Source: Candidatus Woesebacteria bacterium (GTDB taxonomy: Bacteria; Patescibacteriota; Microgenomatia; UBA1400; UBA1396). Taken from it: a stretch of DNA of 64,000 bases. The notes beneath the pieces were generated by a model. It was not told the DNA's origin. It was given only the letters and a program-made list of their open reading frames with translations, and searched no databases. The stretch covers positions 73,481 to 137,480 of the forward strand of contig JAJOJK010000003.1 in assembly GCA_021208605.1 (NCBI GenBank), written 5' to 3'. A program made the position numbers and the translations under genes. The stretch's first letter is position 1, and each line of letters starts with the position of its first letter. Below, in pieces: positions 1 to 64,000 of this stretch.

Positions 1-1130
1 ACCCACTTCCCACTCTCATCGCGATATGATAAGGCTGGAAGTCCACCCATAGCATCTCTCCAAAATTTAATGTCAAAATCCCCTCCGTCGGGTGGAGTGT
101 TTTCAGCAATACCTTCCAAGGAATTATTTCCGCCTTGAGTTACGTATTTATGAGTCTTTTCTTGAATTTTTTTAAGTGCTTCTATATCTCGCTCTAACCG
201 TTCAATGGTTTGATTAGCAATTTCAATCTCCAGAGGATCTTTAAGATTTTCCTTCATCTGAACATAAAAATTTTCAATATTATAATCTTCACGACGAATA
301 CCTTCTCCGCGAATAGTAGCTCCACCGATGAACGGATAGCCTAAGGTTCCAGCAGTTTCTTCAAAAGATTTCCACATCATTCCAAGAGGAACCGATAAGT
401 AAATGGATCGTAGCATTTCATATCGACGCTCTAAAGCCTCTCTTCTTTCAGCCTCACCCATTTCTGGACTTGGTAACGGCATATGCTCATGAGCACCAAT
501 CGTTGTTGTCACCATCCATTTCTCAAAATCATTTCGAGGATGGAAAGAACCGTCTATTTTTTCTGGATTTTTACGACGTTCTAATTCTGCAAAAGCCCGT
601 GAACGAGATTCAAAAGGTTGCAGTAATTTGCTCAAAAGAGTTTGCTCAACAATAAGTTGTCGCAAAACATCATCAGTATATCTTGAACGTGGTAAGAAAA
701 GAGCTTTTTCTGCTTGGACTTCTGATTCGGCCTCTTGAATTTTTTGTCGTACTATAGCCCTGCGTGTCTGCAAAAGAGGATAAAAAGAACTTGCTAGATC
801 GACAAGCTGACTACGTAATTCTCTTTTTTCTGAGACATCATCGCTATTAAGAATTTTAGTGTTAAGCGTTTCCATTTTGCTCAGTGAGCGAATAATGTTA
901 ACCAATTCTTGACTATAAGAAATGCTCCCTTCAGTTAGAACATTCTTTAAAACTTCACGGACATCAAGATCTTTAGTCAATTCAGGAATAATTTTTAAAA
1001 TTTCTTCTAAACCAGGAGCTTCTGATTCGGTTACTTCTAGACTGCTATCAGTCATGACATTCCGGTACCGCCCTGAAAGGGCGTCTACTATCTGTTGAGA
1101 AGCTGAATTACGTTCTCCTGACATTGCCAT
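1..1130 (-). CDS. Hypothetical protein, start codon at ~1128-1130; the ORF runs off the left edge of the window
   Basis: Open minus-strand frame from the ATG (plus-strand 'cat' at 1128-1130) to position 1, translating to MAMSGERNSASQQ... with no stop. The supplied track omits it because it is edge-truncated. No motif recognised. Confidence 0.45.
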   Translation of the reverse strand, partial: MAMSGERNSASQQIVDALSGRYRNVMTDSSLEVTESEAPGLEEILKIIPELTKDLDVREVLKNVLTEGSISYSQELVNIIRSLSKMETLNTKILNSDDVSEKRELRSQLVDLASSFYPLLQTRRAIVRQKIQEAESEVQAEKALFLPRSRYTDDVLRQLIVEQTLLSKLLQPFESRSRAFAELERRKNPEKIDGSFHPRNDFEKWMVTTTIGAHEHMPLPSPEMGEAERREALERRYEMLRSIYLSVPLGMMWKSFEETAGTLGYPFIGGATIRGEGIRREDYNIENFYVQMKENLKDPLEIEIANQTIERLERDIEALKKIQEKTHKYVTQGGNNSLEGIAENTPPDGGDFDIKFWRDAMGGLPALSYRDESGKW

Positions 1131-1159
1131 AACTATATTCTATCAGAAAGTCTTTTACT

Positions 1160-1975
1160 CTATTCAGCAGTTTCAGAAGAAACTTTTATTTTTTTCAATT
1201 GATTATCCATTTGATCAACAATAGTTCTTGTAAAAACAATGGAGTCAGGTCTCACTGAACCTTCATTTCCATACATTACAGTGCTCAAAATTCGTGCAAA
1301 CTGCTGTTTATATTTTACCAATTGTTCAGCAGAATCTTGAGTAGCCTCTTCAGGAAGAATCCGTTTCAGCGTTGTGTCGTGTTTACTTTTAACTTCTTTT
1401 AAGGCACTTTCAGAATTTATTGTTACGCCATACAGCGTCCCAAAGAAAGTTTTGCTCTTTTGTTCATCATCAAATACAGACTCTAAGAGGAATTGAAGGT
1501 CTTGTTCTTTTGTTAGACTCTCGCTTTGTTCGTAATATGCTCCCGAATGTGAGGATCCTCGATATCTATCCACAGCAAAAACAACATCAATAAGAGTTAT
1601 CATGGAATTTTCAACTTCATTCCCAAGTAATTTATCAATTTCTAAAGCGAGTTCTTTTTGATCTCTAAGCGATTCCTCGTCATATTCTGACATAACTTCT
1701 GCTGAATTGATTTCTTCTTGTTCTGCAGATTCTGACTCACTCAGGGAGTCTTTTACCATTTGTCCCAAAACAATGTCTATAGAAAGATTCTCTGCCAAAA
1801 CTAATTCCATCCACTCTTTAATCTCTTCTGGATCTTCCATGTTAATGGTCTCTGGTATTTCTATATTCTCTATAGCTTGGGGAATAAATTTTTGTATAGC
1901 TTCAACTGCTGTTGATAAAGAATGTTCTTTTGAATTTCGGAAGAGCAACATTGTAACTTCCGAGTATTTTTCCAC
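1160..1975 (-). CDS. Hypothetical acidic protein, 271 aa
   Basis: Long ORF rich in E/D and S. It lies in the same orientation as its neighbours inside a lower-GC block. No recognisable domain. Confidence 0.45.
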   Translation of the reverse strand: MEKYSEVTMLLFRNSKEHSLSTAVEAIQKFIPQAIENIEIPETINMEDPEEIKEWMELVLAENLSIDIVLGQMVKDSLSESESAEQEEINSAEVMSEYDEESLRDQKELALEIDKLLGNEVENSMITLIDVVFAVDRYRGSSHSGAYYEQSESLTKEQDLQFLLESVFDDEQKSKTFFGTLYGVTINSESALKEVKSKHDTTLKRILPEEATQDSAEQLVKYKQQFARILSTVMYGNEGSVRPDSIVFTRTIVDQMDNQLKKIKVSSETAE

Positions 1976-1996
1976 TATTTTTTTTTGTATAACTAT

Positions 1997-2420
1997 CTAC
2001 TTGCTTAAGTTGTTCTTCGATTGAATCACTCCCAAAATGTCAGTAAAAAGAGTTGGATTATTTTCGACGACTGCCTTCTGAAATATATGAAGATCAGCAA
2101 GAGTTCGTGGAGCTTCCATTCCGATCACTTCTGCCAGTCTATCTATCTGATCTTTATAAAACCCTGTGAGTGCTTGCACTTTTTTAATTTCAACTTGTTC
2201 TTCAGAAAGAATTTCGTTTTTAGATTGTTCTGCTACTTCGGAGAGCGCTGCCTGTTTTCCTGTCTGCCAACTCTGCTCTAGATGCAACTATAAACTGTTT
2301 ATCTACGTCTGTTGCCAGAGATGAAAGCTCCTCTACAGTTTCAGTTTCTTCCAACGGATTTGTAGAAATTTCATTAACTTCAGAAAATTCTGCGGCTGCA
2401 GCGGGAGATGGCATTGTCAT
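1997..2420 (-). CDS. Hypothetical protein split across two overlapping frames (2220..2420 and 1997..2287); possible frameshift
   Basis: Two minus-strand ORFs overlap by ~68 nt in different frames with similar acidic composition. They are most simply read as one ~140-aa gene with an indel near 2285. Confidence 0.3.
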
Positions 2421-2506
2421 GGTGAGTACAGGATAGCATAGAATTGTTTAAAGAAAGAAAAAGCGGCTTCTTAAAGAAACCGCTTTTAAATTTCGTGAGA
2501 GGTATG

Positions 2507-3268
2507 TCAGATTCCGCGAAGTTCTCGATCCTTTCCATAAGACCATCCGTCTTTTGATTTCCAAATAAAGGAAAGATCTTTTGCCTTCTCCAGCTGAGCT
2601 AAAACACTCACCGGATGAAAGCCCAGTACAAACAGATTGTAAGCCCGAATGTATAACTCATGACTTACTTCTTTCGGAAAAACTGTTAAACGGAAACCAC
2701 CTAATTCATCCTCCCATTGAATAGAAGCTGAATGCGATACTCGAACATGTAAAACATCTGACGGGATAGATAACTCAACGGCAATTCCCGTTTGAATTAA
2801 TCTATCTTTCCCGTACTTCAGTTCCGCTGAAAACCACGGATGACGAATCTCCATAGAAACCGGGTTTTCGTGTCCTGGTAGAGACCACTCATCGGCTACA
2901 TAGTTATAGCGATAGTCAAGAAAATTGAGCCAATCGACATGCTCTACTCCTTGATCGTTCGCCAGCTGAACTTGTCCAGTACTATGTACGTCTGGAAGTC
3001 CTGGCCAGACCAACAAAACATTCTTAACAGAGAAGTCCGCAAGGCCAGAAAACAATACTTGATTGCCCCTGGCATTGTAGAGACGGGGTTTCTTACGATA
3101 AACCGCTTCATAGAAACCATAAACTGGCCATTGCTCAGTTCCACGGATAAGAACTTCTTTAACATCCCTAGTGTGACTATTCGTTCCTTTGCGAACACCC
3201 TTTAGGGTATTCAATAACTGAATTGACACTTCCCAACCTGTACCTTTTTTCACGATCTCGTCACTCAT
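2507..3268 (-). CDS. Hypothetical protein, ~253 aa
   Basis: ORF 2507..3328; preferred start is the ATG at 3266-3268 (MSDEIVKKG...). A Shine-Dalgarno-like AAGGAG lies ~8 nt upstream (plus-strand ctcctt at 3276-3281). Confidence 0.55.
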   Translation of the reverse strand: MSDEIVKKGTGWEVSIQLLNTLKGVRKGTNSHTRDVKEVLIRGTEQWPVYGFYEAVYRKKPRLYNARGNQVLFSGLADFSVKNVLLVWPGLPDVHSTGQVQLANDQGVEHVDWLNFLDYRYNYVADEWSLPGHENPVSMEIRHPWFSAELKYGKDRLIQTGIAVELSIPSDVLHVRVSHSASIQWEDELGGFRLTVFPKEVSHELYIRAYNLFVLGFHPVSVLAQLEKAKDLSFIWKSKDGWSYGKDRELRGI

Positions 3269-3391
3269 TTTTTCGCTCCTTGAAATAGAGAGTGAATACG
3301 ATTTTAATATTATAGGATATAAATGCATTTTTGTCCATTCTCATCCCCCCTCCTTCCCCCTCCCACCAAAACCCGCTATGATACCTTTCCC

Positions 3392-5344
3392 ATGGCGTTT
3401 TCTTTTGTGCATCAGTCTTGGCAGTCAGCAGAACTTCGAGACAGACAATTGTTGCCGTCCCGCGAATCGCGCCGGCAGAATTCTGCCACAACTTCGCTCT
3501 CCATCCACGGCGGCATCAAGCATTGGCTGCGCGAAATGGTTCAGCAGCGCCAGGCTCGCCAGAGAAACACCGCCGAACAAACAACTCATTCCTCCCAATC
3601 CCAAAACACAGAATTAGCGAGTAACTTTCGTCTTATCGACGTCCTCACTTCTCTCAGCCAACGTGTACTTGAGAATCCAAAAATACTAGCCAAAGACTCG
3701 CCGGAGCGCTTCCAGCTGGAGGCCATGATGCGCGAGCAAATCCAGGCGTTTGTGGCTGAGCAGCTCGGTCTGCCGTATCACTCCTACGCCAACGAAGTCG
3801 ACTTGGGCAAATGGGTGAGTGACAACACGCTCGAAACCTTCCACCCCAAATACGCCGACACCGAAACGCGCGGTGACCTCCTCAACATGGCGCGTAAAGC
3901 GGCCACGGTCAACACGGGTGCCGAAGGTGACCGCTATCGCCGCGAACAAACACAACTCGAGGTGCTGTACCACGAAAAACTCACGGCCGAACTCACCAAC
4001 TGGCAAAACGAATCCACCTGGACACCCACCACGGCCGGAAATCTGCTTTCCGAAAATGTCCGCACGGAATATGGACTCACCAATCAAGAAGAAATCATTT
4101 ATGTCGGCAAAAAATACGCCTTGGCTATGCCCGAAAACTCGCAAGTATACCCAGAAGGCAAAGCGTACACGAACCTGCACCAACTGGTCTACATCCCTAG
4201 CCAAAACCGCGTTCTCTTGCTGATTGAACAGTGGTTCGACGAACACACCTACAATGACCAAGCCTTCATCTTAAATTCTTGGGAAGAAGACGCCATTCCT
4301 GACAGCGTCATGCTAACCGAAGATATTTTGATGTCGACCTTGGTTACGCTCCCCTCTGAAGTGCAAACAAGTCCTGCTTTTGAAGTCTTCGCAAATATGG
4401 CTCGCCAGCTCGACGCCAACCAGCAAGACACACAGTTCCGCCTCAACCAGCAAGCTCGCTTGGGTCTCCTTCATGCCAACAAAACCTCCATGCACCAGGC
4501 CGCCACTTTTTTAACACAGGTGCTTATCACCGAGTATTTAGTATGTCTGGAGTATCCGGAAGCCCTTTCTGATCTCTCGGCCCGACTCTGGGGCGCCTAC
4601 GAAATGATGGCGCATCCATTTTTAAGCGGTCACCACTTTATCTACGAGGCCACCTTGAAAAGTTACATGGACGGCTACCTCGGTCAATGGATTCACGCTA
4701 CCGCGCACCTACACTCACCCCAACTTAGCAACAGCCAGCTTGCCAACAGAGAACGTCGCCAAACCATCCACCGGCGCATTGAACAGCAGCTGCACCGTCG
4801 TTCCGCCCAAGAACAGCACCACCTCACCTCCCAACAAAAAGAACAGCGTAACTCTGCCCTGCAGCTTTTGGCCAACAATGGCTACACCAACATTTTGCAG
4901 CGCGTGGCGTCGGAAGCATGGTGCGCCACGGGTAACGTGGGCGGACTCACCCAAGTCTCACAAACTCTTAATTCGAGTTTGGGTCAATCGGTTATGAACG
5001 GACATTTCGTTAATATGAACGAACTCAGCCAGCTAATAGGACAGGATCGCGCAGAAAAATGGCAGATGGGCGTTTGCGAAAATCCCAACTGTCCCCGTGG
5101 TACTGTCACCCAGCTTGTCGGCGAGTGCGGATTTTGTATTCACTGCGAACTCCTCTCCCAAAGCGGACAAGAACTCACCAAACGCGGCGAACATGCTGAC
5201 TCTGATCTCGCGCGCCTCAACCAATTCGCCAAACAGCCGTTTCTCAACCCAGATGATGTTTCCAACTACTACCGCCGTCATTTAAAAATCGGCGTGGATA
5301 TACTGCCCACCTATCTTTTAGCCGGCGAGCAGGTTTTACGCTAA
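3392..5344 (+). CDS. Large hypothetical protein (~650 aa) with a C-terminal CxxC...CxxC zinc-ribbon-like motif
   Basis: ORF 3323..5344. The ATG at 3323 sits inside a TATAAT-like element, so the internal ATG at 3392 (MAFSFVHQSW) is preferred. C-terminus contains ...CENPNCPRG...CGFCIHC. Confidence 0.45.
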   Translation: MAFSFVHQSWQSAELRDRQLLPSRESRRQNSATTSLSIHGGIKHWLREMVQQRQARQRNTAEQTTHSSQSQNTELASNFRLIDVLTSLSQRVLENPKILAKDSPERFQLEAMMREQIQAFVAEQLGLPYHSYANEVDLGKWVSDNTLETFHPKYADTETRGDLLNMARKAATVNTGAEGDRYRREQTQLEVLYHEKLTAELTNWQNESTWTPTTAGNLLSENVRTEYGLTNQEEIIYVGKKYALAMPENSQVYPEGKAYTNLHQLVYIPSQNRVLLLIEQWFDEHTYNDQAFILNSWEEDAIPDSVMLTEDILMSTLVTLPSEVQTSPAFEVFANMARQLDANQQDTQFRLNQQARLGLLHANKTSMHQAATFLTQVLITEYLVCLEYPEALSDLSARLWGAYEMMAHPFLSGHHFIYEATLKSYMDGYLGQWIHATAHLHSPQLSNSQLANRERRQTIHRRIEQQLHRRSAQEQHHLTSQQKEQRNSALQLLANNGYTNILQRVASEAWCATGNVGGLTQVSQTLNSSLGQSVMNGHFVNMNELSQLIGQDRAEKWQMGVCENPNCPRGTVTQLVGECGFCIHCELLSQSGQELTKRGEHADSDLARLNQFAKQPFLNPDDVSNYYRRHLKIGVDILPTYLLAGEQVLR

Positions 5345-5518
5345 TATTTCGAGGGGATGTTTTTTATTTCTTTGGGAGGCTCTAGTCGCCGAAAGAAAAG
5401 TGGTGGTAACCGTTGATGAGGCGACTAGCGAAGTCGCACTCGACTCAGACAAAACTCTTACCTAAAAAACCAACTAGTGCGACGTCTCCTAAAGAAAGAA
5501 AAAACATCCCCTTTACAG

Positions 5519-5527
5519 TTGTGGATA
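5519..5527. promoter_or_regulatory. DnaA box (TGTGGATAA) upstream of dnaA
   Basis: Exact complement of the TTATCCACA consensus, 60 nt upstream of the dnaA start. Confidence 0.4.
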
Positions 5528-5587
5528 AACCACAGTATAGTGTGGAAAAGTTCCAAATTCTGCCCTGGAAAGCCTTTGTAGGAAAGT

Positions 5588-7195
5588 ATGTCAACGCTGC
5601 AACCAGATCTGGTGTGGGCCGATGTTTTGCGCTCACTTTCAAAATCGATGTCACCATCGACGTTTTCCACGTTTGTAAAGCCGTTGTCGATATCCTCCAT
5701 TGAAGAAGTTGGTGAAGACCGCGCCATTATTCGCTTCCAAGCCGCCAGTCCCTACGTCGCCCAACAAGCCGAGATGCGCTGTTACGCGCAGCTCAAACAA
5801 GCGGTCGATGAATCAACGCAAAAAAAATGCGATCTCACCTTTGTCAGTGCAGCCGAAAATGCGGTACCAACATCTCCAGAACCAGAACAACCAGTCGCGT
5901 CCGCAGCAGAACCACCGTTTCACCAACCGCAGACCCAACCACAACCGAGCCAAGCCAACGGCCCACTCGCTGACTCTATCCACAATGCTTCATTCCAAAG
6001 CCTGAACGACAAAGCTCCGTCCAACAACTTCATTCCGCCTACACAAACTTCCGCACCGCGCCGTCCGCAGTCAAACACGCACTCCGCGCCACAAAATGCC
6101 GCGCCGTCGCTGTTCTCCATGAACCAAATCAAAATGCCGACGGTGGATCGCTACAAGCTCGCCGCCCAAAAAGCCCACCTCCGCGAAGACTACAACTTCG
6201 ACACCTTCGCCGTCTCTGGCTCCAATGAAATGGCCTATGCCGCCGCCCAAGCCGTGGCGCAGTCTCCGGGGTCAGTCTACAACCCGCTGTTTATTTGGGG
6301 TGGAGTTGGCGTAGGGAAAACGCACTTAATGCAGTCGATTGGCAACGTCATTTTGAAAGCCAACCCAGACACTCCGCTCACCTACTGCATGGGCGAAGAA
6401 TTTTTGAACGAGATTATTTCCGCAATTAGAAACAAGAAAACGATCGAGTTCAAAGAAAAATACCGTCAACTCAAAGTTCTCCTCATTGACGACATTCAGT
6501 TTATTGCCGGCAAAGACACCGCCCAGGAAGAATTTTTCCATACATTTAACGCCATCACACGCGCCGGCGGACAAATTATCATGACCTCGGACCGACCACC
6601 GCACGAGATCCATCCTTTAGAAGATCGCTTGCGCTCTCGTTTTGAAGGTGGACTCACTATTGATATTCAGCAGCCCACTTTTGAACTCCGCACCGCGATT
6701 CTGCTCATTAAGTCACAAAAGATGGGTTTGGATCTCAGTATGGATTTGGCGCAAATGGTGGCAGCCGAAGTGGAAAGCACACGCAAACTAGAAGGCGTAG
6801 TGTTTAAGATTCATAGTGCCCATCGTTTCCGCAATCGCCCACTGGATCAGAATTTGATTCGCGAAGTTTTAGGCGAAGAATCTAGACCAGTCATCGCGAA
6901 GAAAAAACTGAAGCCTTCGGCCATCATGCGAGCGGTCACCTCTCATTTTCACATTAGTGCCAATACGCTGCGCGGAAATTCGCGTAAAAAGGACTACGTC
7001 ACCGCACGCCACATTGCTATGTTTTTAATGAAAAAAGAACTCGACTTGCCGTATACCGAAATCGGCAACAATTTCGGCGGTCGGGATCATTCTTCCGTGA
7101 TGCATGCGGTCAGCAAAATCGAGCAACGACTAGAAGCAGATGCTCCACTGAGCCAAGATGTTTCAGCTATTCGGGTGTCTCTCTCAAGTTTGTGA
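5588..7195 (+). CDS. dnaA: Chromosomal replication initiator DnaA
   Basis: Walker A GGVGVGKTHL; Walker B/sensor region LLIDDIQFIAGKDTAQEEFFHTFNA; arginine finger and C-terminal DNA-binding helix (TARHIAMFLMKKELDLPYTEIGNNFGGRDHSSVMHA). Long P/Q-rich N-terminal linker. AGGAAAG Shine-Dalgarno upstream. Confidence 0.95.
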   Translation: MSTLQPDLVWADVLRSLSKSMSPSTFSTFVKPLSISSIEEVGEDRAIIRFQAASPYVAQQAEMRCYAQLKQAVDESTQKKCDLTFVSAAENAVPTSPEPEQPVASAAEPPFHQPQTQPQPSQANGPLADSIHNASFQSLNDKAPSNNFIPPTQTSAPRRPQSNTHSAPQNAAPSLFSMNQIKMPTVDRYKLAAQKAHLREDYNFDTFAVSGSNEMAYAAAQAVAQSPGSVYNPLFIWGGVGVGKTHLMQSIGNVILKANPDTPLTYCMGEEFLNEIISAIRNKKTIEFKEKYRQLKVLLIDDIQFIAGKDTAQEEFFHTFNAITRAGGQIIMTSDRPPHEIHPLEDRLRSRFEGGLTIDIQQPTFELRTAILLIKSQKMGLDLSMDLAQMVAAEVESTRKLEGVVFKIHSAHRFRNRPLDQNLIREVLGEESRPVIAKKKLKPSAIMRAVTSHFHISANTLRGNSRKKDYVTARHIAMFLMKKELDLPYTEIGNNFGGRDHSSVMHAVSKIEQRLEADAPLSQDVSAIRVSLSSL

Positions 7196-7225
7196 TATTT
7201 ATTTTCTATAGGATATAATATCCCG

Positions 7226-7675
7226 ATGAAAAAAGAGATTTCATCTCTCCAGACATCTAAGGATAAACATCTTGCAGTCATTCTTGTACAAGGTGGAGTT
7301 TTTCTTGCACTGCTCGGCATTTCTCTTGCCTCGTTTGATAAGCGAGTGTCTCGCCTTTTAAAAGAACGAGCGAACGGGTTCTGCGATGGCTGTAAGGAAC
7401 ATGTTGGAAAAGAAAACCTTATAGCCTCCCACCTCATTCACGGCGTCAAAAATAATAGTCCTGAAAATGGAAGAGCTCTCTGCCCCTATTGTGAAGCTGA
7501 GTATCACTTATCACATGTCGGGAATGCCCAATCCATTGGTCTCAAAGAAAAAGATAACTACTCTGTTTGCTATGGACACGTTCATCAGCTCCCACCATTT
7601 GATCAAGATATTCTCATACAACGCTATTCTGAAAAATGGCAACGCGTCTTGAAAAAACTCGATAAAGATTATTAA
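7226..7675 (+). CDS. HNH endonuclease-like protein with an N-terminal hydrophobic segment
   Basis: Motif pattern C-x2-C (CDGC) ... SHLIH ... NNSPEN ... C-x2-C-x4-H (CPYCEAEYH) matches the HNH betabeta-alpha-Me layout. Sits between dnaA and dnaN; GC lower than its neighbours. Confidence 0.4.
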   Translation: MKKEISSLQTSKDKHLAVILVQGGVFLALLGISLASFDKRVSRLLKERANGFCDGCKEHVGKENLIASHLIHGVKNNSPENGRALCPYCEAEYHLSHVGNAQSIGLKEKDNYSVCYGHVHQLPPFDQDILIQRYSEKWQRVLKKLDKDY

Positions 7676-7699
7676 CGTATCAGGTGAATAAAAACAGAC

Positions 7700-7995
7700 T
7701 TTATCCACCGACTCTTCCACAATGTGGATAACTCATGTGTATAAACCCAGGATTTTTGGTGGATAACGTGTGCAAAGGTTTTCCCCATATCCACATTGGG
7801 GTTGTGTCCACACCCCACTTATCCGCTTTTCCAATCTCTTCCCCATTCCATCCACATTGTTTTTCACCACCCGTTCGGTATACTGTACACACGAAACGAA
7901 TCCAAACTAGTCGGCTGGGATTCCCCGGTTTTACACTTATCCCCACGCCTACTACTGCTACTACTATTCTATATATACAAATAAGATATAAGAGA
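7700..7995. promoter_or_regulatory. oriC candidate: cluster of six or more DnaA-box-like 9-mers plus an AT-rich unwinding element
   Basis: Boxes at ~7701-7709 (ttatccacc), 7723-7731 (tgtggataa), 7758-7766 (ggtggataa), 7788-7796 (atatccaca), 7803-7812 (tgtgtccaca), 7817-7826 (cttatccgc). AT-rich run ctactactgctactactattctatatatacaaataagatataag at 7930-7995, immediately before dnaN. Confidence 0.7.
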
Positions 7996-8009
7996 GATTG
8001 AGAACATTT

Positions 8010-9116
8010 ATGAAATGCAGAGTTGATCAACCAACACTTCTATCTACTCTTAACGAAGCCAGTCGATTTGTCGCTACCAAAGCTTTGAATCCATCGTTTG
8101 GCGGTATCTTATTGGAAACAGACGAAACCCATTTGAAGATTCGCTCTACTACCGGACAAGCCCTCTATGAAGCCAGACTCTTAGCGCAAATTGAAGAACC
8201 GGGAAAAGTGTTAGTGCCCTCTTCTCTGTTCTTATCGGCAGTGAAGTCTCTGGTGAAAGGGGAAGTCACCCTCGCTGTGGAGAGTGATCACTTACTGATT
8301 CAGCAAAATACGGTGGATTTTACCGTGGCCATCATGTCTTCAGAAGACTTCCCTGATTTTCCTGATCTCGGCAGCACGAAAGAATTTTTACTGCCTACAG
8401 AGAACTTCATGGCCGCTACCGAAAAAATCCTCGTGGCCGCCAGTAAAGACGAAACCAAGCCAGTTTTAACTTCAGTTTTGCTCGAAATGAGTCAACCCAA
8501 CGCTATGGTGACCAGCGATGGTTTCCGCTTGTATCGCTCCAATGTTGATTTGTCGCTCGATATGTCAGAGAACTTGCTGTTACCGGCCCGCTTATTGAAA
8601 GAAGTGCTGCAGATCGTAAAAAAAGCCGGCGAGTCGACGATCAAGTGCTTCTGGGATACTGCATCTGGACAAGTGTTGTTTGAATTGCCAGAAGTGAAGG
8701 TCCAATTGAGCGTAGTTTCCGGCGATTTCCCGCCGTACCGGTCCATTATTCCGGAAAATTCGAGTTTTTCGTTTGTGGTTGATCGCGAGGACTTCATGCA
8801 ACGTTTGCAACAAGTGATGGTTTTGGCCAAAGAACTGTCGAGCATTGTGGTCTTTGAGGCCAAAGATGGACAAATCGAACTCAGCTCACAAAGCAGCGCC
8901 CGCGGAAAATCCCAAGCTCTGCTCTCCCCGCTTTCGGCCGACGGCGAGATTCCTCGCTTTGCCTGTAATGGCACGTATGTACTCGATTTTCTGGGAACCG
9001 TTGACTCTGATTCGATCACCATTACCGGCGTCGACCCACTGAAACCAGTAATCTTTGGAGTCCCCGATGACGCTTCTCTTCTCTACTTGGTGATGCCGTT
9101 TAAGTTGCAGGAGTAG
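8010..9116 (+). CDS. dnaN: DNA polymerase III beta sliding clamp
   Basis: Canonical position after dnaA. About 370 aa with three-domain clamp architecture. The ORF track start (7998) is a TTG; the ATG at 8010 (MKCRVDQ...) is preferred. Confidence 0.85.
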   Translation: MKCRVDQPTLLSTLNEASRFVATKALNPSFGGILLETDETHLKIRSTTGQALYEARLLAQIEEPGKVLVPSSLFLSAVKSLVKGEVTLAVESDHLLIQQNTVDFTVAIMSSEDFPDFPDLGSTKEFLLPTENFMAATEKILVAASKDETKPVLTSVLLEMSQPNAMVTSDGFRLYRSNVDLSLDMSENLLLPARLLKEVLQIVKKAGESTIKCFWDTASGQVLFELPEVKVQLSVVSGDFPPYRSIIPENSSFSFVVDREDFMQRLQQVMVLAKELSSIVVFEAKDGQIELSSQSSARGKSQALLSPLSADGEIPRFACNGTYVLDFLGTVDSDSITITGVDPLKPVIFGVPDDASLLYLVMPFKLQE

Positions 9117-9177
9117 AAGTATTTATTTACCCGTCAGTGTTTTGTAGTATGCTAGCCACCTCAGTAGGAGGGAATAT

Positions 9178-9705
9178 ATGATCAATGCAGTTGAGCAGGA
9201 ACACGCATTAGAGCGGTTAGAGCACATTTTAAAAATGCAAGCCGTGGCAGTATTTTATCTAGTAGGTAATTCAAAAAAAAATGATGAATATAAGCAAGAA
9301 ATACTTGCGAAAATGCAAGAAGTTATCACCGCAACTGCTGAACTCGATCAAGAAACAGAGCCACCACTTGTTCTCCAATTTTCCTGTATAGCAAAAGACC
9401 GGTTTCATATATCGGTAACTGATCCAAATGGAAACGTTCTCTCAAAAGAATTTTCTCCGAATGAGTTATCTGCTTTGTTGTATGCTGGCGTAGGTGGGCA
9501 TTTAGTATTTGATGAAGAGAAATTAAAAGAAACAGTTTCTGAAGAAGATCGCCTTAAGGCTCTCGATCTTCTCCTAGGCATGGTGTATAACTCCAACGAA
9601 ATGGATCCACAAAAAGGTCAGCGAGTTTTTGTGTTGCAGCAAGAACCTGAAGTTTCGAATGACTTGGTTGGCCGAGTTATCACTATGAGCGTAGAGCTCC
9701 GTTAA
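9178..9705 (+). CDS. Hypothetical protein, 175 aa
   Basis: Clean ORF in the same strand run between dnaN and rpmH; AT-richer than its flanks. Confidence 0.45.
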   Translation: MINAVEQEHALERLEHILKMQAVAVFYLVGNSKKNDEYKQEILAKMQEVITATAELDQETEPPLVLQFSCIAKDRFHISVTDPNGNVLSKEFSPNELSALLYAGVGGHLVFDEEKLKETVSEEDRLKALDLLLGMVYNSNEMDPQKGQRVFVLQQEPEVSNDLVGRVITMSVELR

Positions 9706-9750
9706 CCTCCCTCTTCAAAAACTCTCAGATAATGCTATAATTCCACTTCT

Positions 9751-9885
9751 ATGAAACGTACATGGCAACCAAAGAAAAAGAAACGCGCTCGAAAGCATGG
9801 CTTTTTGCACCGTATGGCATCCGCCGCTGGTCGCAAGGTCATGAAACGACGTCGTAATCGTGGTCGCAAACGACTTTCTGTTTAG
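9751..9885 (+). CDS. rpmH: 50S ribosomal protein L34
   Basis: Translates to [44 protein letters not shown], a textbook L34. Too short for the ORF track. Coordinates +/-1. Confidence 0.9.
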
Positions 9886-9891
9886 TTTTCT

Positions 9892-10227
9892 GTGAAAGAT
9901 CAGAGAAATAAAGAGAGTACGTATTTTCTTCCGAAAAAAAGTGTTCCCGCAATCCTGAAACAAGTTGGTGAAATAGATTCTTGTGATGCGGCTAATAGTC
10001 GACTCATTTTGCACGATATTCTGACCAATGTTGGCCTCATGTTGGGAGGACTTGCCCTTTCGAGTGTGCCAGTTCATGTTATTTCGCTGCTGTATACCGC
10101 GTATGTCGTGCGCAGAATGGCGAAAGCTGAACAGATGAAACGCGACCATTCGCTTTTCACCACTCGTTTATTTCAAGAACTCAATGATTTGAATGACCAT
10201 TCGGCTGATAATCAAAAGTTTCGATAA
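9892..10227 (+). CDS. Small hypothetical protein between rpmH and rnpA (GTG start); uncertain
   Basis: 111-aa ORF in operon orientation with a hydrophobic segment. The overlapping minus ORF 9715..10149 covers rpmH and is judged spurious. Confidence 0.25.
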   Translation: MKDQRNKESTYFLPKKSVPAILKQVGEIDSCDAANSRLILHDILTNVGLMLGGLALSSVPVHVISLLYTAYVVRRMAKAEQMKRDHSLFTTRLFQELNDLNDHSADNQKFR

Positions 10228-10244
10228 CGAGGTACACTACCAGT

Positions 10245-10607
10245 ATGCTCCCTGCAAAACTCCGCTTCCCGTTTCGTAAGTATCCTGATTTTTTTCAGCA
10301 GTCACGCTGGGGTGTGGTGCCGGGTGCTAAAAACGATCCATTGCTCCGCTCGCTTTCGTTTCGTGTTCAGCAAAAAGATGATTCAGGACTTCGTTGGGCT
10401 ATAGTCACCTCAAAGAAGGTCGGCAACGCCGTTGTGCGGGCGCAAAACAAGCGTTTTGTGCGCCAAGCCATCATTGAGCTGAGCCGCGAGGATGCATCCG
10501 TTTTTGCTCTGCCCTACAACGTGGTGGTGTATCTCCGCTCTTCTCTCTCTAGTACCGAAGAAGCCAAACAAATAATCACGCAATTTTTGAGAACGATTAT
10601 TGCTTAG
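10245..10607 (+). CDS. rnpA: RNase P protein component
   Basis: RnpA signature GNAVVRAQNKRFVRQA; size 120 aa; position after rpmH. Confidence 0.85.
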   Translation: MLPAKLRFPFRKYPDFFQQSRWGVVPGAKNDPLLRSLSFRVQQKDDSGLRWAIVTSKKVGNAVVRAQNKRFVRQAIIELSREDASVFALPYNVVVYLRSSLSSTEEAKQIITQFLRTIIA

Positions 10608-10694
10608 CTTTTTACTCTTTTCTTGGCGTCGAGTATGATACAATGCCAGTCTTGAACGGCGCTCTGCCCTCTCCGTCAAAATACAAAGGAATCG

Positions 10695-11446
10695 ATGAAT
10701 TTTGCATTTATTACTGAACCCATTGCCCAGTTACTTTTTTATCTGACCCAAACCACAGGCAATCTCGGGTGGGCCATTATTTTGCTGACTTTGATCGTCC
10801 GCGGTGCCATGATCCCTATTACGGTTCCTGGCCAACGCCAACAATTCGCCACGCGCAAAAAAATGAAGAAAATCCAGCCCAAGCTCAATGCGCTTAAGGA
10901 AAAGCACAAAGACGACGCCGTCAAACTCTCCAAAGCGCAAATGGACCTGTACAAAGAGCACGATATTAAGCTCTTTTCCTTCGCTTCTCTCTTGCCTTTA
11001 GTGCAAATTGTTTTCTTGATTGCTCTGTATCACGTGCTCTTACGTGAACTCGGTGCACTCGAGACACATCCTATCTTCTTTGGAATTGATCTTGCTTCCA
11101 GAGATACTACTTATATCTTGCCTGTCGTCGCCGCTGCCTTGCAGCTGATTATGTCAATTATGATCTTGCCAGGATTAGAAAAGCACGACGTCGTGCCAGA
11201 CAAGAGCAAGAAGAAAGCCTTGAAAGAGCTCAACGAAAAAGAGACTGACCAACAAGAAATGATGGAAGCTGTACAGCAACAAATGGTTTTCATTTTCCAG
11301 TAATTACTGGTATTTTAGCCGCCCAGTTCCCGGCCGGAGTAGCCCTGTATTGGGTTGCGACTACGTTGTTTAGCATTGTTCAGCAATACTTTATTTCTGG
11401 TCTGGGAGGACTCGAAAAATACCTGCCCGCACAGTTACGCAAGTAA
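10695..11446 (+). CDS. yidC: Membrane protein insertase YidC (short form), interrupted by a -1 frame break at ~11297
   Basis: ORF 10695..11303 carries the YidC core (QPKLNALKEKHKDDAVKLSKAQMDLYKEHDIKLFSFASLLPLVQIVFLIALY). The conserved C-terminal TM motif FPAGVALYWVATTLFSIVQQ is encoded in the +1 frame at 11305..11446. Adding one C at 'ttttcc' (11297-11298) restores a single ~250-aa YidC. Confidence 0.8.
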
Positions 11447-11458
11447 ACAGGAGGAAAT

Positions 11459-11920
11459 ATGACAGTACAAGAGTACGTCGATAAGGTGATTGATTACCTG
11501 ACCATTGAACCCGAGAACGTCGAGGTGAGAGAAGAGGACGAATATGTCTTCATCAATATTTTCGTTCCCGAGGACGACGCCGGAAAAATGATCGGTAAGC
11601 ACGGTGAAACAATCTCGAGCTTGGCTCACCTTGTTTCCGTCAGCTTTCACGATGAATTAACCGACAAAAAAGTCGTCGTTGACATCAATGACTACAAAAA
11701 TCGCCGCGAAGAAGAGTCCATTGAGATGGGCCGCCAGGCTGCAAAGAGAGTAGTGGAGACCTTGCGTCCGCACCACATGCCTCGTTCCTTGCACGCCCAC
11801 CAACGTCGTGCTGTGCACCATGATTTACAGTCCTACGAGGGCGTGTACACGCAGTCAGAAGGTGAGGGCAGAGACCGTCATATGGTTATTTACCCTGAAG
11901 GGTATGAAGCTGAAGAGTAA
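11459..11920 (+). CDS. jag: Jag/KhpB RNA-binding protein (KH + R3H domains)
   Basis: KH GxxG motif (GKMIGKHGETISSL), R3H-like LHAHQRRAVHHDL. Canonical rpmH-rnpA-yidC-jag order; AGGAGG Shine-Dalgarno upstream. Confidence 0.75.
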   Translation: MTVQEYVDKVIDYLTIEPENVEVREEDEYVFINIFVPEDDAGKMIGKHGETISSLAHLVSVSFHDELTDKKVVVDINDYKNRREEESIEMGRQAAKRVVETLRPHHMPRSLHAHQRRAVHHDLQSYEGVYTQSEGEGRDRHMVIYPEGYEAEE

Positions 11921-11946
11921 CCTACTACTTAGTTTGGAATAGAAAA

Positions 11947-11969
11947 GGGCTCCGTTGGGAGCCCTTTTT
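11947..11969 (+). terminator. Rho-independent terminator after jag
   Basis: Stem gggctcc / loop gttg / ggagccc followed by ttttt. Confidence 0.7.
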
Positions 11970-12114
11970 ACGATTCTTAGTTAGAAATTTTTATTACCGT
12001 TGTGGTTCTACTGACTCATCTGGTTGAGAACCACGAGCCATAGCCTCTTGTTGCTCAATTCTTGCCATTGTGGCCTGAGTGTTTTTTCTAGCTCGAGTAG
12101 TATAAAATGACCGC

Positions 12115-12537
12115 ATGACACTTCAGATCAACACCGACGGCGGCAGCCGGGGCAATCCAGGCAGAGCAGCGTATGGCGTGGTATACACCATGGATGGCGT
12201 GCCGCAACTAGAAAAATCGGGCTTTTTGGGAATTGCCACCAATAACGAAGCCGAATACCAAGGCTTGATTGTCGCCTTGGAGAACTTACCTGAATTCCTC
12301 AAGAACAACGCCGTGAAGAGCGTGGTTATTAAAATGGACTCAAATCTCGTCGTACAGCAGGTCAATGGCGCCTGGAAAACCAAGGATGCGCGTATGCGTG
12401 ACTACGTGGTGCAAGCTCGCCAGTTGTTGCAGCAGGTCGCGATCCCGGTCCGCTTAGAGTATGTGCCCCGAGCTCAGAATTCTGAGGCCGACCGCTTGGT
12501 GAATAAATGCCTGGATCAGATTGCTCTGCAAGAATAA
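12115..12537 (+). CDS. rnhA: Ribonuclease H (RNase HI-type)
   Basis: DGGSRGNPGRAAYG, TNNEAEYQGL, DSNLVVQQVNG, QNSEADRLVN, matching RNase H DEDD catalytic motifs. Confidence 0.75.
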   Translation: MTLQINTDGGSRGNPGRAAYGVVYTMDGVPQLEKSGFLGIATNNEAEYQGLIVALENLPEFLKNNAVKSVVIKMDSNLVVQQVNGAWKTKDARMRDYVVQARQLLQQVAIPVRLEYVPRAQNSEADRLVNKCLDQIALQE

Positions 12538-12725
12538 ATTCCACTTTTGGGGATGTCGCAGCATGCGTGTCGAATACTCTTCTGCGAAGATCGAATCGCG
12601 TAAAAATAGCGAGACCACGTGAATTTATTCAGTTCTATCCGCTTTTTTTAATCACACTTATTCGGTAGAGTCCATTGAAATGGACGAAGAAACAGTGCTC
12701 AAAACATTTCCGCTAGCGTGAGTGA

Positions 12726-15266
12726 GTGGGCGGCGTATACACTACACATATGCGCCAGCGTTTTGTCGTCGAAATCGTTGATGATGAACCTGCCTCGACC
12801 TCTGACGCTTCTGTAAATACCCAGACCCCTGAAGGCCATGGGTTGCCAGAGCCAGACTCGGGAGCTTTTCGTGCGCCGGAATCTCCGTTTGAACCGCCGC
12901 TCCAAGATGTGCAGTCAGTGCCGGTTTCTCAACCCGTGGAACAGCCAGTTTCTCGATATCAAGAATCTGTCCCTTCATCAGTTCCGCAAGCTCCAACAGC
13001 AAGTAATCGAACGCACGTGCCAGTCTCTCCGCCTTCTGAACCGAATCCCCGGCCTCCAGTCGTGGCTCAGCCTCCCAGCATGCAGTTTGTCAAACGGGCT
13101 CAGCAGAATCATGACAGAGCCAAAGCACCGGATATTTTTGAGCAACGTCAGTCACACGTGCAGGGGTTGTTTCAAGAAGCCCAACTGAATGATGCTCGCG
13201 AAGAGCATCCGCACGTCGAGCAACCAGCTGTGACGCGGCGCCGTCAGCGGGAAATTCTGCGTTCAACGAGAGAGCAGGCTTTTCAGGAGCAGCTGCAAAA
13301 TACGACCGTTCCCAAGACCAAAATAGAGCAGTTTTACCAATCTCAACCAGATTACGCCCCAACGCAACCAGCTTCGCCAAGGAAACAAAATAGTTGGAAA
13401 CAGAGCATTCTTCGGTCCTTGCGCATAGGACGTCGCGTAACTGTTGGCATGGTGTTGATTTTGGTCCTGGTTGGCTCGGTAGCCGGAGCGGCTTTTGCCG
13501 TGCGAGCCGATTTGCATGATACGAAAGTCCAGGTGCAAGGGTTGGTTTCAGACATGGAAACCGGACAAATTCGCTCGGCCAAAGAGCGGGTAGAGATACT
13601 TCGTCGTAAGCAGGCTCGATATACCACTGTGTACCGCTGGAGCAGAGGAGTGCTTCCCGTGGTTTTAGGAGAGCAAAAAACCACTCATCTCGATAAGCTT
13701 TTATCGATTTCTGACTCTGGTTTATACGTTATCGAAAACGGATTTGAGACGTATGACCTCATGCAAACTGGATATCAGCAGTTCTTGGGCGAAGACAGTG
13801 GTGATGCAATCACGACTTTAACGCAAGTGTCCGGCGAGCTCGAAGCCGTATTTACCGATCTCTCTTCTTTGCAAGCCGAGCTCCAAGGTCTTGATAACCC
13901 ATTTGGCATCGCCGTGCTGGATGAAGTTCGTAGAGAAGTGAGTTCTTCATTCCCGGAACTGCGCCGTGCCGTGCTGGCGGCCCAACAGATGAGCTATGCC
14001 TTGCCAGAACTCTTGGGTGAAGACGGAAAAAAACAGTACTTAGTGCTTTTGCAGAATAACGAAGAACTCCGGCCGACTGGCGGATTTATTGGCTCTTTTG
14101 CCATTTTAACTGTCGAGAAAGGTCGCTTTGTCGACTTCCGTGTGGAAGATGTCTATGAGGCCGATGGCCAACTCCAAGGCTACGTGACGCCGCCCGAAGA
14201 GATTGTGCAGTACTTGGGTGAGGCGCAGTGGTATCTCCGCGACGTGAACTGGGATCCCGATTTTCCCACCGTGGCCGACCAAGCCGGCTGGTTCCTCAAC
14301 AAGGAGATCAATATCCAGCCCGATGGCGTGATCGGCATCAATCTTCATGTGGCGCAAAAATTGTTGGAAGTCACCGGTCCCGTCCAGCTGGTAGACTACG
14401 ACGAAGTCATCACCAAAGATAATCTCTACGAGCGCGCCGAAATGCACTCCGAAATCAATTTCTTCCCTGGCTCTACCCAAAAACGCGATTTCTTGAGCGC
14501 CGTGGCGAATCAATTGTTTGACAAGCTTATGAACTCTGAAGATACCAATACGCTGGCAGTCATGGAGGCTTTGTATGAGTCAGCGGAAGAATCGCAGTTA
14601 TTGGTTTCGGTGGACGCTCCGCAAGCCCGCACCGCCTTCCAGAATTTGGGGTGGACCGGCGCGGTGTTGAGTCCGAACTGTCCGTCACCGTTTAACGAAG
14701 ATGTGTGTTTTGTCGACACCGTGATGCAAGTAGAAGCCAACGTGGGGGTGAATAAAGCCAACCAGTACATTGAACGTGAGATTGCGCACCACACCATTGT
14801 CGGTAAAGAACAAGTAAAGCACGAGCGCAGCATGACCTTTACCAATACCGCTGACTCAAACGCATGGCCGGAAGGCGCGTACAAGAACTATTTACGGCTG
14901 TTTGTGCCCGCAAACGCCTCATTGAACACTGTGACCATAGACGGCACCGTTTTGGACGCCTCAGCGGTCCGTGTCATCGATGAAGGAGATAAAGAATCAT
15001 TTGGCTTCCTAGTGAACGTCCCGATTCGTTCTACGGTCACCGTGGAAGTCGAGTACACCGTGCCAGTTCCCGCAGATCAACGCCAAGTGTATGCACTCTT
15101 CGAGCAAAAGCAATCTGGCACGGCTGATGATGAAGTTGTGCACACCGTTGAAGTCCTCGGCCGTAGTGTTTTAACCGTGGCGCCGGAACCGGTCATTGAA
15201 GGTCGCACCATGGAGTTTGTTTCCGATCGCACCACGCACCAGTTTATGGCTGTGGAGATGGAGTAA
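12726..15266 (+). CDS. DUF4012-family membrane protein (single TM, large extracytoplasmic domain)
   Basis: TM VTVGMVLILVLVGSVAGAAFAV followed by the DUF4012 hallmark LQNNEELRPTGGFIGSFA. Start may be the internal M at ~12750. Confidence 0.6.
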   Translation: MGGVYTTHMRQRFVVEIVDDEPASTSDASVNTQTPEGHGLPEPDSGAFRAPESPFEPPLQDVQSVPVSQPVEQPVSRYQESVPSSVPQAPTASNRTHVPVSPPSEPNPRPPVVAQPPSMQFVKRAQQNHDRAKAPDIFEQRQSHVQGLFQEAQLNDAREEHPHVEQPAVTRRRQREILRSTREQAFQEQLQNTTVPKTKIEQFYQSQPDYAPTQPASPRKQNSWKQSILRSLRIGRRVTVGMVLILVLVGSVAGAAFAVRADLHDTKVQVQGLVSDMETGQIRSAKERVEILRRKQARYTTVYRWSRGVLPVVLGEQKTTHLDKLLSISDSGLYVIENGFETYDLMQTGYQQFLGEDSGDAITTLTQVSGELEAVFTDLSSLQAELQGLDNPFGIAVLDEVRREVSSSFPELRRAVLAAQQMSYALPELLGEDGKKQYLVLLQNNEELRPTGGFIGSFAILTVEKGRFVDFRVEDVYEADGQLQGYVTPPEEIVQYLGEAQWYLRDVNWDPDFPTVADQAGWFLNKEINIQPDGVIGINLHVAQKLLEVTGPVQLVDYDEVITKDNLYERAEMHSEINFFPGSTQKRDFLSAVANQLFDKLMNSEDTNTLAVMEALYESAEESQLLVSVDAPQARTAFQNLGWTGAVLSPNCPSPFNEDVCFVDTVMQVEANVGVNKANQYIEREIAHHTIVGKEQVKHERSMTFTNTADSNAWPEGAYKNYLRLFVPANASLNTVTIDGTVLDASAVRVIDEGDKESFGFLVNVPIRSTVTVEVEYTVPVPADQRQVYALFEQKQSGTADDEVVHTVEVLGRSVLTVAPEPVIEGRTMEFVSDRTTHQFMAVEME

Positions 15267-15444
15267 ATTTACACAAACTTCGTATTGTTTGTGTTGTTTC
15301 AGTCGTTACAAAAAACGTATTAATAGAGCTTAGTCAGCTTGTAAAAAATTGATGAACCAGTAGAAAACCATTTTATCCACTTGGATAATATGGTGGAAAT
15401 TGGAACTGGATCGAGCCGAGTAGTTCTTATTTTTGAACGCTGAT

Positions 15445-17775
15445 TTATTCTGGCCACTGAGAAGTAATCAGCAGTCTGTCTTCACGTCGCAGTTGTTGCC
15501 ATACCGCTTCCGTCACAAATGGCATGAATGGGTGGAGGAGTTGCAAACTGATGAAGTAGACGTGACTGACGGTTGCTCGATAGGCGTCGGTTTCCGTGCG
15601 GTCTTTGTTGTTTTCCAGATAGCCGTTCGCAAAGTCATTCCAGAGGAAGTCGTAGATGCCGAGAGCGGCGTCGCTAAAGCGGAACTTTTCTAAGTTCTCG
15701 GTGACGCTGGTTACCAACTCATCGAGCTGGTTGAGGATCTTAGTATCTTCAGCGGAAAATTCGTTGGCATCTACTTCGCTCACAGCGGGAGACCTGCCAT
15801 GCTCACTTTCCGAAATCTGAATAAAGCGACCAATGTTCCAAATCTTATTGCCGAAGTTGCGGTAGCCTTTCACTTTGGGTTCGCTCAGCGCAATTGGGTT
15901 GCCCGGTGCGGATCCGGCCACTAAGGCAATGCGCAGCGCGTCTGCACCGTATTTTTCGACGATGTCGAGCGGGTTGATCACGTTGCCTTTGGACTTACTC
16001 ATTTTGGCGCCTTTAGAGTCGGTCACCATGGAGTGGAGGTAGACGTGTTTGAAGGGCACATCGCCAGTCAAATAGGTGCCGAGCATGATCATGCGCGCCA
16101 CCCAGAAGAAAAGGATGTCCCACATGGTGTCCAAGAGAGAAGTGGGGTAGAACTGCTGGAAGTTTTCGCCATCTGGATACTTCAAAACGACGAGCGGCCA
16201 CTGACCAGAACTAAACCACGTGTCGAACGTATCGGTTTCCTGGATGAAGTCGTCACCGGGACTTTCGGGACTAATTTCAAATGGCGTTTCGGTGGGCGCG
16301 ATGAGGCTTTGTAGACCAGCGCGAATTTCTACTAACTCGAATCCAGCCTCGTAGGCTTTTTCGAGTGTGAGATTGTGGCGTTCACCATTGGTATCGAGGA
16401 ATGACACAAAAATGTTGGTATTTTCGCGAGCGTTGTACCACACCGGCATGCGGATTCCCCACACAATTTGGCGAGAGATTGGCCAGTCGCGGATGTTTTC
16501 CAGCCATTGTTGGTACTGTTTCACAAACCGAGACGGAATGAGCTCAACTTTGTTTTGCTCGACCGCTTCTAAGCCAAGTTTTGCCAACGGCTCCATGTTC
16601 ACAAACCAGTTCGGGTAGGGAAGCGGTTCGATAGTGTGTTTGCCTTTATAGCACACCGTGACTTTATTTTGGTATTTCTCGTCGATTTTTTCGAGTGAGT
16701 TTTCGGCTTCCAAAAGCTTGACCACCGCTGGGCGAGCATGGAAGATTGATTGATTGTGGAACTGTGTTTTCAGTTGTTCGGCGCGACCTTTTGCCGGTTC
16801 TTGTTCTGGGTTGTGCCACTCGAGATCGATTTTCCCCAGCGTGTTGATGGTGACGTGGAGGGGCAAGTCATGTTTTTTGCCGAGCTCAAAGTCGTTCGGA
16901 TCGTGAGCGGGCGTGATTTTGAGCATACCGGTGCCGAATTCTGGATCGACGTACTCGTCTTCAATGATCGGAATAGGCTGCTTGGTGAGCGGATTCAAAA
17001 CGTATTCGCCATGCAACGCTTTGGCTCGAGGGTCTTCAGGATGGATGGCTACAGCAGCGTCAGCAAAAATAGTCTCCGGGCGCACGGTAGCGACGGTGAT
17101 ATACATGATCTCTTCGCCATTGATGATGCGTGGCTCGCCATCCGAAAAACGGTAGCGGACGTAGTAGAGCGGCGAGGTTTGGTCTTCGTGGGTGACTTCT
17201 AGATCGGCAAAAGTCGTTCCGCATTTCGGACAGTAGTTCACCAGATAATTGTCGCGGTAAATGAGGCCGTCTTTGGCCAGCTTGGAGAATGTTTCGTGGA
17301 CGGTTTTGATAACGTGCTCATCGAGCGTGAAGGTTTTTTGCGACCAGTCCGCTGAAAATCCGAGCCGACGCATTTGGTTTTCGATGAGGCCAGAATTCTG
17401 CTTTACGAAGTCGAAAATATTTTCGTAGAGCGTTTCGCGGTCAAACTGGAAACGGGACTTCTTTTCTTTTTTGAGGTGTTTTTCGTACACAAACTGCGTT
17501 TCAAAACCAGCGTGATCCGTGCCGGGGAACCAGACTGTGGGGTGGCCTTGCATGCGTTTGAAGCGAGTCATGATGTCTTGGATGACGTACATGGCGTGAC
17601 CAGCGTGCAGCGAGGCATTCGCATTTGGCGGTGGCATGAGGATGGAGAAGGGTTCTTTGTTAGGATCGGTGGAAGTTGCTTGTGGCGTAAATGCGCCCGC
17701 TTCTTCCCACTGTGCGTAAATCGCTTCTTCGTGGTCTTCGTGCTTGTACTGCTTGGGCAAAATGTCGGAATTCAT
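15445..17775 (-). CDS. valS: Valine--tRNA ligase
   Basis: Class I HIGH region (PPPNANASLHAGHAM), KMSKS (KMSKSKGN), editing and anticodon-binding domains typical of ValRS. Start taken at the ATG at 17773-17775 (MNSDILPKQY...); the longer ORF to 17946 runs through a palindrome. Confidence 0.85.
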   Translation of the reverse strand: MNSDILPKQYKHEDHEEAIYAQWEEAGAFTPQATSTDPNKEPFSILMPPPNANASLHAGHAMYVIQDIMTRFKRMQGHPTVWFPGTDHAGFETQFVYEKHLKKEKKSRFQFDRETLYENIFDFVKQNSGLIENQMRRLGFSADWSQKTFTLDEHVIKTVHETFSKLAKDGLIYRDNYLVNYCPKCGTTFADLEVTHEDQTSPLYYVRYRFSDGEPRIINGEEIMYITVATVRPETIFADAAVAIHPEDPRAKALHGEYVLNPLTKQPIPIIEDEYVDPEFGTGMLKITPAHDPNDFELGKKHDLPLHVTINTLGKIDLEWHNPEQEPAKGRAEQLKTQFHNQSIFHARPAVVKLLEAENSLEKIDEKYQNKVTVCYKGKHTIEPLPYPNWFVNMEPLAKLGLEAVEQNKVELIPSRFVKQYQQWLENIRDWPISRQIVWGIRMPVWYNARENTNIFVSFLDTNGERHNLTLEKAYEAGFELVEIRAGLQSLIAPTETPFEISPESPGDDFIQETDTFDTWFSSGQWPLVVLKYPDGENFQQFYPTSLLDTMWDILFFWVARMIMLGTYLTGDVPFKHVYLHSMVTDSKGAKMSKSKGNVINPLDIVEKYGADALRIALVAGSAPGNPIALSEPKVKGYRNFGNKIWNIGRFIQISESEHGRSPAVSEVDANEFSAEDTKILNQLDELVTSVTENLEKFRFSDAALGIYDFLWNDFANGYLENNKDRTETDAYRATVSHVYFISLQLLHPFMPFVTEAVWQQLRREDRLLITSQWPE

Positions 17776-17832
17776 GGGTGGATTATAGCAGGGATGGCAA
17801 CTGATTTCTTCAGGGTTCTCCTGTTGTTGAGT

Positions 17833-17870
17833 TTTCTCAAGAAGGAGAATCCTAGGATTCTCCTTCTTGA
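17833..17870. promoter_or_regulatory. 38-bp perfect palindrome in the valS / exonuclease divergent intergenic region
   Basis: ctcaagaaggagaatcc|taggattctccttcttgag centred on cctagg. A third GGAGAATCC half-site sits at ~17886-17894. Confidence 0.5.
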
Positions 17871-18010
17871 GGTAGTTGTGGAGCAGGAGAATCCGAAAAG
17901 ATCTATTCCCGCACCATCCTCGCACTATTCTCGTAGACTCTATCAAACTATATCATTTCTATTTTTGTTTGGATTGCCAAAGCTTCTCAAAACCGGCATA
18001 GTACAGAACT

Positions 18011-18598
18011 ATGCGACACGTATTCATGGATGTAGAAACTCAGAAAAGTTTTGAAGAAGTTGGCGGGTATTTTCCCGAGAAGCTGGGCGTCAGTTTCGTG
18101 GGCATTTGTATCCGCGACGGCTACAACGGACCTGGCGAGTTCAAAGGCTTTTTCGAACAAGACTTACCCAAACTCTGGCCAATTTTCGAAACGGCTGATG
18201 TAGTGATTGGCTTTAATAATCTCGGATTCGACAACGAAACCTTGAGGCCGTACTACAGCGGAGATCCAAATCAGTGGAATAATCTCGATCTCATGGCCCG
18301 CTTCAAGGAAGCTACCGGACACCGCATCGGGTTAGATGCCATTGCCAAAGAGTCAGTTGGAGCGGGGAAGACCGGCAACGGACTCGATGCCATCAAGTAC
18401 TACCGCGAAAATCGCTTGCGCGAGTTGGCCAAGTACTGCTTGCAAGATGTGGCTATCACGCGCGATGTGTACGATTTTGGTCGGACACACAACAAAGTGG
18501 TCTACACCAACAAGTGGAATCGCCGTATTGAGTCGGCGGTGGATTTTACCTATGTGCCGACGGCTGCGAGCGGGGTGCAGATGGCACTTCTCGGATGA
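18011..18598 (+). CDS. DEDD-type 3'-5' exonuclease domain protein
   Basis: Exo I FMDVETQ, Exo II GFNNLGFDNE, Exo III YCLQDVAITRDVY (DEDDy pattern). Confidence 0.55.
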   Translation: MRHVFMDVETQKSFEEVGGYFPEKLGVSFVGICIRDGYNGPGEFKGFFEQDLPKLWPIFETADVVIGFNNLGFDNETLRPYYSGDPNQWNNLDLMARFKEATGHRIGLDAIAKESVGAGKTGNGLDAIKYYRENRLRELAKYCLQDVAITRDVYDFGRTHNKVVYTNKWNRRIESAVDFTYVPTAASGVQMALLG

Positions 18599-18601
18599 TT
18601 A

Positions 18602-18628
18602 GAGAGGGACCGACCCTTAGGCCTATAA
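18602..18628. repeat. REP-like repeat copy (gagagggaccgacccttaggcctataa)
   Basis: Near-identical to 39794..39820 and to the reverse complement of 40292..40315 and 40447..40471. Confidence 0.6.
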
Positions 18629-18662
18629 CTCCAAAATTTCCATAGCATGATACAATTCCTCT

Positions 18663-19622
18663 ATGCCAACAATTTTTGATGCTTCCGCAGAAGAGCAGAA
18701 GAAAAAGCAGAAAGCTGTCGAACAACAGTTGGCTGATATTCAACGCGAAAGAAAACAGAATTTAAAGAAGAACCAGGCTAAAAAGACAAAAAAAACAGCT
18801 AACTCTGTTCCCAAAAAAACATTGAAATTGACGAACTCAACAGGTATTCCTCAAATTGAACACGCCTCAATACCGACTGCAGAAACAGATCAAAAATCAG
18901 AAATTTCATTCTCCAAAACTGAGAAAAACGTGCCAAAGGACCGTCCTTCCATGACCTCCAAGCCCACCGCGAACCCCACGCCACAAACAACCCCCACAAC
19001 CCCGTCAGCAAAGCGCCGACCAGAAGAGTACAGCTCCGTTTTGAGAGGTGAGCGCCCAAGTAATGGAATTTTCGCCGCCTTCATGCCCCAGCCCCACGGC
19101 GTCGGGTTTGAGTCTCAGCATGAGCACGAGGAGATTCTGCTGGTGTTGCGTCAACATCCAGTCGTTAACGTGGTTTGGGTTACCATCACAATTATTCTGA
19201 TGCTGGCACCATTTTTGTTGTTCCCAATGATTCCGCTGCAGGTTATTTTGCCCGGGGTGTATATGTTTTTCTTGATGGTGGCCTGGTATTTATTCGTCAC
19301 GGCGTATGTGATTGAAAGTTTTTTGGGTTGGTACTTCAACATTTACATCATCACCGACGAAAGAATTATCGACATCGATTTCTATTCCTTAATCTACAAG
19401 TCAGTTTCTGAAGCCAAAATCGAGAAAATTGAAGACGTCACCTCAACAACCGCTGGTTTCTTTGGGGCATTTTTCAATTACGGCAATATTGCCATTCAGA
19501 CCGCCGCCGAGAAGCGCGAGTTTGAGTTCGCCCGGGTGCCGCAACCAGCCAAGATAACTAAGTTTTTGAACGAACTCATGATTGAAGAAGAACGGGAGAA
19601 AATTGAAGGGAGGGTGATGTAA
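18663..19622 (+). CDS. Membrane protein with a bacterial PH (bPH_2 / YdbT-like) domain
   Basis: K/Q-rich N-terminus, two TM helices, then YFNIYIITDERIIDIDF...EFEFARVPQPAKITKFL, typical of membrane-flanked PH domains. Confidence 0.5.
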   Translation: MPTIFDASAEEQKKKQKAVEQQLADIQRERKQNLKKNQAKKTKKTANSVPKKTLKLTNSTGIPQIEHASIPTAETDQKSEISFSKTEKNVPKDRPSMTSKPTANPTPQTTPTTPSAKRRPEEYSSVLRGERPSNGIFAAFMPQPHGVGFESQHEHEEILLVLRQHPVVNVVWVTITIILMLAPFLLFPMIPLQVILPGVYMFFLMVAWYLFVTAYVIESFLGWYFNIYIITDERIIDIDFYSLIYKSVSEAKIEKIEDVTSTTAGFFGAFFNYGNIAIQTAAEKREFEFARVPQPAKITKFLNELMIEEEREKIEGRVM

Positions 19623-19891
19623 TGGAAAACTCTCCGTTTGCTAACTCACCATTTATGACCGGTGAAATTTTCACCCCTGATGGACTGGGCGTTTTTTACC
19701 GCGCCGGCTTAAAAGCATCATTCTTGGTGGCGTTTGCTCTGTATGTTGTTTTTGCTATTGTAGTAATTCGTCAGGTGTTCTTGATGGAGCACACTATCAA
19801 CACGCCGTTGCACTTTGTGTTGAAGGTGTTTGCGATTGGACACTTGATAGTGTCGTTATTTGTTTTCTTGTTGGCCTTTTTAGTGTTGTAA
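19622..19891 (+). CDS. Small hydrophobic membrane protein, 89 aa
   Basis: Start overlaps the upstream stop (ATGTAATGG-style coupling); two predicted TM helices. Confidence 0.45.
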   Translation: MENSPFANSPFMTGEIFTPDGLGVFYRAGLKASFLVAFALYVVFAIVVIRQVFLMEHTINTPLHFVLKVFAIGHLIVSLFVFLLAFLVL

Positions 19892-19901
19892 ACGAGTTTC
19901 C

Positions 19902-21842
19902 GTGACAGAGTGGCTCGGTTCTTGCTATGATGATCGTATGCCAGTAACTACTGCGTCCGTGGTCGGCATTCCGTCAAAGACAACTTGGTCGACGACGGCT
20001 ACACTCCGCCTCCAATCGGCTGAACTCTGGTGCGCGTGCGGTTTTTCCGGAAGCGATGATTCTCCATATGAAGGTCGTCATTTTATTGATTTCCTTGAGA
20101 CACTGTCGGCTGCAAATGCGCAGGAATTCTATCAACAAGTATCTGAGTATCTCCAGCGGGTAGGCGAAAAAACGGCTTTTTCTGTGGCGCTAGCGTATCG
20201 AACTCCCCAGTCGGTCTTGTTGATCACCTTTGGTTTTGGCATGATTGCGTTTCACCGTCCAGCCGGAAAAGAAGTTCGCTGGCTTATGGATGGCACGCAA
20301 GAAAATCACATTTTAGAAGGCTTTTTGCAGCCTGGTGACACGTTATTTTTAGGCACTGCACGCTTCAAAGACACGGCTTTTCCAGTCGAAAAATTCATTC
20401 AGTTAACGCTCGACGACTTCACCGCCGAGGTTTTCCCGCGCGTGCAAAAGCACGCCAATTCTGGTGAAATCGCCGCCTTGGTAGTGCGCGAGAAAGGGCA
20501 GCCAACTCCGGCTGCCGCGGCTCCTGCGGCTCCTGTGGCTCCACAAAAGTTGGCGACTGCCGCGCCATCAAAACAAACGGAATCATCTGAGCCAACCGTT
20601 CCATCCTCCGGCGTTTCGCCAAGCCTTGCCGCCCACCTCATTTCTCCAGAAAAAATTAGAGCCGGCGTAGAGGCCGCGCATGTCCAGGATGTCACTTCAA
20701 AAAATGTGCGACATCGTTTACCCACACAGTGGCTGCAGCGCGTACAGGATTTTAATTGGCGACAACTGCATCTGGTGCGAATTGCCGCCGTAATCGGTGT
20801 TGTGGTGGTCTTAGTTGGTGGACTGATTTGGTATCGTTCCTGGAATGTCACTAAAGAGTACACCGAGGTGGTCGTGCCACTCGAACAACTCGTGTCTGAT
20901 TTGCAAGCCGAAAACGATCGCTTCGCGCAGCGCAATGAGGCCGAGGCCTTGCTCGAGCGCATCCAGGCTACGCGCGTGTCCTACAACGCGAATCGCCGCC
21001 GAGTTTTAGAGTTGGAATCCAGCGCGGAGTCGGTGTTCAACCAAGTTTCTGGTCAGCGCGAAATTGTGAACTTGCCTGTTTTTTATGATTTCCGCCTCAT
21101 TTCTCCTGATTTCTTAGCCAGCGAAGTCGCCCGCGAAGGCGATACCGCCTTTTTCCTCGACGGCAACAAAAAACAAGCCATTTCCCTCAACGTGACGAAT
21201 AAGCAAAATGAATCCATTCCCATCGACACCCAAGACGAGCTGCGCGACATGACCATTATTGGAAGCCGACTGTTTTTCTTAACAAATAGCGGCGTTCTAT
21301 CATCCACACTCAGTGGTGCCGACTTACAAACCGCAGTTGGGTTTGATGACGATGTAGAAGATCCATCGTACTTGTCCTCTTTTGGTGAAAATGTGTATGT
21401 GTTGGACCGCGGTGCTCAGCAAATCTGGCGTGCTGATGCGTTAGCGGAAGATGCCAGCCCTTCTGGTTGGGTTCGCTCGGCTGCCGGTGTTGATTTTTCT
21501 AATATTTCTTCCATGGCTATTAACGGCAGTATTTGGCTAGGTTCTAACTCCGGCGAAGTTTACCAGCTTTTGGCCGGCCAACGCGAAAGCTATGATTTTA
21601 TTGGCTTACCAGAACCATTCACTTCCTCTTTGCTTGTGGCCGCCAATGAAGAAGGCGAAAAACTCGTGGTCGTCGAACCAGCGCAAAAACGACTAGTCGT
21701 CTTCCAAAAAGAAACCGGCGAGTACCTCCAGCAAATCACCTCCGAACAAATCGGCGCCGTGACCGATGTGGTGCTGGATGAAGAAGAACGGGTTGCGTAT
21801 TTGCTGGCGGGTAGTGTAGTATATCGAGTTGAGGTTGAGTAA
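19902..21842 (+). CDS. Large hypothetical protein with one TM segment and a beta-rich C-terminus
   Basis: 646-aa ORF; TM LHLVRIAAVIGVVVVLVGGLIWY; alternative start at 19938. Confidence 0.45.
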   Translation: MTEWLGSCYDDRMPVTTASVVGIPSKTTWSTTATLRLQSAELWCACGFSGSDDSPYEGRHFIDFLETLSAANAQEFYQQVSEYLQRVGEKTAFSVALAYRTPQSVLLITFGFGMIAFHRPAGKEVRWLMDGTQENHILEGFLQPGDTLFLGTARFKDTAFPVEKFIQLTLDDFTAEVFPRVQKHANSGEIAALVVREKGQPTPAAAAPAAPVAPQKLATAAPSKQTESSEPTVPSSGVSPSLAAHLISPEKIRAGVEAAHVQDVTSKNVRHRLPTQWLQRVQDFNWRQLHLVRIAAVIGVVVVLVGGLIWYRSWNVTKEYTEVVVPLEQLVSDLQAENDRFAQRNEAEALLERIQATRVSYNANRRRVLELESSAESVFNQVSGQREIVNLPVFYDFRLISPDFLASEVAREGDTAFFLDGNKKQAISLNVTNKQNESIPIDTQDELRDMTIIGSRLFFLTNSGVLSSTLSGADLQTAVGFDDDVEDPSYLSSFGENVYVLDRGAQQIWRADALAEDASPSGWVRSAAGVDFSNISSMAINGSIWLGSNSGEVYQLLAGQRESYDFIGLPEPFTSSLLVAANEEGEKLVVVEPAQKRLVVFQKETGEYLQQITSEQIGAVTDVVLDEEERVAYLLAGSVVYRVEVE

Positions 21843-21857
21843 AACAGAAAGGAAAGT

Positions 21858-22217
21858 ATGAGTGAAGTACAAGGTCCTGGTCAAATAATTGGTAAAAGAG
21901 AAACTTATAAACCTACAGATAGTGAAGAAGCTATTAAGTTTGCTGTTATTAGGTCTTTAATGAGTGAATTTAGTTCGATGAGTCCTGAAGATATGGATTT
22001 AGATAAACTCATGCAGAGAACTATTACTAAAATGCATGAAGTTGTTCAAAAATTAGAAAAAGCTGCTCACGTTATGGATCGTCGCGCTTTTTTGCAAGAT
22101 ACCCGTAGATGGCTTACGAGTGATGAGGCTAAGAGCTATTATGCAGAAAAAGGTCGTAGTGATGAAGATCGTATAAAAATGATTAATAGAGTGGATAGCG
22201 ATTTAGCGAATCTCTAA
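21858..22217 (+). CDS. Hypothetical protein, 119 aa, in an AT-rich islet
   Basis: Clean ORF at ~35% GC against ~50% in the flanks. Confidence 0.4.
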   Translation: MSEVQGPGQIIGKRETYKPTDSEEAIKFAVIRSLMSEFSSMSPEDMDLDKLMQRTITKMHEVVQKLEKAAHVMDRRAFLQDTRRWLTSDEAKSYYAEKGRSDEDRIKMINRVDSDLANL

Positions 22218-22221
22218 AATC

Positions 22222-24648
22222 CTACTCCCACCCAAAATACCCACTCGTGGCTTGGAATAATCGTTCAGCCGGGACAATATACCTTTCTTCAACAGGTTTT
22301 TGTTCCGGCTGTCCTTCTGCGTTGATGACCTCGATAGTTTGGCGTTGGCAGTCTAAGCAGTAGTCGCGGGTGAAGGGGTCGGTGAGGAGCACGTGCTCTT
22401 CGAATTTTAATTTATCGGTCGGGTCATTAGGACCGGGTGGTAAGCCGGTTTGTTCGGCAATCCAGGTACCGTTGACCACATTTTCCACGTCTTGTGGCTC
22501 GGTGCCTTCCCAGAATTTTTCGGTGACGGTGCTGCATTGTTTGTCGGCTGGCACGGCTGGATTGGGAAGCGCGCCAGAACGTTGGCAGATAGCCACTTCG
22601 GTAATGCTTTCTGGTTCCGGCTGCCATTCTTCTTCTGGGCTCGGGTCTTCTTGCACCAAGTACGACATGATGTCATTCCAGATTGGGGCGGCGCCGGTGA
22701 TACCAGAGACCAAGTACGGGTTCATGGCGGAGTTGTCGGTATTTCCGACCCATGTGGCGACTAAGTAGTCAGCACTGAAGCCCACGGTCCAGTTGTCGCG
22801 TAGGTCGTTGGTGGTGCCGGTTTTAGCGGCGACCTTCTGTCCACGGATTTGCAGGTTGGAGGACGCGCCAAAGGCCGGAATACGGGCTTGGTTGTCGGAA
22901 ATGATATCACTGACCAGGTAGGCCGGTTCGCGGTCTAAAACGCGGTAAATGTCATCGCGGTCGTCGGATACTTTGGCTTCGAGCTCGCGACGTTCTTCAG
23001 CCGGCCCGGTGGGCGCCAAGAACTGTTGTGACTCAAACGCTTGTAAACGCTCGTCGAGGTTGACTTCGCGGAGAACTTCTCCGGTGTAGGTTTCAACTTT
23101 GAGAATAGAAATAAGTGGAACCTTGACTCCCTGGTTCGCTAAGACACCATAGGCTGTTGCCAACTCAGTCATCTTCACTTCGCCGGCGCCGAGAGGCAGA
23201 GACAGGCCGTAATTTTTTTCATCGGTGCTGAGTGAAAGGAGTCCCATGGCGCGAGTGCGCTCGATAATTTCGCTGGTGCCGTTGACGGCGCCTGTTTTTA
23301 CCGCCGGAACGTTATACGAGTTGGCTAACGCAGCCCGGGGCAGAACTGGACCGCGGTAACTATTGTCGTAGTTCCTGGGACAGTATTCCTCTTGGCCAAC
23401 CACCTGGAAACAGGTGGGAATGTCCAAAAGCATGGTGCCCATGTTGAAACGTCTGGTTTGGAGTGCGGTGGCGAGGTTCAGCGGCTTCATGGATGAGCCT
23501 GGCTGGCGTGGGCGCACAGTCATGTTGATTTGGCCTTCGTCGGTGGCGTCGAAGTAATCGTGTGAGCCGACCATGGCTAATATTTCGCCAGTATGCGGTT
23601 TGGTGACCAGCGCCGCGCCATTGCCCACTCTGTAGCGATCAAGATCATCGATTTCAGCGGAAAGGGAAGCTTGCGCTACTTGCTGCAAGCCAAGATCTAA
23701 AGTTGTAGTGACGCGAAGTCCGCCGCGCTCGACGGTGGCTTGGCCGTATTCTTCAATGAGTAAATCGCGCACGTAAAAGACGAAATGCGGGGCCTGAATA
23801 TCGAAGCGCTTTTCGGCAAAGGCGAGTTCTTGTTCTTCGGCCGAGTCCGCCTCTTCCTGAGTAATGTAGCCTTCTTCGACCATACGACGGAGTACTTCTC
23901 GCTGTCGATCAAATCCCAACTGCGGTGTATTGCCAAACGGCGAGTAACGTGTCGGTGACTGGGGTAATCCGGCCAAATAGCTGGCTTCAGCTAAAGTTAA
24001 ATCTTTCGCAGATTTATCGAAATAGGTATTAGCGGCAGCCTCGATTCCCCACGCGGTTCCGCCATAGGGCACATGATTCAAGTACATTTCGAGAATGTCT
24101 TTTTTGGAGTAGAGCACTTCTGTAGCCAAGGTTAAGACGGCCTCTTTGATTTTGCGTTCGAGGGTTTTTTCTCTGGTGAGAAGTGATACTTTGACGAGCT
24201 GCTGAGTAATGGTTGATCCACCTTCTGGGGAGCCGCCTTGGGTCAAATTTTTGTAAAACGCGCGGGCAATGCCAAAGAAGTCGAGTCCAAAGTGACGATA
24301 GAAGTTTTGGTCTTCCACGGCGATGGTCGCTTGCGGCACATACTCAGGCAGCTCATCGAGTTGGATGGGTGTTCGGTTTTCGTCGGAAAAAATCTCGTAG
24401 AGGAGAGTTCCGTTGCGGTCAAGAATCTGCGTGCTGACTGATAAGTTTTCGGCAGAGCGGAGTTTGGTGGGAGAGGGCAGATCTTTAATGAAGAGTACGA
24501 GCAACACAAAGATGCTCACGAGCGCTAAAAAAGTGACGACCAATAACAAACGCTGCAGCCAACCCCATTTTTTCCAGAGTTGTAGTGATTTTTTTTGGAG
24601 AAGGCGAAGTCGTTCCACTTGCATATTATAGCTTACCGATTGCCGCAT
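22222..24648 (-). CDS. ponA: Class A penicillin-binding protein (transglycosylase + transpeptidase), PBP1A-like
   Basis: GT51 motifs (ATIAVEDQNFYRHFG, GGSTITQQLVK); transpeptidase SxxK (GSSMKPL), SxN and KTG (KTGTTND). N-terminal TM anchor. Confidence 0.85.
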   Translation of the reverse strand: MRQSVSYNMQVERLRLLQKKSLQLWKKWGWLQRLLLVVTFLALVSIFVLLVLFIKDLPSPTKLRSAENLSVSTQILDRNGTLLYEIFSDENRTPIQLDELPEYVPQATIAVEDQNFYRHFGLDFFGIARAFYKNLTQGGSPEGGSTITQQLVKVSLLTREKTLERKIKEAVLTLATEVLYSKKDILEMYLNHVPYGGTAWGIEAAANTYFDKSAKDLTLAEASYLAGLPQSPTRYSPFGNTPQLGFDRQREVLRRMVEEGYITQEEADSAEEQELAFAEKRFDIQAPHFVFYVRDLLIEEYGQATVERGGLRVTTTLDLGLQQVAQASLSAEIDDLDRYRVGNGAALVTKPHTGEILAMVGSHDYFDATDEGQINMTVRPRQPGSSMKPLNLATALQTRRFNMGTMLLDIPTCFQVVGQEEYCPRNYDNSYRGPVLPRAALANSYNVPAVKTGAVNGTSEIIERTRAMGLLSLSTDEKNYGLSLPLGAGEVKMTELATAYGVLANQGVKVPLISILKVETYTGEVLREVNLDERLQAFESQQFLAPTGPAEERRELEAKVSDDRDDIYRVLDREPAYLVSDIISDNQARIPAFGASSNLQIRGQKVAAKTGTTNDLRDNWTVGFSADYLVATWVGNTDNSAMNPYLVSGITGAAPIWNDIMSYLVQEDPSPEEEWQPEPESITEVAICQRSGALPNPAVPADKQCSTVTEKFWEGTEPQDVENVVNGTWIAEQTGLPPGPNDPTDKLKFEEHVLLTDPFTRDYCLDCQRQTIEVINAEGQPEQKPVEERYIVPAERLFQATSGYFGWE

Positions 24649-24653
24649 CTTTA

Positions 24654-24870
24654 GGGACGGTCCTTTACTTGTTCACCAGAGGGGAGGAATGTCCTACATC
24701 GAGAAAGGATGGTCCCTCACCTCTTCGCCAGATGGGAAGAATGCTCCACATCGAGAAGGGACGGTCCTTCACCTCTTCACCAGAGGAGAGAAATACTCCA
24801 CCTCAAGAAGGGTTGGTCCCTCTTACTCCCTCTCCCCCTCCACATCAAGAAGGGTTGGACCCTGTCGCGC
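24654..24870. repeat. About four degenerate tandem copies of a ~52-bp repeat
   Basis: Units start at 24654, 24707, 24759 and 24811 (partial), ~80% identical, all beginning gg(a/t)(c/t)ggtcc. They lie in the 5' leader region of the PBP gene. Confidence 0.6.
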
Positions 24871-24890
24871 TTTGGTGTTACCGTAATTTC

Positions 24891-25430
24891 ATGTTAGAAC
24901 CCACAGCAGCACCCACGACTGAGTCACCCTCAACCACCAGCTTTTTGTCGACCTATATTTCACCAGATCTCATCTCATACTTAGAAGCGGAGCAAAAACG
25001 CCTCATCAAAGATAGTCTCCTTTTATTGTCGTATTTCGCGGATCGTCCCGAAGATCCGCATGAAGTGCACGATTTTGCGTTCGTAGTTTTTCCTCTAGCC
25101 AAGGCGTATGAAGGATTTTTGAAAACCTACTTTTATCGTCATCATTTAATTTCTGAAGATCGCTATCGCGGACGATATTTCCGTATTGGCCGTAGTTTCA
25201 ATCCCGATCTCCCGCAAAAGTATCGTGACGAAGATTGGGTCTATGACGATGTAACGAGGGAGTGCAGCGAAGAGCTCGCGCGAGAAATGTGGAATGTGTG
25301 GCTTGATGCACGCAATCACTTGTTTCACTATTTCCCGGACGAGCGCTATGATCTCACCTTAGAAGAAGCGGAAAAACTCGTGCACCACGCACTTGATGTT
25401 ATGACCCGTGCCGTGCGCTGCGGCGAGTAA
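24891..25430 (+). CDS. Hypothetical protein, ~180 aa
   Basis: The ORF track starts at 24585, but that N-terminus is translated tandem repeat and overlaps the PBP start. The first ATG after the repeats is at 24891. Confidence 0.4.
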   Translation: MLEPTAAPTTESPSTTSFLSTYISPDLISYLEAEQKRLIKDSLLLLSYFADRPEDPHEVHDFAFVVFPLAKAYEGFLKTYFYRHHLISEDRYRGRYFRIGRSFNPDLPQKYRDEDWVYDDVTRECSEELAREMWNVWLDARNHLFHYFPDERYDLTLEEAEKLVHHALDVMTRAVRCGE

Positions 25431-25564
25431 CGCTGGCGTCACGCTGATGAACGCTTGTAAAAGCCCGTTAACGCCAGTCCGCAATTCAGCCTGGGTGTGT
25501 TACAATGGCTTGCACATCCGGAGACGGATTTTTTATATCGTGTAACTATAAATGAAGGGTGTGC

Positions 25565-26227
25565 ATGGCATACAAAAATATTACGATTTCAGGTTTTCCC
25601 GGTGCTGGTTCCACCACTTTGTTGAATGCGCTCAAAGAAGAGTTGAAGTTTGAAGGGTGGACTGGTTTTTCCGGTGGCGAGTTTATGCGCGCCTATGCCG
25701 CTGAACAAGGACTCCTCGATCCCAAAAGTGGCAAGTTGCACCATTCGGCCGCTACCTACAGTGATGATTTCGATCGACAAGTTGATTACGGCATGCGCGC
25801 TCGTCTGCAAAAAGGTGAGGGTTGGATCTTAGAGTCGTGGTTATCTGGTTTTCTTGCCCAAGGTGTGCCAGATGTTCTCAAAGTGCTCATGATTTGTTCT
25901 GACGAAGCTGTGAAAGTCGACCGCATCATGAACCGTGATGACGTGCCGGCAGAAGAGGCCGTTGCCAACATGCGCGAGCGCTACAACACCAATTACAACA
26001 AATGGTCCAGAATGTATCAAGAAGAGTGGGAAAATTGGGTCGTTACCGCGGGCAAAGCGGAATCGGGAGAAAAAATTGATTTTTGGAAACCGGAACTCTA
26101 CGATATAGTGATAGATACATACTCCACGAACAAACAAGACGCCTTCCAACGTGTCTTGAAAGCCCTCTATGAGTCCCGCCAAAAGCAAGACCAGCAAAAA
26201 ACTCCAGCAGCTCAAGCAAAAGCATAG
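25565..26227 (+). CDS. P-loop nucleoside monophosphate kinase-like protein (cytidylate kinase family-like)
   Basis: N-terminal P-loop ISGFPGAGSTTL at the very start; ~220 aa, typical of the small CMP/AMP kinase-like family. Confidence 0.45.
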   Translation: MAYKNITISGFPGAGSTTLLNALKEELKFEGWTGFSGGEFMRAYAAEQGLLDPKSGKLHHSAATYSDDFDRQVDYGMRARLQKGEGWILESWLSGFLAQGVPDVLKVLMICSDEAVKVDRIMNRDDVPAEEAVANMRERYNTNYNKWSRMYQEEWENWVVTAGKAESGEKIDFWKPELYDIVIDTYSTNKQDAFQRVLKALYESRQKQDQQKTPAAQAKA

Positions 26228-26375
26228 TGATTCTGGGCTCAAGACAGTCAAGAAAGTCATTTCAAAATCTCGCAAGAATTCAAATGGGCACTCGTTTCGT
26301 TCGTCAACGGAAAGTGTTACTCCTTCTCAAGTAAAGGAATCTTTACGCACTCTCTATGGCTTTTTCTTTTTGGAA

Positions 26376-26984
26376 ATGAGTCTCTTAGTCCTTTGGGTCG
26401 CATATCGCGGCTTTACTACATTTCCGGTGTGGTTTGATGAAGGTGTTGCCAAAGCGATAGTGTTTGGCTTACCGGTTTTTTGGTTTGCGGCGCGCTCAAA
26501 ATTTGTGGCCCGCGAAATTGGTTTGGACTTAAATCGCCTGGTTCCAGGAATGTATATGGGTCTCGCTATTGGCGGTTTGTATGGCTTTGCGGCTATTTTG
26601 TCTGAAGTCCTGGGTGGTACAGAAGTAGCTGGAGCCGCTTTTTACCTCACCAGTGATTTTTGGTGGTTGGCCTTCTTGGCTTTGCTGACCGCATGGTGGG
26701 AGTCACTCTTTTTCTTTGGATTGCCGATTCAGTTTATTCGCAGCGTGGCAAGCTGGGTTTCAGAAAGTGTCATCATGACTTTTGTGGTAGTGTTTTTCTT
26801 GCTGTTCCACTCGCCGCTGCGCATTATTGTTACTGGTGCCTCGCCGCAATTTTTAGTGCAAATGGGCGTCTTAACCTTGTTTGTGATTGGTCAGTATTTG
26901 GTCTATACCCGTACAAAAAATATGTATGCCATCGTGCTATCTCATCTGTTCTGGGGACTGGTCATACAGGTATATAGCATGTAG
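26376..26984 (+). CDS. CPBP-family (CAAX protease-like) intramembrane protein, putative
   Basis: Multi-TM protein with AWWESLFFFG (EExxxR-like), FLLFHSP (FxxxH) and LSHLFWG (HxxxN-like) motifs. The ORF track start at 26169 overlaps the upstream gene; an internal M at 26376 is preferred. Confidence 0.4.
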   Translation: MSLLVLWVAYRGFTTFPVWFDEGVAKAIVFGLPVFWFAARSKFVAREIGLDLNRLVPGMYMGLAIGGLYGFAAILSEVLGGTEVAGAAFYLTSDFWWLAFLALLTAWWESLFFFGLPIQFIRSVASWVSESVIMTFVVVFFLLFHSPLRIIVTGASPQFLVQMGVLTLFVIGQYLVYTRTKNMYAIVLSHLFWGLVIQVYSM

Positions 26985-27018
26985 GCGTGCTATACTACGT
27001 ATTCGCATTTGCGACAAC

Positions 27019-27570
27019 ATGAAATATTTAAAACAAGCGGTACAAACAAGTTTTTTCCTTTTTGGTGGTTTGGCAGTGCTCGCTGTTTCACTGCATTTTA
27101 CGAGTGTGCGCGAAACAATGGCTTCCACTGGCGAGTCGAGCACTTCGCAGACTTCGGCGCACTGGTTTGACTCCCACATGCCAGGAAGTGTGCCGTACAC
27201 CATGGGTCGGGCAGTGGATCGTTGGCAAGTGTGGAATGCGGACGAGTCAGAGCGCGCCACTTTTTTCTTGAACTATGCTGATCACCGCATGTCGGCGGCC
27301 GAATACACGTTTGAACACGCCAATCCTGAACTAGCCATTCATACTTTAGAAAAGGCCTTTGGCTATTTGCTGCGCGGGTACGAAGAGTGTCGGCAGTTTG
27401 GACCAGAGATGTCGGTTTCTTGTAGCGAGTTAGAGCCGGTTTTTGTCGACCAAGTGCAGCGTTTGCATGCATTGGTCGCTCACTTTGAGAAAAACACGGA
27501 AAATGATGCTCTCCGCGCTCATGCCATCACGTTGCAGCGACGGGTCCAAGTATTCATTGAGCGATTGTAA
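27019..27570 (+). CDS. Secreted/anchored hypothetical protein
   Basis: Signal-peptide-like N-terminus MKYLKQAVQTSFFLFGGLAVLAVS. The ORF track start (26887) overlaps the upstream gene. Confidence 0.45.
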   Translation: MKYLKQAVQTSFFLFGGLAVLAVSLHFTSVRETMASTGESSTSQTSAHWFDSHMPGSVPYTMGRAVDRWQVWNADESERATFFLNYADHRMSAAEYTFEHANPELAIHTLEKAFGYLLRGYEECRQFGPEMSVSCSELEPVFVDQVQRLHALVAHFEKNTENDALRAHAITLQRRVQVFIERL

Positions 27571-27660
27571 GTTTCAATTCCTTTTTTTCTTACTTACTTT
27601 TTTCATATTTATACGGAGTCATTTTCCTCTGGTTCCTGGCGGAAATCCGTTGCTTTACAA

Positions 27661-27706
27661 GCACTGTAGATAGTGCTTTACTGTTGTACCTGCCACTACA
27701 TCTAGT
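27661..27706. promoter_or_regulatory. Two tandem NrdR-box-like palindromes upstream of nrdR-nrdJ
   Basis: cactgtagatagtg (27661-27674) and cactacatctagtg (27693-27706), CACTA..TAGTG inverted repeats 32 bp apart. Confidence 0.5.
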
Positions 27707-27770
27707 GTTTTGGCCGCAAAATTGAGAAAGACCTGTACACACAACGAATTTGCAAAAAAGAATACAATTT

Positions 27771-28267
27771 ATGCGCTGTCCATACTGCTCACATACCGCT
27801 ACTTCTGTTTTAGAAAGCCGACTCACTTCGGACGCCGAATCCATCCGTCGCCGTCGCACCTGCGACAACTGTGGCAAGCGTTTTACGACCTACGAACGTG
27901 TGGAGGGAGTAGATCTCTCCGTGGTGAAAAAAATGGATCAACCGAAACCTTTGATCGCGAGAAATTGCGCAAGGGAATCGTCAAAGCCACCTGGAAGCGA
28001 CCAGTGTCCATGTCCGACATCGAAGAGTTGTTGGACGACGTGGAGCGCCGTTTGCGGGTGCGCAAAACTACCAAAATAAAAAGCTGGGAGATCGGTAATC
28101 TGGTGATGAATCGGTTGAAGAAACTCGATCCAGTTGCCTACTTACTGTTTGCTTCCGTGTACAAAGACTTCCAGTCGCTAGATGATTTTGAGGGCGAGAT
28201 CACCCGACTGCAAGACTCTCCTGCACCCAACCGTGCAGAAACCAATTGTGATACAGAGGAGGAATAA
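27771..28267 (+). CDS. nrdR: Transcriptional repressor NrdR, with a frame break in an A7 run (27927-27933)
   Basis: Zinc ribbon MRCPYCSHTATSVLESRLTSDAESIRRRRTCDNCGKRFTTYERVEGVDLSVVKK in frame 1. ATP-cone GSTETFDREKLRKGIVKATWKRPVSMSDIEELLDDVERRL...VAYLLFASVYKDFQSLDDFEGEI in frame 2. An eighth A would fuse them as ...VVKKNGSTETF... Confidence 0.8.
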
Positions 28268-30446
28268 ATGCAGAAACAGATGCGTTTTCAGGAACGAAAA
28301 TTAGACTCCGGCATGGGCATGGCGGTCGCCCGCCGTACCTACCTGCGTAAGATTCACGATGAAGAAATCGGCGAAGAGCGCTGGGAAAATTGGGGCGAAG
28401 TTGCCGAGCGTGTCGCCCAAGGGAACACCGCTCTCCTGCCAGAAAAAATGCATGAACACCGCGAATCTGAATTTGCCCTCATGAAAAAACACATTGCCAA
28501 CGGCACCATGCTGATGGCCGGACGTCACCTCCAACACGGCGACTCCACCCAGCCAGAACGCAACATGGAAGTGTTTACCAACTGTAGTACCGCCTCTTCC
28601 TCTTTCTTAGTGTTCTACTTACTTATGAACGGATCCGGAGTTGGTCGCGCCTATGACGACGACATGTGTATTGTGAACTGGGATTTTATGCCACATGTTC
28701 GCACCGTGTTGTCAGATGAGCATCCTGATTTCGACTGGCAAACCGACGAAAGTGTGCGAGAAGCCATGCACAAATATGGCGAAGGCAAAAATGTGCACTG
28801 GTTTGAAGTACCCGACAGCCGCGAAGGCTGGGCACAAGCCGTGGAAAAAATTGAGAACATGGCCTTTACGCAAAAGCACAAAGACGATGTGTTAGTTTTG
28901 GATTTTTCCAAAGTTCGTCCGAAGGGTGCACCCATCCACGGCATGCAAGACCGTCCCGCTTCTGGTCCCAAGCCGCTGATGTTTGCTATTAACCGTCTTT
29001 CTTCTATTAAAGGTGCTGGTCTGTCGCAATGGAAACAAGCCATGTTTGCGGACCACTACTTAGCCGAATGTGTTTTGGTTGGTGGCGCGCGCCGCAGTGC
29101 CCGTATTGCTACCAAGTGGTGGAAAGATCCAGAAGTGTTCGACTTCATTAACATCAAACGCGGCGGCTTCTTATGGAGTGCCAACAACTCCGTCACCGTG
29201 GACGACACTTTCTGGAAGCAGAAATCTGACCACGCCAAAAAAGTCTTGGAAGCGGTTTTAGAAGCGAGCTACCATGACGGTACCGGCGAGCCAGGTTTTG
29301 TAAATCAACACAAACTCGTCCAAAACGACGAAGGCTTTGATGGCTACACCGACGGTAAATACGCCGAAAGCGAAAAATTCAAACCATTGAAAGAAACCGA
29401 ACCACTCCTATCCGCTTTGGCGAAACAGGCGCAGAAAAAAGAGTTCCACCAGATTCCAAATCCGTGTGGAGAGATCACTCTGAACATGCTTGGTGGCTAC
29501 TGTGTGATCGGCGATGTGGTGCCGTTCTTTGCCCCAACTTTGGATGACGCCGAAGAAGCCTTCCGCGCCATGGCTCGCGCCTTGATCCGGGTGAACACCA
29601 TGGATTGTTTGTATCGTCGCGAAGTGCGCCGCACCAACCGTATCGGTGTCGGCATGACCGGTATCCACGAATTTGCTTGGAACGCCTTTGGCTACGGTTT
29701 CCGTGACTTGATCGACGAAGAAAAATCCAAAGATTTCTGGGAAACGTTATCGCGATTCAAGCGATGCAGTCGACGAAGAAGCCCGAACCTACGCCAAAAA
29801 GCTCGGTGTTACCGTTCCGCACACCAACACCACTATCAAGCCATCTGGCACCGTTTCCAAACTCTTCGCCCTGACCGAAGGCGCTCACTTGCCGAGCATG
29901 CGCGAGTACCTCCGCTGGGTGCAGTACCGCAGCGACGATCCGCAGATTGATGGATACCGCGCCAAAGGCTACCCGATCAAAGAGCTGAAGAGCTACAAGG
30001 GTTCAAGCGCAGTCGGGTTCCCCACGCAGCCAATGATTTGTCGCCTGGGCATGGGAGGAAAACTTCTCACCGCCGGTGAAGCCACTCCAGAAGAGCAGTT
30101 CAAATGGCTCATGCTCCTCGAGAAGTACTGGATCCGCGGCGTCGACGAAAAAGGCGAGTTGCTGGAAGAGAATACCGGTAACCAGGTCTCCTACACGCTC
30201 AAGTACAATCCGGAAAAGGTTTCCTACGAAGACTTCTCCGCCATGGTGCGCCAGTACCAACCGTTAATTCGCGTCTGTTCCGTTATGCCACAGCAAGATG
30301 CCACGGCGTACGAGTACCAGCCAGAAGAGCCGATCACTGGTACTAAATTCATGGAAATCATCCGCGAAATAGAGCGTGATGGTGAGCTCTTCGAAGACAT
30401 CGACATCGAACACCTGAAATGTGAAAGTGGGGCTTGTCCTATCTAA
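28268..30446 (+). CDS. nrdJ: Class II (adenosylcobalamin-dependent) ribonucleotide reductase NrdJ, interrupted by a 1-nt frame break near 29760-29768
   Basis: RNR active-site NPCGEITL in ORF 28268..29950; TTIKPSGTVS (RNR TxxAPTGxxS motif) and the remaining C-terminus sit in the +1 frame (ORF to 30446). The frame-2 window opens after a TGA at ~29727; the similarity switch lies between ...ETLSRFKR and DAVDEEARTYAKKLG. Fused length ~725 aa fits a monomeric class II RNR. Adjacent to nrdR. Confidence 0.7.
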
Positions 30447-30598
30447 CGAGGCTGAGTACTCCAGCCTCCACACGAACGAGAGTTCGTGGAGGATACCACA
30501 TTGGCTCCGGTCCTAAGAGGCCGGAGCCTTTTTCTTTTTCTGTAATTCTGTAATAAAGAAACAGTTCTTGACTAGGACAACTCCACAAGCCAGAAGAA

Positions 30599-33340
30599 GT
30601 GCGATACAATACCTCTATTGTGCGCACACTGATCCGCTGGTTAGGTACCGGATTCCTTTTTAGTTTTCTTTTGGTCGTTTTAGGCGGAAGTTCTGTTGTC
30701 GTGCAGGCGCAGTCCGCGGACACATCATCCAGTGGCGATCCCCTCGTTGGTCCCCACGAAGCCGGCAACTTGCCGAATATTCAAGATAAAGTTTCTGGTC
30801 TGCCAATGGTGGTCATTTTGCGCGCTGATAACTCGGTCGAAACATTTATCAGCACAGTTTCACGCTACTCGAGTGCCAATCCGCTTGTTATTCGTATCAC
30901 GGGTGTGCAAGACGGTATGTCCACCGCTGCCGCCGCCGATGTCGCCAATAAAATCAACCAACTGCAAGGGATTACGCCGCAAGGCACGATTGTCGTGTTT
31001 GGTAATGAGCTTAACAACTTAGAGCACGAATGGAAAAATCCGGGTATTGATGTCATTGAAGCGGGCCGACGGTATGCGCCGCTGTTCGCCGCTTTCCAAA
31101 GCGTTTTAAGCAATCATTTCCGCGCAGCCGCCTCACCGCTAGATACGTATAACGGTGATTACGCCTGGGATGGTTTTCTGGCTGGAGCGCTATCGGCGTA
31201 TGAACAAGCTGACGCCACAGTGGCTAATGCCTATGAGATTCCGCGTATTCGACCTGCCGATCAGACGGTCAGTGACATTCAGATGGTGATTGACAAAGTA
31301 CAAGCAGCGACCGGCAAGCCAGTCGATTTCCTCACCGAATACGGCTACGATCCCGAAGCAACTCTCGAAGAAAACGTCAAATTTCTACGCGAAAATAGTC
31401 CGCCCAACGGCCTCCAAGCCGCTACTCTGGTCCCCAACAAATGTGGTGATCGCGAGTTTAGTACTAGCGGCTTAACAGAAGATCCGTGGCTCTATTATGT
31501 GAACGGCGATGTCTACACCAAAGACGGCGTCAAAGTCATTGTTGGTGAAGGCAATAATTGTGATGGCTCAGAAGAATTCACTTCGCTTGATCCGGTTTTA
31601 ATTTATCCCCGCACCGATCGCGAAACCACCTCCCAAGGTGAGTTTGACCAATCGACCGAAGACGCCCTGTGGCGCAAATACCTGGCCAACTCGCAAGTGT
31701 ACTGTGGCCCGCGTCAACTCTATTTGTCGACTGAAGCAAACAACATCCTTATGAACAACTGTCAGGTATCGGGCAATCTCGGTCCGCAAGCTAACGGCGG
31801 CGATGCAGCCGATGATCGCATTTGTGGCCCATTTGAGTTCCCAGTCGTCGATACCGAATCCAAAACCACCGCGCAAAGCATGACCTTTCCACTCTTCCGT
31901 GATGACGGCGGCAGTATCAGCATCGAAGCCGATTTATCGCGCGTAGATCCGGAAGACACCTTCGTGGAAGCCGCTAAGCGCAACTCCAAACCAGAATACG
32001 CACCACAGTTTTACCTCACCACACCAGAGACACAGTGTGTCAACGCGGTGCGCTACGCCGAGTATGTTTCTAATGCCTGTGCCACCTTTTTTGAAGCCCA
32101 ACCAGGCAGCGAAGGCGACGATGCCCGCTGCGGTGGCGATATTCCGGTCACCTTGCCGGATGGCACCCAAACCACGGTCTTAGAATTAAAAGATTTGGTT
32201 CTGGGTGGAGAGCACGTCTGTAACAACTACAACCCCAGCGACAGCGAAGCCTTATTAACGCAAGCGGTGCAAAGTATCCAGCCGCACACGCCGCGCATCT
32301 TTAAGATGGGTTTCTTGGTGCAGTATACCTACTCGCATGATGAAAACGCGCCGTTGGTTGATCAATTCAGTACTGGTCTCGATATTGTGCAGAAAATCAT
32401 TAACTGGTTTGCCGGACAAGACGAGTCGAGCGTGGCGGCACTCGACGCCGAAGCCGGAGTCAAGTTAGACATTATTCCGGTCTGGTACCACGTTGGTATG
32501 GCCGCTTCGTACTTTGACTCTGCGCAGGCCAGTCGATCTTTCAATATTGATCCCGATGACACTTCAAATGTCGTCAGTAATGAAATTGGCATGTTTTCTG
32601 GAGCCCTCTGGCAAAACTACCTACCCGCCATGCAGCCACAACACCAAGAATTTTTAGCCAACACCTTTACCAAGTACGTAATCGGCAACAACGACATCAT
32701 GAAGTTCATGGCGAATCACTTCCAGGGTATTTCTAGTTTGCCACTGCAGAACAAAATCTTCTTTAGTAATGAAGACGTGTCCCAGATTACTGGCAAAGAC
32801 AGTGGTTGGGAACAAAATGCCTACGACAAGACTTCATACGAAAACGCGCGTCACCAAATTCCGTTACCATGTACCGATGGACAAGCCTGTTTTTGTTTTG
32901 GCGACGGCGAAAACGAACGCTGTGTGAACCAATCACGAGCAGAATTGGCGCAGTATTTCCCTGGTTCATTTGAACCCTCCGAAGAATACTTAAATGCTTT
33001 GCGCCGCCAAATTGTGTACCGCATCAATGCCGGAGTGCAATCAACATTCCGCTCTCCACAAGAGATTATTGACCCTGACACCGGCGAGCGCTGGCAAGAT
33101 GGCTCTTTGTCGATGCGCAACTTCCCCGGCGGCGATCTGGAAGCCTGCGGCTTAGACCAAGAAAATCTGCGCCAGGGCTACCAAGAAGAAGTGGCTGAGA
33201 TCGGTTCCAAAGCCGTCCAAACAGAAAAGCCGGCCGACGCTCCCAGCGACGCTCCGTGGTACTCCTTTGTCACCGAATTGCGCTCAAAAGTCATGGGGTG
33301 GGGTGGTCGTGACGACATGACCGGTCGGCCGCGATCTTGA
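30599..33340 (+). CDS. Large secreted protein (913 aa) with an N-terminal clan GH-A-like glycoside hydrolase domain (tentative)
   Basis: Signal peptide. VVFGNELNN (acid/base-like NE) and, ~105 aa later, FLTEYGY (GH5-type nucleophile (I/V)TE(Y/F)G). Long Cys-containing C-terminal region. Confidence 0.4.
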   Translation: MRYNTSIVRTLIRWLGTGFLFSFLLVVLGGSSVVVQAQSADTSSSGDPLVGPHEAGNLPNIQDKVSGLPMVVILRADNSVETFISTVSRYSSANPLVIRITGVQDGMSTAAAADVANKINQLQGITPQGTIVVFGNELNNLEHEWKNPGIDVIEAGRRYAPLFAAFQSVLSNHFRAAASPLDTYNGDYAWDGFLAGALSAYEQADATVANAYEIPRIRPADQTVSDIQMVIDKVQAATGKPVDFLTEYGYDPEATLEENVKFLRENSPPNGLQAATLVPNKCGDREFSTSGLTEDPWLYYVNGDVYTKDGVKVIVGEGNNCDGSEEFTSLDPVLIYPRTDRETTSQGEFDQSTEDALWRKYLANSQVYCGPRQLYLSTEANNILMNNCQVSGNLGPQANGGDAADDRICGPFEFPVVDTESKTTAQSMTFPLFRDDGGSISIEADLSRVDPEDTFVEAAKRNSKPEYAPQFYLTTPETQCVNAVRYAEYVSNACATFFEAQPGSEGDDARCGGDIPVTLPDGTQTTVLELKDLVLGGEHVCNNYNPSDSEALLTQAVQSIQPHTPRIFKMGFLVQYTYSHDENAPLVDQFSTGLDIVQKIINWFAGQDESSVAALDAEAGVKLDIIPVWYHVGMAASYFDSAQASRSFNIDPDDTSNVVSNEIGMFSGALWQNYLPAMQPQHQEFLANTFTKYVIGNNDIMKFMANHFQGISSLPLQNKIFFSNEDVSQITGKDSGWEQNAYDKTSYENARHQIPLPCTDGQACFCFGDGENERCVNQSRAELAQYFPGSFEPSEEYLNALRRQIVYRINAGVQSTFRSPQEIIDPDTGERWQDGSLSMRNFPGGDLEACGLDQENLRQGYQEEVAEIGSKAVQTEKPADAPSDAPWYSFVTELRSKVMGWGGRDDMTGRPRS

Positions 33341-33341
33341 T

Positions 33342-34619
33342 ATGAAGAAAGAGCAAGTCGACGTCACGTTCCTCATTCTTCCTGACGACGCCATGAAAAT
33401 CGGCATCATGCAAAATACTTTGCTGCAGATGTTCTTGTCGCCAGAAACGTATACATCGTTAATTAACGGTGAAAACGACATTTTGCCAGTCCGCGACATG
33501 TGGATTGCCGACGACGTCGAGGTCGATGGACAGGGCTTTGACCCCATTGTTTCCGCCCATCTGCGCGTCAATGGCGTCGATCGCCGTGTCACTGCCGAGG
33601 CCGAAGGCTATGTCCAAGTGAAGTATGTAGGGTATAACTTTGTTGGCGATTGTGGTTCTCCAGAAGGCTGTTCGTGTGGTTCGGAGATCATTTCGGAATC
33701 TATCGATCCCAACTGGATTCCCAAAGACCAAGCGCAAGAACAGTCACCGACTCCAGCTACCAACTGTCAGGGATACGAAATTGTAGAAGAAAATGCCGTG
33801 GGAGTTCGTGGCGACATCCCTGGGAACAGCCCTGACGAACGCCCAGAAGCGCCCGGACAGCTCTTCGCCTTGTTTGAGTACGTCCGCCGCATGGCTTTCA
33901 CCCCGCTGCATATGCAAGCCTACACCGAATACCCTGGACTGGAAGAGTTTTATAGTGGCGGTGCCAACGCCGCCCTGCAGCAAAATGCGCTCGATCGCTT
34001 AAACAGCAACACGCCAGGCGAATGTGTCTACCAACCGCGCACAATTGATGTCGCCGCCGAGTGGGGCTACAGTTCCAACTTACAGAATCCAGCCCAAGAT
34101 CCGTTCCGTGATGACATCTGTCGAGTAGCTGGTGCAACGGGAGTGCCGGGCGAGTATTTGCGTGCCATCTTGGAAATTGAAGCCAGTCCGTTCTTACGCG
34201 CCGTGCGTGGTGCTGGACGAGGAACATATAACCCAGGGCCGACATCCTTTATATGTGGCGCAAATAGCTCGGGAGCCGTTGGCCCGATGAATGTTATTGT
34301 TGGGCAGTGTTCCACAAATCCTCTCACTCAGAATTTGCAAAATGGTGCAAATAGCCTTGATCCCGATCTCTGTACCATTGAAGGGGGCATGACCGCAGCC
34401 GCCAATCTGATTCAAGGACATCAGGGCATTGTTCGTCGCGCCCCTTCGCAGAGTCAATATGATTATTTGGAAGCTTTAGCGGAGCGATATCTCGGTGTCG
34501 GGAGTTGTGAAGAACTCGGTAATCCGAATGACGGTGAACCAGCCTATCCTGGTGGTCCAGACTACTGTGCGTATGTCGCTGGTATGGCCACAGGAAAATT
34601 TGCAAATTACTGCAATTAA
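33342..34619 (+). CDS. Hypothetical Cys-containing protein, translationally coupled to the upstream secreted protein
   Basis: Start 2 nt after the upstream stop; 425 aa; many paired Cys. Confidence 0.45.
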   Translation: MKKEQVDVTFLILPDDAMKIGIMQNTLLQMFLSPETYTSLINGENDILPVRDMWIADDVEVDGQGFDPIVSAHLRVNGVDRRVTAEAEGYVQVKYVGYNFVGDCGSPEGCSCGSEIISESIDPNWIPKDQAQEQSPTPATNCQGYEIVEENAVGVRGDIPGNSPDERPEAPGQLFALFEYVRRMAFTPLHMQAYTEYPGLEEFYSGGANAALQQNALDRLNSNTPGECVYQPRTIDVAAEWGYSSNLQNPAQDPFRDDICRVAGATGVPGEYLRAILEIEASPFLRAVRGAGRGTYNPGPTSFICGANSSGAVGPMNVIVGQCSTNPLTQNLQNGANSLDPDLCTIEGGMTAAANLIQGHQGIVRRAPSQSQYDYLEALAERYLGVGSCEELGNPNDGEPAYPGGPDYCAYVAGMATGKFANYCN

Positions 34620-34663
34620 ATCAATCTATTTTATGATTAGCAATCTTTTATTGCGTTTGATAA

Positions 34664-35101
34664 ATGCGGATTTCCTGTATAATACCTACTCTTATGTGGA
34701 ATCGCATTCAACATTGGTGGCAAGAGCAGGCGCGGAAGCAGGTGATGCAGTCCGTGATTGCTCCAGTTGAGCCCATCGACATTATTCGGGCTGATGGTTT
34801 GGCCGAGCACGATGTGTTAGCACAGGTCGACCTGTTGCAGGAAATGTCGCGCATTGATGCGGCTTTGGCGAAAGAGCTCGGTATTTACCAGCCTGAAACG
34901 GTCAATGAACGCAAAGAAATAGTAGATTCACTCGGGAAAAAGATGCTGGCCGACGTTATTCCTGTTTCGTTTACGATCCAAGGACAAGAGCGATCCTCCC
35001 GCTGGGTGGTGGTCGATCGCAGTACTGAAATGCATTTAGTTACGCTCTCTAAGCGCGATGTGGAAGATTTCTACATTTTTGTGCAACCAGCACAACAATA
35101 A
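34664..35101 (+). CDS. Hypothetical protein, 145 aa
   Basis: ORF only; alternative start at ~34694. Confidence 0.35.
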   Translation: MRISCIIPTLMWNRIQHWWQEQARKQVMQSVIAPVEPIDIIRADGLAEHDVLAQVDLLQEMSRIDAALAKELGIYQPETVNERKEIVDSLGKKMLADVIPVSFTIQGQERSSRWVVVDRSTEMHLVTLSKRDVEDFYIFVQPAQQ

Positions 35102-35122
35102 ATAAAACGATACGATAGATAT

Positions 35123-36220
35123 ATGAAAGTCGCTGTTGGTCTCTCTGGTGGTGTAGATTCGTCGGTCTCGGCGCATCGTCTGGTGGAAGCCGGTCATGAA
35201 GTCACTGGCGTCTTTTTGGAGTGCTGGCGCGCGCCTGGGTGTCGGGCGGAAGAGGATCGTAAAGATGCTCTTAACGTGGCTTTGGAACTCGGGATTCCGT
35301 TTCAAGTTTTGGATTTTAAGCAAGCTTACCGCGATCGCGTGGTGGAGATCTTTTTTGAGGATTATAAGCGTGGATTAACGCCAAATCCCGATATTTGGTG
35401 CAATACGGAGATAAAATTCGGTTTATTTTACGATTGGGCCATGGAAAATGGCTTTGATGCCATTGCAACTGGTCACTACGCGCAAATTTACGAAAAAAAT
35501 GGTCGAAAAGTGCTGGCTCGCGGTAAAGATCGCAAAAAAGACCAGACAATCTTTTTGCATCGCTTAACACAAGAACAGTTGGACCACGTTTTGTTCCCGA
35601 TTGGCGATCTCGAAAAAGGCGAAGTTCGCGCCGAAGCGCATGAGCGCGGCATCATTGTGGCCGACAAGCCCGATTCCCAAGGTATTTGTTTTATTGGCGA
35701 TATTGACGTGCGTGATTTCTTGCGCGAGCGGCTCGGTGAAAAGCCTGGTGACGTCTTGGACACAGAAGGAAATATTGTTGGTCGTCATCAAGGTGTGTGG
35801 TTTTACACCATCGGCCAACGCCATGGTTTTGAGCTTTTCCCCAAGATTCACACGGCGCGCAAAGAGTGGAAGCATGTTTTACCACCGCTCTACGTGATTT
35901 CCAAAGATGCCGATGCGAACACCATTACTGTCGGCTACGGCGCGGAGACTTTAGAAAATGAAGTTCTGGTGCGTGATGTGTTTTTGCGTGATCCAGATGT
36001 GGCTGCGCGTTTGCGCCAGCAGGATTCTTTTGCTGTGGCGGTACGGATTCGCCATGGTGGCAAGACGTTAGCGGGTACTTTTGGCTGGGAAGAGAGAGAT
36101 GAATCTACGGCAAAGATTACTTTAGAAGAAGCGCAGCGCGGTGTTGCGCCTGGTCAGGCCTTAGTTTTGTATGATGCTGAGGATGCGGAAGTGTGTTTGG
36201 GCGGGGCGTATATTTGCTGA
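35123..36220 (+). CDS. mnmA: tRNA-specific 2-thiouridylase MnmA
   Basis: PP-loop SGGVDSSV at the N-terminus; catalytic Cys region ICFIGD; 365 aa. Confidence 0.85.
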   Translation: MKVAVGLSGGVDSSVSAHRLVEAGHEVTGVFLECWRAPGCRAEEDRKDALNVALELGIPFQVLDFKQAYRDRVVEIFFEDYKRGLTPNPDIWCNTEIKFGLFYDWAMENGFDAIATGHYAQIYEKNGRKVLARGKDRKKDQTIFLHRLTQEQLDHVLFPIGDLEKGEVRAEAHERGIIVADKPDSQGICFIGDIDVRDFLRERLGEKPGDVLDTEGNIVGRHQGVWFYTIGQRHGFELFPKIHTARKEWKHVLPPLYVISKDADANTITVGYGAETLENEVLVRDVFLRDPDVAARLRQQDSFAVAVRIRHGGKTLAGTFGWEERDESTAKITLEEAQRGVAPGQALVLYDAEDAEVCLGGAYIC

Positions 36221-36470
36221 TTTGACAGCTTTTTGTGATATAATGAGCGCTATAGATAGAACAAGAACGTATTGATGAGCTCGGAGAAAAGTACTTTAAA
36301 CTTGTCGAGGAAGCTCAACAGGCTGGTGAGGATTCTGATTTTACATTCATTCCTTTTCTTCTGCTCACTCCTCGTGAAGAAAAAGAACCTTCTAATATTA
36401 TTCCATTCCCAGGGAATAAAAAACCAAATAAGAGATAATCCTACTGAATACAGTAAAGATTGGAAAATGT

Positions 36471-36938
36471 ATGAGTAAGTCTCCTGATAGAAACCTTTTG
36501 TATTTCCCTGACGATGGTTCTAATGAATCACTCCCGTTGATTCCTGATCCTGAGGAAAATATCGACACAGAATCAGTAGAAACATGGCAAGATTTTTTTG
36601 GTGAGGATACAGAAGCCTTTAAAAAGTTTTTAGAAGTTGCTACTTTTTATCAACTTAATGAGCAAAAAAAGGGTTGTTTCTTTGCTTTGCTTGAATTTAT
36701 TCGAAATAAATTTGGGAAAAAACACGATACTCAGCAACTAAATATTCCTAAAGATCTTCTTGATAAAATGACTGCTGAGTGGAATAAACTATCGCCAGAA
36801 GAACAAAAAAGAAGAATGGATGTGCTTAAATCAGATAGAACTGTTCAGGAAGCTGTCGACGAATTAGCAAAACAAATCCGCGAACGGCGTGCTCAACAGC
36901 AGTCAGGCAGTGATTCGGACGATACCCGATTTACTTAA
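36471..36938 (+). CDS. Hypothetical acidic protein in an AT-rich islet
   Basis: 155-aa ORF at ~38% GC. A small upstream ORF (36272..36478) may belong with it. Confidence 0.35.
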   Translation: MSKSPDRNLLYFPDDGSNESLPLIPDPEENIDTESVETWQDFFGEDTEAFKKFLEVATFYQLNEQKKGCFFALLEFIRNKFGKKHDTQQLNIPKDLLDKMTAEWNKLSPEEQKRRMDVLKSDRTVQEAVDELAKQIRERRAQQQSGSDSDDTRFT

Positions 36939-36962
36939 GATAGGGACCCTAAAACTCCCTGC

Positions 36963-36990
36963 TTGACACCTCTCTAACATTTGGTAATAT
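36963..36990 (+). promoter_or_regulatory. Sigma70-like promoter upstream of the 16S gene (TTGACA-16-TAATAT)
   Basis: ttgaca at 36963-36968 and taatat at 36985-36990, ~380 nt before the 16S 5' end. A second candidate (ttgcat..16..cagaat) lies ~40 nt upstream of the 16S. Confidence 0.4.
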
Positions 36991-37372
36991 ACATATCTAC
37001 GAGCCAAGGTCTCAGTGACCGACACCACACTTTATCGGTGTCGCGAGAGAAACCAGTCTCGGTTCCAATTGAGTTCTTTTTGAACAACCGATGTTGGAAG
37101 GCACTGCCAAAGCTGGAAACAGCAACGTAGATGCCGATTTCATATTGTTCTTGAACAAGTAAAGACTCGTCAATTCAAATGATTTATTTCATATGAAAAA
37201 ACAAAACGTGAATATATCTTCCAGATATATTCATAGCTTTCAATAACAACGAAATCGAGACATAGCATCTCGATTTACAATTTTTGATAACAAACAGTAT
37301 ACGGACTGGCAGGATGCATTGGATTTTGCATTCTGCACAATCTGTGTCAGAATCATTTTCCGTTATTTTTTT

Positions 37373-38861
<1,489 letters not shown>

Positions 38862-39023
38862 CTAAGGAGTGTCGGTATGAGTCTCACGCCTCATTCCGGA
38901 TTACGAGCAATCGTAACAAAACTCTGAAGTCCTGTGGACATATGTGCCCAGGCCTTCCTGCCAGTCCGCATGTTGTTTGTGTCAAAAACCCAAATGAGTC
39001 TTTACAAGAACAGATGACAAAAG

Positions 39024-39047
39024 AACCGCTATTGAGCGGTTTTTTTG
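39024..39047. terminator. Rho-independent terminator ~160 nt downstream of the 16S (could also terminate the convergent HD gene)
   Basis: accgct / attg / agcggt followed by ttttttt. Confidence 0.6.
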
Positions 39048-39083
39048 TGCGTGTTTTGATTATGTGCTTTTGATATAAAAAGT

Positions 39084-39611
39084 TTATTGTTGGAAAACAG
39101 AAATCAAAAAAGTAACGTGTTCACTCAGTGGAACGCCAATAAGTTTGGCGCCACTTTCGATATCTTCCCGAGGAACAGCGGCCGCGAACGCTTTGTTTTT
39201 TAATTTCTTTTTTACGGAAGACCACTTCATGCCCTCAAACCTACCTGGGTGAACCTTTGCTACCGCATCCATGAACCCAGAAATTTCATCACAGGCGAAC
39301 AGATACTTTTCGATATTGGTTTCTGGTTGCTTACCGGTTCGTGCAGGTGCATGGGCACGAATAGCATCAAGAATTTCGTCTGAGATCCCGTGTGCTGGCA
39401 ATATTTCGTCACAGGCTTTGTTGGGATGTTCGTCAGGATATTTTTCCCAGTCAAGATCATGGAGAAGGCCAGCAATGTACCAGTCTTCGCTGTTTTCACC
39501 GAGTTTGGTGGCATACGCTTCCATGGCTTGCGCAACCATCTCGCAATGTCGGCGGAGAGCTGGATTATCAATATATTCAGTGAGGAGTTGCTGAGCTTCG
39601 GATTTGGTCAT
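39084..39611 (-). CDS. HD-domain phosphohydrolase
   Basis: HD signature (AGLLHDLDWEKY) with upstream His; 175 aa. Located inside the 16S-23S interval on the opposite strand. Confidence 0.6.
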   Translation of the reverse strand: MTKSEAQQLLTEYIDNPALRRHCEMVAQAMEAYATKLGENSEDWYIAGLLHDLDWEKYPDEHPNKACDEILPAHGISDEILDAIRAHAPARTGKQPETNIEKYLFACDEISGFMDAVAKVHPGRFEGMKWSSVKKKLKNKAFAAAVPREDIESGAKLIGVPLSEHVTFLISVFQQ

Positions 39612-39704
39612 AGGGGCAGTATAGCAAGTGTTGTTTGTAGGGAGCGGTGCGGTTTCTGCTTACGATTTTGGCAATCTATGATACAATCAGTATCTCTTAC
39701 TCTT

Positions 39705-39778
39705 GAGGGTATAGCTCAGTTGGTTAGAGCGCAGTCCTGATAAGACTGAGGTCCCTGGTTCGAGTCCAGGTACCCTCA
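39705..39778 (+). tRNA. tRNA-Ile (anticodon GAT)
   Basis: Cloverleaf gagggta/taccctc acceptor; anticodon loop ctGATaa; T-loop ttcgagt; no encoded CCA. Confidence 0.85.
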
Positions 39779-39793
39779 CTATTTTGTGTTTTT

Positions 39794-39820
39794 GAGAGGG
39801 ACCGACCCTCAGGCCTATAA
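39794..39820. repeat. REP-like repeat copy (gagagggaccgaccctcaggcctataa)
   Basis: Same family as 18602..18628. Abuts the transposase stop codon. Confidence 0.6.
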
Positions 39821-40252
39821 TTTATAACCTCTCCCAACATGTTTCCAGTCTGAAAAGCCAGCATTTATCGGGTTATCAAGTATATATTGTCTCGTTTTGG
39901 CAACTTTCGCTGGCGGTACATACGCAGCTTTGTAAATATCTTGAAAAAGCCTCCCAACTCGTCCGTATTTTTTATTGATATACATGACATATCTGGTCAT
40001 GGTTTTTCGCATGAGGATTTCTATTGCTCTCGTAGTAACCTGGTATACCAGAAAGTGAAAATGGTTTGGCATGAGGCAGAAAGTATCTACAATTACTTCG
40101 CAGTACTCTTCTTGAAGTACCCTGCGCGTAATGGCTCGAAATACTTCATAATCTTGTTCCGAAAAGAATATTTCTTCTTTATTATTTCCACGGTTATATA
40201 TGTGAAAATAGCTGTTTGGTTGGTAATACTTTACCCGATTAATTGCTGGCAT
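39815..40252 (-). CDS. IS200/IS605-family Y1 (HUH) transposase, RAYT-like
   Basis: YFHIYNRGNNKEEIF, CLMPNHFHFLV (HuH motif), ...GRLFQDIYKAAYV (catalytic Tyr region), ILDNPINAGF. 145 aa. Flanked by REP-like repeats on both sides. Confidence 0.8.
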   Translation of the reverse strand: MPAINRVKYYQPNSYFHIYNRGNNKEEIFFSEQDYEVFRAITRRVLQEEYCEVIVDTFCLMPNHFHFLVYQVTTRAIEILMRKTMTRYVMYINKKYGRVGRLFQDIYKAAYVPPAKVAKTRQYILDNPINAGFSDWKHVGRGYKL

Positions 40253-40291
40253 GAAGCGATGGTAGCAAGAGAAGTGAACAAAAATATTACA

Positions 40292-40315
40292 GGCTTGAGG
40301 GTCGGTCCTTCGAGC
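40292..40315. repeat. REP-like repeat copy, inverted orientation
   Basis: Reverse complement gctcgaaggaccgaccctcaagcc matches the REP core ggaccgaccctcaggcc. Confidence 0.55.
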
Positions 40316-40327
40316 TCATAAAAAAAG

Positions 40328-40401
40328 TGGACCCAAGGGGATTCGAACCCCTGACCTCTTCATTGCAAATGAAGCGCTCTAGCCAGCTGAGCTATGGGCC
40401 C
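40328..40401 (-). tRNA. tRNA-Ala (anticodon UGC), on the strand opposite the rRNA genes
   Basis: Reverse complement gggcccatagctcagctggctagagcgcttcatttgcaatgaag...ccttgggtcca. Anticodon loop ttTGCaa; G3:U70 Ala identity pair present. Confidence 0.85.
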
Positions 40402-40446
40402 AAGAAGGGTATTATATCCTACTACTTGGATATTGGTAAGTAATGT

Positions 40447-40471
40447 TTATAGGCCTAAGGGTTGGTCCTTC
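40447..40471. repeat. REP-like repeat copy, inverted orientation (variant)
   Basis: Reverse complement ggaccaacccttaggcctataa matches the REP consensus with one substitution. Confidence 0.5.
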
Positions 40472-40485
40472 ATCCATCGGTCGAT

Positions 40486-42177
40486 CTACCGTCGCAGCAT
40501 AAAGTACACGCCCATCCCCATCAGGCCAAAACCGGTCAAAGCCAAAGCGACCGTATTTTCTATCGCTCCAGCTACTGGCAGCGTTTCTACCGGTGAGCTA
40601 GGAGTGGGGGTTGGATTGACGGCTACGTCACAGAGACAGTCAGTTTCGCCAGTACAGGCGCTGTTACGGCACATGCCGCCGTTACAGACAAGGCCAGAAG
40701 AACAGTCGGCGTTGGTGCTACAGGCGTTGTTACAGCTGGCCAATGGAGTAGGTTGTGGGGTTGGTTCAGGCGTGGCCGAAGGCGTTGGTGTGGCACTTGG
40801 TGTCGGTGTCGGACAGAGACAGTTCGCTTCTTCGGAACAGGAAGGATTGCGACACATGCCGTCGTCGGAACAGGTGAGACCGTCGCCGCAATCGGCATCG
40901 CTCACACAGGCTTCGCTACAAGATGCCGGTGGAGTTGGCGTCGGTGTCGGAGTAGCCTGTGGGGTGGGTTTGGGAGTTGGCTTTGGAGTGGGGTTCGATT
41001 TTTGTGTAGTGGTCGTCGTGGATGGTGCACTGCCACAGCTATTATTTATAATGGAAAATTCTCCACAGAGTTGGCCATCACGGGAACCGCCAACACAGAC
41101 TTGGTCTATTTGCCCACATCCGCCGGCATAGGAAACCGCATCAGCGCGAGAAGACTTGCGAGAGCCATTTTGCTCACAGACGAGTTGTCCATTACTAGTA
41201 GAAGAGGTGTGCAAGCTGTCGCATTTAAAGGCATACCAGCCGGAGCAAGAGCCGCCAGGACATTGTTGGGAACCAGTTTGTCCGGAGTCTTCACACTTAC
41301 GATTTCCTGAGGTGCCCTGACAGACAGCGGTGCCACAGCAGTTGTCGGACAGGCCGCGCTCGGAACCACAGGCTTGTCCAGCGGAGACACAAGCAGTTTT
41401 TCCTGACGATCCGGTGTTGGATCCCGATGACTGCTCAACCCAAGAACCATTTTTACAAACGTACTTTACGCCGTCGCGGGTGCCGGTTTGGCCGTCGTTA
41501 CATTCATTATTTGATTGACCGCCGTCACAAGTGTTGCCGCCGTCGATCCATTGACCAGAACACGTACACTCACAGTTCGCAACACCGTAGTCACCTTTGC
41601 CACAGAGTTTTCGGCCGCCAACGGAACCGCCCCGGACAGAGCTTTTTCGATCGCGACAAGTACTAGAACAATTGCTGGCGTTATAGTTACAACTTCCACC
41701 AGATGAACCACTGCCACCGCTAGAACCAGAACTACCACTGCCACCAGAGCCGCCGCTTTTACAGCCTGCACAACCAGAATCACAGCCTGCAATCCAAGCT
41801 TCCGGATCCGGTTGAGCCGAAGCACCAGCACGACAGTCATTCATACAGGCTTCATAGCTGGCTCGAGGACAGCTACTCGCTTGTTGGCGTAAGTCTTGTT
41901 GTTGCTGCGAAAGATACACTGCCGCACCAATACCAATGAGGACTACCACTGAAACGAAAACAGCGGCAATGATGCCAAAGCGTTTTTTCATGAATTTTTG
42001 CAAACCAGAGAGTGATCTTCCAGAGGATCCAGAAGAACCAGAAGAAGAGGGTCGTGATGAGTTGTTATTTTGCGGTTTTTCTTTTTTAGGCGCCGCCTGT
42101 TTTCCACCTCTTTGATTGGCGTTTTGAATAGTATTAATCACGTCTTGTGATTGTGGTGGAATGTAGGCAGGACTCAT
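40486..42177 (-). CDS. Cys-rich, Pro/Thr-linker surface protein with N-terminal signal anchor and C-terminal LPVAG sorting-signal-like motif
   Basis: N-terminal TM (IIAAVFVSVVVLIGIGAAVYL). Duplicated ~40-aa cysteine module SC(S/N)xACxxxADCxxGLxCxxGMCRNxxCxxExxCLC, separated by PTPTP linkers; Gly/Ser runs. C-terminus ...VETLPVAGAIE + hydrophobic helix + RR (sortase-substrate architecture). Confidence 0.65.
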   Translation of the reverse strand: MSPAYIPPQSQDVINTIQNANQRGGKQAAPKKEKPQNNNSSRPSSSGSSGSSGRSLSGLQKFMKKRFGIIAAVFVSVVVLIGIGAAVYLSQQQQDLRQQASSCPRASYEACMNDCRAGASAQPDPEAWIAGCDSGCAGCKSGGSGGSGSSGSSGGSGSSGGSCNYNASNCSSTCRDRKSSVRGGSVGGRKLCGKGDYGVANCECTCSGQWIDGGNTCDGGQSNNECNDGQTGTRDGVKYVCKNGSWVEQSSGSNTGSSGKTACVSAGQACGSERGLSDNCCGTAVCQGTSGNRKCEDSGQTGSQQCPGGSCSGWYAFKCDSLHTSSTSNGQLVCEQNGSRKSSRADAVSYAGGCGQIDQVCVGGSRDGQLCGEFSIINNSCGSAPSTTTTTQKSNPTPKPTPKPTPQATPTPTPTPPASCSEACVSDADCGDGLTCSDDGMCRNPSCSEEANCLCPTPTPSATPTPSATPEPTPQPTPLASCNNACSTNADCSSGLVCNGGMCRNSACTGETDCLCDVAVNPTPTPSSPVETLPVAGAIENTVALALTGFGLMGMGVYFMLRR

Positions 42178-42373
42178 TACCGTATAATGGCAAATTTTTT
42201 GTTAAGAAACAAGACGCTGCTCGTGCGAACACACCGATACACATATAACGATACATATATAAGGAGTACGCACTCAGAACGAAGTCAAAGCGACATATTA
42301 AGGGTTTCTATTGGACTTTTTTACTATAAATACGTGTTTTTCAAAAACCAGTGCTCCAGAGAAGTTTCTTCTC

Positions 42374-42407
42374 AAAACTCATACTTGCACCCCGTGGCAT
42401 GGATGGT
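42374..42407 (+). promoter_or_regulatory. Sigma70-like promoter candidate upstream of the 23S (TTGCAC-16-TATACT)
   Basis: ttgcac cccgtggcatggatgg tatact, ~350 nt before the 23S 5' end. Confidence 0.35.
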
Positions 42408-42758
42408 ATACTACTAATCCTCTGCACATGACACTTGTTTCGGTCAGGCAGATGAGGGACAACCTTCACCGGTCTCTCTCATTTACCAAAGAAACACTTT
42501 TACTTGCTACATGCTCAGGTTCCTTGTGAACGAGCCCCTGTACACGTCATAACGCATTAAGCCTATGGCGCTTACGTGTATTGTGCGGGGAACAGAGTGG
42601 TGACACTTTGTCGCTCGTGAACAAGTAGAGATTTAAACAAGAATTTAAACTTAAAGTAAAGTTTTCAAAAACGGTCGCTGCGATTGTTTTTTTGGTTTAC
42701 CAAAACAGCAATCAATATATATCAGCAGTCGTTTCATGAGAATTGATCAAATATATCG

Positions 42759-45655
<2,897 letters not shown>

Positions 45656-45891
45656 TGTTGATCAGTCCGTGTGAAACGGACGCTTACATGCAAAAATCTG
45701 TTGATATTTCATAGTGATCGTAGCTGAGAGTAATTTACTCTAAGACCTCTTGTCAGAATTGATTCGTCAATTCTTATCTCTACTTGTTCAGGGGTGATAA
45801 TTCTGTCATCCTGAACATGTACATACGAAAAAGTTTCGCTGGCTATTACTGATGGGCCAGCCCAATTTTTTCGACAGCGAAGACGCTTTTA

Positions 45892-46008
45892 TTCCGGTCT
45901 CTGGAGCGCAGTGGAACCAACTCTTTCCATTCCGAACAGAGTCTTGAAACGCTGCAGCGGTGAAGGTACTGCTTGGGCAACTGAGTGGTAGAATAGCTCG
46001 AGGCCGGA
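45892..46008 (+). rRNA. rrf: 5S ribosomal RNA
   Basis: Helix I tccggtctc/gaggccgga; conserved loop ccattccgaacagagtcttgaaacgc...ggtagaatagc. Confidence 0.75.
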
Positions 46009-46188
46009 ATAAAGGCGTTTTTTGTGCTTTTTGAACATTTTTCTCGATTGTTGAGCTTTGCTCACTCATGAGAGAAAAATGTTCAAAAAACACCGATGAA
46101 TAAAGTGACTGAGTGAGCAAAGCTCAACAGCCACAAAAAATTCTTCTGGTACCGATCTCATCTGTGTAAATAGGACACAGAATTGCTT

Positions 46189-47352
46189 CTATCCCCAGTT
46201 AGAGAGAATATCATCAATGTTCGAATTAGTAGGAACAGTCGGAACATCACCAGTGCTTCTGCGCGTGGGTATATGAGATTGGACTACCATTTTGGGTGGT
46301 TGTGGATGTTGATTGTCAAAAATAACTTGATGTGTGCTAAAGTCATACTGTACTCTGTTTCCTGATCTAATATGTGTAAGAAGAGCTGTGTAAACGTCTT
46401 CGGGATTATTGTTATTTGCTTCAATATCATTAAAAACTCTGACTAAGTTTGTATCTGTAATAGTTTCAACTGATGTCGTGGAAGGAATTTCACCATGAAG
46501 AATCATTCTAGAAGAAACTACTGCCGCGTGGCTTTTGCCTCGGAGATTACCAATTTTTTGATAGAGTGGTTTGAGTGTTCGTAAGTAAGCCTCTCCTACC
46601 ATCGTAAGTGCTGAAACAAAAACTCCGCCGCTTAGTAGTGTAAATCCACCTATTTTCAACCCACTTAATGCCAGTTCAGATCTTTTTCTGGCTTGTTCGG
46701 CTTGGAAGAAAATTTCCTGCTGTGTAAGAGATTCTCGTGCGAATTTTGATATGTCATCCAAAATTGTGGGGATACTTTCTGGAACAGAGGCTGCTTCTTG
46801 TACCATAGCCGGTGCTTGTTGTGCGGCAGTTTCTGTGGGAGCTGCTCCGGTCGAGAAAAGATGCTGTAGCGATTGGGCGGTATTTTCCAACATCGTTGGG
46901 ATAACAACTCCGGCTGAGGCGTTGCCATCAATGCTCGCCCAGCCTGCCGCTAAACCTGCAAATATGGCATTTCCCCAGCGAGAGAGCGGAATATCGACTT
47001 CTTGTTTAAGCCTAGCTACTTGATACATTTCTTCGCCGGCCATTATCATGACAGAACAGAGCATGGAAATTAAAAAAACAAATACGGGGTCAGATTCATG
47101 CATGCTTTGCTGCGCAAATTCACTGGCTCCATAACTGGCTCCGAAAGTGCCGGCAAAGACAATAAGATGGTAGAGTGCTTGTTCTAAACGAGTTTTTTGC
47201 ACAGAAAACTCGGTTTGATTTGGACGAGCTTCTCGATTTGACTGAGAGTCTCGTCCTCGTCGGGGTAATTGCAAACTGGTTCTATCAGATTCCGATGTTA
47301 CGGCTGCGCGAGTTTTTCGTTCCAGTCTGCTCCCTTGTGTGAATCGAGCCAT
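46189..47352 (-). CDS. Hypothetical membrane protein, 387 aa
   Basis: Long ORF with several hydrophobic helices; no recognised motif. Confidence 0.45.
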   Translation of the reverse strand: MARFTQGSRLERKTRAAVTSESDRTSLQLPRRGRDSQSNREARPNQTEFSVQKTRLEQALYHLIVFAGTFGASYGASEFAQQSMHESDPVFVFLISMLCSVMIMAGEEMYQVARLKQEVDIPLSRWGNAIFAGLAAGWASIDGNASAGVVIPTMLENTAQSLQHLFSTGAAPTETAAQQAPAMVQEAASVPESIPTILDDISKFARESLTQQEIFFQAEQARKRSELALSGLKIGGFTLLSGGVFVSALTMVGEAYLRTLKPLYQKIGNLRGKSHAAVVSSRMILHGEIPSTTSVETITDTNLVRVFNDIEANNNNPEDVYTALLTHIRSGNRVQYDFSTHQVIFDNQHPQPPKMVVQSHIPTRRSTGDVPTVPTNSNIDDILSNWG

Positions 47353-47354
47353 AC

Positions 47355-47741
47355 TTATCTTTCTTGTTCTTCAGAAAAGTAATTGCGTAGTTGTTGTTTT
47401 TGCTCATCCGAGAGATCGGCATAAACGTTTTTGAAGTAGAGTTCCATGACCATTTGTGTGGACTGTTGGATATTTTTTTCCAAGTCTTCGATCGAAAAAT
47501 GCGAGCGGTATTTACGATTCATTTCTTCTGGTGAAAGTGCTCGCGAGTCTTCAATAGCTTGCGATATATCAAAAGGGAGGGGATCTATTGTCAACTCTGT
47601 CAGGAAGAGGCTGCTGGCCAACTCTACAATCTGAACCCAGAGCTGAAGAGAGAGATCATGCACTTCTTCAGGGGTGTGTCCCACGATGCGTAAAATATCT
47701 TGAATGCTATTCGTGGAATATGAGGGAGGAGTTGTAGACAT
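47355..47741 (-). CDS. Hypothetical protein, ~128 aa
   Basis: ORF 47355..47894; internal ATG at 47739-47741 (MSTTPPSY...) preferred, since the longer N-terminus overlaps the divergent rpsA start. Confidence 0.35.
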   Translation of the reverse strand: MSTTPPSYSTNSIQDILRIVGHTPEEVHDLSLQLWVQIVELASSLFLTELTIDPLPFDISQAIEDSRALSPEEMNRKYRSHFSIEDLEKNIQQSTQMVMELYFKNVYADLSDEQKQQLRNYFSEEQER

Positions 47742-47839
47742 TCTGAAAGTATTGTATCGTTTTTGCTGAAAAAAGGACAGAATTACCTCTGACCAGATAT
47801 GATATAATGCAATTTCTCGAGAAAGGAGACTACCGCTAC

Positions 47840-49027
47840 ATGGCAGATACGAAAAAACAACAAACCGCTTCCGAAGAAGTAACAAAAGAAGCAAAACAGA
47901 CTGAAACTCCAGAAGTCAAAGAAACGAAAAAATCCTCTGAGCAGCCCATTACAATGGAGCAATTGCTCTCTCAATCTGATTACAACCTCCATATTCCGTC
48001 CGAAGGTGACATTATCACCGGAACCGTTATTGAGATCACCAAGAAAATGGTGCTCGTTGATATTGGTGCCAAGACGGAAGGTCTTGTTTTAGACCGCGAG
48101 TTCCAGGCCGCGAGCGACATGATCTCTGATCTCAAACCTGGTGATAAAGTTGACGCCTTTGTTTTGGACGGCGACAACGCCCATGGACAAATTCTCTTGT
48201 CCCTGAAGCGCGCTGCGCTTGACAAGAAGTGGGACGAACTCGTCAAAGCCCAAGAATCCGAAGAAACCGTTACCGTGGAAGGCCTCGACGTTAACCGTGG
48301 AGGTATGGTTGTTTCGATTGACGGTTTGCGTGGATTTATTCCAACCAGCCAATTTGGTCGCCAAGTCACCGGTAAACTTAACTCTTTAGTAGGCAAAACC
48401 CTCGACGTTAAAGTCTTGGAAGCCGACAAAGACAAAAACCGTTTGATTTTCTCTGAGCGCCTCGTTTCCGAAGCCGATGAGATTGCCAATAGTGATGCCG
48501 CTCTGACCAACGTCAGTGTCAACGATGTAGTCAAGGGTACCGTCACTGGTGTGAAACCATTTGGTGTCTTTGTAGCGGTTGAAGTTCCTCTTGATGAATC
48601 TGGTGAAAACCTCGGTGTGCTCGAAGGCATGGTTCACATTTCTGAAGTGTCCTGGGACAAGGTTGATGACCTGACCGCGCTCTTCGAAAAAGGCCAAGAA
48701 ATCGAGACCAAAGTGGTTTCGGTCGATAAAGAGCAGAAGAAACTCACCCTTTCTACCAAGCGTTTGCAAGATGATCCATGGGAACAGCTCTCTGAAGAGT
48801 GTCCTCCTGGCACTACCATCTCTGGTGAAGTGACTCGGGTGGTTCCGTTTGGTGTTTTTGTCTCTATCGCTCCTGGTGTGGATGGTTTGATTCATGAGAG
48901 TAAGCTCAACGGTCAGAGCTTTGCCGAAGGCGAGTCTGTCTCCGTGGTCGTCGACTCGATTGATACCGAGCAACGCCGCGTCAGCCTGTCTCCAACTACT
49001 GACGAACTGCCAGTTACCTATAAATAA
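47840..49027 (+). CDS. rpsA: 30S ribosomal protein S1 (four S1 domains)
   Basis: Repeated S1-domain cores (GDIITGTVIEI...VLVDIG; GDKVDAFVL; GLRGFIPTSQ; VVKGTVTGVKPFGVFVAV; ISGEVTRVVPFGVFVSI...GLIHESK). Confidence 0.8.
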   Translation: MADTKKQQTASEEVTKEAKQTETPEVKETKKSSEQPITMEQLLSQSDYNLHIPSEGDIITGTVIEITKKMVLVDIGAKTEGLVLDREFQAASDMISDLKPGDKVDAFVLDGDNAHGQILLSLKRAALDKKWDELVKAQESEETVTVEGLDVNRGGMVVSIDGLRGFIPTSQFGRQVTGKLNSLVGKTLDVKVLEADKDKNRLIFSERLVSEADEIANSDAALTNVSVNDVVKGTVTGVKPFGVFVAVEVPLDESGENLGVLEGMVHISEVSWDKVDDLTALFEKGQEIETKVVSVDKEQKKLTLSTKRLQDDPWEQLSEECPPGTTISGEVTRVVPFGVFVSIAPGVDGLIHESKLNGQSFAEGESVSVVVDSIDTEQRRVSLSPTTDELPVTYK

Positions 49028-49101
49028 GCGCGAATTTGTGGGCTTCGTCCCACATTCTCGAGCAGCGTGTATACTCAAAGCACGTACTCAGAAAGGAATA
49101 C

Positions 49102-49278
49102 ATGGCAAAACAATACATGGTAGTCAATGACGATCAAATCTTGGTCGATATGGAACTCATTTTTTCAGCTATTCGCGATGCGGATGGCGACTGGGAACAA
49201 GTCGAACAAGACCTCCTCGACGTCATGAACACCGTCCAAGGCATGGTGGATACGTCTGACGACGAAGACGAAGAATAA
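49102..49278 (+). CDS. Small acidic hypothetical protein (58 aa)
   Basis: MAKQYMVVNDDQ... with a DDEDEE tail. The ORF track start at 49036 is less likely. Confidence 0.3.
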   Translation: MAKQYMVVNDDQILVDMELIFSAIRDADGDWEQVEQDLLDVMNTVQGMVDTSDDEDEE

Positions 49279-49391
49279 AAAACAAAAACGAAAAAAGGGC
49301 TGTTGCAAGACAGTCCTTTTTTATTGAAAGAAAATAACGTATGCGCAGACCACACGTAAGTTAAGTACAACAAAGAGAGAGAAAGGCTGCT

Positions 49392-50222
49392 ATGCAGATT
49401 CAAGAAGACTTCAGTTTTTTGGCCCAAAAAGACTGGCAAGCCCAGTTAGGTGAACACCTCAATACAGAGAATGAAACATTTTTTACTGAGCAATTGTTGC
49501 CAGTAGAAGCTGATGGAATTGGATACTGTGTTGACGAACGCCCTAAAATGAACGTCCCAGAAATGCAGGACTACAAGCGTAAAGCTGCTTTTGTCGGTGG
49601 TGCCGCTGGTTGGGTAGCTCTGTACATGGGCTTTGGGCAGTCACAAGATGAGGCTTTTGCTTCTACTCGCAAGATGTACGAGTCTCTAGGCTGGGGCAAT
49701 CTTGAGTTCCACATCGATAACGAACACGGACATATTCACGATGCTGAAGAGCTAGCGAATCGCAATAGCGGTTGTGGTTTCTTGGGTGTTGCTACACAAG
49801 TATTTGCCGACATGAAAGAGCTTTTCGGAAATTCTTACGCTGGTCTGCAAACTCCCGAGATAGATGGTTCAAGTGTTATTTCCACTGCTCGCAACGCCGG
49901 TGATGTGATTGTTCCTTTAGAAGGTGACCACAAAACCGCCAACTACGAAGCTCGCGTAGTGGTCAACACCCATGATGGCATGACTCTTGACCGCGATGCT
50001 CTGTATGCCGAAAATCCGGCCTTTTTGTGGGATGCTTGGGCAACGGTAAATCCAAAAGTTTTAGCAGTTTTTAACGAAATCTCTGGAGAAAACCTTTCTC
50101 ATGAAGAGTTCTATCGTTTGCAAGCTGCGCTGCACTTGATTACGTGTGCCCGCCTCAATGCCTTGAATTTGGGAGAGAAGAGTAACAACTTAGTTATGTT
50201 AACCCCCGGTACAATGCGTTAA
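49392..50222 (+). CDS. Hypothetical protein, 276 aa
   Basis: Clean ORF; GAAGAGA Shine-Dalgarno-like upstream; no recognised domain. Confidence 0.45.
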   Translation: MQIQEDFSFLAQKDWQAQLGEHLNTENETFFTEQLLPVEADGIGYCVDERPKMNVPEMQDYKRKAAFVGGAAGWVALYMGFGQSQDEAFASTRKMYESLGWGNLEFHIDNEHGHIHDAEELANRNSGCGFLGVATQVFADMKELFGNSYAGLQTPEIDGSSVISTARNAGDVIVPLEGDHKTANYEARVVVNTHDGMTLDRDALYAENPAFLWDAWATVNPKVLAVFNEISGENLSHEEFYRLQAALHLITCARLNALNLGEKSNNLVMLTPGTMR

Positions 50223-50304
50223 GTAGAATACAGAATAACAGAGAACAGCTCGGAGCAATCCGAGCTGTTTTTTTATCGATTTTTAGGAAGTATGCCACCT
50301 CTTT

Positions 50305-50523
50305 TTACGACAATGGGCATACTGGAATATCCGTGTCTCGAGAAATGAGATATACAATGATAACTTGCTCGGCTGGGTTTGGTGAGCCACCTATTCCGGT
50401 CATGAAAGTAATAACTTGACGGCCTTTGTGTATTTGAGTCCAATTTTGGTCTAAATAATTGCGAAAGTTGTCATGAATTCTTTTATTTGCTTCATACAGG
50501 GCAGCGTTTAAAATTTCAGACAC
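50305..50523 (-). CDS. Small hypothetical protein, 72 aa
   Basis: ORF only. Confidence 0.25.
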   Translation of the reverse strand: MSEILNAALYEANKRIHDNFRNYLDQNWTQIHKGRQVITFMTGIGGSPNPAEQVIIVYLISRDTDIPVCPLS

Positions 50524-50593
50524 GATAACTCCTTTTTACCAGTGTATCACTTGTTCCATTTCTGTGTCTTTTCTGTGCTACACTCCTCACACG

Positions 50594-51961
50594 ATGCCAA
50601 AGAAGTCTGCCAAACCCAAAGTTGCCTACGTCTGTGAAGAGTGCGGAGCGGAGTTTCCGAAGTGGTCAGGTCAGTGTGCGCAGTGCGGAGCCTGGAATAG
50701 CCTTTCTGAGACGATTTCCTCGAGTAGTAAGTCGTCGAAAGCCGGTGGGTCCACTCCAATGTACGGCACGAGTGAAGACGTGATTGTTTCTGCGGCCGAT
50801 GTGCTTACCAAACACGCCAAACAAGCGCAGCGCCTGCCAACCGGTATGTATGAGCTTGATCGAGTTTTCGGTGGCGGCATCGTGTTTGGTTCGGTTATTT
50901 TGCTTGGTGGTGAGCCGGGAATAGGGAAGTCAACAATACTTACTCAAATGTTGATAAAAATATTGTCAGAAAATAATAAATTAAATGCACTTTATGTGGC
51001 TGGAGAAGAAAGCCCACAGCAGATATCGCAAAGAATCCAACGCATGGTAGGGAAGAGTGCCAAACAAGAATCGGATTGGCAGACACGCTTAACGTTCTTT
51101 TCCAGCTCTAATGTGGACCAATTGGTTGCCTATATTCAGAAAGAAAAGCCCGATATTTTGGTCGTCGACTCGGTACAAACCCTGGTGACAGAAGATTTGT
51201 CGGGCATGCCAGGTTCTGTTGGGCAACTGCGCGAAGTTACGAGTCGGCTGGTTTCGGTGGCGAAGCAGTTCAATATTCCCACGTTCTTGGTCGGTCACGT
51301 CACCAAAGAAGGAGACATTGCGGGGCCAAAAGTGCTTGAACACATTGTTGACTCAGTTTTGCAGATCAGCGGAGCACGCAACGAAGAAGTGCGCTTACTT
51401 CGTTCACTGAAGAACCGTTTTGGCCCGACCGACGAAGTTGGTTTGTTTCGATTGACCAGTGACGGCGCTGAAGAAATTCACAACCCTGCCGAAATATTTT
51501 TGGAAGAACAAACTATTGGCAAACCAGGTTCCGCGCTCGCTTTGTGTCTGGAAGGGAGTAGGCCAGTGGTCGTAGAAGTACAGGCTTTGGCAGTGAGTTC
51601 ATTTTTGCCCAGTCCGCGCCGCGTGGCTAAAGGAGTCAAGATTTCTAAACTGCACCTCTTGTTGGCGGTGTTGCAAAAACACGCCAAACTCGACTTGAGC
51701 CAGCACGATGTCTACATCAATGTCGTTGGTAGCTTGGAATTTTCTGATCCTGCCATTGACTTGGCTATTGCAGCGGCGTTTTTGTCGGCAAAGTCTGGAA
51801 AGTCACCAGGGAAGAACACGGTCTATTGCGGCGAAATCGGGTTGTTGGGAGAAATCCGCAGTGTAGTAAGCCTTGATCGTCGTCTCAAAGAGGCTAAACG
51901 ACTTGGATATGCTGATGTTATCAGTACGCAGACGTATAAAAATGTTTCCCAATTGAAATAA
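50594..51961 (+). CDS. radA: DNA repair protein RadA/Sms
   Basis: N-terminal C4 zinc finger (CEECGAEFPKWSGQCAQCGAWNS), Walker A GGEPGIGKST, KNRFG motif, C-terminal Lon-protease-like domain. Confidence 0.85.
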   Translation: MPKKSAKPKVAYVCEECGAEFPKWSGQCAQCGAWNSLSETISSSSKSSKAGGSTPMYGTSEDVIVSAADVLTKHAKQAQRLPTGMYELDRVFGGGIVFGSVILLGGEPGIGKSTILTQMLIKILSENNKLNALYVAGEESPQQISQRIQRMVGKSAKQESDWQTRLTFFSSSNVDQLVAYIQKEKPDILVVDSVQTLVTEDLSGMPGSVGQLREVTSRLVSVAKQFNIPTFLVGHVTKEGDIAGPKVLEHIVDSVLQISGARNEEVRLLRSLKNRFGPTDEVGLFRLTSDGAEEIHNPAEIFLEEQTIGKPGSALALCLEGSRPVVVEVQALAVSSFLPSPRRVAKGVKISKLHLLLAVLQKHAKLDLSQHDVYINVVGSLEFSDPAIDLAIAAAFLSAKSGKSPGKNTVYCGEIGLLGEIRSVVSLDRRLKEAKRLGYADVISTQTYKNVSQLK

Positions 51962-52680
51962 TTGTTAGAGAGTTCCTTTTTTTTGTATAGAGCGGAGTGC
52001 CTTTTGGTGCTGTATGGTTGTACACAGAGCTAGTAAAAAGTTTTCCACATTTTTAATTCGTGCCCCATATTCGTGGGCGTTCCAGACTAAAAAGAGAAAA
52101 TAAAATAATATAGGATATGTTATTTTGCGAACAGGAAAAACTTATAGGATTAACAAAAATAAAAAAAGTGTTATATAATATCTGAAGATCGTGAAGGAGT
52201 GGTTGTCTCACTTGAGGAGTGCTGGAAAATATTCTAGTACTCAAAAGAGAGCAGGCACAAAAAGAAAAAGGCATCATTACCGCTGGTAAAACCACGAATA
52301 ACAATGCCTCTTTCTAAACGTAATGAGTGTCCAAGTAGGGCAGGAGGACACTAAGACCTTAACATAGACTATTTCGGCGGGAATGCAACCCACAATAAAG
52401 CCGAAGGAGTGTTTTTCCCTCAAGAAGATAGTGTGGAGGTTCGGGAGTTGGGCAGGCCTCCGAACTTCCACAGTGTCTTTGTGAGCGTTTTGTGAGAGTG
52501 TGATACAATGGCTCTATTCCAAGTCGTCATCTTGACGCGTGGAAGCGTTTCAAAGTTTAGAGAACTTTCAAAAATATTCAAAGACACACGTACCATGATT
52601 ACAGATTGATTTCCCTGGTTTGCTGAGCAAACAACTCGAGTGTGAGAAAGGGAAGTCAGTGTTGAAACAAAAGGAGGAAC

Positions 52681-54057
52681 ATGGCTGAGACAGCCGAAGA
52701 AGTAAAAACAGTCGACACTGCCGATGCAGCAGCTTCGAAACCCAACAATTCCAAATCATCTTCATCTGAAGATTCATCTGAAACCGCATCTTCCAATTCC
52801 AAGAATACTTCCCGATCTCGTTCGCGCAAATCAAGCGGCAGCAGCCGTGGTCGCAAATCACGATCTGATTCCAAGAATTCTTCTTCAAACAATGATGATT
52901 CACAGAACACCTCTGGAAACAGCAATAGTGGCAACTCACTGAAAGAAATTGTGGGGTACATTGATCTGTCTCCCGATGGTCACGCTGTGGTCCGCGAAGG
53001 TTTTTCGCAAAGCCGTTTTGATGCGTACTTAAGCATTTCTGTCGTGCGCAAGCTCCACTTGCGTGCCGGCGATAAGGTGGAAGGTGTTGCTCGTGAACCC
53101 CGCGAAAATGATCGCTACTGGGGCATGAAAGATATCTATTCTGTGAACGGTGTGCCAGTCGACAGTTTGGGTCGCCGACCACGTTTTGAAGAAATGGTGC
53201 CAGTGTACCCAAATCAAAAGATTGTGTTGGAATCAGGTCCCGAACCAATTTCTACGCGTTTAATAGATTTGGTAGCTCCAATAGGAAAAGGCCAACGTGG
53301 TTTGATCGTCGCACCGCCAAAAGCCGGTAAAACGACTATTATGAAGGAAATGGCCTCTGGTGTTGCGCAGAATTTTCCCGAAATTCATTTAATGGCCGTG
53401 CTTATCGGAGAACGTCCTGAAGAAGTGACCGACATTGCTCGTCACATTTCTTCAATTACTAACGGCGTCGGTGAAACCGCGGCTTCTAACTTTGACGAAC
53501 CTGCCGAAGAACAAACCCGAGTTGCCGAAGTCGCTTTAGAGCGGGCCAAGCGTTTGGTCGAAGAGGGGAAAGATGTTGTGATCTTGTTAGACTCGATCAC
53601 CCGTTTAGCTCGCGCATACAACTTGGCAATTCCAACTTCTGGTCGTACGTTGTCTGGTGGTTTTGACCCCGCCGCGCTGTATCCACCGAAGCGTTTCTTT
53701 GGTGCCGCGCGTAATTTTGAAGGTCCAGGCAGTTTAACCATTATTGGTACGGCTCTGGTCGAAACGGGTTCTCGTATGGACGACCTGATTTACGAAGAGT
53801 TTAAGGGTACCGGTAACATGGAACTGCATCTGGAGCGCCGCTTGGCTGAGCGTCGAATTTACCCAGCCATCAATTTGCAGCGTTCTGGCACTCGTCGCGA
53901 TGACTTGTTGTTCGATAATGGTCAGTACCAAAGTATTATTGTCTTGCACCGCATGCTCGATATGCTCAACGACGACGAACGCACTGAAATGGTCATTCGC
54001 CGCTTGAAAGAGACCAGGGACAACAAACAGTTCTTGGCCAGTCTCAAAGACGGTTAG
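52681..54057 (+). CDS. rho: Transcription termination factor Rho (with S-rich N-terminal insertion)
   Basis: Walker A GQRGLIVAPPKAGKTT, VLIGERPEEVTDI, Q/R loops. 630-nt AT-rich structured leader upstream. Confidence 0.85.
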   Translation: MAETAEEVKTVDTADAAASKPNNSKSSSSEDSSETASSNSKNTSRSRSRKSSGSSRGRKSRSDSKNSSSNNDDSQNTSGNSNSGNSLKEIVGYIDLSPDGHAVVREGFSQSRFDAYLSISVVRKLHLRAGDKVEGVAREPRENDRYWGMKDIYSVNGVPVDSLGRRPRFEEMVPVYPNQKIVLESGPEPISTRLIDLVAPIGKGQRGLIVAPPKAGKTTIMKEMASGVAQNFPEIHLMAVLIGERPEEVTDIARHISSITNGVGETAASNFDEPAEEQTRVAEVALERAKRLVEEGKDVVILLDSITRLARAYNLAIPTSGRTLSGGFDPAALYPPKRFFGAARNFEGPGSLTIIGTALVETGSRMDDLIYEEFKGTGNMELHLERRLAERRIYPAINLQRSGTRRDDLLFDNGQYQSIIVLHRMLDMLNDDERTEMVIRRLKETRDNKQFLASLKDG

Positions 54058-54138
54058 GGTCGGTCTGGGCAGCGGAGAGCGGTCACCAAGATGGTACAAT
54101 GATCACCACAGTACCGACGGCGTCGGCACGTTACTCCT

Positions 54139-55320
54139 ATGAAATTTCGATTCTTTGCGCCCCAGCGGCGAGCACCAGCCAAGGATGACTCCACCGAAAT
54201 CTGGTGGCGTGAGCTCTTGGAGACGGGTGATTTCGACGAATATCTCAAGTTTTTGTGGCGCTACCTGTATCGCCGCGGATATTTTTTCTTTTCTTACGTC
54301 GAACTGGCCAAAGATTTGGTGGTCGGTATTTTGTATAAGCGGCGTGGGAAGTTCGCGCGTCCCTTTTTGCATACCGCGTTGATGAGCATTTTCTTCGTCG
54401 GAATTACGTTTGGTCCGTTGCTCGTGCAGCAGGCCACGGCCGAGGAAACAAATGTGGCCGAGTTGCCATCTTCTGTTTTGCGCACGTCTACCGGTGATAC
54501 TGTTTTTCTCACCGAACAAAGTGAAGATGTTGCGCGTTTCCGGGGAGGAGAAGTCATTGAACACGTTGTGTCCGACGGCGAAACCATTTCCTCCATTGCG
54601 CAACGGTATAACTTACAGCAAGACACCATTCTTTGGGAAAACAATCTGACCGCAAACAGCAGCATAAAACCTGGTGATCGCCTGCGTATTTTGCCAACCG
54701 ACGGTGTTCAGCACCGCGTGCAAAAAGGCGAAACCGTCTACACCTTGGCAAAGAAATACGGCCTTGGTGATGACGATGCCGCCGCTCAGGCTATCATTTC
54801 TTTTCCGTTTAACACCTTTGCCGATGACGACACATTTGCCCTGACCACGGGTCAAAGTTTGTTAATTCCAGGTGGACGTCCTCCGGCCAAGGCTACGACG
54901 ACGCCAGTGAATCGGTACGCGCGCGTCACGACGCCAGATGCGGGTGCGGTTTCGGCTACCGGACAATTTGTCTGGCCAGCTTCTGGCTATATTTCTCAGG
55001 GTTACTTCTGGTACCACCAGGCATACGATATTGCGAATCGCGGCGGCGGCAAGATTTTGGCCGCTGATTCTGGCACGGTGGTAGTGGCTGGCTGGGTCGA
55101 CAATTCGGGATACGGGAATCGCATCATGATTGATCACGGCAATGGCTTTGTGACTCTCTACGCTCACTTGTCGGTGGTGCGAGTCCGTGTTGGTCAAACC
55201 GTGAACAAGGGTGACGTGATTGGAGACATGGGTACGACCGGTCGTTCAACGGGTGTTCACTTGCACTTTGAGGTCCGACAGGGTGGAGCGCTCTTGAATC
55301 CGGGCAACTTCCTCCGCTAA
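54139..55320 (+). CDS. M23-family metallopeptidase with two LysM domains
   Basis: LysM (HVVSDGETISSIAQRYNL; HRVQKGETVYTLAKKYGL). M23 HxxxD/HxH (HQAYDI..., GTTGRSTGVHLHFEV). N-terminal TM. Confidence 0.8.
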   Translation: MKFRFFAPQRRAPAKDDSTEIWWRELLETGDFDEYLKFLWRYLYRRGYFFFSYVELAKDLVVGILYKRRGKFARPFLHTALMSIFFVGITFGPLLVQQATAEETNVAELPSSVLRTSTGDTVFLTEQSEDVARFRGGEVIEHVVSDGETISSIAQRYNLQQDTILWENNLTANSSIKPGDRLRILPTDGVQHRVQKGETVYTLAKKYGLGDDDAAAQAIISFPFNTFADDDTFALTTGQSLLIPGGRPPAKATTTPVNRYARVTTPDAGAVSATGQFVWPASGYISQGYFWYHQAYDIANRGGGKILAADSGTVVVAGWVDNSGYGNRIMIDHGNGFVTLYAHLSVVRVRVGQTVNKGDVIGDMGTTGRSTGVHLHFEVRQGGALLNPGNFLR

Positions 55321-55431
55321 AGTTTCTGGCTCAATGGAGTCGAAAATCCGTTGATAGTATTTATGGATAAATATACAAATAAATAGAAAAGTAAGGAAAA
55401 GTATATTCTGATATACTTATATGCACAAGAT

Positions 55432-56637
55432 ATGGTTGATACATCTTTTTTTATAGTTAAAGCAGGCAAGGGCGGCGATGGTCGTGCTACCTTCCGTCGC
55501 GAAAAATATGCGCCCAAAGGTGGTCCAAATGGTGGCGATGGCGGCAACGGTGGATCGGTCTACATTGTGGCCGACGCCCACAAAAACACGCTGCGCGACT
55601 ATGCTGGTAAGACATTTTTCCAAGCCGAGAATGGTGAGCCCGGTCAAAAACAGCAAAAATCGGGCAATAACGGCGACGACCTCGAGTTGAAAGTGCCAGT
55701 CGGCACCGTGATTTGGGAAGTCACCGACGAAAAGGCTTTTAAAGCCGGCGACAAGTCCGCGCGTACGCTCGTTGGCGAAATTATGGATGCCGATGATCGC
55801 TTGTTGGTTGCCAAAGGCGGCCTCGGTGGTCGTGGGAATGTGCACTTTAAGAGTTCTACTAATCGCACGCCGCTTGAATACGAAATCGGCGGCGCGCCGC
55901 AAGAGAAGAAATTATTTTTAGAGCTGAAACTGTTGGCCGATATCGGTTTTGTCGGTTTGCCCAACGCCGGGAAGAGTACGCTCCTTTCGGTCTTGACCGA
56001 CGCGAAACCAAAAGTGGCTGACTATCCGTTCACCACGCTGGAACCACATCTCGGTGTGATGTCGGTCGGTGGCGACAAAGAAACCACCCGCTACGTAGTG
56101 GCCGATGTTCCCGGGTTAATTGAAGCCGCCAGCGCTGGCAAAGGCCTTGGCCACCAATTCTTGCGCCACATCGAGCGCTGTCGTTTGCTGGTCTACGTAT
56201 TGGCTCCAAACGAAACCCTGGCTTATGACGCCGACACGCCGGTAGAGAAGGTGACTGACTCCGTCATGGAACAGTGGAACACACTGCGTACTGAACTTGA
56301 GAACTACAACCCTGAGTTACTGGAGCGACCAGTGGTGATCGTCTTGAACAAGCAAGATATGTTGGCCGAGGCTGATCGACAGGCGTTACTGCAAGCCGTC
56401 CAGGCGAAAACAGTCGAAAAGGCAGACATTGATGGGGAAGTAGTGACCACCTCCGCTATTACACAAGAGGGAATTGAAGAACTCAAAAACACACTGCACG
56501 AAATGCTCTTGCAGCATCCAACACTTGAGACTGCTGTGGAGACAGCAGAAGACTCGATTCCAGTATATACACCGGAAGATGACGTTGGCAAGCCTGTTTT
56601 GACTCGGAAAGAGGTGGGGAACTGGCGGAAGTTGTAG
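55432..56637 (+). CDS. obg: GTPase Obg
   Basis: Obg-fold glycine-rich N-terminus (KAGKGGDGRATFRREKYAPKGGPNGGDGGNGG), G1 GLPNAGKST, G2/G3 present. Confidence 0.85.
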   Translation: MVDTSFFIVKAGKGGDGRATFRREKYAPKGGPNGGDGGNGGSVYIVADAHKNTLRDYAGKTFFQAENGEPGQKQQKSGNNGDDLELKVPVGTVIWEVTDEKAFKAGDKSARTLVGEIMDADDRLLVAKGGLGGRGNVHFKSSTNRTPLEYEIGGAPQEKKLFLELKLLADIGFVGLPNAGKSTLLSVLTDAKPKVADYPFTTLEPHLGVMSVGGDKETTRYVVADVPGLIEAASAGKGLGHQFLRHIERCRLLVYVLAPNETLAYDADTPVEKVTDSVMEQWNTLRTELENYNPELLERPVVIVLNKQDMLAEADRQALLQAVQAKTVEKADIDGEVVTTSAITQEGIEELKNTLHEMLLQHPTLETAVETAEDSIPVYTPEDDVGKPVLTRKEVGNWRKL

Positions 56638-56646
56638 GGGTTTTCT

Positions 56647-56735
56647 GGAGGGTTACCTTTCTCTGCAACTACCTCTGGAAAGGTTACCCTAAGTCTCCCT
56701 TTCTTGAGGAAACTAAATTGTAAGGTAACCTTCAA
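56647..56735. repeat. Array of three GGTTACC/GGTAACC-core motifs plus an inverted-repeat arm (ctctgcaactacctctgg)
   Basis: Motifs at 56651-57, 56682-88, 56724-30. The arm at 56661-56678 is the reverse complement of 62859-62872 and its flanks (~29/33 identity). Confidence 0.6.
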
Positions 56736-56772
56736 CAGGAGGTGGTATAATACCAATCCTAACCACATTATT

Positions 56773-56845
56773 GGGCCCATGGCGCAGCTGGTAGCGCGTC
56801 TGTATGGCATACAGAAGGTCAGGGGTTCGAGTCCCCTTGGGTCCA
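56773..56845 (+). tRNA. tRNA-Ala (anticodon GGC)
   Basis: gggccca.../tgggtcc acceptor with G3:U70; anticodon loop atGGCat; T-loop ttcgagt. Confidence 0.8.
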
Positions 56846-56854
56846 CAAAAAAAA

Positions 56855-56875
56855 GACACCGTGAGGTGTCTTTTT
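56855..56875 (+). terminator. Rho-independent terminator after tRNA-Ala(GGC)
   Basis: gacacc / gtga / ggtgtc followed by ttttt. Confidence 0.6.
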
Positions 56876-57126
56876 CCATCAATGGGCAATAAAATCTCGT
56901 TTGATGTATACTGTAAATATGCGTTTGTTAGAAGTTCTTGGTTTTAAAGGGAAAAGTGAGCGTATCTTGCGGCAGAGCTCCGAACGATTCATCAGATGAA
57001 ATCTGAAATCATTGCGTCAGTACACAAGAAAAAGAAGTAGTTTTTTGCAGTGGCTCGGGGAGTAACAAATTTATCCCAACACAGTTTCTTCTGGTAGAAT
57101 ATCATCTTAGGTAAAAAAACCTTCGC

Positions 57127-57197
57127 GGGCCTATAGGTAAGGGGTATACCGCAGCATTCGCATTGCTGAGTCCCGAGTTCGATTCTCGGTAGGTCCA
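57127..57197 (+). tRNA. tRNA-Ala (anticodon CGC)
   Basis: gggccta.../taggtcc acceptor with G3:U70; anticodon stem cagca/tgctg with loop ttCGCat; T-arm ccgag ttcgatt ctcgg; short D-loop. TGn-extended -10 (tggtagaat) upstream. Confidence 0.7.
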
Positions 57198-57239
57198 CTT
57201 TTTTCAAAAAGAGTAACCGAAAAGTGGGAAGATTGAAAT

Positions 57240-57575
57240 ATGTCACAAGCAGAAATAACTAGAGGAAAGCAGGCGGAGATTCGCCAGGAAGTTGACGCGG
57301 TTTTCGAAAATGCTGGGCTGGAGCAGTTAGCTGAGGCCTACACTTGGACACTTTTAATGATTAAGGACAGATTTGCAGAATTGAAGAACATCTTAGATAT
57401 TGAAGAAGCCGAAAACCGACAAGGACAAGAAGACTCTCTTCACTCGAGTCTCAGAGCGTTTCGTGGTGACATGAGCAGTCTGACGTCTGGTTATTTTTCC
57501 AATGAACAAACAAAAGCCGCGTTTTTGCAACAATTCCAAGCGCTTGTTCAGCTAGCACAGCCTGAGCATCGTTAA
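57240..57575 (+). CDS. Hypothetical protein, 111 aa
   Basis: ORF only; helical composition. Confidence 0.35.
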   Translation: MSQAEITRGKQAEIRQEVDAVFENAGLEQLAEAYTWTLLMIKDRFAELKNILDIEEAENRQGQEDSLHSSLRAFRGDMSSLTSGYFSNEQTKAAFLQQFQALVQLAQPEHR

Positions 57576-57606
57576 TTCCTAGTTTTTCTTTCTTCAAACT
57601 GGCATA

Positions 57607-58251
57607 ATGCAGGTAATGCCACGCCTTTTTTCAAAAAAGAACACTGCCCGTCATGGTGTCACGTTAATTGAGATGCTTATTGCCATGACGTTTCTCGCCA
57701 TCATGATGGTGGTGGCGTTTATGCAGGTTTCTCGGTATATCAACCAGAGTAGAGACGTGGAGCGGAAGACGGATTTGGAAAAATACCGCATTGCGCTGGA
57801 AGAATATTTCGCCGACCACGGCCAGTATCCGCCAACTTCACTGATGCAAAATTGTGGTTCCAAAGAAATTGTTCCGTATTTGCCAGAGGTATATTGCGAT
57901 CCGTTGTCGGGTGATCCGTACCGATATGTGCGCACGCAGAACGGTGCCCATTACGAACTCTGGACGACGTTGATTACCGAAGGCGATCCAGTGATTGAAC
58001 TGCGCGGCTGCGATGTGGGGTGCGGTCCGGACGACAACGACGACGGAGCCGGCGATTACAACTACGGTATCAGCGATGAACAGGTCGCCACCGGCGAAGG
58101 AGCGGAAGCAGGGTTCGTAGAACCGTTCTGTTCCTCTGGTGGAGTGCGCTATTGTATTGCCGGGCAATGTTCGAATTGTTGTCCCGGTGACATCTATCGG
58201 TGTAACAGTACCGGTACGGCGTGCTATATTGACTACAGTTGCCGCGAGTAG
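57607..58251 (+). CDS. Type IV pilin/pseudopilin-like protein (class III signal peptide), Cys-rich C-terminus
   Basis: Prepilin peptidase site ...RHG|VTLIEMLIAMTFLAIMMVVAF with Glu at +5. Confidence 0.65.
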   Translation: MQVMPRLFSKKNTARHGVTLIEMLIAMTFLAIMMVVAFMQVSRYINQSRDVERKTDLEKYRIALEEYFADHGQYPPTSLMQNCGSKEIVPYLPEVYCDPLSGDPYRYVRTQNGAHYELWTTLITEGDPVIELRGCDVGCGPDDNDDGAGDYNYGISDEQVATGEGAEAGFVEPFCSSGGVRYCIAGQCSNCCPGDIYRCNSTGTACYIDYSCRE

Positions 58252-58275
58252 AGAAGTCTCGTTGGCGGTACGAAT

Positions 58276-58860
58276 ATGCACAAAAATCGCACAGTTGTAG
58301 CTTCATCTTTTTTTCCCGCTCGTTTTTTCAGTCGAGGCGGATTCACATTGATTGAGTTGATGGTCGTGATCTCGATTATCGGGATTTTGACGGCCGCGAT
58401 TGGCGGTAATTACATGACTTCCCGGGTGCGGGCGCGCGATTCGGAGCGTAAGAACGCTTTGTCGCAGATTCGCAATGCGCTGGAAATTTATTTTAATGAC
58501 CACGGTCATTATCCAGAAGCTATCGACGGAAAAATTCTCGGACTCGACTGGGGTGGGCCACTGATCGACAGCAATACCACAACCTACATGGTGCAGCTCC
58601 CGAGCGACTCGCGCGCGCCCAACACGCAGTACTACTACGAAGTTGATGGAACAGATGCTCTGTTCACAGACCAACTCAAATATCGTTTATATGCTCGACT
58701 TGAAAACCCCAATGACGCTGACACTGATCTGGATGGCGACGGCGATGTCGGCGACGAATATGACGGCACCAACGGCGACGGCCAAGCCAAATACTGCGGC
58801 GATGACTACTGTAACTACGGCATTCCCGCCCCGACGACCACAATGGAGGAAGTATGGTAA
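58276..58860 (+). CDS. Type IV pilin-like protein
   Basis: ...SRGG|FTLIELMVVISIIGILTAAIG, a canonical N-terminal pilin helix. Confidence 0.7.
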   Translation: MHKNRTVVASSFFPARFFSRGGFTLIELMVVISIIGILTAAIGGNYMTSRVRARDSERKNALSQIRNALEIYFNDHGHYPEAIDGKILGLDWGGPLIDSNTTTYMVQLPSDSRAPNTQYYYEVDGTDALFTDQLKYRLYARLENPNDADTDLDGDGDVGDEYDGTNGDGQAKYCGDDYCNYGIPAPTTTMEEVW

Positions 58861-59285
58861 AACACAGCCAATTTGCGCCCCAGTTCGACCAAAATAGCCG
58901 TCAAGGCTTCACTTTGGTGGAGTTACTCATCGTGATTTCGATCATCGGTATTTTGGCGCGTTTTTTGTTTGTCAACTTCGCCGAGGTTCGTATTCGCGGT
59001 CGCGATACCCAACGCAAAAATGACTTAACTCAAGTGAAAAAAGCCCTCCGTCTTTACTACAACGATTACCAAAGTTATCCGGCGCATGACGAGGCAAATC
59101 GGATTCTTGGCTGCGGGAGCGATGGTGCTGAACCCTGCGCCTGGGGAAGTCCTTTTGAGACCGGCTCGACAACCTACATGGGAGAGTTGCCAGCCGACCC
59201 AATTAACATTGGCGCCCAAGTCTATTCTTACGAACAAGTTGATGGCGGCGAAGATTTTCCGCTTAACCGCCAACCTGGAGAATAA
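58854..59285 (+). CDS. Type IV pilin-like protein
   Basis: ...RQG|FTLVELLIVISIIGILA; overlaps the upstream stop (coupled). Confidence 0.7.
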   Translation: MVKHSQFAPQFDQNSRQGFTLVELLIVISIIGILARFLFVNFAEVRIRGRDTQRKNDLTQVKKALRLYYNDYQSYPAHDEANRILGCGSDGAEPCAWGSPFETGSTTYMGELPADPINIGAQVYSYEQVDGGEDFPLNRQPGE

Positions 59286-59435
59286 ATCTGATCAGCAGGC
59301 TGTTCCGAGCCAAGAGCGGTGTGGGATTGTTGAAGACGAGATTGATGACTCCACCTTCATGATATGTGCCAACTAACCTGACTTGTGAGTCGAAGTATTT
59401 TATTTCAGAAATGTGCTCTTAGAAATACGCTAGAA

Positions 59436-61631
59436 CTAGAAACCGACGTTTTCCGGTAAGACAATCGAACCGTCAGAATTTTGTGTACCTTCGTTGGGAG
59501 TTTGGTCTTCTGTGGACTCTGGCTGCGGTTGTTCTTGGAGCGGGTCGCTCTCCAAGAGCTCGTCGAAGCTGGGATCATTGGGGTTTTGCGCAGGGGCGTT
59601 TTCGGGCACACTCGGCTGTTGTGGGGTGTCGAGAAGATCGGCATTTTCGCTACCGGCTTCGTAGGTACCGGCCGCGTCGTCAGCATTTCCGTCTGATTGT
59701 TGCGCTGCCGCGGCATTTTGCGCTTCGGTTAAAGCACCTTGCACCAGGACAAAGTCATCATCACTTTCTTCCAGGAGCGACAAAGCGCGTTGGAAGGCTT
59801 GCGTGGCTAGGCCGGGTTGTTCCATGGCCATGAGGGCAACGCCGTAGCGATAGTAGGCCACGTGCCAGTCTGGCTTCAGTTGAATAGCTTGTTCGTAGTA
59901 GCGCAGCGACTGATCTGGTTGGTTGAGCACAACATACAGATTTCCGAGTTGCGCGCGGAGCTGAGGCGAGAGCGGGTCAGTCTGGATAGCCTGAATGAGC
60001 GCCGCGGTGGCCCAGCGAGAAGATCCTTCCACATCCAGCATATTGCTGTACAGACTGGAGAGGTGTTCCCAATTTTCGGTTTCGGTGGGGTTTATTTGCG
60101 CGGCCATGCGAGCTTCTCGAATGGATTGTTGCAAAAGTTGCGCAAATACTTGACGCTGCTCTTCGGTCAGGTCGCCATTTTGGGCCAGACCACGCGCAAT
60201 CGCGAGATTGGTTGAGGAGTAGGAGCGGCGATACTGCGTGTTGTACGGAGAAAAACGGATGGCTAATTGTTGCAAATCATACGTGTTTGTAACCTGATTA
60301 TTCTGCGCGGACAAAATAGACCGCGCGTAGAGATACTCAGCCGCATATGTTTTGCCAGCGAAGTAGGTGAGGGCCAAGGCACCAGCAGCAAAAACAGCGG
60401 CGGTGGCGTAGGCAAATCCGGCATGTGTTTTCTTGGATTTCAGTTGACCAGAGGGGCCGAGCTGGATGGCAGAGAGAAGCACCACTAAATCTTGAGCCGT
60501 GGTGGGGTCTTCAGCGCGGGCTTCCTCCATGATGGCCAGCAGTGTGAGCGTTAAGACAATAATGGTGGTCGCACTGAGCGGCGCTACCCAGAATAAAAGA
60601 ATTTGAATCAGGAAAAAGACAAACAAAGTCGGGTGTTTTCGGAATACCTGGCGACCTGTCCAGAGTCCACTGGCGTAAACACCCAACCAAGCAGTGAAGC
60701 CAACGGCACCAATGGTGGTGAGGGCGTGGAGGGCCTCGGAGCTACTGGCGCGGAAGCGGAGTGCCCAGAGTTCAGACATGTTGTAGGTGACGTCGCGGAA
60801 ACGATGGAATGCGGACAGGAAGCTTTCCGGTCCAATCCCAAAGAGTAATCGTGGCAGTTGTTTCCAGTTTTCGATCGCAATTCCCCAACCGAATTGATAC
60901 GGTAAGAGCACCGGACGCACATCTGGTTTCAGAACAATACTAATGAGTACGCCGGCGAGTGTGGCAAACAGAAAAGCGGTGAGTCCGAGTCGGACAGGAG
61001 AAGTTGCGGCTTCGGATTCTGGTGAAGTTTCTTTTTTGGTGGCCGAGAAATGTTTCCAGATACTGATCCCGTTCGCCAAAACGACGGGAACCAAGAGGGC
61101 CAGCAGAACCGCTGGTGATTCAGCCAGGGAAAAACTGATGTTGGTCGGGAGTTGGGAGCCAAGGAATCGATTCAGCAGCGCGGAGAACGTGAAATCACCG
61201 GGCACTACTAACTGCCACCAGACAACGATGGACAGAGCGGCAGTTCCCCAGGTAAGTCCACGTAACAGGTGTGACCAGCGGAAGCCACTAAAGGTGCTAA
61301 AACCAAAGAGCAGGACGACGCTCATAGCGAGCAAGGACAAGAAGCGGCCGCTCAGTTGGAACGGCGTGTTGCTCGCCATAACCGCGGAGATGACTGTTGC
61401 CACGACTAACAGAAGGGCGCTGATGTTGACGGGAGACAAAGAAAACAAAACACGTTTCTCGCGCACGACGCGCACAATCCAGAAAGCAGCCAAGGCAATC
61501 GCCGTGACCATGAACAAGAATTGTTTCTGCACGCCAATAGAGTCCGGGATCAACGGAATGAACCAGATCGGAGCCAAAAAGGCTAAGGCGGTCAAGATTC
61601 CGGAACTCAATTTGTGGTGCAGGTGTTGCAT
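59436..61631 (-). CDS. Polytopic membrane protein of the Wzy_C/O-antigen-ligase superfamily (tentative) with C-terminal TPR repeats and an acidic tail
   Basis: About 12 TM helices in the N-terminal 420 aa, then TPR-like repeats (AIQLKPDWHVAYYRYGVALMAMEQPGLATQAFQRALSL). Convergent with the pilin cluster. Confidence 0.45.
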   Translation of the reverse strand: MQHLHHKLSSGILTALAFLAPIWFIPLIPDSIGVQKQFLFMVTAIALAAFWIVRVVREKRVLFSLSPVNISALLLVVATVISAVMASNTPFQLSGRFLSLLAMSVVLLFGFSTFSGFRWSHLLRGLTWGTAALSIVVWWQLVVPGDFTFSALLNRFLGSQLPTNISFSLAESPAVLLALLVPVVLANGISIWKHFSATKKETSPESEAATSPVRLGLTAFLFATLAGVLISIVLKPDVRPVLLPYQFGWGIAIENWKQLPRLLFGIGPESFLSAFHRFRDVTYNMSELWALRFRASSSEALHALTTIGAVGFTAWLGVYASGLWTGRQVFRKHPTLFVFFLIQILLFWVAPLSATTIIVLTLTLLAIMEEARAEDPTTAQDLVVLLSAIQLGPSGQLKSKKTHAGFAYATAAVFAAGALALTYFAGKTYAAEYLYARSILSAQNNQVTNTYDLQQLAIRFSPYNTQYRRSYSSTNLAIARGLAQNGDLTEEQRQVFAQLLQQSIREARMAAQINPTETENWEHLSSLYSNMLDVEGSSRWATAALIQAIQTDPLSPQLRAQLGNLYVVLNQPDQSLRYYEQAIQLKPDWHVAYYRYGVALMAMEQPGLATQAFQRALSLLEESDDDFVLVQGALTEAQNAAAAQQSDGNADDAAGTYEAGSENADLLDTPQQPSVPENAPAQNPNDPSFDELLESDPLQEQPQPESTEDQTPNEGTQNSDGSIVLPENVGF

Positions 61632-61669
61632 AGTCGTCCTCAGGCGGGGTCGTTTTTTGGTTGTGAGTG

Positions 61670-62752
61670 TTACTCAGTGATGCGCCAGAATAGCGTAACA
61701 TTTTCTTCCAGAGGGTTGAAGCTCTGAATGGTGAATCCTTCGCCAGATTTTCGGCTGGAAACGCGGAACGGTGTGTGTGGTTGCGAAGCCGAGTTCGGCG
61801 AGACTTCAACGGTAATCTGCATAGTGTCGGTCAAACCGGTGAAGGGGACAAAGATTTCGGTTTGCTGCGCTGGCAAGACAACTTCGCCTTGGAGCGCGTT
61901 GTCGGCGGTTTTGGTGCCGATGGTGGTATCGGAACCTTCTTCGGCGTCGGCGACAATTGGTCCGCTCGCCAAGTTATTGTTGGCTTGTTGCGTCGGGAGC
62001 TGGTCGAGGACGCTTTCTTCTAAGATGTTGACATCTTGCACCCCAAGCGCTTGGGCAATAACTAAGTCTTGATCACCTTTGGCGGCGAGTTCTGGATTGA
62101 TGGCGCTTGCCGTGGTGTAGATGCGGGCCCGAAGGAGGAAGCCGAGACCGTTGGTAGGATCGAGATCGATCGCGGTGTTGGCGGCAGCGAGGGCTTCATC
62201 GAGGTACTGCATGATGGAGTCGCGATCAGCGTTCGTTTGGGTGCCGGCTGTGGACTGGGAAAGCTGAATCGCCTTGCGCAAAAATCCCTGGGCGAGCGTC
62301 AGATGGTAGCGGTAGGCTTTTTGTTCGGTGCTGAGGATGACCTGGGAATTCACGAGGTCGGTAGCGGTGGAGTTCGTCTCTGGGGAAGAAGTGGTGGCGC
62401 TGACGAGTTGGGCGTCGACAGGAGTGTCGGTGGTCGCGGTGTCGCTTTCAGGTGCAGTTTCGGAAAAAGTGCTCGCGATTTGATTCCCTGGCTGTTGTTG
62501 CTGGGCCAGGTAGCTGCTGACGAGTTGTTGGTTGTGCGCGCGCAGTTGTGGGGTGGTCGGCTGCGACCAGAAAATGAATCCTAACGGCAAGACGGCCACG
62601 AGCGAGAGGGCCATCCAGGGGCGCAGTTGCGTTACGGAGAGTTCACTCGTGGCGGAAGCCAGACGAGTAAAGGAAACTTTCCAGGCTGGCTCGGGAGAGC
62701 GAAGCAGGGAAGTGTCAATCGTAGCAATTTCTTGAGGCGGCAGGCCGTACAT
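61670..62752 (-). CDS. Hypothetical membrane-anchored protein with TPR-like region
   Basis: N-terminal TM (LSLVAVLPLGFIFW), T/S-rich spacer, helical repeats. Confidence 0.4.
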   Translation of the reverse strand: MYGLPPQEIATIDTSLLRSPEPAWKVSFTRLASATSELSVTQLRPWMALSLVAVLPLGFIFWSQPTTPQLRAHNQQLVSSYLAQQQQPGNQIASTFSETAPESDTATTDTPVDAQLVSATTSSPETNSTATDLVNSQVILSTEQKAYRYHLTLAQGFLRKAIQLSQSTAGTQTNADRDSIMQYLDEALAAANTAIDLDPTNGLGFLLRARIYTTASAINPELAAKGDQDLVIAQALGVQDVNILEESVLDQLPTQQANNNLASGPIVADAEEGSDTTIGTKTADNALQGEVVLPAQQTEIFVPFTGLTDTMQITVEVSPNSASQPHTPFRVSSRKSGEGFTIQSFNPLEENVTLFWRITE

Positions 62753-62799
62753 AGAGTGGTTTCAGTATGGCGTTTTCTCGAGGTGGTGTCAAGGTGGGG

Positions 62800-62890
62800 G
62801 TATTTAAGGTTACCTTTCGTTTTAGTTTTCCCTGGCAGGGTTACCTTAAGGTAACCTGCCAGAGGTAGTTGCGGAGGAAGGTTACCTTCT
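62800..62890. repeat. Array of four GGTTACC/GGTAACC-core motifs plus an inverted-repeat arm (ccagaggtagttgc)
   Basis: Motifs at 62808-14, 62839-45, 62850-56, 62880-86. 62845-62878 is the reverse complement of 56661-56693. Confidence 0.6.
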
Positions 62891-62902
62891 TACGCATTCG
62901 TG

Positions 62903-64000
62903 CTAGTTAATAATCCACCAATTAAAACTCACATCCTCCGCCACCGCGCCGTCCAGATTAACCTCGAAGTAGCCTTCGTTTTCTTCAGTTTCTGGATTCT
63001 CACCGGATTTGGCACCGACGTATAAGACTTGGTTTTGGGTGGAGCTGGTTGGTGTCAGGTAAATCAGAGACTCATTGGAAATAACCGTGTTGCGGACGAA
63101 GAACTTCGTCTGGCCGGCTTTGATGGTACCGGTGCCGGTGGTGGAGTTGGTGACTATGGAAGTGGAGATTTCTTCATCGGTGGATTTGGCTTCTTCGGCG
63201 GCGATTACCAGGCGGCGGAAGCGAGAGGATCCGGTGGCGGAGAAGGCGGCGATTTCTTGGTTGTCGATACCGCGCAAGACGAACTCACTTGGGGTGATTT
63301 CTGATTGCTCTTCGTCGTTTTCGTTGACTGAAGTATTCAAGCTATTGGCGCTCGCCAGTTGGACTTCGAGGTTATTGTTTGGTAACGGCTGGAGGAGTGA
63401 GGCGAAGAGCGATTGCTCGGCGACAGTTTCACCGGCGAGTGTGGTGCGGCCGGTAATGATGACGTCGCGGTTGATCTCAACGCCGCCGTTTTCGGAGATG
63501 ACTACGGCGTCGGCCATGAGGGAAAGTCGACCGGTGCCCGTGGATTGAATGGCGAATGTATCTGGAGTAAAGGCAAGTTCGGAACCTGACAGGCTTGTAC
63601 CGTTCACCAAGAGAGCGCTGTTCAAGGAAAGGCTTTGGGCGGTGAGGATGCCGTCAATATTGACGTCCATGGCAATGTTCCAGGCGGCCGAGCTGGTGGC
63701 TGGGGTTGGCGTGGGCGAGACGGTGCCGAACGCATCGCTGGCAGAAGGTTGAGTGGCTGGAGCGGTTTCCTCAAGCAGAGAAGCGATGAGTGATTTGAGT
63801 TCATCATTTTCGGGGACAGAAACTTCCGCTGATTGCGTGGCGAGAGTGTCGCGTTCGCGGGAAACGATGTTCCGCACGCGGTCTTCCAGTCCAGAGATGC
63901 TGTCGCTAGAAATTGAGCCTTCAATACGGTTGGCGTAGAGGGTGCCAGAGATAGAGGCGTCGTTGCTGGCGAGTTGTTCGAAGCGGGCGGATTGCGCGGT
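62903..64000 (-). CDS. Hypothetical S/T-rich secreted or surface protein; N-terminus lies beyond the window end
   Basis: The ORF track shows 62903..63877 from a GTG, but the same frame stays open to position 64000 (…TAQSARFEQLASNDASISGTLYANRIEGSISSDSISGLEDRVRNIV...). Confidence 0.45.
   Translation of the reverse strand, partial: TAQSARFEQLASNDASISGTLYANRIEGSISSDSISGLEDRVRNIVSRERDTLATQSAEVSVPENDELKSLIASLLEETAPATQPSASDAFGTVSPTPTPATSSAAWNIAMDVNIDGILTAQSLSLNSALLVNGTSLSGSELAFTPDTFAIQSTGTGRLSLMADAVVISENGGVEINRDVIITGRTTLAGETVAEQSLFASLLQPLPNNNLEVQLASANSLNTSVNENDEEQSEITPSEFVLRGIDNQEIAAFSATGSSRFRRLVIAAEEAKSTDEEISTSIVTNSTTGTGTIKAGQTKFFVRNTVISNESLIYLTPTSSTQNQVLYVGAKSGENPETEENEGYFEVNLDGAVAEDVSFNWWIIN

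Follow-up and report, generated by a model that had tools for sequence, protein, structure and literature searches.

An rRNA locus of Candidatus Woesebacteria with protein genes between 16S and 23S-5S and predicted separate transcription units

Results

Gene content and assembly of the rRNA locus

We mapped the rRNA locus within a 64-kb window (the whole 64,000-nt stretch of DNA analysed), in which a single rRNA locus was seen. The sequence comes from a metagenome-assembled genome of Candidatus Woesebacteria, bacteria with tiny cells that belong to the candidate phyla radiation (CPR/Patescibacteria). The rRNA ends were fixed with covariance models, a check called for by the first-pass annotation, and Rfam returned full-length 16S and 23S genes, both on the + strand. 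The genes of the locus are as follows.

37367-38861, +, 16S rRNA gene (Rfam RF00177, 1422.6 bits, full length)
39084-39611, −, HD/HDIG-domain hydrolase gene, convergent on 16S (Pfam HD, 7e-9; NCBIfam HDIG)
39705-39779, +, tRNA-Ile (GAT) (ARAGORN, Rfam)
39815-40252, −, short RAYT-like Y1 (HUH) transposase gene, 145 aa (Pfam Y1_Tnp, 1.3e-10)
40327-40401, −, tRNA-Ala (TGC), inverted relative to the rRNA genes (ARAGORN, Rfam)
40486-42177, −, 563-aa Cys-rich surface protein gene, N-terminal anchor and C-terminal LPVAG sorting signal
42760-45651, +, 23S rRNA gene (Rfam RF02541, 2468.5 bits, full length)
45893-46009, +, 5S rRNA gene (Rfam RF00001)

The interval between 16S and 23S spans 38862-42759 (3898 nt), so that the claimed separation of 16S from 23S-5S by about 3.9 kb carrying protein genes was borne out by Rfam, ARAGORN, ORF and Pfam analysis. 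All ORFs in the interval (HD gene, Y1 transposase and surface protein) lie on the − strand and are therefore antisense to the rRNA direction. The earlier description of the 563-aa product as a Cys-rich, LPVAG-anchored protein also agreed with its ORF and sequence features: Cys accounts for 46 residues (8.2%), a membrane helix spans residues 66-90 near the N terminus, and the LPVAG motif at residue 533 is followed by a hydrophobic stretch and then RR. No Pfam match was found for this protein.

A chimeric assembly, in which a 16S contig had been fused to a 23S contig within the spacer, had been named beforehand as one of the findings that would overturn the claim. rRNA regions are classic sites of misassembly, the contig of GCA_021208155.1 (this species) terminates within the transposase, and one Logan contig terminates within a repeat copy (copy 2, below). 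However, two further assemblies of the same species, GCA_021209405.1 and GCA_021208925.1, have the same layout and the identical join, differing by homopolymer indels only, and long contigs (395 kb) traverse the join. Logan short-read contigs from three runs were 100% identical over the 16S 3' end, HD gene, tRNA-Ile and transposase, and flanking synteny showed both flanks joined in the same way in the related genomes L013, L015 and L099. A chimera is thus exceedingly improbable.

The split layout in related genomes

We compared the locus with those of seven relatives (L006, L008, L010, L013, L015, L048 and L099; 16S 86-97% identical); the congeneric L006 has 97.3% 16S identity to the window. 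The 16S-23S spacers measured 4170 nt in L013, 4754 nt in L015 and 4887 nt in L099, and the other four (L006, L008, L010 and L048) had no 23S within >7 to 13 kb of 16S. The search for a compact short-spacer state, suggested by the first-pass annotation, therefore yielded none among the seven. The order 16S, tRNA-Ile, tRNA-Ala was kept in 7/7 relatives, and the HD gene, whose product has >1300 homologues, followed 16S in six of them (L006, L008, L010, L013, L015 and L048). L006 has an ortholog of the surface protein gene (528 aa, LPTAG, 61% identity, 6e-79) at the equivalent site, with matching orientation. Which genes the sub-intervals hold varies among the relatives. The split layout is shared by relatives with as little as about 86% 16S identity, which indicates that it is inherited and ancient, not recent.

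Transposase, repeats and the inverted tRNA-Ala

Three copies of a 25-nt repeat and a candidate tRNA-Ala promoter lie around and between the transposase and tRNA-Ala genes.

39796-39820, +, REP-like repeat copy 1, overlapping the transposase stop codon
40287-40311, −, REP-like repeat copy 2, inverted relative to copy 1
40411-40439, −, candidate tRNA-Ala promoter TTACCA-17-TATAAT, 10 nt before the tRNA (consensus scan, 10/12)
40447-40471, −, REP-like repeat copy 3, inverted relative to copy 1

The repeat, GAGGGACCGACCCTCAGGCCTATAA, is found four times in the window, at 18604 (+), 39796 (+), 40287 (−) and 40447 (−), against a chance expectation of zero copies. The transposase retains intact HFH (residues 64-66) and YILDNP (residues 123-128) motifs. 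The first-pass description of a RAYT/IS200-like transposase between REP-like repeats holds in part: a Y1 gene does lie between inverted 25-nt repeats, but its best NCBIfam match, REP_Tyr_transpos, scores 35 bits against a cut-off of 80, and the repeats contain a palindrome of just 4-5 bp and fold weakly.

The tRNA-Ala gene is co-oriented with 16S in 7/7 relatives; its inversion is confined to this species. The transposase, tRNA-Ala and the candidate tRNA-Ala promoter are bracketed exactly by repeat copies 1 and 3 (at 39796 and 40447), which are mutually inverted. Most likely, recombination between these two copies flipped the tRNA gene, with the candidate promoter carried along. The repeat copies are too short and too alike to reveal recombinant ends.

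The Y1 transposase with its flanking repeats, the variable gene content among relatives and the absence of the repeat motif from the relatives' loci would also suit a recent insertion of a mobile island (transposase with its cargo) into a compact canonical operon. This scenario is very unlikely: no relative has the compact state, the HD gene and surface protein gene are syntenic as described above, the GC content of the interval (44-52%) is similar to that of the remaining window, and the unit delimited by the two inverted repeats comprises the transposase only, 516 nt in total. Homologues of the RAYT-like gene were found within the rRNA loci of three other lineages, so that the gene looks like an old resident of the rRNA locus rather than a recent arrival. 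Of the earlier proposal that the spacer served as a landing site for mobile or accessory DNA, the turnover of gene content stands; the split state itself is ancient.

Predicted 16S transcription unit

The elements assigned to the 16S unit are listed below.

36963-36990, +, candidate 16S promoter TTGACA-16-TGgTAATAT, extended -10 (consensus scan, 10/12 matches with TG)
37146-37168, +, 16S leader boxA-like TGTTCTTGAACAA and 5' strand of the distal processing helix (pairs with 38996-39013)
37302-37314, +, 5' strand of the proximal processing helix, CGGACTGGCAGGA (perfect 13-bp complement of 38956-38968)
38956-38968, +, 3' strand of the proximal processing helix, TCCTGCCAGTCCG (kept in 8/8 aligned genomes)
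38996-39013, +, 3' strand of the distal processing helix (pairs with 37146-37168 apart from a 5-6-nt bulge), its end 3 nt 5' of the terminator
39017-39048, +, predicted intrinsic terminator of the 16S unit, 14-bp stem and U7, bidirectional in shape, stronger on +

The candidate promoter motif is intact in L006 at -418, with two substitutions in the spacer. The leader motif TGTTCTTGAACAA matches E. coli TGCTCTTTAACAA at 11/13 positions, and we take it to resemble boxA; L010 and L048 have a related motif, GCTCGTGAACAAGTA, in their 16S leaders. The proximal processing helix covaries in L010, where AAACTGACAGGATGG pairs with CCATCCTGTCAGTTT. By sequence complementarity, the processing helices are self-contained for each rRNA, 16S and 23S alike.

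The first-pass annotation had placed a rho-independent terminator at 39024-39047, and a strong hairpin with U7 was confirmed there, extending over 39017-39048. Its + strand folds at -22 kcal/mol (z = -6.0) and its − strand at -15.1 kcal/mol, with U-tracts of U7 and CUUUUGU, respectively. A GC hairpin followed by a T-run (T7) occurs at the same site in 6/7 relatives (L006, L008, L010, L013, L015 and L099), with stems that differ in sequence and compensatory changes in 5/12 pairs. In a consensus scan, promoter-like and terminator-like matches in the region were no more frequent than in shuffled sequence.

The hairpin is flanked by an A-run on its upstream side and a T-run on its downstream side, which gives it a bidirectional shape, and it lies 36 nt past the HD stop codon; it could chiefly serve the convergent HD gene. 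16S and the co-oriented tRNA-Ile would then form one transcript, and only 23S-5S would be separate. We regard this as unlikely, since the better fold and the better U-tract are both on the + strand, and since in L010 the gene next to the same element is co-directional, so that the hairpin there can serve 16S only. tRNA-Ile, moreover, has its own conserved extended -10 promoter motif in eight genomes.

Predicted tRNA-Ile and 23S-5S promoters

The candidate elements before tRNA-Ile and around 23S are as follows.

39660-39687, +, candidate tRNA-Ile promoter TTACGA-16-TGaTACAAT (comparative)
42385-42412, +, candidate 23S-5S promoter TTGCAC-16-TGgTATACT, 348 nt before 23S
42612-42632, +, boxA-like motif CGCTCGTGAACAAGTAGAGA(T) in the 23S leader, which also provides the 5' strand of the 23S processing helix (comparative)
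45776-45789, +, 3' strand of the 23S processing helix, ATCTCTACTTGTTC, within the 23S-5S spacer

The 57 nt 5' of tRNA-Ile are 95% identical to those in L006 despite a different upstream gene, and TGaTA(C/A)AAT occurs about 25 nt 5' of this tRNA in five genomes. The motif (G)ATATAATACCC upstream of tRNA-Ala is common to L010, L013, L015 and L099. Overall, conserved -35 and TGnTAnnnT elements with variable spacers precede tRNA-Ile in eight genomes, tRNA-Ala in five and 23S in five; such extended -10 promoters were found in most relatives with the respective interval readable.

For 23S, a sigma70-like promoter had been proposed about 350 nt upstream, which fits the candidate found here. Its -35, TTGCAC, matches just 3/6 consensus positions, and the consensus scan consequently missed it (below threshold). 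The candidate is kept in metagenome contig L096 with spacer changes, and L013, L015 and L099 carry CCCTTGC-N17-TGnTATATT at a comparable distance to 23S. The leader motif is invariant in the window, L013, L015, L099 and L096, and GAACAAGTAGAGAT within this leader is a perfect complement of 45776-45789. A terminator-like hairpin at 42667-42691, inside the proposed leader, counts against the proposed unit.

Discussion

These results suggest, with a probability of about 0.75, that an ancestral 16S, tRNA-Ile, tRNA-Ala, 23S, 5S operon was long since split into four independent transcription units while keeping its old order. The first would run from the promoter at 36963-36990 through leader, 16S and trailer to the terminator at 39017-39048, with leader and trailer pairing as the 16S processing helix. 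tRNA-Ile and tRNA-Ala would form the second and third, each served by a separate promoter of the extended -10 or -10 type that lies 10-25 nt before the gene. The fourth would start at 42385-42412, with a leader pairing with the 23S-5S spacer, and continue through 23S to 5S. The gaps between the units hold ordinary protein genes, namely the HD hydrolase, the RAYT-like transposase and the sortase-type surface protein. Although we infer promoter and terminator activity at the sequence level, the earlier claim that 16S and 23S-5S are transcribed separately is well supported by comparative evidence: the terminator with different stems in 6/7 relatives, three antisense genes plus an inverted tRNA, and conserved extended -10 promoter motifs before tRNA-Ile, tRNA-Ala and 23S.

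The locus might instead still be one operon, with transcription from the 16S promoter passing the hairpin by boxA/Nus antitermination and continuing for 3.9 kb, 23S-5S released by processing, and internal promoters merely auxiliary. The three rRNA genes and tRNA-Ile share strand and ancestral order, the spacer is just 3.9 kb, and boxA-like motifs in both leaders hint at antitermination complexes that could in principle reduce termination. However, rrn antitermination works chiefly on Rho-dependent terminators, and here a strong, clade-conserved intrinsic terminator is predicted directly 3' of the 16S processing helix. Read-through would also yield antisense RNA to tRNA-Ala and to all three protein genes of the interval, and relatives with 23S >10 kb away need an independent 23S promoter, for which a conserved motif exists. 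A single operon is accordingly improbable.

The reduced genomes of Buchnera, Wolbachia, Rickettsia, Borrelia, Helicobacter and Thermus have classical split rRNA loci, whose two parts usually lie tens to hundreds of kb from each other, with the spacer tRNAs usually relocated or lost. The present locus resembles these in that 16S would be transcribed apart from 23S-5S, each from its own (here predicted) promoter, but differs in that the parts are still adjacent and collinear. Brewer et al. (bioRxiv 10.1101/705046; ISME J 2020) explicitly name CPR/Patescibacteria among the clades whose rRNA genes are unlinked. In their survey, most unlinked genes are separated by >6 kb, and the mean separation is about 410 kb. 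Like them, the locus has an ITS >1500 bp and the trait is phylogenetically conserved; unlike most of them, it has just 3.9 kb between its parts and retains both spacer tRNAs in the ancestral order. Lui et al. 2021 (PMC8172020) give unlinked rRNA genes for 27/34 closed CPR genomes, and the present locus matches their 'unlinked by distance' category of Fig 3D. That paper classifies arrangements only, without terminators, promoters, processing helices or conservation of intervening genes, and its passages on rRNA arrangement describe no transposase-associated tRNA inversion. The premise that a spacer of a few hundred bp is normal therefore fails for CPR, where unlinked genes are the majority state, and the arrangement is real but not new, since unlinked genes of exactly this type have been described before as the usual state in CPR (Brewer 2020; Lui 2021).

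Specific to this species are the tRNA-Ala inversion, the position of the RAYT-like gene and its three flanking REP-like repeats. RAYTs are the REP-associated tyrosine transposases of the REP/RAYT systems of Proteobacteria. As in those systems, the protein is a Y1 HUH transposase with HUH and YxxxNP motifs, one transposase copy is present in the available sequence with short inverted repeats flanking it, and related repeats and palindromes are dispersed in intergenic DNA. In contrast to them, the protein is short (145 aa) and falls under the NCBIfam RAYT cut-off, the palindrome is limited to the few base pairs given above, and only four canonical repeat copies occur in 64 kb. The recurrence of this short RAYT-like subfamily in the rRNA loci of the clade provides a modest side lead.

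Organization of the rRNA locus and its assembly support

We fixed the ends of the rRNA genes with Rfam and placed the tRNA genes with ARAGORN, and ORF calling showed that three minus-strand ORFs take up most of the remaining 16S-23S interval. A sensitive Rfam scan of this interval returned the two tRNAs and nothing else.

Features of the rRNA locus (window coordinates)
37367-38861, + strand, 16S rRNA gene, full length (Rfam)
38862-42759, 16S-23S interval, 3898 nt
39084-39611, - strand, HD/HDIG-domain protein gene (Pfam, NCBIfam)
39705-39779, + strand, tRNA-Ile(GAT) (ARAGORN)
39815-40252, - strand, IS200-like Y1 transposase gene (Pfam Y1_Tnp 1.3e-10, above cut-off)
40327-40401, - strand, tRNA-Ala(TGC) (ARAGORN)
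40486-42177, - strand, 563-aa protein gene (ORF; 8.2% Cys, N-terminal membrane helix)
42760-45651, + strand, 23S rRNA gene (Rfam)
45893-46009, + strand, 5S rRNA gene (Rfam)

[quoted passage not shown] The locus is not an assembly artefact, as two other assemblies carry the same order. Contigs of 395 kb in GCA_021209405.1 and 35 kb in GCA_021208925.1 encode the HD protein; in both the order is 16S, HD, tRNA-Ile, transposase, tRNA-Ala, 563-aa gene, 23S, 5S, and homopolymer-type indels are the only differences from the window. Three Logan short-read contigs were 100% identical to it across 38382-40309. Identical proteins are listed at NCBI under 'Candidatus Woesebacteria bacterium', and Patescibacteria are the source of the homologues of S1 and of the transposase; by these names and homologue sources the organism is assigned to the CPR/Patescibacteria.

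Single-base homopolymer indels separate the assemblies of the species at 33328 and also at 29764, 40331, 44996, 46102 and other positions. At 33328 the window has separate ORFs of 913 and 425 aa and GCA_021209405.1 a single 1333-aa gene, a split that is probably a long-read consensus error in one assembly. In the locus from a second MAG of the species (L005, 9212-9285), the tRNA-Ala has the anticodon GGC, not TGC, and a lower score, and there are several indels at the equivalent of window 40360-40371, which suggests an assembly error rather than biology.

The split locus in related genomes

We traced homologues of HD and S1 to their contigs and reached seven related rRNA loci, in which rRNAs were placed by blastn and tRNAs by ARAGORN.

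16S identity to the window and 16S-23S distance in seven relatives
L006 (congeneric genome), 97.3%, >10.8 kb, no 23S in locus
L008, 86.5%, >12.9 kb, no 23S in locus
L010, 86.2%, >11.2 kb, no 23S in locus
L013, 86.2%, 4170 nt
L015, 87.2%, 4754 nt
L048, 87.5%, >7.0 kb, no 23S in locus
L099, 86.6%, 4887 nt

The short-spacer state was sought in these genomes, and a compact 16S-23S spacer was present in 0 of 7. In all seven relatives, tRNA-Ile and then tRNA-Ala follow the 16S gene in its own orientation; the tRNA-Ala is inverted only in the window's species. The flanks are also shared, with NrdR, RNR, a ~1300-aa protein and MnmA on one side and S1, a RadA-like gene, Rho, LysM/M23, Obg, tRNA-Ala(GGC) and tRNA-Ala(CGC) on the other. 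Since no relative is compact and order and synteny are shared, the split locus is an inherited feature of the clade, and the ancestral gene order has been retained over roughly family-level divergence. HD follows the 16S gene in six of the seven relatives (the exception is L099), with one extra gene between the two in L008, L010 and L015. The content of the sub-intervals varies by lineage, including UDP-galactopyranose mutase (L006), HIT (L013, L015, L099), an acyltransferase (L099) and various unknowns. This distribution argues that HD has long been next to the 16S gene and that the gaps tolerate gene turnover. The earlier reading of the spacer as a normal operon turned recent landing site for mobile or accessory DNA thus found no support, given the lack of a compact relative, the age of the HD-16S neighbourhood and the inheritance of the split.

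The 23S gene of L006 was sought through its S1 gene, and the sole contig with that S1 begins 123 nt upstream of it. The tRNA-Ala pair (GGC, CGC) downstream of Obg lies at 56773-56846 and 57127-57198 in the window and at 18461-18640 in L099; this position is kept in L099, so that three tRNA-Ala isoacceptor genes lie within 17 kb of genome. The 16S region of L048 (7985-9716) contains a ~900-nt insertion that lies ~45 nt short of the 3' end of the 16S and a ~280-nt one further upstream, and the 23S region of L102 (405-4157), a transposase-homologue locus, contains a LAGLIDADG-encoding insertion; no such insertions occur in the window's rRNA genes. An AdoCbl-II riboswitch match above the gathering score was found in L010 (4832-4921), within a few kb of its rRNA locus. 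Five MAG records titled 'uncultured Pseudomonadales bacterium' (L016, L017, L037, L076, L088) are suspect: L016 and L017 have a CPR-like rRNA locus and synteny, with 16S identities to the window of 97% and 86.5% (partial 16S), respectively, and the other three were flagged from the HD match alone. Their deposited taxonomy looks wrong.

Comparison with known rRNA arrangements

Unlinked rRNA genes have been defined by an ITS >1500 bp, measured from the nearest edge of the 16S to that of the 23S, and Patescibacteria are listed among the exclusively unlinked clades (Brewer et al., bioRxiv 10.1101/705046); at 3898 nt the window lies within this definition. In Lui et al. 2021 (PMC8172020), 27 of 34 closed CPR genomes were unlinked, and one class (Fig 3D) comprises rRNA genes on the same strand, separated by >2000 bp, with opposite-strand genes between them. 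The window locus, whose rRNA genes are on the + strand and whose three intervening protein genes and tRNA-Ala are on the - strand, belongs to this 'unlinked by distance' class. It matches these arrangements and is therefore a new and well-documented case of an already described type. The locus is real and was correctly described, yet it is ordinary for its phylum, and the published general picture of CPR is unchanged.

Its residual value lies in a motif-level dissection of four units and in the association of a RAYT-like gene with rDNA. For annotation and long-amplicon (16S-ITS-23S) surveys, it adds another clade in which neither amplification nor binning can treat the rRNA genes as a single operon. 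It also offers a sequence-level case of an operon dismantled but not dispersed, and the clade is a convenient natural case for studying 16S:23S stoichiometry without co-transcription.

Predicted transcription units

A GC-rich hairpin followed immediately by a U-tract, the signature of an intrinsic (Rho-independent) terminator, lies at 39017-39048 (14-bp stem, U7 tail, -22 kcal/mol, z = -6.0 on the + strand; weaker on the - strand) and is predicted to end transcripts. A GC hairpin with a T-run occupies the matching place in L006, L008, L010, L013, L015 and L099; the stem sequences differ, with compensatory changes in 5 of 12 stem pairs across relatives. The next gene in L010 is co-directional with the 16S, so the element there cannot be the terminator of a convergent gene. 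Conservation of the 16S trailer extends ~117 nt. A 13-bp leader/trailer helix pairs 37302-37314 with 38956-38968 and covaries in L010, and a second 16S helix pairs 37146-37168 with 38996-39013, ending three bases before the terminator.

Candidate promoters precede the other pieces. Over the 57 nt that precede tRNA-Ile, the window and L006 share 95% identity despite a different upstream gene, and this stretch contains TTACGA-16-TGaTACAAT; the extended -10 element before tRNA-Ile is present in 8 of 8 genomes. The motif (G)ATATAATACCC lies 10-15 nt upstream of tRNA-Ala in the window (- strand, 40411-40439), L010, L013, L015 and L099. Upstream of the 23S gene, TTGCAC-16-TGnTATACT is common to the window and L096, a 1.8-kb contig that was the single hit of a metagenome scan with an invariant 23S-leader 20-mer and served this promoter comparison only, and CCCTTGC-N17-TGnTATATT is common to L013, L015 and L099. 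Within each group the hexamers are kept and the spacers vary.

The motif CGCTCGTGAACAAGTAGAGA is invariant ~140 nt before the 23S gene in these five (window, L096, L013, L015, L099). Its core is perfectly complementary to 45776-45789, within the 23S-5S spacer, and thus forms a 23S processing helix; a motif of the same type occurs in the 16S leaders. Whole-leader versus trailer RNAduplex pairings were discarded, as the duplexes were over-long and controls scored almost equally, and only perfect local complements confirmed by exact search were kept as processing helices. boxA-like motifs match the E. coli boxA consensus TGCTCTTTAACAA at 11 of 13 positions in the 16S leader and 10 of 13 in the 23S leader, and in both leaders these bases double as processing-helix strands. 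A terminator-like hairpin with T7 at 42667-42691, in the proposed 23S leader and ~70 nt upstream of the mature 5' end, is conserved in L096; its fold is weak (-11.5 kcal/mol, z = -2), and it is presumably a leader structure, not a terminator.

The terminator, promoter and helix evidence points to four transcription units, which would be the 16S with its own promoter and terminator, tRNA-Ile alone, tRNA-Ala alone, and 23S-5S together. Separate transcription of the 16S and 23S genes, as the first-pass annotation had proposed, is reasonable on these conserved terminator and promoter motifs. By sequence prediction, the locus departs from a canonical rrn operon (co-transcription, short ITS, no terminator) because of its 3.9-kb ITS, the conserved intrinsic terminator after the 16S and the tRNA-Ala on the opposite strand. 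After dismantling, every piece would have gained a separate promoter, and the 16S a terminator as well, with a processing helix retained for each rRNA.

HD and surface-protein genes

The product of 39084-39611 is an HD-domain phosphohydrolase by its Pfam HD score (36.4 bits; gathering score 22), with an HDIG score of 28.0 against a cut-off of 27.6; a PDB sequence search with it gave no match. Functional coupling between HD and the 16S gene was considered and rejected: among 80 HD loci from other genomes, mainly Balneolaceae with several CPR, a 16S gene lay within 10 kb in the close clade only, and L099 is without HD at that place. The HD protein shares 57-65% identity with Balneolaceae, Gracilimonas and Rhodohalobacter proteins (loci L018-L095). 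This equals its identity to many CPR homologues and is unusually high for such distant phyla, which may reflect strong constraint or lateral transfer.

The 563-aa protein ends in the C-terminal signal of a sortase-anchored surface protein (an LPXTG-like motif, a hydrophobic stretch and a basic tail), here LPVAG at 533, residues 543-561 and a final RR. Its L006 orthologue (61% identity, 6e-79, LPTAG) matches it in position and orientation.

RAYT-like transposase and REP-like repeats

The transposase has the Y1 HUH architecture and catalytic Tyr of RAYTs, with HFH (64-66) and YILDNP (123-128) intact and invariant in the alignment. The RAYT model NF047646 was its best NCBIfam match, yet scored 35.1 bits, short of the cut-off of 80. 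A PDB sequence search with the transposase gave no match, and a search for REP/RAYT in CPR found nothing relevant among the papers covered.

A 25-nt repeat, GAGGGACCGACCCTCAGGCCTATAA (repeat string GARGGACCRACCCTYARGCCTRTAA), flanks the gene in inverted orientation, as REPs flank RAYT genes; these copies, at 39796 (+, copy 1) and 40287 (-, copy 2), are 88% complementary. Further copies lie at 40447 (-, copy 3) and 18604 (+), where none is expected by chance. Folding of the copies as DNA hairpins was not significant, and we therefore call them REP-like, not REPs. In total, the 64-kb window holds four canonical copies with a weak hairpin, a related 52-nt tandem array and one transposase gene. 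The exact repeat pattern had zero matches in the relatives' loci; looser likeness was seen in the palindrome arms of L015 and in a repeat pair in the L099 16S trailer.

The transposase is a member of a short subfamily (143-157 aa); most CPR homologues are ~208 aa, ~40% identical and labelled RayT by JGI. In this small sample, every short-subfamily member with readable context lies in or beside an rRNA locus, at varying positions.

Positions of short RAYT-like genes
Window, between tRNA-Ile and tRNA-Ala
L102/L100 (transposase-homologue loci), between tRNA-Ala and 23S (L102 4781-5230)
L015, between 16S and HD (10655-11089)
L048, ~640 nt upstream of 16S (10351-10782)

The L015, L048 and L102 proteins are 41-47% identical to that of the window, and in each relative a large palindrome with 42-nt arms lies directly upstream of the start of the gene. 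L015 and L048 were found via HD, not via the transposase, so the association with rRNA loci is not purely an ascertainment effect. It is possible, though on present comparisons rather unlikely, that the short RAYT-like subfamily and its palindromic repeats are long-term residents of specifically the fragmented rRNA locus in this Woesebacteria clade and agents of its continued rearrangement. If so, the inverted tRNA-Ala and the assembly breaks by copy 2 would reflect repeat-mediated, possibly ongoing inversion. The recurrence of the gene is a small new lead on how these loci are reshuffled.

Copies 1 (+) and 3 (-) are mutually inverted and bracket exactly the transposase, copy 2 and the tRNA-Ala with its promoter. 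Recombination between inverted copies would be the simplest account of the flipped tRNA-Ala, a repeat-mediated inversion that we infer from this arrangement; copies 1 and 2 could flip the transposase alone.

A contig of GCA_021208155.1 (JAJOJZ010000014.1), the third NCBI assembly of the species, begins in the transposase at window ~40225, and one Logan contig terminates within copy 2 at 40309. These contig ends may mark a structurally heterogeneous population, or one that carries an invertible segment. The called 231-aa gene of L015 is the antisense of the RAYT-like ORF at 10655-11089.

The fourth copy, the near-perfect 25-mer GAGGGACCGACCCTTAGGCCTATAA at 18604-18628, is intergenic between ORFs 18011-18598 and 18663-19622, distant from the rRNA locus. 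The tandem array (24653-24822; 3.3 copies of the 52-nt unit) directly follows the stop of the 808-aa ORF 22222-24648, and its unit has a core, AGGGA(C/T)GGTCC(C/T)T, similar to the REP-like palindrome. A separate palindromic element (CTCAAGAAGGAGAATCC/TAGGATTCTCCTTCTTGAG) lies at 17833-17874 and has a homologue at 10562-10593 in L006, where it lies between HD and the terminator of the 16S; by this likeness it is a second REPIN-like family common to the genus.

Follow-up and report, generated by a model that had tools for sequence, protein, structure and literature searches.

A RAYT-like nuclease gene between inverted repeats and an inverted tRNA-Ala gene at the rRNA locus of a Candidatus Woesebacteria bacterium

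The window analysed here is a stretch of 64,000 nucleotides from the metagenome-assembled genome (MAG) of a Candidatus Woesebacteria bacterium, a member of the Candidate Phyla Radiation, CPR (GCA_021208605.1, JAJOJK010000003.1:73481-137480), and the features discussed below are collected in Table 1. At its rRNA locus, the 16S gene is followed by a gene for an HD hydrolase on the opposite strand, by tRNA-Ile(GAU), by a gene for a predicted HUH/Y1 nuclease (hereafter Y1), by tRNA-Ala(UGC), by a gene for a Cys-rich membrane-anchored protein, and finally by the 23S and 5S genes. Short repeats stand between several of these genes. An earlier interpretation, made without database searches (the sequence-only reading), had described the setting as an rRNA spacer. 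That term fits poorly, since the 16S and 23S genes are separated by 3.9 kb containing three protein genes, and in the relatives the 23S gene is not next to the 16S gene at all.

Table 1. Positions of genes, repeats and other features in the window, counted from its first nucleotide. L007, L011 and other L numbers denote the loci compared with it.
Feature	Position	Strand	Remarks
Repeat copy 1 (solo)	18602-18628	+	exact match; in the 64-nt gap between the stop of an exonuclease-like ORF (18598) and the ATG of the next ORF (18663)
Tandem array, five 52-nt units starting AGGGACCRWCCCT	24650-24866	-	upstream of a PBP gene
16S	37367-38861	+	
HD-domain gene (HD hydrolase)	39084-39611	-	
tRNA-Ile(GAU)	39705-39779	+	syntenic with and identical to that of L007; conserved flank ends at its 3' end
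Repeat copy 2	39794-39820	+	exact match; 14 nt past tRNA-Ile
HUH/Y1 nuclease ORF, 145 aa	39815-40252	-	Pfam PF01797 (Y1_Tnp), E 1.3e-10
Putative inverted segment, 626 bp	39821-40446		between copies 2 and 4; holds the Y1 gene, copy 3, and tRNA-Ala with its promoter
Repeat copy 3	40287-40313	-	22/27; 34 nt upstream of the Y1 ATG, 13 nt past the tRNA-Ala 3' end
tRNA-Ala(UGC)	40327-40401	-	opposite to tRNA-Ile, 16S and 23S; opposite to its state in L007, L009 and L011
tRNA-Ala promoter-like site TTACCA-17-TATAAT	40411-40439	-	-10 and leader GATATAATA.CCTTCTT as in L011
Repeat copy 4	40447-40473	-	23/27; 12 nt past the stop of the Cys-rich ORF, just upstream of the tRNA-Ala promoter
Cys-rich membrane-anchored ORF, 563 aa	40486-42177	-	
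23S	42760-45651	+	followed by 5S
Family C repeats, AAGGTTACCTT	56649-56732		two copies 31 nt apart and one just upstream of the tRNA-Ala(GGC) promoter
Family C four-copy cluster A-A-B-B, 31-nt spacing	62806-62888		-21.9 kcal/mol, z -5.1

The repeat is a 27-mer, GAGAGGGACCGACCCTYAGGCCTATAA. A pattern scan of the 64-kb window found its exact form at copies 1 and 2 only, and 100 shuffled sequences gave no match even when up to 3 mismatches were allowed. The four sites named in the sequence-only reading are all real, but the two inverted copies are diverged rather than identical (Table 1). Each of them pairs with copy 2 over 25-26 nt at 88% complementarity, and by our estimate, which assumes equal base frequencies, the chance of one 22/27 match in 128,000 positions is about 1e-4. 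An nhmmer scan of the 64 kb, with a model built from the same four sites, returned these four at E<=1e-6 and no fifth copy. Copies 3 and 4 are direct relative to each other, and both are inverted with respect to copy 2. Three of the four copies in the 64 kb stand at the Y1 module, while copy 1 is a solo copy 21 kb away. All four are extragenic, save for a 6-nt overlap of copy 2 with the end of the Y1 ORF, whose last two codons, including the stop TAG at 39815-39817, fall within the repeat. The 27-mer family is present in the window as singlets only. The Y1 gene lies between a direct copy (2) and an inverted copy (3), and tRNA-Ala lies on the opposite strand between copies 3 and 4, both as originally described.

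Folding of the repeat is weak. The hairpin has a stem of 4-5 bp. It is strongest in copy 2, with 5 bp (-4.7 kcal/mol, z -2.4), and comes to -3.0 kcal/mol in copy 1, whereas copies 3 and 4 do not fold. An Rfam scan of positions 39600-40600 at E<=1 gave no match on the repeats. The exact 27-mer had no match in public genome and metagenome collections, where a degenerate pattern gave 1 and 2 matches respectively, in high-GC contexts and without the TATAA tail; we judge these three to be chance. Being absent from the public collections apart from such chance-like matches, the 27-mer appears to be lineage-specific. As to its origin, one may speculate that it derives from the T-arm of tRNA-Ala (AGGGG-N7-CCCCT), to which it bears a short likeness.

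The Y1 protein carries the catalytic set H64-x-H66 and Y123, which does not vary in either of two alignments, with 24 and 36 homologues. The sequence-only reading had called it both RAYT-type and IS200-like. The assignment to the HUH/Y1 class holds (PF01797), but the protein appears to be closer to the RAYT group than to IS200. The sole NCBIfam match is NF047646 REP_Tyr_transpos, at E 1e-8 and with 35 bits against a cut-off of 80 bits. A single-sequence search of the PDB gave no match and a profile was needed; the family profile matched 4ER8, the structure of E. coli TnpA-REP (Messing et al., 2012; PMC3479197), at E 8e-5, and ISDra2 TnpA (2XM3) at E 9e-3. The AlphaFold (AF2) model, with a pLDDT of 93.9, is best superposed on 4ER8 (TM 0.71, rmsd 3.0 Å, 141 columns), while the structures of IS200/IS605-family transposases gave TM 0.46-0.61 and rmsd 5-13 Å; Foldseek E-values were similar for 4ER8 and the IS200/IS605 TnpAs, despite this gap in TM. 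A PHROGs search with the protein gave no match. It falls within a short subfamily of 142-159 aa, inside a large set of Patescibacteria proteins of about 208 aa to which some pipelines already give the label RayT. A collection of 5.8 billion proteins contained no paralogue: besides the same locus in three assemblies, the next-best proteins were at most 51% identical. Profiles and structural model thus support a RAYT-type rather than an IS200-type gene.

The history of the locus was examined in the relatives L007, L009 and L011, found through the HD protein; the 16S identity to the window is 97.5% for L007 and 87% for L011. All three have the order 16S, HD gene on the opposite strand, and tRNA-Ile and tRNA-Ala co-oriented 125-220 nt apart, and their loci hold neither the Y1 gene nor the repeat. 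Past tRNA-Ala, L007 has two ordinary terminators and then the convergent Cys-rich orthologue. In a blastn comparison with L007, tRNA-Ile and its promoter were collinear with the rest of the locus, as was the Cys-rich gene, and tRNA-Ala alone was reversed. The co-orientation assumed in the sequence-only reading is therefore what the relatives have, and the alignment of orthologous loci which it had suggested as a check found tRNA-Ala uninverted in these relatives without the repeat or the Y1 gene, and inverted in none of them. Judged from these alignments, tRNA-Ala is inverted relative to the ancestral order. Conservation of the flanks stops short of copy 2 by 14 nt and of copy 4 by 12 nt, and the inversion breakpoints lie within 15 nt of these two copies. 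The inverted piece is native DNA, since the -10 and leader of tRNA-Ala are common to L011. The tRNA-Ala gene is 100% identical to that of the distant L018 and has 4 differences from that of the close L007. A horizontal gain together with the module was considered and rejected, as three of the four differences are peculiar to L007 and the promoter is shared with L011. In its present orientation, the gene retains its own promoter and T-run.

Which of the repeats could have served in the inversion? The pair that flanks tRNA-Ala was considered and rejected, as copies 3 and 4 run in the same direction and thus cannot have flipped the gene between them. Of all pairs, only copy 2 (+) and copy 4 (-) would bring back the ancestral order on recombining, with the Y1 gene flipping as well. 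Reversal of the 626-bp segment yields the order tRNA-Ile, repeat, tRNA-Ala, repeat, Y1, inverted repeat, Cys-rich gene. A composite of this kind is present uninverted in L020, as repeat, two tRNA-Ala genes, repeat, Y1 and inverted repeat, at a tRNA-Ala(GGC)/(CGC) locus that is syntenic with 56.7-57.2 kb of the window. Since the 2/4 flip restores the order and L020 exhibits the uninverted composite, a single repeat-to-repeat inversion is the most economical explanation. The earlier proposal of a repeat-driven inversion is retained in this form, with copies 2 and 4 in place of the flanking pair. The inversion would have passed through the repeats, whether catalysed by the enzyme or by host recombination.

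Eight other loci of the short subfamily (L016, L017, L018, L020, L021, L022, L024 and L026) were then compared with the window. The Y1 gene is bracketed by inverted, lineage-specific repeats in seven of the nine lineages (the window, L018, L020, L021, L022, L024 and L026). The closest homologue, in L022 (51% identity), lies between inverted copies of AGAGAAAGGCCTAGCCCATAGGCCGATAA, which aligns with GAGAGGGACCGACCCTCAGGCCTATAA of the window. The register is equal in the two: the upstream repeat is 33-34 nt from the ATG, and the stop codon falls within TTATAG|GC of the downstream repeat. The L022 repeat folds in another register than that of the window. The L022 module is sited between MnmA and the 16S promoter, its homology with the window stops exactly at both repeats, and the unit replaces 742 bp, so that it is not a simple insertion. 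Inverted repeats on both sides of the gene were also found in L020 (GAAGGTCWGACCTT), L021 (AGGATCGTCCTC), L024 (GGGTCRGACCC) and L026 (AAGGTTSAACCTY). In L018, 65-nt arms at 95% enclose the gene together with tRNA-Ala, and in L016 and L017 a palindromic four-copy cluster is present on the upstream side only. As a control, the best inverted repeat between 130-nt flanks was scored for 112 genes from seven loci. RAYT genes took all of the four highest scores (17, 16, 14 and 11), and the best among the other 107 genes was 9. Nine repeat sets supplied 38 different cores, which have the pattern RGGT-N3-ACCY in common: two of the mirrored pairs are always G-C, and a third covaries between A-T and G-C, a level equalled by 14 of 2000 shuffles. 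The core is palindromic across the lineages, with covariation at mirrored positions.

A repeat that brackets the gene and changes in sequence with the protein lineage is the defining architecture of REP/RAYT systems. The RAYT-specific bracketing and the closeness of the protein to 4ER8 support the REP/RAYT reading of the locus. One end of a classical REP sequence is marked by a conserved tetranucleotide, GTAG or CGTC (PMC3733652), and neither was found at a fixed position in or beside the four copies. Given the missing tag, the poor folding and the count of four copies in 64 kb, the name REP is used here by analogy and not as an established membership. What the sequence-only reading had called a REP-RAYT arrangement is thus a conserved bracketing module whose repeat lacks the REP tag, folds weakly and shows few copies within the 64 kb. 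The analogy supports a module that may work like REP/RAYT while having only part of the features by which membership is recognized.

We consider it probable, though by no means assured, that the locus contains a REP/RAYT-type module whose outer inverted repeats recombined and flipped tRNA-Ala. In this scheme, a single-copy HUH/Y1 nuclease gene would be accompanied by its cognate 27-nt repeats, inverted on both sides (copies 2 and 3). If it works as TnpA-REP does in E. coli, the enzyme would attach to such repeats in single-stranded DNA and nick them, spreading or rearranging them, and from this analogy we infer that it acts on the repeats found here. The starting order would have been 16S, HD gene on the opposite strand, tRNA-Ile, tRNA-Ala and the convergent Cys-rich gene. 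The module would have settled downstream of tRNA-Ala, giving the succession repeat, tRNA-Ala, repeat, Y1, inverted repeat that is known from L020. Recombination would subsequently have taken place between the repeats at the two extremes, which are inverted to each other and correspond to the present copies 2 and 4, flipping the 626 bp from 39821 to 40446 and leaving tRNA-Ala on the opposite strand with its own promoter and T-run. The arrival of the module would accordingly have preceded the flip, and the enzyme itself may have driven the inversion. Several points count against this reading: the small number of copies in 64 kb, the absence of the motif from the public collections apart from chance-like matches, the weak hairpin, the missing tag, the NCBIfam score far below the cut-off, and the single orientation in three assemblies. 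In addition, RecA-type recombination works poorly on repeats as short as 27 nt with 85% identity.

The palindromes could alternatively be host cis-elements, such as sites for a regulator or a nucleoid protein, or promoter or 3'-end elements, with Y1 as a bystander or a domesticated binder and with an inversion unrelated to transposase chemistry. Their placement is suggestive in this respect: all four copies lie on the strand of the gene they follow, 5-15 nt past its 3' end and just upstream of the next transcription unit. Related palindromes are found directly upstream of the -35 of the tRNA-Ala(UGC), tRNA-Ala(GGC) and 16S promoters, one such site having an equal position in the distant L020, and the cluster spacing of 31 or 52 nt amounts to about 3 and 5 helical turns. 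Copy 2, together with the two T's before it, reads TTGAGA-18-TATAAT, which agrees with the consensus at 11 of 12 positions. A promoter check found the -35 box at copy 2 only, however, and missing at copies 1, 3 and 4. A function as intrinsic terminator or 3'-processing signal was rejected as the main reading, as no T-run follows any of the four copies and the hairpin is weak; moreover, the relatives use ordinary terminators after the same tRNAs, where the motif is absent. Host cis-elements would also leave unexplained the bracketing in seven of nine lineages against 107 other genes without it, the shift of the repeat sequence with the protein lineage, and the invariant HUH and Tyr residues. 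We therefore regard this explanation as unlikely.

Could the unit of about 520 bp, made up of repeat, Y1 gene and inverted repeat, instead be an autonomous IS200-like element that recently jumped between the tRNA genes, with the solo repeats as its footprints? Such a unit does stand at different sites (MnmA/16S in L022, between tRNAs here), its homology ends exactly at the repeats, and its protein belongs to Pfam Y1_Tnp. Nevertheless, no assembly contains a near-identical paralogue, profile and model are nearer to TnpA-REP, the unit in L022 replaced 742 bp, and an insertion by itself cannot flip tRNA-Ala. The ends of IS200/IS605 elements are direct subterminal hairpins, whereas those of the present unit are inverted repeats. 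Taken as a whole, a recent jump of this kind seems unlikely to us, slightly more so than the host cis-elements. We give almost no credence to the inverted tRNA-Ala as a MAG assembly artefact at a repeat-rich rRNA locus: MAG rRNA regions are often misassembled and inverted repeats do border the segment, but two NCBI assemblies (GCA_021209405.1, contig JAJOIK010000007.1, and GCA_021208925.1) and an independently built Logan contig are collinear with the window at 99.9% identity, which together with 27-nt repeats far shorter than the sequencing reads makes misassembly unlikely, and the tRNA-Ala promoter and T-run are intact as now oriented. No orientation polymorphism was seen among the three assemblies, and no serine or tyrosine recombinase was found at the inverted repeats, where the neighbours are the HD hydrolase, Y1 and the Cys-rich membrane protein. 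An invertible DNA switch was rejected on these two grounds.

The REP/RAYT-type module can be set beside several known systems. In E. coli, REP/BIME sequences and TnpA-REP (RAYT) reportedly belong together, as treated by Ton-Hoang and co-workers in 2012. The window resembles that system in having an apparently single-copy HUH/Y1 gene between inverted short extragenic repeats, and in 4ER8 being the best match of both model and profile. It differs in its protein, which has 145 aa, is about 16% identical to E. coli TnpA-REP and stays below the NCBIfam cut-off, and in its repeat, which is 27 nt long with a 4-5-bp stem, lacks GTAG, occurs as singlets rather than BIME pairs and has few copies in 64 kb; the position of the Y1 stop codon inside the repeat is a further difference. 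With the REPIN-RAYT systems of Pseudomonas, it would share a vertically inherited, apparently single-copy nuclease with lineage-specific flanking repeats, and it shares the presence of repeat doublets or clusters elsewhere (family C in the window, doublets in L020 and L026). Unlike REPINs, the clustered copies are 11-13-bp palindromes paired in direct orientation at a constant 31-nt period and not two long inverted REPs, and unlike Pseudomonas, the host belongs to the CPR and has a genome of about 1 Mb. Very abundant flanking 16-mers were reported only for RAYT Groups 2 and 3, with few in the others (Bertels et al.; PMC3116915, PMC5581495), and the few flanking copies in the window are in line with these other groups. 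The HUH/Y1 fold and the Pfam family are common to the IS200/IS605 TnpA proteins (IS608 and ISDra2; PDB 2VJV and 2XM3), and a hairpin-guided single-strand chemistry would be expected here as well; in contrast to IS200/IS605, no multiple copies are seen and there is no TnpB, the ends are inverted and the structural fit is worse (TM 0.55-0.61, rmsd 5-12 Å). To our knowledge, nearly all work on RAYT/REP systems concerns Proteobacteria, and we found no paper describing them in CPR. The local rearrangement is solid, and the RAYT variant is modestly new. The CPR version of the RAYT/REP logic would be a minimal one, with a 145-aa enzyme and a palindromic repeat core of 11-13 bp. Its outcome would be concrete and datable, namely an essential tRNA gene flipped within a genus-level lineage, in which the relative at 97.5% 16S identity has the ancestral order.

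The most interesting lead is the recurrent position of the subfamily at tRNA-Ala and rRNA genes. The Y1 gene is beside tRNA-Ala in five of the nine short-subfamily lineages, with the anticodon UGC in the window, L016, L017 and L018, and GGC and CGC in L020. It stands at the edge of an rRNA gene in five of nine as well: the window, L016-L018 (upstream of 23S) and L022 (upstream of 16S). In L021, L024 and L026, it is beside neither. As L016-L018 are related, the independent placements are fewer than these counts, and we treat the association as a lead and not as a result. Patescibacteria commonly have unlinked rRNA genes, 'unlinked' being defined by a 1500-bp rule (Brewer et al., 10.1101/705046), and the text of that study contains neither the word 'transposase' nor the word 'mechanism'. 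The window is similar in having its 16S and 23S genes 3.9 kb apart, with the 23S gene of the relatives located elsewhere. The position of the module near rRNA edges and tRNA-Ala may thus offer a testable lead on the frequent break-up of rRNA operons in Patescibacteria. It is tempting to speculate that the short Y1 nucleases and the RGGT-N3-ACCY mini-palindromes constitute a vertically inherited REPIN/RAYT-like system of CPR, which prefers stable-RNA genes (tRNA-Ala of three anticodons, the 16S promoter, the 23S leader) and breaks up rRNA operons, or, in a variant, that the protein has been recruited as a binder of these palindromes where they precede the promoters of stable RNAs. We would give this broader proposal only a small chance. 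If the association reflects only a tolerance of insertions next to RNA genes, what remains is an ordinary repeat-mediated rearrangement.

Other repeats in the window may be relevant to the 27-mer. The 52-nt tandem array upstream of the PBP gene bears a marginal likeness to the 5' half of the 27-mer, with E 0.039 for the best unit. This amounts to one independent event against about 1 expected, and the array was not accepted as a member of the family, although by sequence the two are possibly related. The family C repeats are possibly related to the 27-mer family too. Their motif was found at 7 sites in two intergenic loci of the window, against 1.2 expected. The first locus, near tRNA-Ala(GGC), corresponds in position to the repeats that are tied to the Y1 gene in L020, and the four-copy cluster at the second has the same architecture as the clusters directly upstream of the Y1 genes of L016-L018 and L024.

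Some palindromic repeats of the window match, in position or in architecture, repeats linked to Y1 nuclease genes of other genomes (coordinates are listed in the table below). The four copies of AAGGTTACCTT in the longer cluster are ordered A-A-B-B at a spacing of 31 nt, and the cluster folds at -21.9 kcal/mol (z -5.1). A cluster of the same architecture lies directly upstream of the Y1 genes of four loci carrying the short subfamily (L016-L018 and L024). At the two-copy site a third palindrome copy adjoins the promoter of tRNA-Ala(GGC) (TGGTATAAT), and L020, another locus with a short-subfamily Y1 gene, carries its own Y1-associated repeat at the matching positions, while the neighbouring genes of L020 and the window share just 65-72% identity. 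The near-consensus 16S promoter (TTGACA-16-TAATAT with TG) is preceded by TAGGGACCCTA, and in L022, the locus with the closest Y1 homologue, the upstream repeat of the Y1 module occupies exactly this place.

Repeats and associated ORFs in the window and in related Y1 loci
Feature	Coordinates	Position or strand
Palindrome AAGGTTACCTT, 11 nt, four copies	62806-62888	intergenic gap
Palindrome AAGGTTACCTT, two copies 31 nt apart	56649-56732	between Obg gene and tRNA-Ala(GGC)
Palindrome TAGGGACCCTA	36941-36990	12 nt upstream of 16S promoter
Five tandem 52-nt units, each beginning AGGGACCRWCCCT	24650-24866	(-)
ORF of 179-184 aa	L014 1458-2012; L016 5261-5815; L017 1256-1795	30-95 nt after Y1 gene

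The second copy of the 27-mer is itself promoter-like: together with the two T's before it (39792-39821, plus strand) it matches a sigma-70 promoter at 11/12 positions (TTGAGA-18-TATAAT), reading antisense into the Y1 gene, and the -35 element is absent from the other three copies. Within 37367-46009, a gap of 3.9 kb separates 16S from 23S and holds three protein genes, all on the opposite strand. tRNA-Ile and tRNA-Ala each have their own promoter-like site, and 23S probably does as well, judging by eye from TTGCAC-16-TATACT near 42384-42411. The comparison covered loci L007, L009, L011 and L018: in relatives the gene after 16S is always the HD gene, on the opposite strand, and the 8-10 kb around 16S do not contain 23S.

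In L016 (5823-5843 and 5973-5993), and likewise in L014, 21 nt are perfectly duplicated in direct orientation, with the copies 150 nt apart. The duplication spans the tRNA-Ala 3' end (17 nt of tRNA and 4 nt past it) and adjoins the Y1 gene and the 184-aa ORF beside it; it resembles a trace left by breakage or integration where the T-arm of the tRNA meets the acceptor. The 179-184-aa ORF has no match in Pfam, NCBIfam or PHROG, and is missing from the window and from L018. The L016 23S gene (385-4161) is split by an insertion of ~700 nt, inside which lies a LAGLIDADG homing-endonuclease ORF (1346-1996). Insertions of this type are frequent in CPR rRNA genes.

The 52-nt array, which may be marginally related to the 27-mer (E 0.039), lies upstream of a gene for a class A penicillin-binding protein, in a region of divergent promoters. 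Its last unit ends ~24 nt ahead of a TATAAT, which is immediately followed by the ATG.

The 563-aa Cys-rich ORF before 23S (40486-42177, minus strand) has no Pfam domain. A membrane segment at its N-terminus is accompanied by repeated Cys-rich modules and by linkers of Gly/Ser and Pro/Thr, and its C-terminal anchor, TGFGLMGxG..F.LRR, is kept in the L007 orthologue.

Follow-up and report, generated by a model that had tools for sequence, protein, structure and literature searches.

The window analysed here, i.e., the whole 64,000-nucleotide stretch of a Candidatus Woesebacteria contig, carries three tandem prepilin genes (p1, p2 and p3) on the forward strand and, on the reverse strand, a gene for a membrane protein of 731 amino acids. 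All four open reading frames were confirmed, and their coordinates are collected in Table 1 along with those of the neighboring features. The convergent arrangement of the pilin triplet and the 731-aa protein gene, claimed in a preliminary description of this DNA, is real, the two being separated by about 59 nt once a frameshift in p3 is corrected.

Table 1. Features of the pilin and 731-aa protein locus (positions in the window).
Feature	Position	Strand	Size and evidence
Pilin p1	57607..58251	+	214 aa; ORF, N_methyl, TIGR02532, full-length orthologues beside TM-TPR gene in other genomes
Pilin p2	58276..58860	+	194 aa; ORF, N_methyl, GspG-type match
Pilin p3	58854..59376	+	Intact frame 174 aa, annotated ORF stops at 59285; ORF, N_methyl, orthologue frame/DNA comparison
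731-aa protein gene, whole	59436-61631	-	ORF
Membrane domain of 731-aa protein, aa 1-423	60363..61631	-	AlphaFold models, Foldseek, hhalign, loop charges
Conserved extracytoplasmic loop of 731-aa protein, aa 235-307	60711..60929	-	Conservation over 68 members, alignment to canonical H338
Predicted extracytoplasmic TPR domain of 731-aa protein, ~aa 447-648	59688..60293	-	Pfam TPR_1/2/8, pLDDT ~90 helical repeats, Foldseek TPR matches
Predicted disordered acidic P/Q-rich tail, aa 649-731, plus stop codon	59436..59687	-	pLDDT <50, C-terminal motif
360-aa protein, one N-terminal TM helix	61670..62752	-	ORF; 38 nt upstream of 731-aa gene, same strand
Giant surface-protein gene, 3' end	62903..64000	-	At least 365 codons; frame open to base 64000, runs past window edge

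All three small proteins exceeded the N_methyl gathering score of Pfam, which is 21.2 bits (p1, p2 and p3 scored 22.0, 30.9 and 32.7 bits), as well as the TIGR02532 cut-off, and they also gave weak matches to GspG/T2SSG-type pilins; the GspG-type match of p2 had an E of 4.5e-14. The class III signals described earlier as canonical (G↓FTL(I/V)E) were thus confirmed as signals, except that p1 has V at +1, the predicted cleavage sites being RHG↓VTLIEM in p1, RGG↓FTLIEL in p2 and RQG↓FTLVEL in p3. Translational coupling, likewise proposed for the whole triplet, fits p2 and p3, which overlap by 7 nt (58854-58860), but not p1 and p2, which are 24 nt apart. The C-terminal domain of p1 is rich in cysteine (CCPG..RCN), while p2 has an Asp-rich DxDxDGDGD stretch and a disulfide loop (C..CNY); behind this loop its C-terminal tail is rich in Ser/Thr, a feature that recurs among p2 orthologues. 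The p3 frame is interrupted by a 1-nt insertion near 59263, recognized by frame comparison and by DNA alignment with the L001/L009 orthologue; its annotated ORF starts at 58854, and the intact frame ends in ...CGIVEDEIDDSTFMICAN.

Tight same-strand linkage places the 731-aa protein gene in an operon-like arrangement with the gene of the 360-aa protein and that of a giant LamG/DUF2341 protein. The 360-aa protein found no family match in Pfam and NCBIfam-type profile scans, and its orthologue occupies the same position in loci L003-L005, L009-L011, L015, L023 and L028. The 3' end of the giant gene shares 86% identity with the C-terminal end of the L009 giant protein, and the giant orthologues (2,767-5,139 aa) combine DUF2341 and Laminin_G_3 domains with an N-terminal signal-anchor helix. 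Since the pilins lie on the opposite strand and the operon-like link is to these two proteins, the pilins are not the sole candidate partner of the 731-aa protein. No phosphoglycosyl transferase, glycosyltransferase, other glycan-synthesis gene or flippase was found among the scanned ORFs of the window, and the annotated orthologous neighborhoods were likewise free of glycan-pathway genes.

The membrane domain of the 731-aa protein is polytopic as described before, although two AlphaFold models (pLDDT 77.8 and 73.9) show 11 TM helices rather than about 12. The predicted inner loops are basic, and the charges fit a topology with the N-terminus inside and the C-terminus and TPR domain outside; in the models, the TPR domain is joined to the membrane core through an extra eleventh helix and would face the cell exterior. 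The TPR repeats and the acidic low-complexity tail, both noticed earlier, were authenticated, the former by Pfam (TPR_1, E 6e-10) and the latter by its predicted disorder. The NCBIfam family closest to the TPR domain is PilW, a generic and weak match whose 30.6 bits fall short of the cut-off (154). The protein ends in VLPENVGF, and the motif (I/V)VLPxDVGF is kept in the 11 closest homologues.

The preliminary description had placed the protein in the Wzy_C/O-antigen-ligase superfamily by its topology, and had chosen a Wzy_C HMM search as the test that might refute its pilin glycosylation proposal. In Pfam, Wzy_C gave no match for 59436..61631, either with the full-length protein at E≤1 or with the membrane domain alone at E≤10, which formally counts against the proposal; a sequence-level search of the PDB also found no match. 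The superfamily assignment itself was borne out at the level of profiles and folds. By hhalign, the membrane profile of the family was aligned with 25 Pfam-positive Wzy_C(+TPR) proteins at 99.5% probability (E 1.2e-22, 349 columns); a core-only profile gave 97.8%, and the reversed-template control 0.1%. By Foldseek, the sole significant PDB fold match of the membrane domain was WaaL (7TPG; E 6.3e-4, probability 1.0), with a low TM-score of 0.43/0.47; FtsW came second (probability 0.82), and all others were below 0.15. Wzy_C is recognized by Pfam in 7 of 68 family members, and two TM helices are deleted relative to the canonical Wzy_C proteins. The 731-aa protein is, then, a true member of the O-antigen-ligase (Wzy_C, WaaL-fold, GT-C_B) superfamily, though a highly divergent one. 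Its own family comprises at least 2,491 clusters at 50% identity, whose annotations go no further than hypothetical or TPR protein.

The divergence extends to the active site. In the canonical relatives, R217, R289 and H338 are each conserved in 25/25 and correspond to R215, R288 and H338 of E. coli WaaL. This triad of two Und-PP-binding arginines and a catalytic histidine is missing family-wide: one Arg is gone with the two-helix deletion, the other aligns to a gap, and Ser297 replaces the His, which occurs in 0/68 members, with S297-S298-E299 in the position of the canonical H-N-E. Both WaaL and the O-OTases reportedly need the His (PMC9829042; PMC10920833), and Ser297 alone cannot serve as general base. 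Loss of the His is nonetheless no proof of inactivity by itself, since Asp or Glu takes its place in related GT-C1 families (PMC10920833). Conservation within the protein in fact peaks in the outer loop, which carries W249, E254, K257, G265-x-G267-P-E-x-F, R279, N284 and W289. G265, G267, G308 and R/K279 are found in 68/68 members, N284 in 67, W289 in 66, K/R257 in 65 and E/D254 in 63, and K36 is basic in 67. Because these loop residues persist at an overall identity of only ~25%, it can be argued that a binding or catalytic site has been retained.

The main rival explanation is that catalysis has been lost, and that the WaaL-derived membrane domain merely anchors the outward TPR domain and acidic tail. 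Such a pseudo-enzyme would be a scaffold, and its TPR and tail may bind or organize neighbors, for instance by aiding the passage of the pilins or the giant adhesin through the envelope or their attachment to it, in loose analogy to the TPR pilus-biogenesis proteins PilF, PilW and Tgl. It would account for the loss of three hallmark residues and two helices, for the lack of glycan-pathway genes nearby, and for the same-strand linkage to the giant and 360-aa proteins; the PilW match, for what it is worth, points the same way, and the conserved C-terminal peptide (VLPxDVGF) suggests a protein-protein contact. However, the loops of inactive active sites usually decay, whereas here the loop equivalent to the WaaL active site, with three basic positions and one acidic, is the best preserved, and the use of Asp/Glu by GT-C1 relatives weakens the argument from the His. 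On balance, we regard loss of catalysis as rather unlikely, but as the foremost competitor.

Comparison across genomes documented a conserved surface module in Microgenomates and other CPR bacteria, in which the giant LamG/DUF2341 protein, the 360-aa single-pass protein and the 731-aa-type protein follow in this order beside the pilin triplet. Of the 22 species-level genomes compared, 15 have orthologues of p1-p3 next to the gene. The pilins are mostly convergent and downstream, whereas L022, L024 and L025 have them upstream in divergent layout, and L027 and L029 in the same orientation as the gene; by motif scan, nearly all pilin-motif ORFs lie within ~3 kb of the gene. Of the 12 loci whose sequence reaches at least 8 kb upstream, 11 have a giant-protein gene there in the same orientation, a linkage at least as consistent as that of the pilins. 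In the query clade the entire neighborhood is syntenic (Obg, LysM-M23, Rho, RadA), and part of the linkage is therefore simple inheritance.

These data bear on two further explanations. A PglL/TfpO-type pilin O-oligosaccharyltransferase of canonical mechanism, dedicated to the three adjacent pilins, would agree with the superfamily homology and WaaL fold, with the S/T-rich tail of p2, and with the repeated adjacency to the same pilin orthologues across differing arrangements. It was already weakened by the missing His and arginines and by the absence of the defining Wzy_C match; moreover, the gene is convergent, whereas tfpO, tfpM and tfpW lie on the same strand downstream of the pilin (bioRxiv 10.1101/2020.04.19.049825), it shares its operon with the giant protein, and one third of the related loci (7/22) have no pilin nearby, all of which makes this reading the most improbable of those weighed. 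Hardly more probable is a glycan polymerase or ligase with a non-protein acceptor (Wzy-, SEDS- or WaaL-like, e.g., for a cell-wall or envelope polymer), in which case adjacency to the pilins and giant protein would merely reflect a shared envelope function or inherited synteny, as the syntenic query clade would allow. More distant relatives indeed adjoin GH130 or MurJ genes: a MurJ-type flippase of lipid-linked glycans always follows the Parcubacteria relatives (810 aa), and another relative lies beside two GH130 genes. FtsW is the second structural relative, and the acidic E/D254 with its basic partners resembles the catalytic pattern of SEDS and Wzy (PMC10920833). Against this, a TPR is a protein-binding module for which lipid or glycan acceptors have no need, the pilin adjacency persists across both convergent and divergent layouts, as would be expected if the linkage were under selection, and the locus has no flippase or glycan-synthesis gene of its own.

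Our best reading, to which we assign a probability of roughly 0.4, is that of a rewired glycan-handling enzyme working on exported neighbors. Protein O-oligosaccharyltransferases that carry TPR repeats (WsfB/PglL type; for pilins, TfpO and TfpW) are its most likely model: the TPR domain would capture a pilin or the giant protein, while the membrane domain would present a lipid-linked glycan on the external side of the membrane. Among the pilins, the part most plausibly captured would be the C-terminal tail of p2. Judging from sequence conservation, the active site may have been rewired, the charged K36, E/D254, K/R257 and R/K279 lining the conserved outer loop where Arg/Arg/His are gone. The data show the homology, the fold, the topology, the missing triad and the conserved neighborhood, while any catalysis, and the identity of glycan donor and acceptor, are what we infer here. 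As for the pilin O-glycosylation module proposed earlier, superfamily homology and pilin adjacency speak for it and the missing triad, the opposite strand and the lack of glycan genes or a flippase among the scanned window ORFs against it; the proposal is partly borne out, and a role of the protein in pilin glycosylation is possible.

Among known systems, WaaL (Pfam Wzy_C PF04932; CAZy GT121; 7TPG) is of the same superfamily by profile-profile comparison and is the best fold match. Both have a polytopic core with a large outer loop ahead of a G-x-x-G helix, and share the motif G-x-G-x-(D/E)-x-F ... R ... W ... (H/S)-N-E-x-L-x6-G-x-x-G. The 731-aa protein differs in having no Pfam match, two TM helices fewer in its core, no Und-PP-binding arginines or catalytic His, and in its additional eleventh helix and external TPR domain. 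CPR bacteria are not known to make LPS, and lipid A-core is thus an unlikely acceptor. The closest Pfam-recognized sequence relatives are canonical 'O-antigen ligase/TPR repeat' proteins of other phyla (e.g., P0027, P0175-P0238), which share the membrane-plus-TPR build and align with the family over 349 columns. They have retained the R/R/H triad and 13 TM helices (25/25), and are themselves functionally uncharacterized.

The pilin O-OTases TfpO/PilO and TfpM, like PglL and PglS, originate in the same Wzy_C superfamily. The genes of TfpO and TfpM adjoin the pilin gene, and a C-terminal Ser/Thr beside the disulfide loop is glycosylated (PMC9829042), to which the recurrent pilin adjacency and the p2 tail following its disulfide loop may be likened. 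All known TfpO/TfpM/PglL/PglS members have a recognizable Wzy_C domain and the essential His (PMC9829042), whereas the 731-aa protein has neither, and its gene faces the pilins or points away from them instead of following them in the same direction.

The TPR extension, previously considered atypical, is not so: C-terminal TPR motifs are on record for the O-OTases WsfB and PglL (PMC2943079), TfpW carries a periplasmic TPR domain (bioRxiv 10.1101/2020.04.19.049825), and Wzy_C+TPR proteins are common. WsfB, the S-layer O-OTase of Paenibacillus alvei, likewise carries TPR repeats behind a membrane domain of Wzy_C type, and does so in a cell that has no outer membrane. Its substrate is a large surface protein (PMC2943079); the gene here has a giant surface protein as operon partner. 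However, the Wzy_C domain of WsfB is recognized by Pfam and its gene lies in an S-layer glycan locus (PMC2943079), unlike the present one, where glycan-synthesis genes were not found. Strikingly alike in build is TfpW, the arabinosyltransferase for pilin in P. aeruginosa Pa5196/PA7: its N-terminus is cytoplasmic, its 11 TM helices are followed by a large C-terminal TPR domain on the outside, and its gene neighbors that of the pilin (bioRxiv 10.1101/2020.04.19.049825). TfpW was modelled on ArnT, which falls in the other GT-C subclass, and it depends on a DDX motif within the first outer loop, whereas the 731-aa family has no conserved acidic position in loop 1, and ArnT-type folds do not match its membrane domain (AftA probability 0.09). 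The likeness to TfpW is one of architectural convergence, not of membership.

The window belongs to a Candidatus Woesebacteria genome (CPR, Microgenomates), and its 731-aa protein corresponds to the NCBI entry LRY65_00505, a ‘hypothetical protein’ of 100% reported identity, with one residue differing from the window translation. AlphaFold gave a confident full-length model (pLDDT 77.8, pTM 0.76, from a 14-sequence alignment), with 11 TM helices and a loop of 73 residues (aa 235-307) that contains short helices; a long helix then connects to some 200 residues of TPR repeats, followed by a disordered acidic tail. Since the short loops predicted to lie inside are rich in basic residues, the N-terminus is assigned to the cytoplasmic side, and both the conserved loop and the TPR domain to the outside. 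At the very end of the protein (last 8 codons, 59439-59462) is the motif (I/V)VLPxDVGF, which terminates all eleven closest homologues in the homologue alignment A1; situated on the extracellular side, beyond an otherwise unconserved and disordered acidic linker, it resembles a peptide for docking or sorting.

The preliminary description took this protein to be Wzy_C-like, and held that lack of a Wzy_C HMM match would refute such a reading. A match is indeed lacking: Pfam Wzy_C (PF04932) did not recognize the full-length protein at E≤1 or the membrane domain alone at E≤10, and the Pfam and NCBIfam collections returned only TPR matches for both. Among 68 sampled members of the query family, i.e., the protein and its sequence relatives, TPR repeats were found in all, and the Wzy_C gathering score was reached by seven, as it was by the distant relative P0013; NCBIfam gave weak O-glycosylation-ligase matches for the relatives P0027 and P0127. 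The kinship itself nonetheless stood when profiles were compared. When the family membrane profile was aligned by hhalign with a canonical set of 25 Pfam-positive Wzy_C+TPR ‘O-antigen ligase/TPR’ proteins from other phyla, the probability was 99.5% (E 1.2e-22, 349 columns), and it was 97.8% with a core-only profile, against 0.1% in the reversed-sequence control. The comparison became decisive only with this canonical profile as target; with E. coli WaaL as a lone target it was not significant (0.4%), and PDB sequence searches with the family profiles A2 and A5, or with the Wzy_C-positive P0013, produced no matches. The existence of these 25 proteins, and of others in the literature (PMC2943079), also means that the TPR extension is not atypical of this superfamily, as had been thought.

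Structural comparison pointed the same way. Foldseek with the full-length model was dominated by TPR proteins, and the membrane domain was therefore re-predicted alone (pLDDT 73.9, pTM 0.79). The top and sole significant PDB match of this model was WaaL, 7TPG_B (E 6.3e-4, probability 1.0), with modest TM-scores of 0.43/0.47; FtsW came second at a probability of 0.82, and all others were below 0.15. Considering the profile-profile alignment, the fold and the reversed control together, homology of the 731-aa protein to the Wzy_C superfamily is firm. The family is also large. Exhaustive searching with a profile built on the membrane domains of the ten closest homologues retrieved at least 2,491 clusters (50% identity) at E≤1e-3, of which 1,069 were at E≤1e-10, nearly all being 650-730 aa long with an architecture matching that of the 731-aa protein.

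Three residues are invariant in the canonical set (25/25 each), namely R217 of the S-R motif, R289 of R-x-x-x-W, and H338 of H-N-E, and these align with R215, R288 and H338 of E. coli WaaL. Their counterparts in the WaaL structure are the pair of arginines that bind Und-PP and the histidine proposed to be catalytic (PMC10920833); Wzy_C-type enzymes are reported to need this histidine, mutation of which inactivated TfpM and PglS (PMC9829042, PMC12800693). The query family has lost all three. Of the arginine pair that binds the Und-PP diphosphate (CmWaaL R191/R265; EcWaaL R215/R288), the first is gone along with two deleted TM helices, in whose place is a short cytoplasmic loop (aa 199-211), while the second aligns to a gap, with no conserved basic residue at W249-4. 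At the third position, the frame of the motif H-[NSQ]-x9-G-x-x-[GTY] is kept as S297-S298-x9-G308-x-x-G311, with His replaced by Ser; His occurs in 0/68 members and Ser in 50/68. The motif around the lost His is retained nearly letter for letter between the query (GIGPESF...AFHRFRD...W...SSEALHALTTIGAVG) and the canonical P0027 (GSGLDTF...AFADQRT...W...HNEALNLLATQGALG). Strong conservation also extends over the outer face, where K36 is basic in 67/68 members, E/D254 is kept in 63/68, K/R257 in 65/68, R/K279 in 68/68, N284 in 67/68, and W289 in 66/68.

Judged from these sequences, the canonical mechanism cannot apply to the 731-aa protein, and the canonical pilin O-OTase envisaged in the preliminary description is accordingly rated distinctly improbable. 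Loss of the catalytic residues is also what a catalytically dead TPR scaffold would display, and this alternative, if doubtful, deserves to be taken seriously. It is to be weighed against the conserved outer loop, and against the fact that Asp or Glu stands in for the His in sister GT-C1 families (PMC10920833), so that loss of the His alone is no proof of inactivity. We prefer, with a probability of roughly 0.4, to regard the 731-aa protein as a rewired enzyme that acts on its exported neighbours.

The neighbors in question are encoded on both sides of the gene (see table). Toward the pilins, the products p1, p2 and p3 all have the Gly at -1, the Glu at +5 and the hydrophobic N-terminal helix that mark a class III signal peptide, and exceed the curated cut-offs of N_methyl (Pfam) and TIGR02532 (NCBIfam), with weak GspG-type matches in each past the N-terminal helix. 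The genes are tightly packed, with a 24-nt gap between p1 and p2 and a 7-nt overlap between p2 and p3. Compared with its orthologue in locus L009, p3 has a 1-nt insertion near 59263, due to which the annotated ORF ends early, and the conserved C-terminus (...CGIVEDEIDDSTFMICAN), including its Cys pair, is found in the +1 frame; either the assembly is in error here or p3 is a pseudogene. The p2 protein and its orthologues end in Ser/Thr-rich tails of the type C..CNY-x-x-S-S/T-x-N-T-T, located after a disulfide loop. Two further features of the pilins were observed: p2 contains an Asp-rich stretch, DxDxDGDGDxGDEYDG, which is kept in the closer orthologues and by its sequence looks calcium-binding, and p1 has a C-terminal Cys-rich domain, CCPG..RCN..C, that recurs in most orthologues. 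The scanned ORFs of the window yielded no prepilin peptidase, assembly ATPase or platform, or other type IV pilus machinery.

Location of the 731-aa gene, its neighbors, and other features of the window, with three related Parcubacteria loci
Feature	Coordinates	Strand	Remarks
dnaA	5588-7195		adjacent to dnaN
dnaN	7998-9116		adjacent to dnaA
HD-domain ORF	39084-39611	minus	rRNA spacer
tRNA-Ile		+	rRNA spacer
IS200-like Y1 transposase ORF	39815-40252	minus	rRNA spacer
tRNA-Ala	40328-40401	opposite strand	rRNA spacer
563-aa ORF	40486-42177	minus	rRNA spacer; no Pfam match
p1	57607-58251	+	prepilin ORF; predicted cleavage G/VTLIEM
p2	58276-58860	+	prepilin ORF; predicted cleavage G/FTLIEL
p3	58854-59285 (ORF), to 59376 (intact frame)	+	prepilin ORF; predicted cleavage G/FTLVEL
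731-aa gene	59436-61631	minus	ORF
360-aa gene	61670-62752	minus	38 nt upstream of 731-aa gene; one N-terminal TM helix, no family match
Giant gene, 3' end	62903-64000	minus	upstream of 360-aa gene; frame open to window edge
810-aa relative + flippase, L007	10001-14174		Parcubacteria; locus coordinates
810-aa relative + flippase, L008	10001-14200		Parcubacteria; locus coordinates
810-aa relative + flippase, L091	8001-12169		Parcubacteria; locus coordinates

On the other side lies the giant gene, a part of which (62903-63877) is listed as a 324-aa ORF. Its frame stays open to the end and shares 86% identity with the C-terminus of the giant protein, about 5,100 aa long, that is encoded at the related loci L001 and L009, showing that the gene is cut by the window. 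In homologues of 40-73% identity, the order is identical: giant protein, protein of about 360 aa, and TM-TPR protein, facing three convergently encoded N_methyl proteins, beyond which come Obg, LysM-M23, Rho and RadA; this could be inherited synteny. The giant orthologues measure 2,767-5,139 aa and contain DUF2341 and Laminin_G_3 domains. The position of the 360-aa gene is kept in relatives whose TM-TPR proteins are about 29-73% identical to that of the window.

A wider scan, limited to one genome per species, returned 80 loci, 58 of which were irrelevant TPR proteins, picked up by a search pattern derived from the TPR domain; the 22 true relatives (27-73% identity) were analyzed by tblastn with the window proteins and by a pilin-motif scan. 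Full-length orthologues of p1, p2 or p3 adjoined the TM-TPR gene in 15 of the 22, and pilin-motif ORFs were nearly all within about 3 kb of it. Orientation varied: the pilins, convergent in the window, were convergent, divergent or, rarely, co-directional in the relatives, the triplet being upstream and divergent in L022, L024 and L025, and a p1-like gene being upstream on the same strand in L027 and L029. Of the 12 loci whose upstream sequence extended to 8 kb or more, 11 had a same-strand giant ORF, or a homologue of the C-terminal region of the giant protein, upstream of the TM-TPR gene, and eight had pilins. The giant protein, the pilin triplet and the 731-aa protein constitute a conserved module. 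The idea that the giant protein is itself a modular pilin was rejected, as its N-termini are ordinary signal-anchor helices with no prepilin motifs. BLASTP revealed no significant C-terminal domain common to the 360-aa and giant proteins, and promoter and terminator scans found sites no commoner than in shuffled sequence, which were therefore not used as evidence.

Farther away in the window, the 16S and 23S rRNA genes are separated by 3.9 kb (38862-42759). The adjacency of dnaA and dnaN, and a cumulative GC-skew minimum at about 8-14 kb (composition profile 1-14000), indicate that the window probably spans the replication origin.

As to the substrate, no glycan-synthesis or glycan-pathway genes were detected among the window ORFs scanned. 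In the 810-aa Parcubacteria relatives, a same-strand gene for a 565-aa flippase of the MurJ/Polysacc_synt type comes next in all three loci examined, which suggests that this clade works with a lipid-linked glycan, and the distant P0013 adjoins two GH130 genes. A polymerase or ligase for a non-protein polymer would fit such surroundings, but we find it quite unlikely. For the rewired enzyme, a model is offered by WsfB and PglL, which are TPR-bearing O-OTases, and by TfpO, TfpM and TfpW, all thought to put glycan on an exported protein (PMC2943079; PMC9829042; bioRxiv 10.1101/2020.04.19.049825). By analogy, the 731-aa protein would handle a lipid-linked glycan and deliver it to an exported neighbor held by the TPR domain. 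The conserved Ser/Thr-rich tail of p2 is a plausible candidate acceptor by analogy with the substrates of TfpO and TfpM; judged by linkage, the giant protein qualifies just as well.

Host finding and holding by CPR/Patescibacteria rely on type IV pili and large surface proteins. Whether and how these bacteria glycosylate them is an explicitly open question, a study of the Saccharibacteria pilus listing pilin glycosylation as untested (PMC11623550), and we found no paper that ties O-antigen-ligase-like proteins to CPR pili. What emerges here is a large, unannotated family, derived from enzymes that glycosylate pilins and S-layers in other bacteria, devoid of their catalytic residues, and still linked to pilins and giant adhesins. 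If active, it would show that the WaaL fold can house a new kind of active site, and would define a route of protein glycosylation in CPR; if inactive, it would exemplify how an enzyme fold is turned into a scaffold of the envelope. In either case, defined genes and specific point mutants are at hand for tractable CPR systems or glyco-engineered E. coli. As a broader and rather speculative proposal, this CPR-wide family, having lost Arg/Arg/His and kept the tightly conserved outer loop and external TPR, might form with the pilin triplet and the giant LamG adhesin a dedicated surface-appendage module, in which the family member, whether a glycan transferase of new mechanism or a pseudo-enzyme of ligase descent, couples the adhesin to the type IV filament for attachment of the episymbiont to its host.

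Among known systems, the 731-aa protein belongs by homology to the Wzy_C/O-antigen ligase superfamily (PF04932, GT121, GT-C_B), but lacks the HMM match, the two arginines and the histidine. The genes of TfpO/PilO and TfpM lie immediately downstream of the pilin gene and are co-directional with it, whereas the 731-aa gene is convergent with its pilins; the substrates of TfpO and TfpM are modified on Ser/Thr at or near the C-terminus beside a disulfide loop, a setting for which the p2 tail is a candidate. TfpW, with 11 TM helices, an external C-terminal TPR domain and a pilin next door (bioRxiv 10.1101/2020.04.19.049825), is matched in all these aspects of layout. However, the DDX motif in the first outer loop of TfpW is absent, as loop 1 of the 731-aa protein (aa 23-36) has no conserved acidic position, only P26 and K36 being conserved, and the ArnT-like fold of TfpW is not shared either, since the membrane domain had no ArnT match in Foldseek and AftA scored a probability of 0.09. 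The similarity in layout to TfpW is convergent. Having failed the three defining tests of HMM, arginines and histidine, the 731-aa protein is filed as a diverged offshoot of the superfamily, rather than as an O-antigen ligase or a member of PglL/TfpO.
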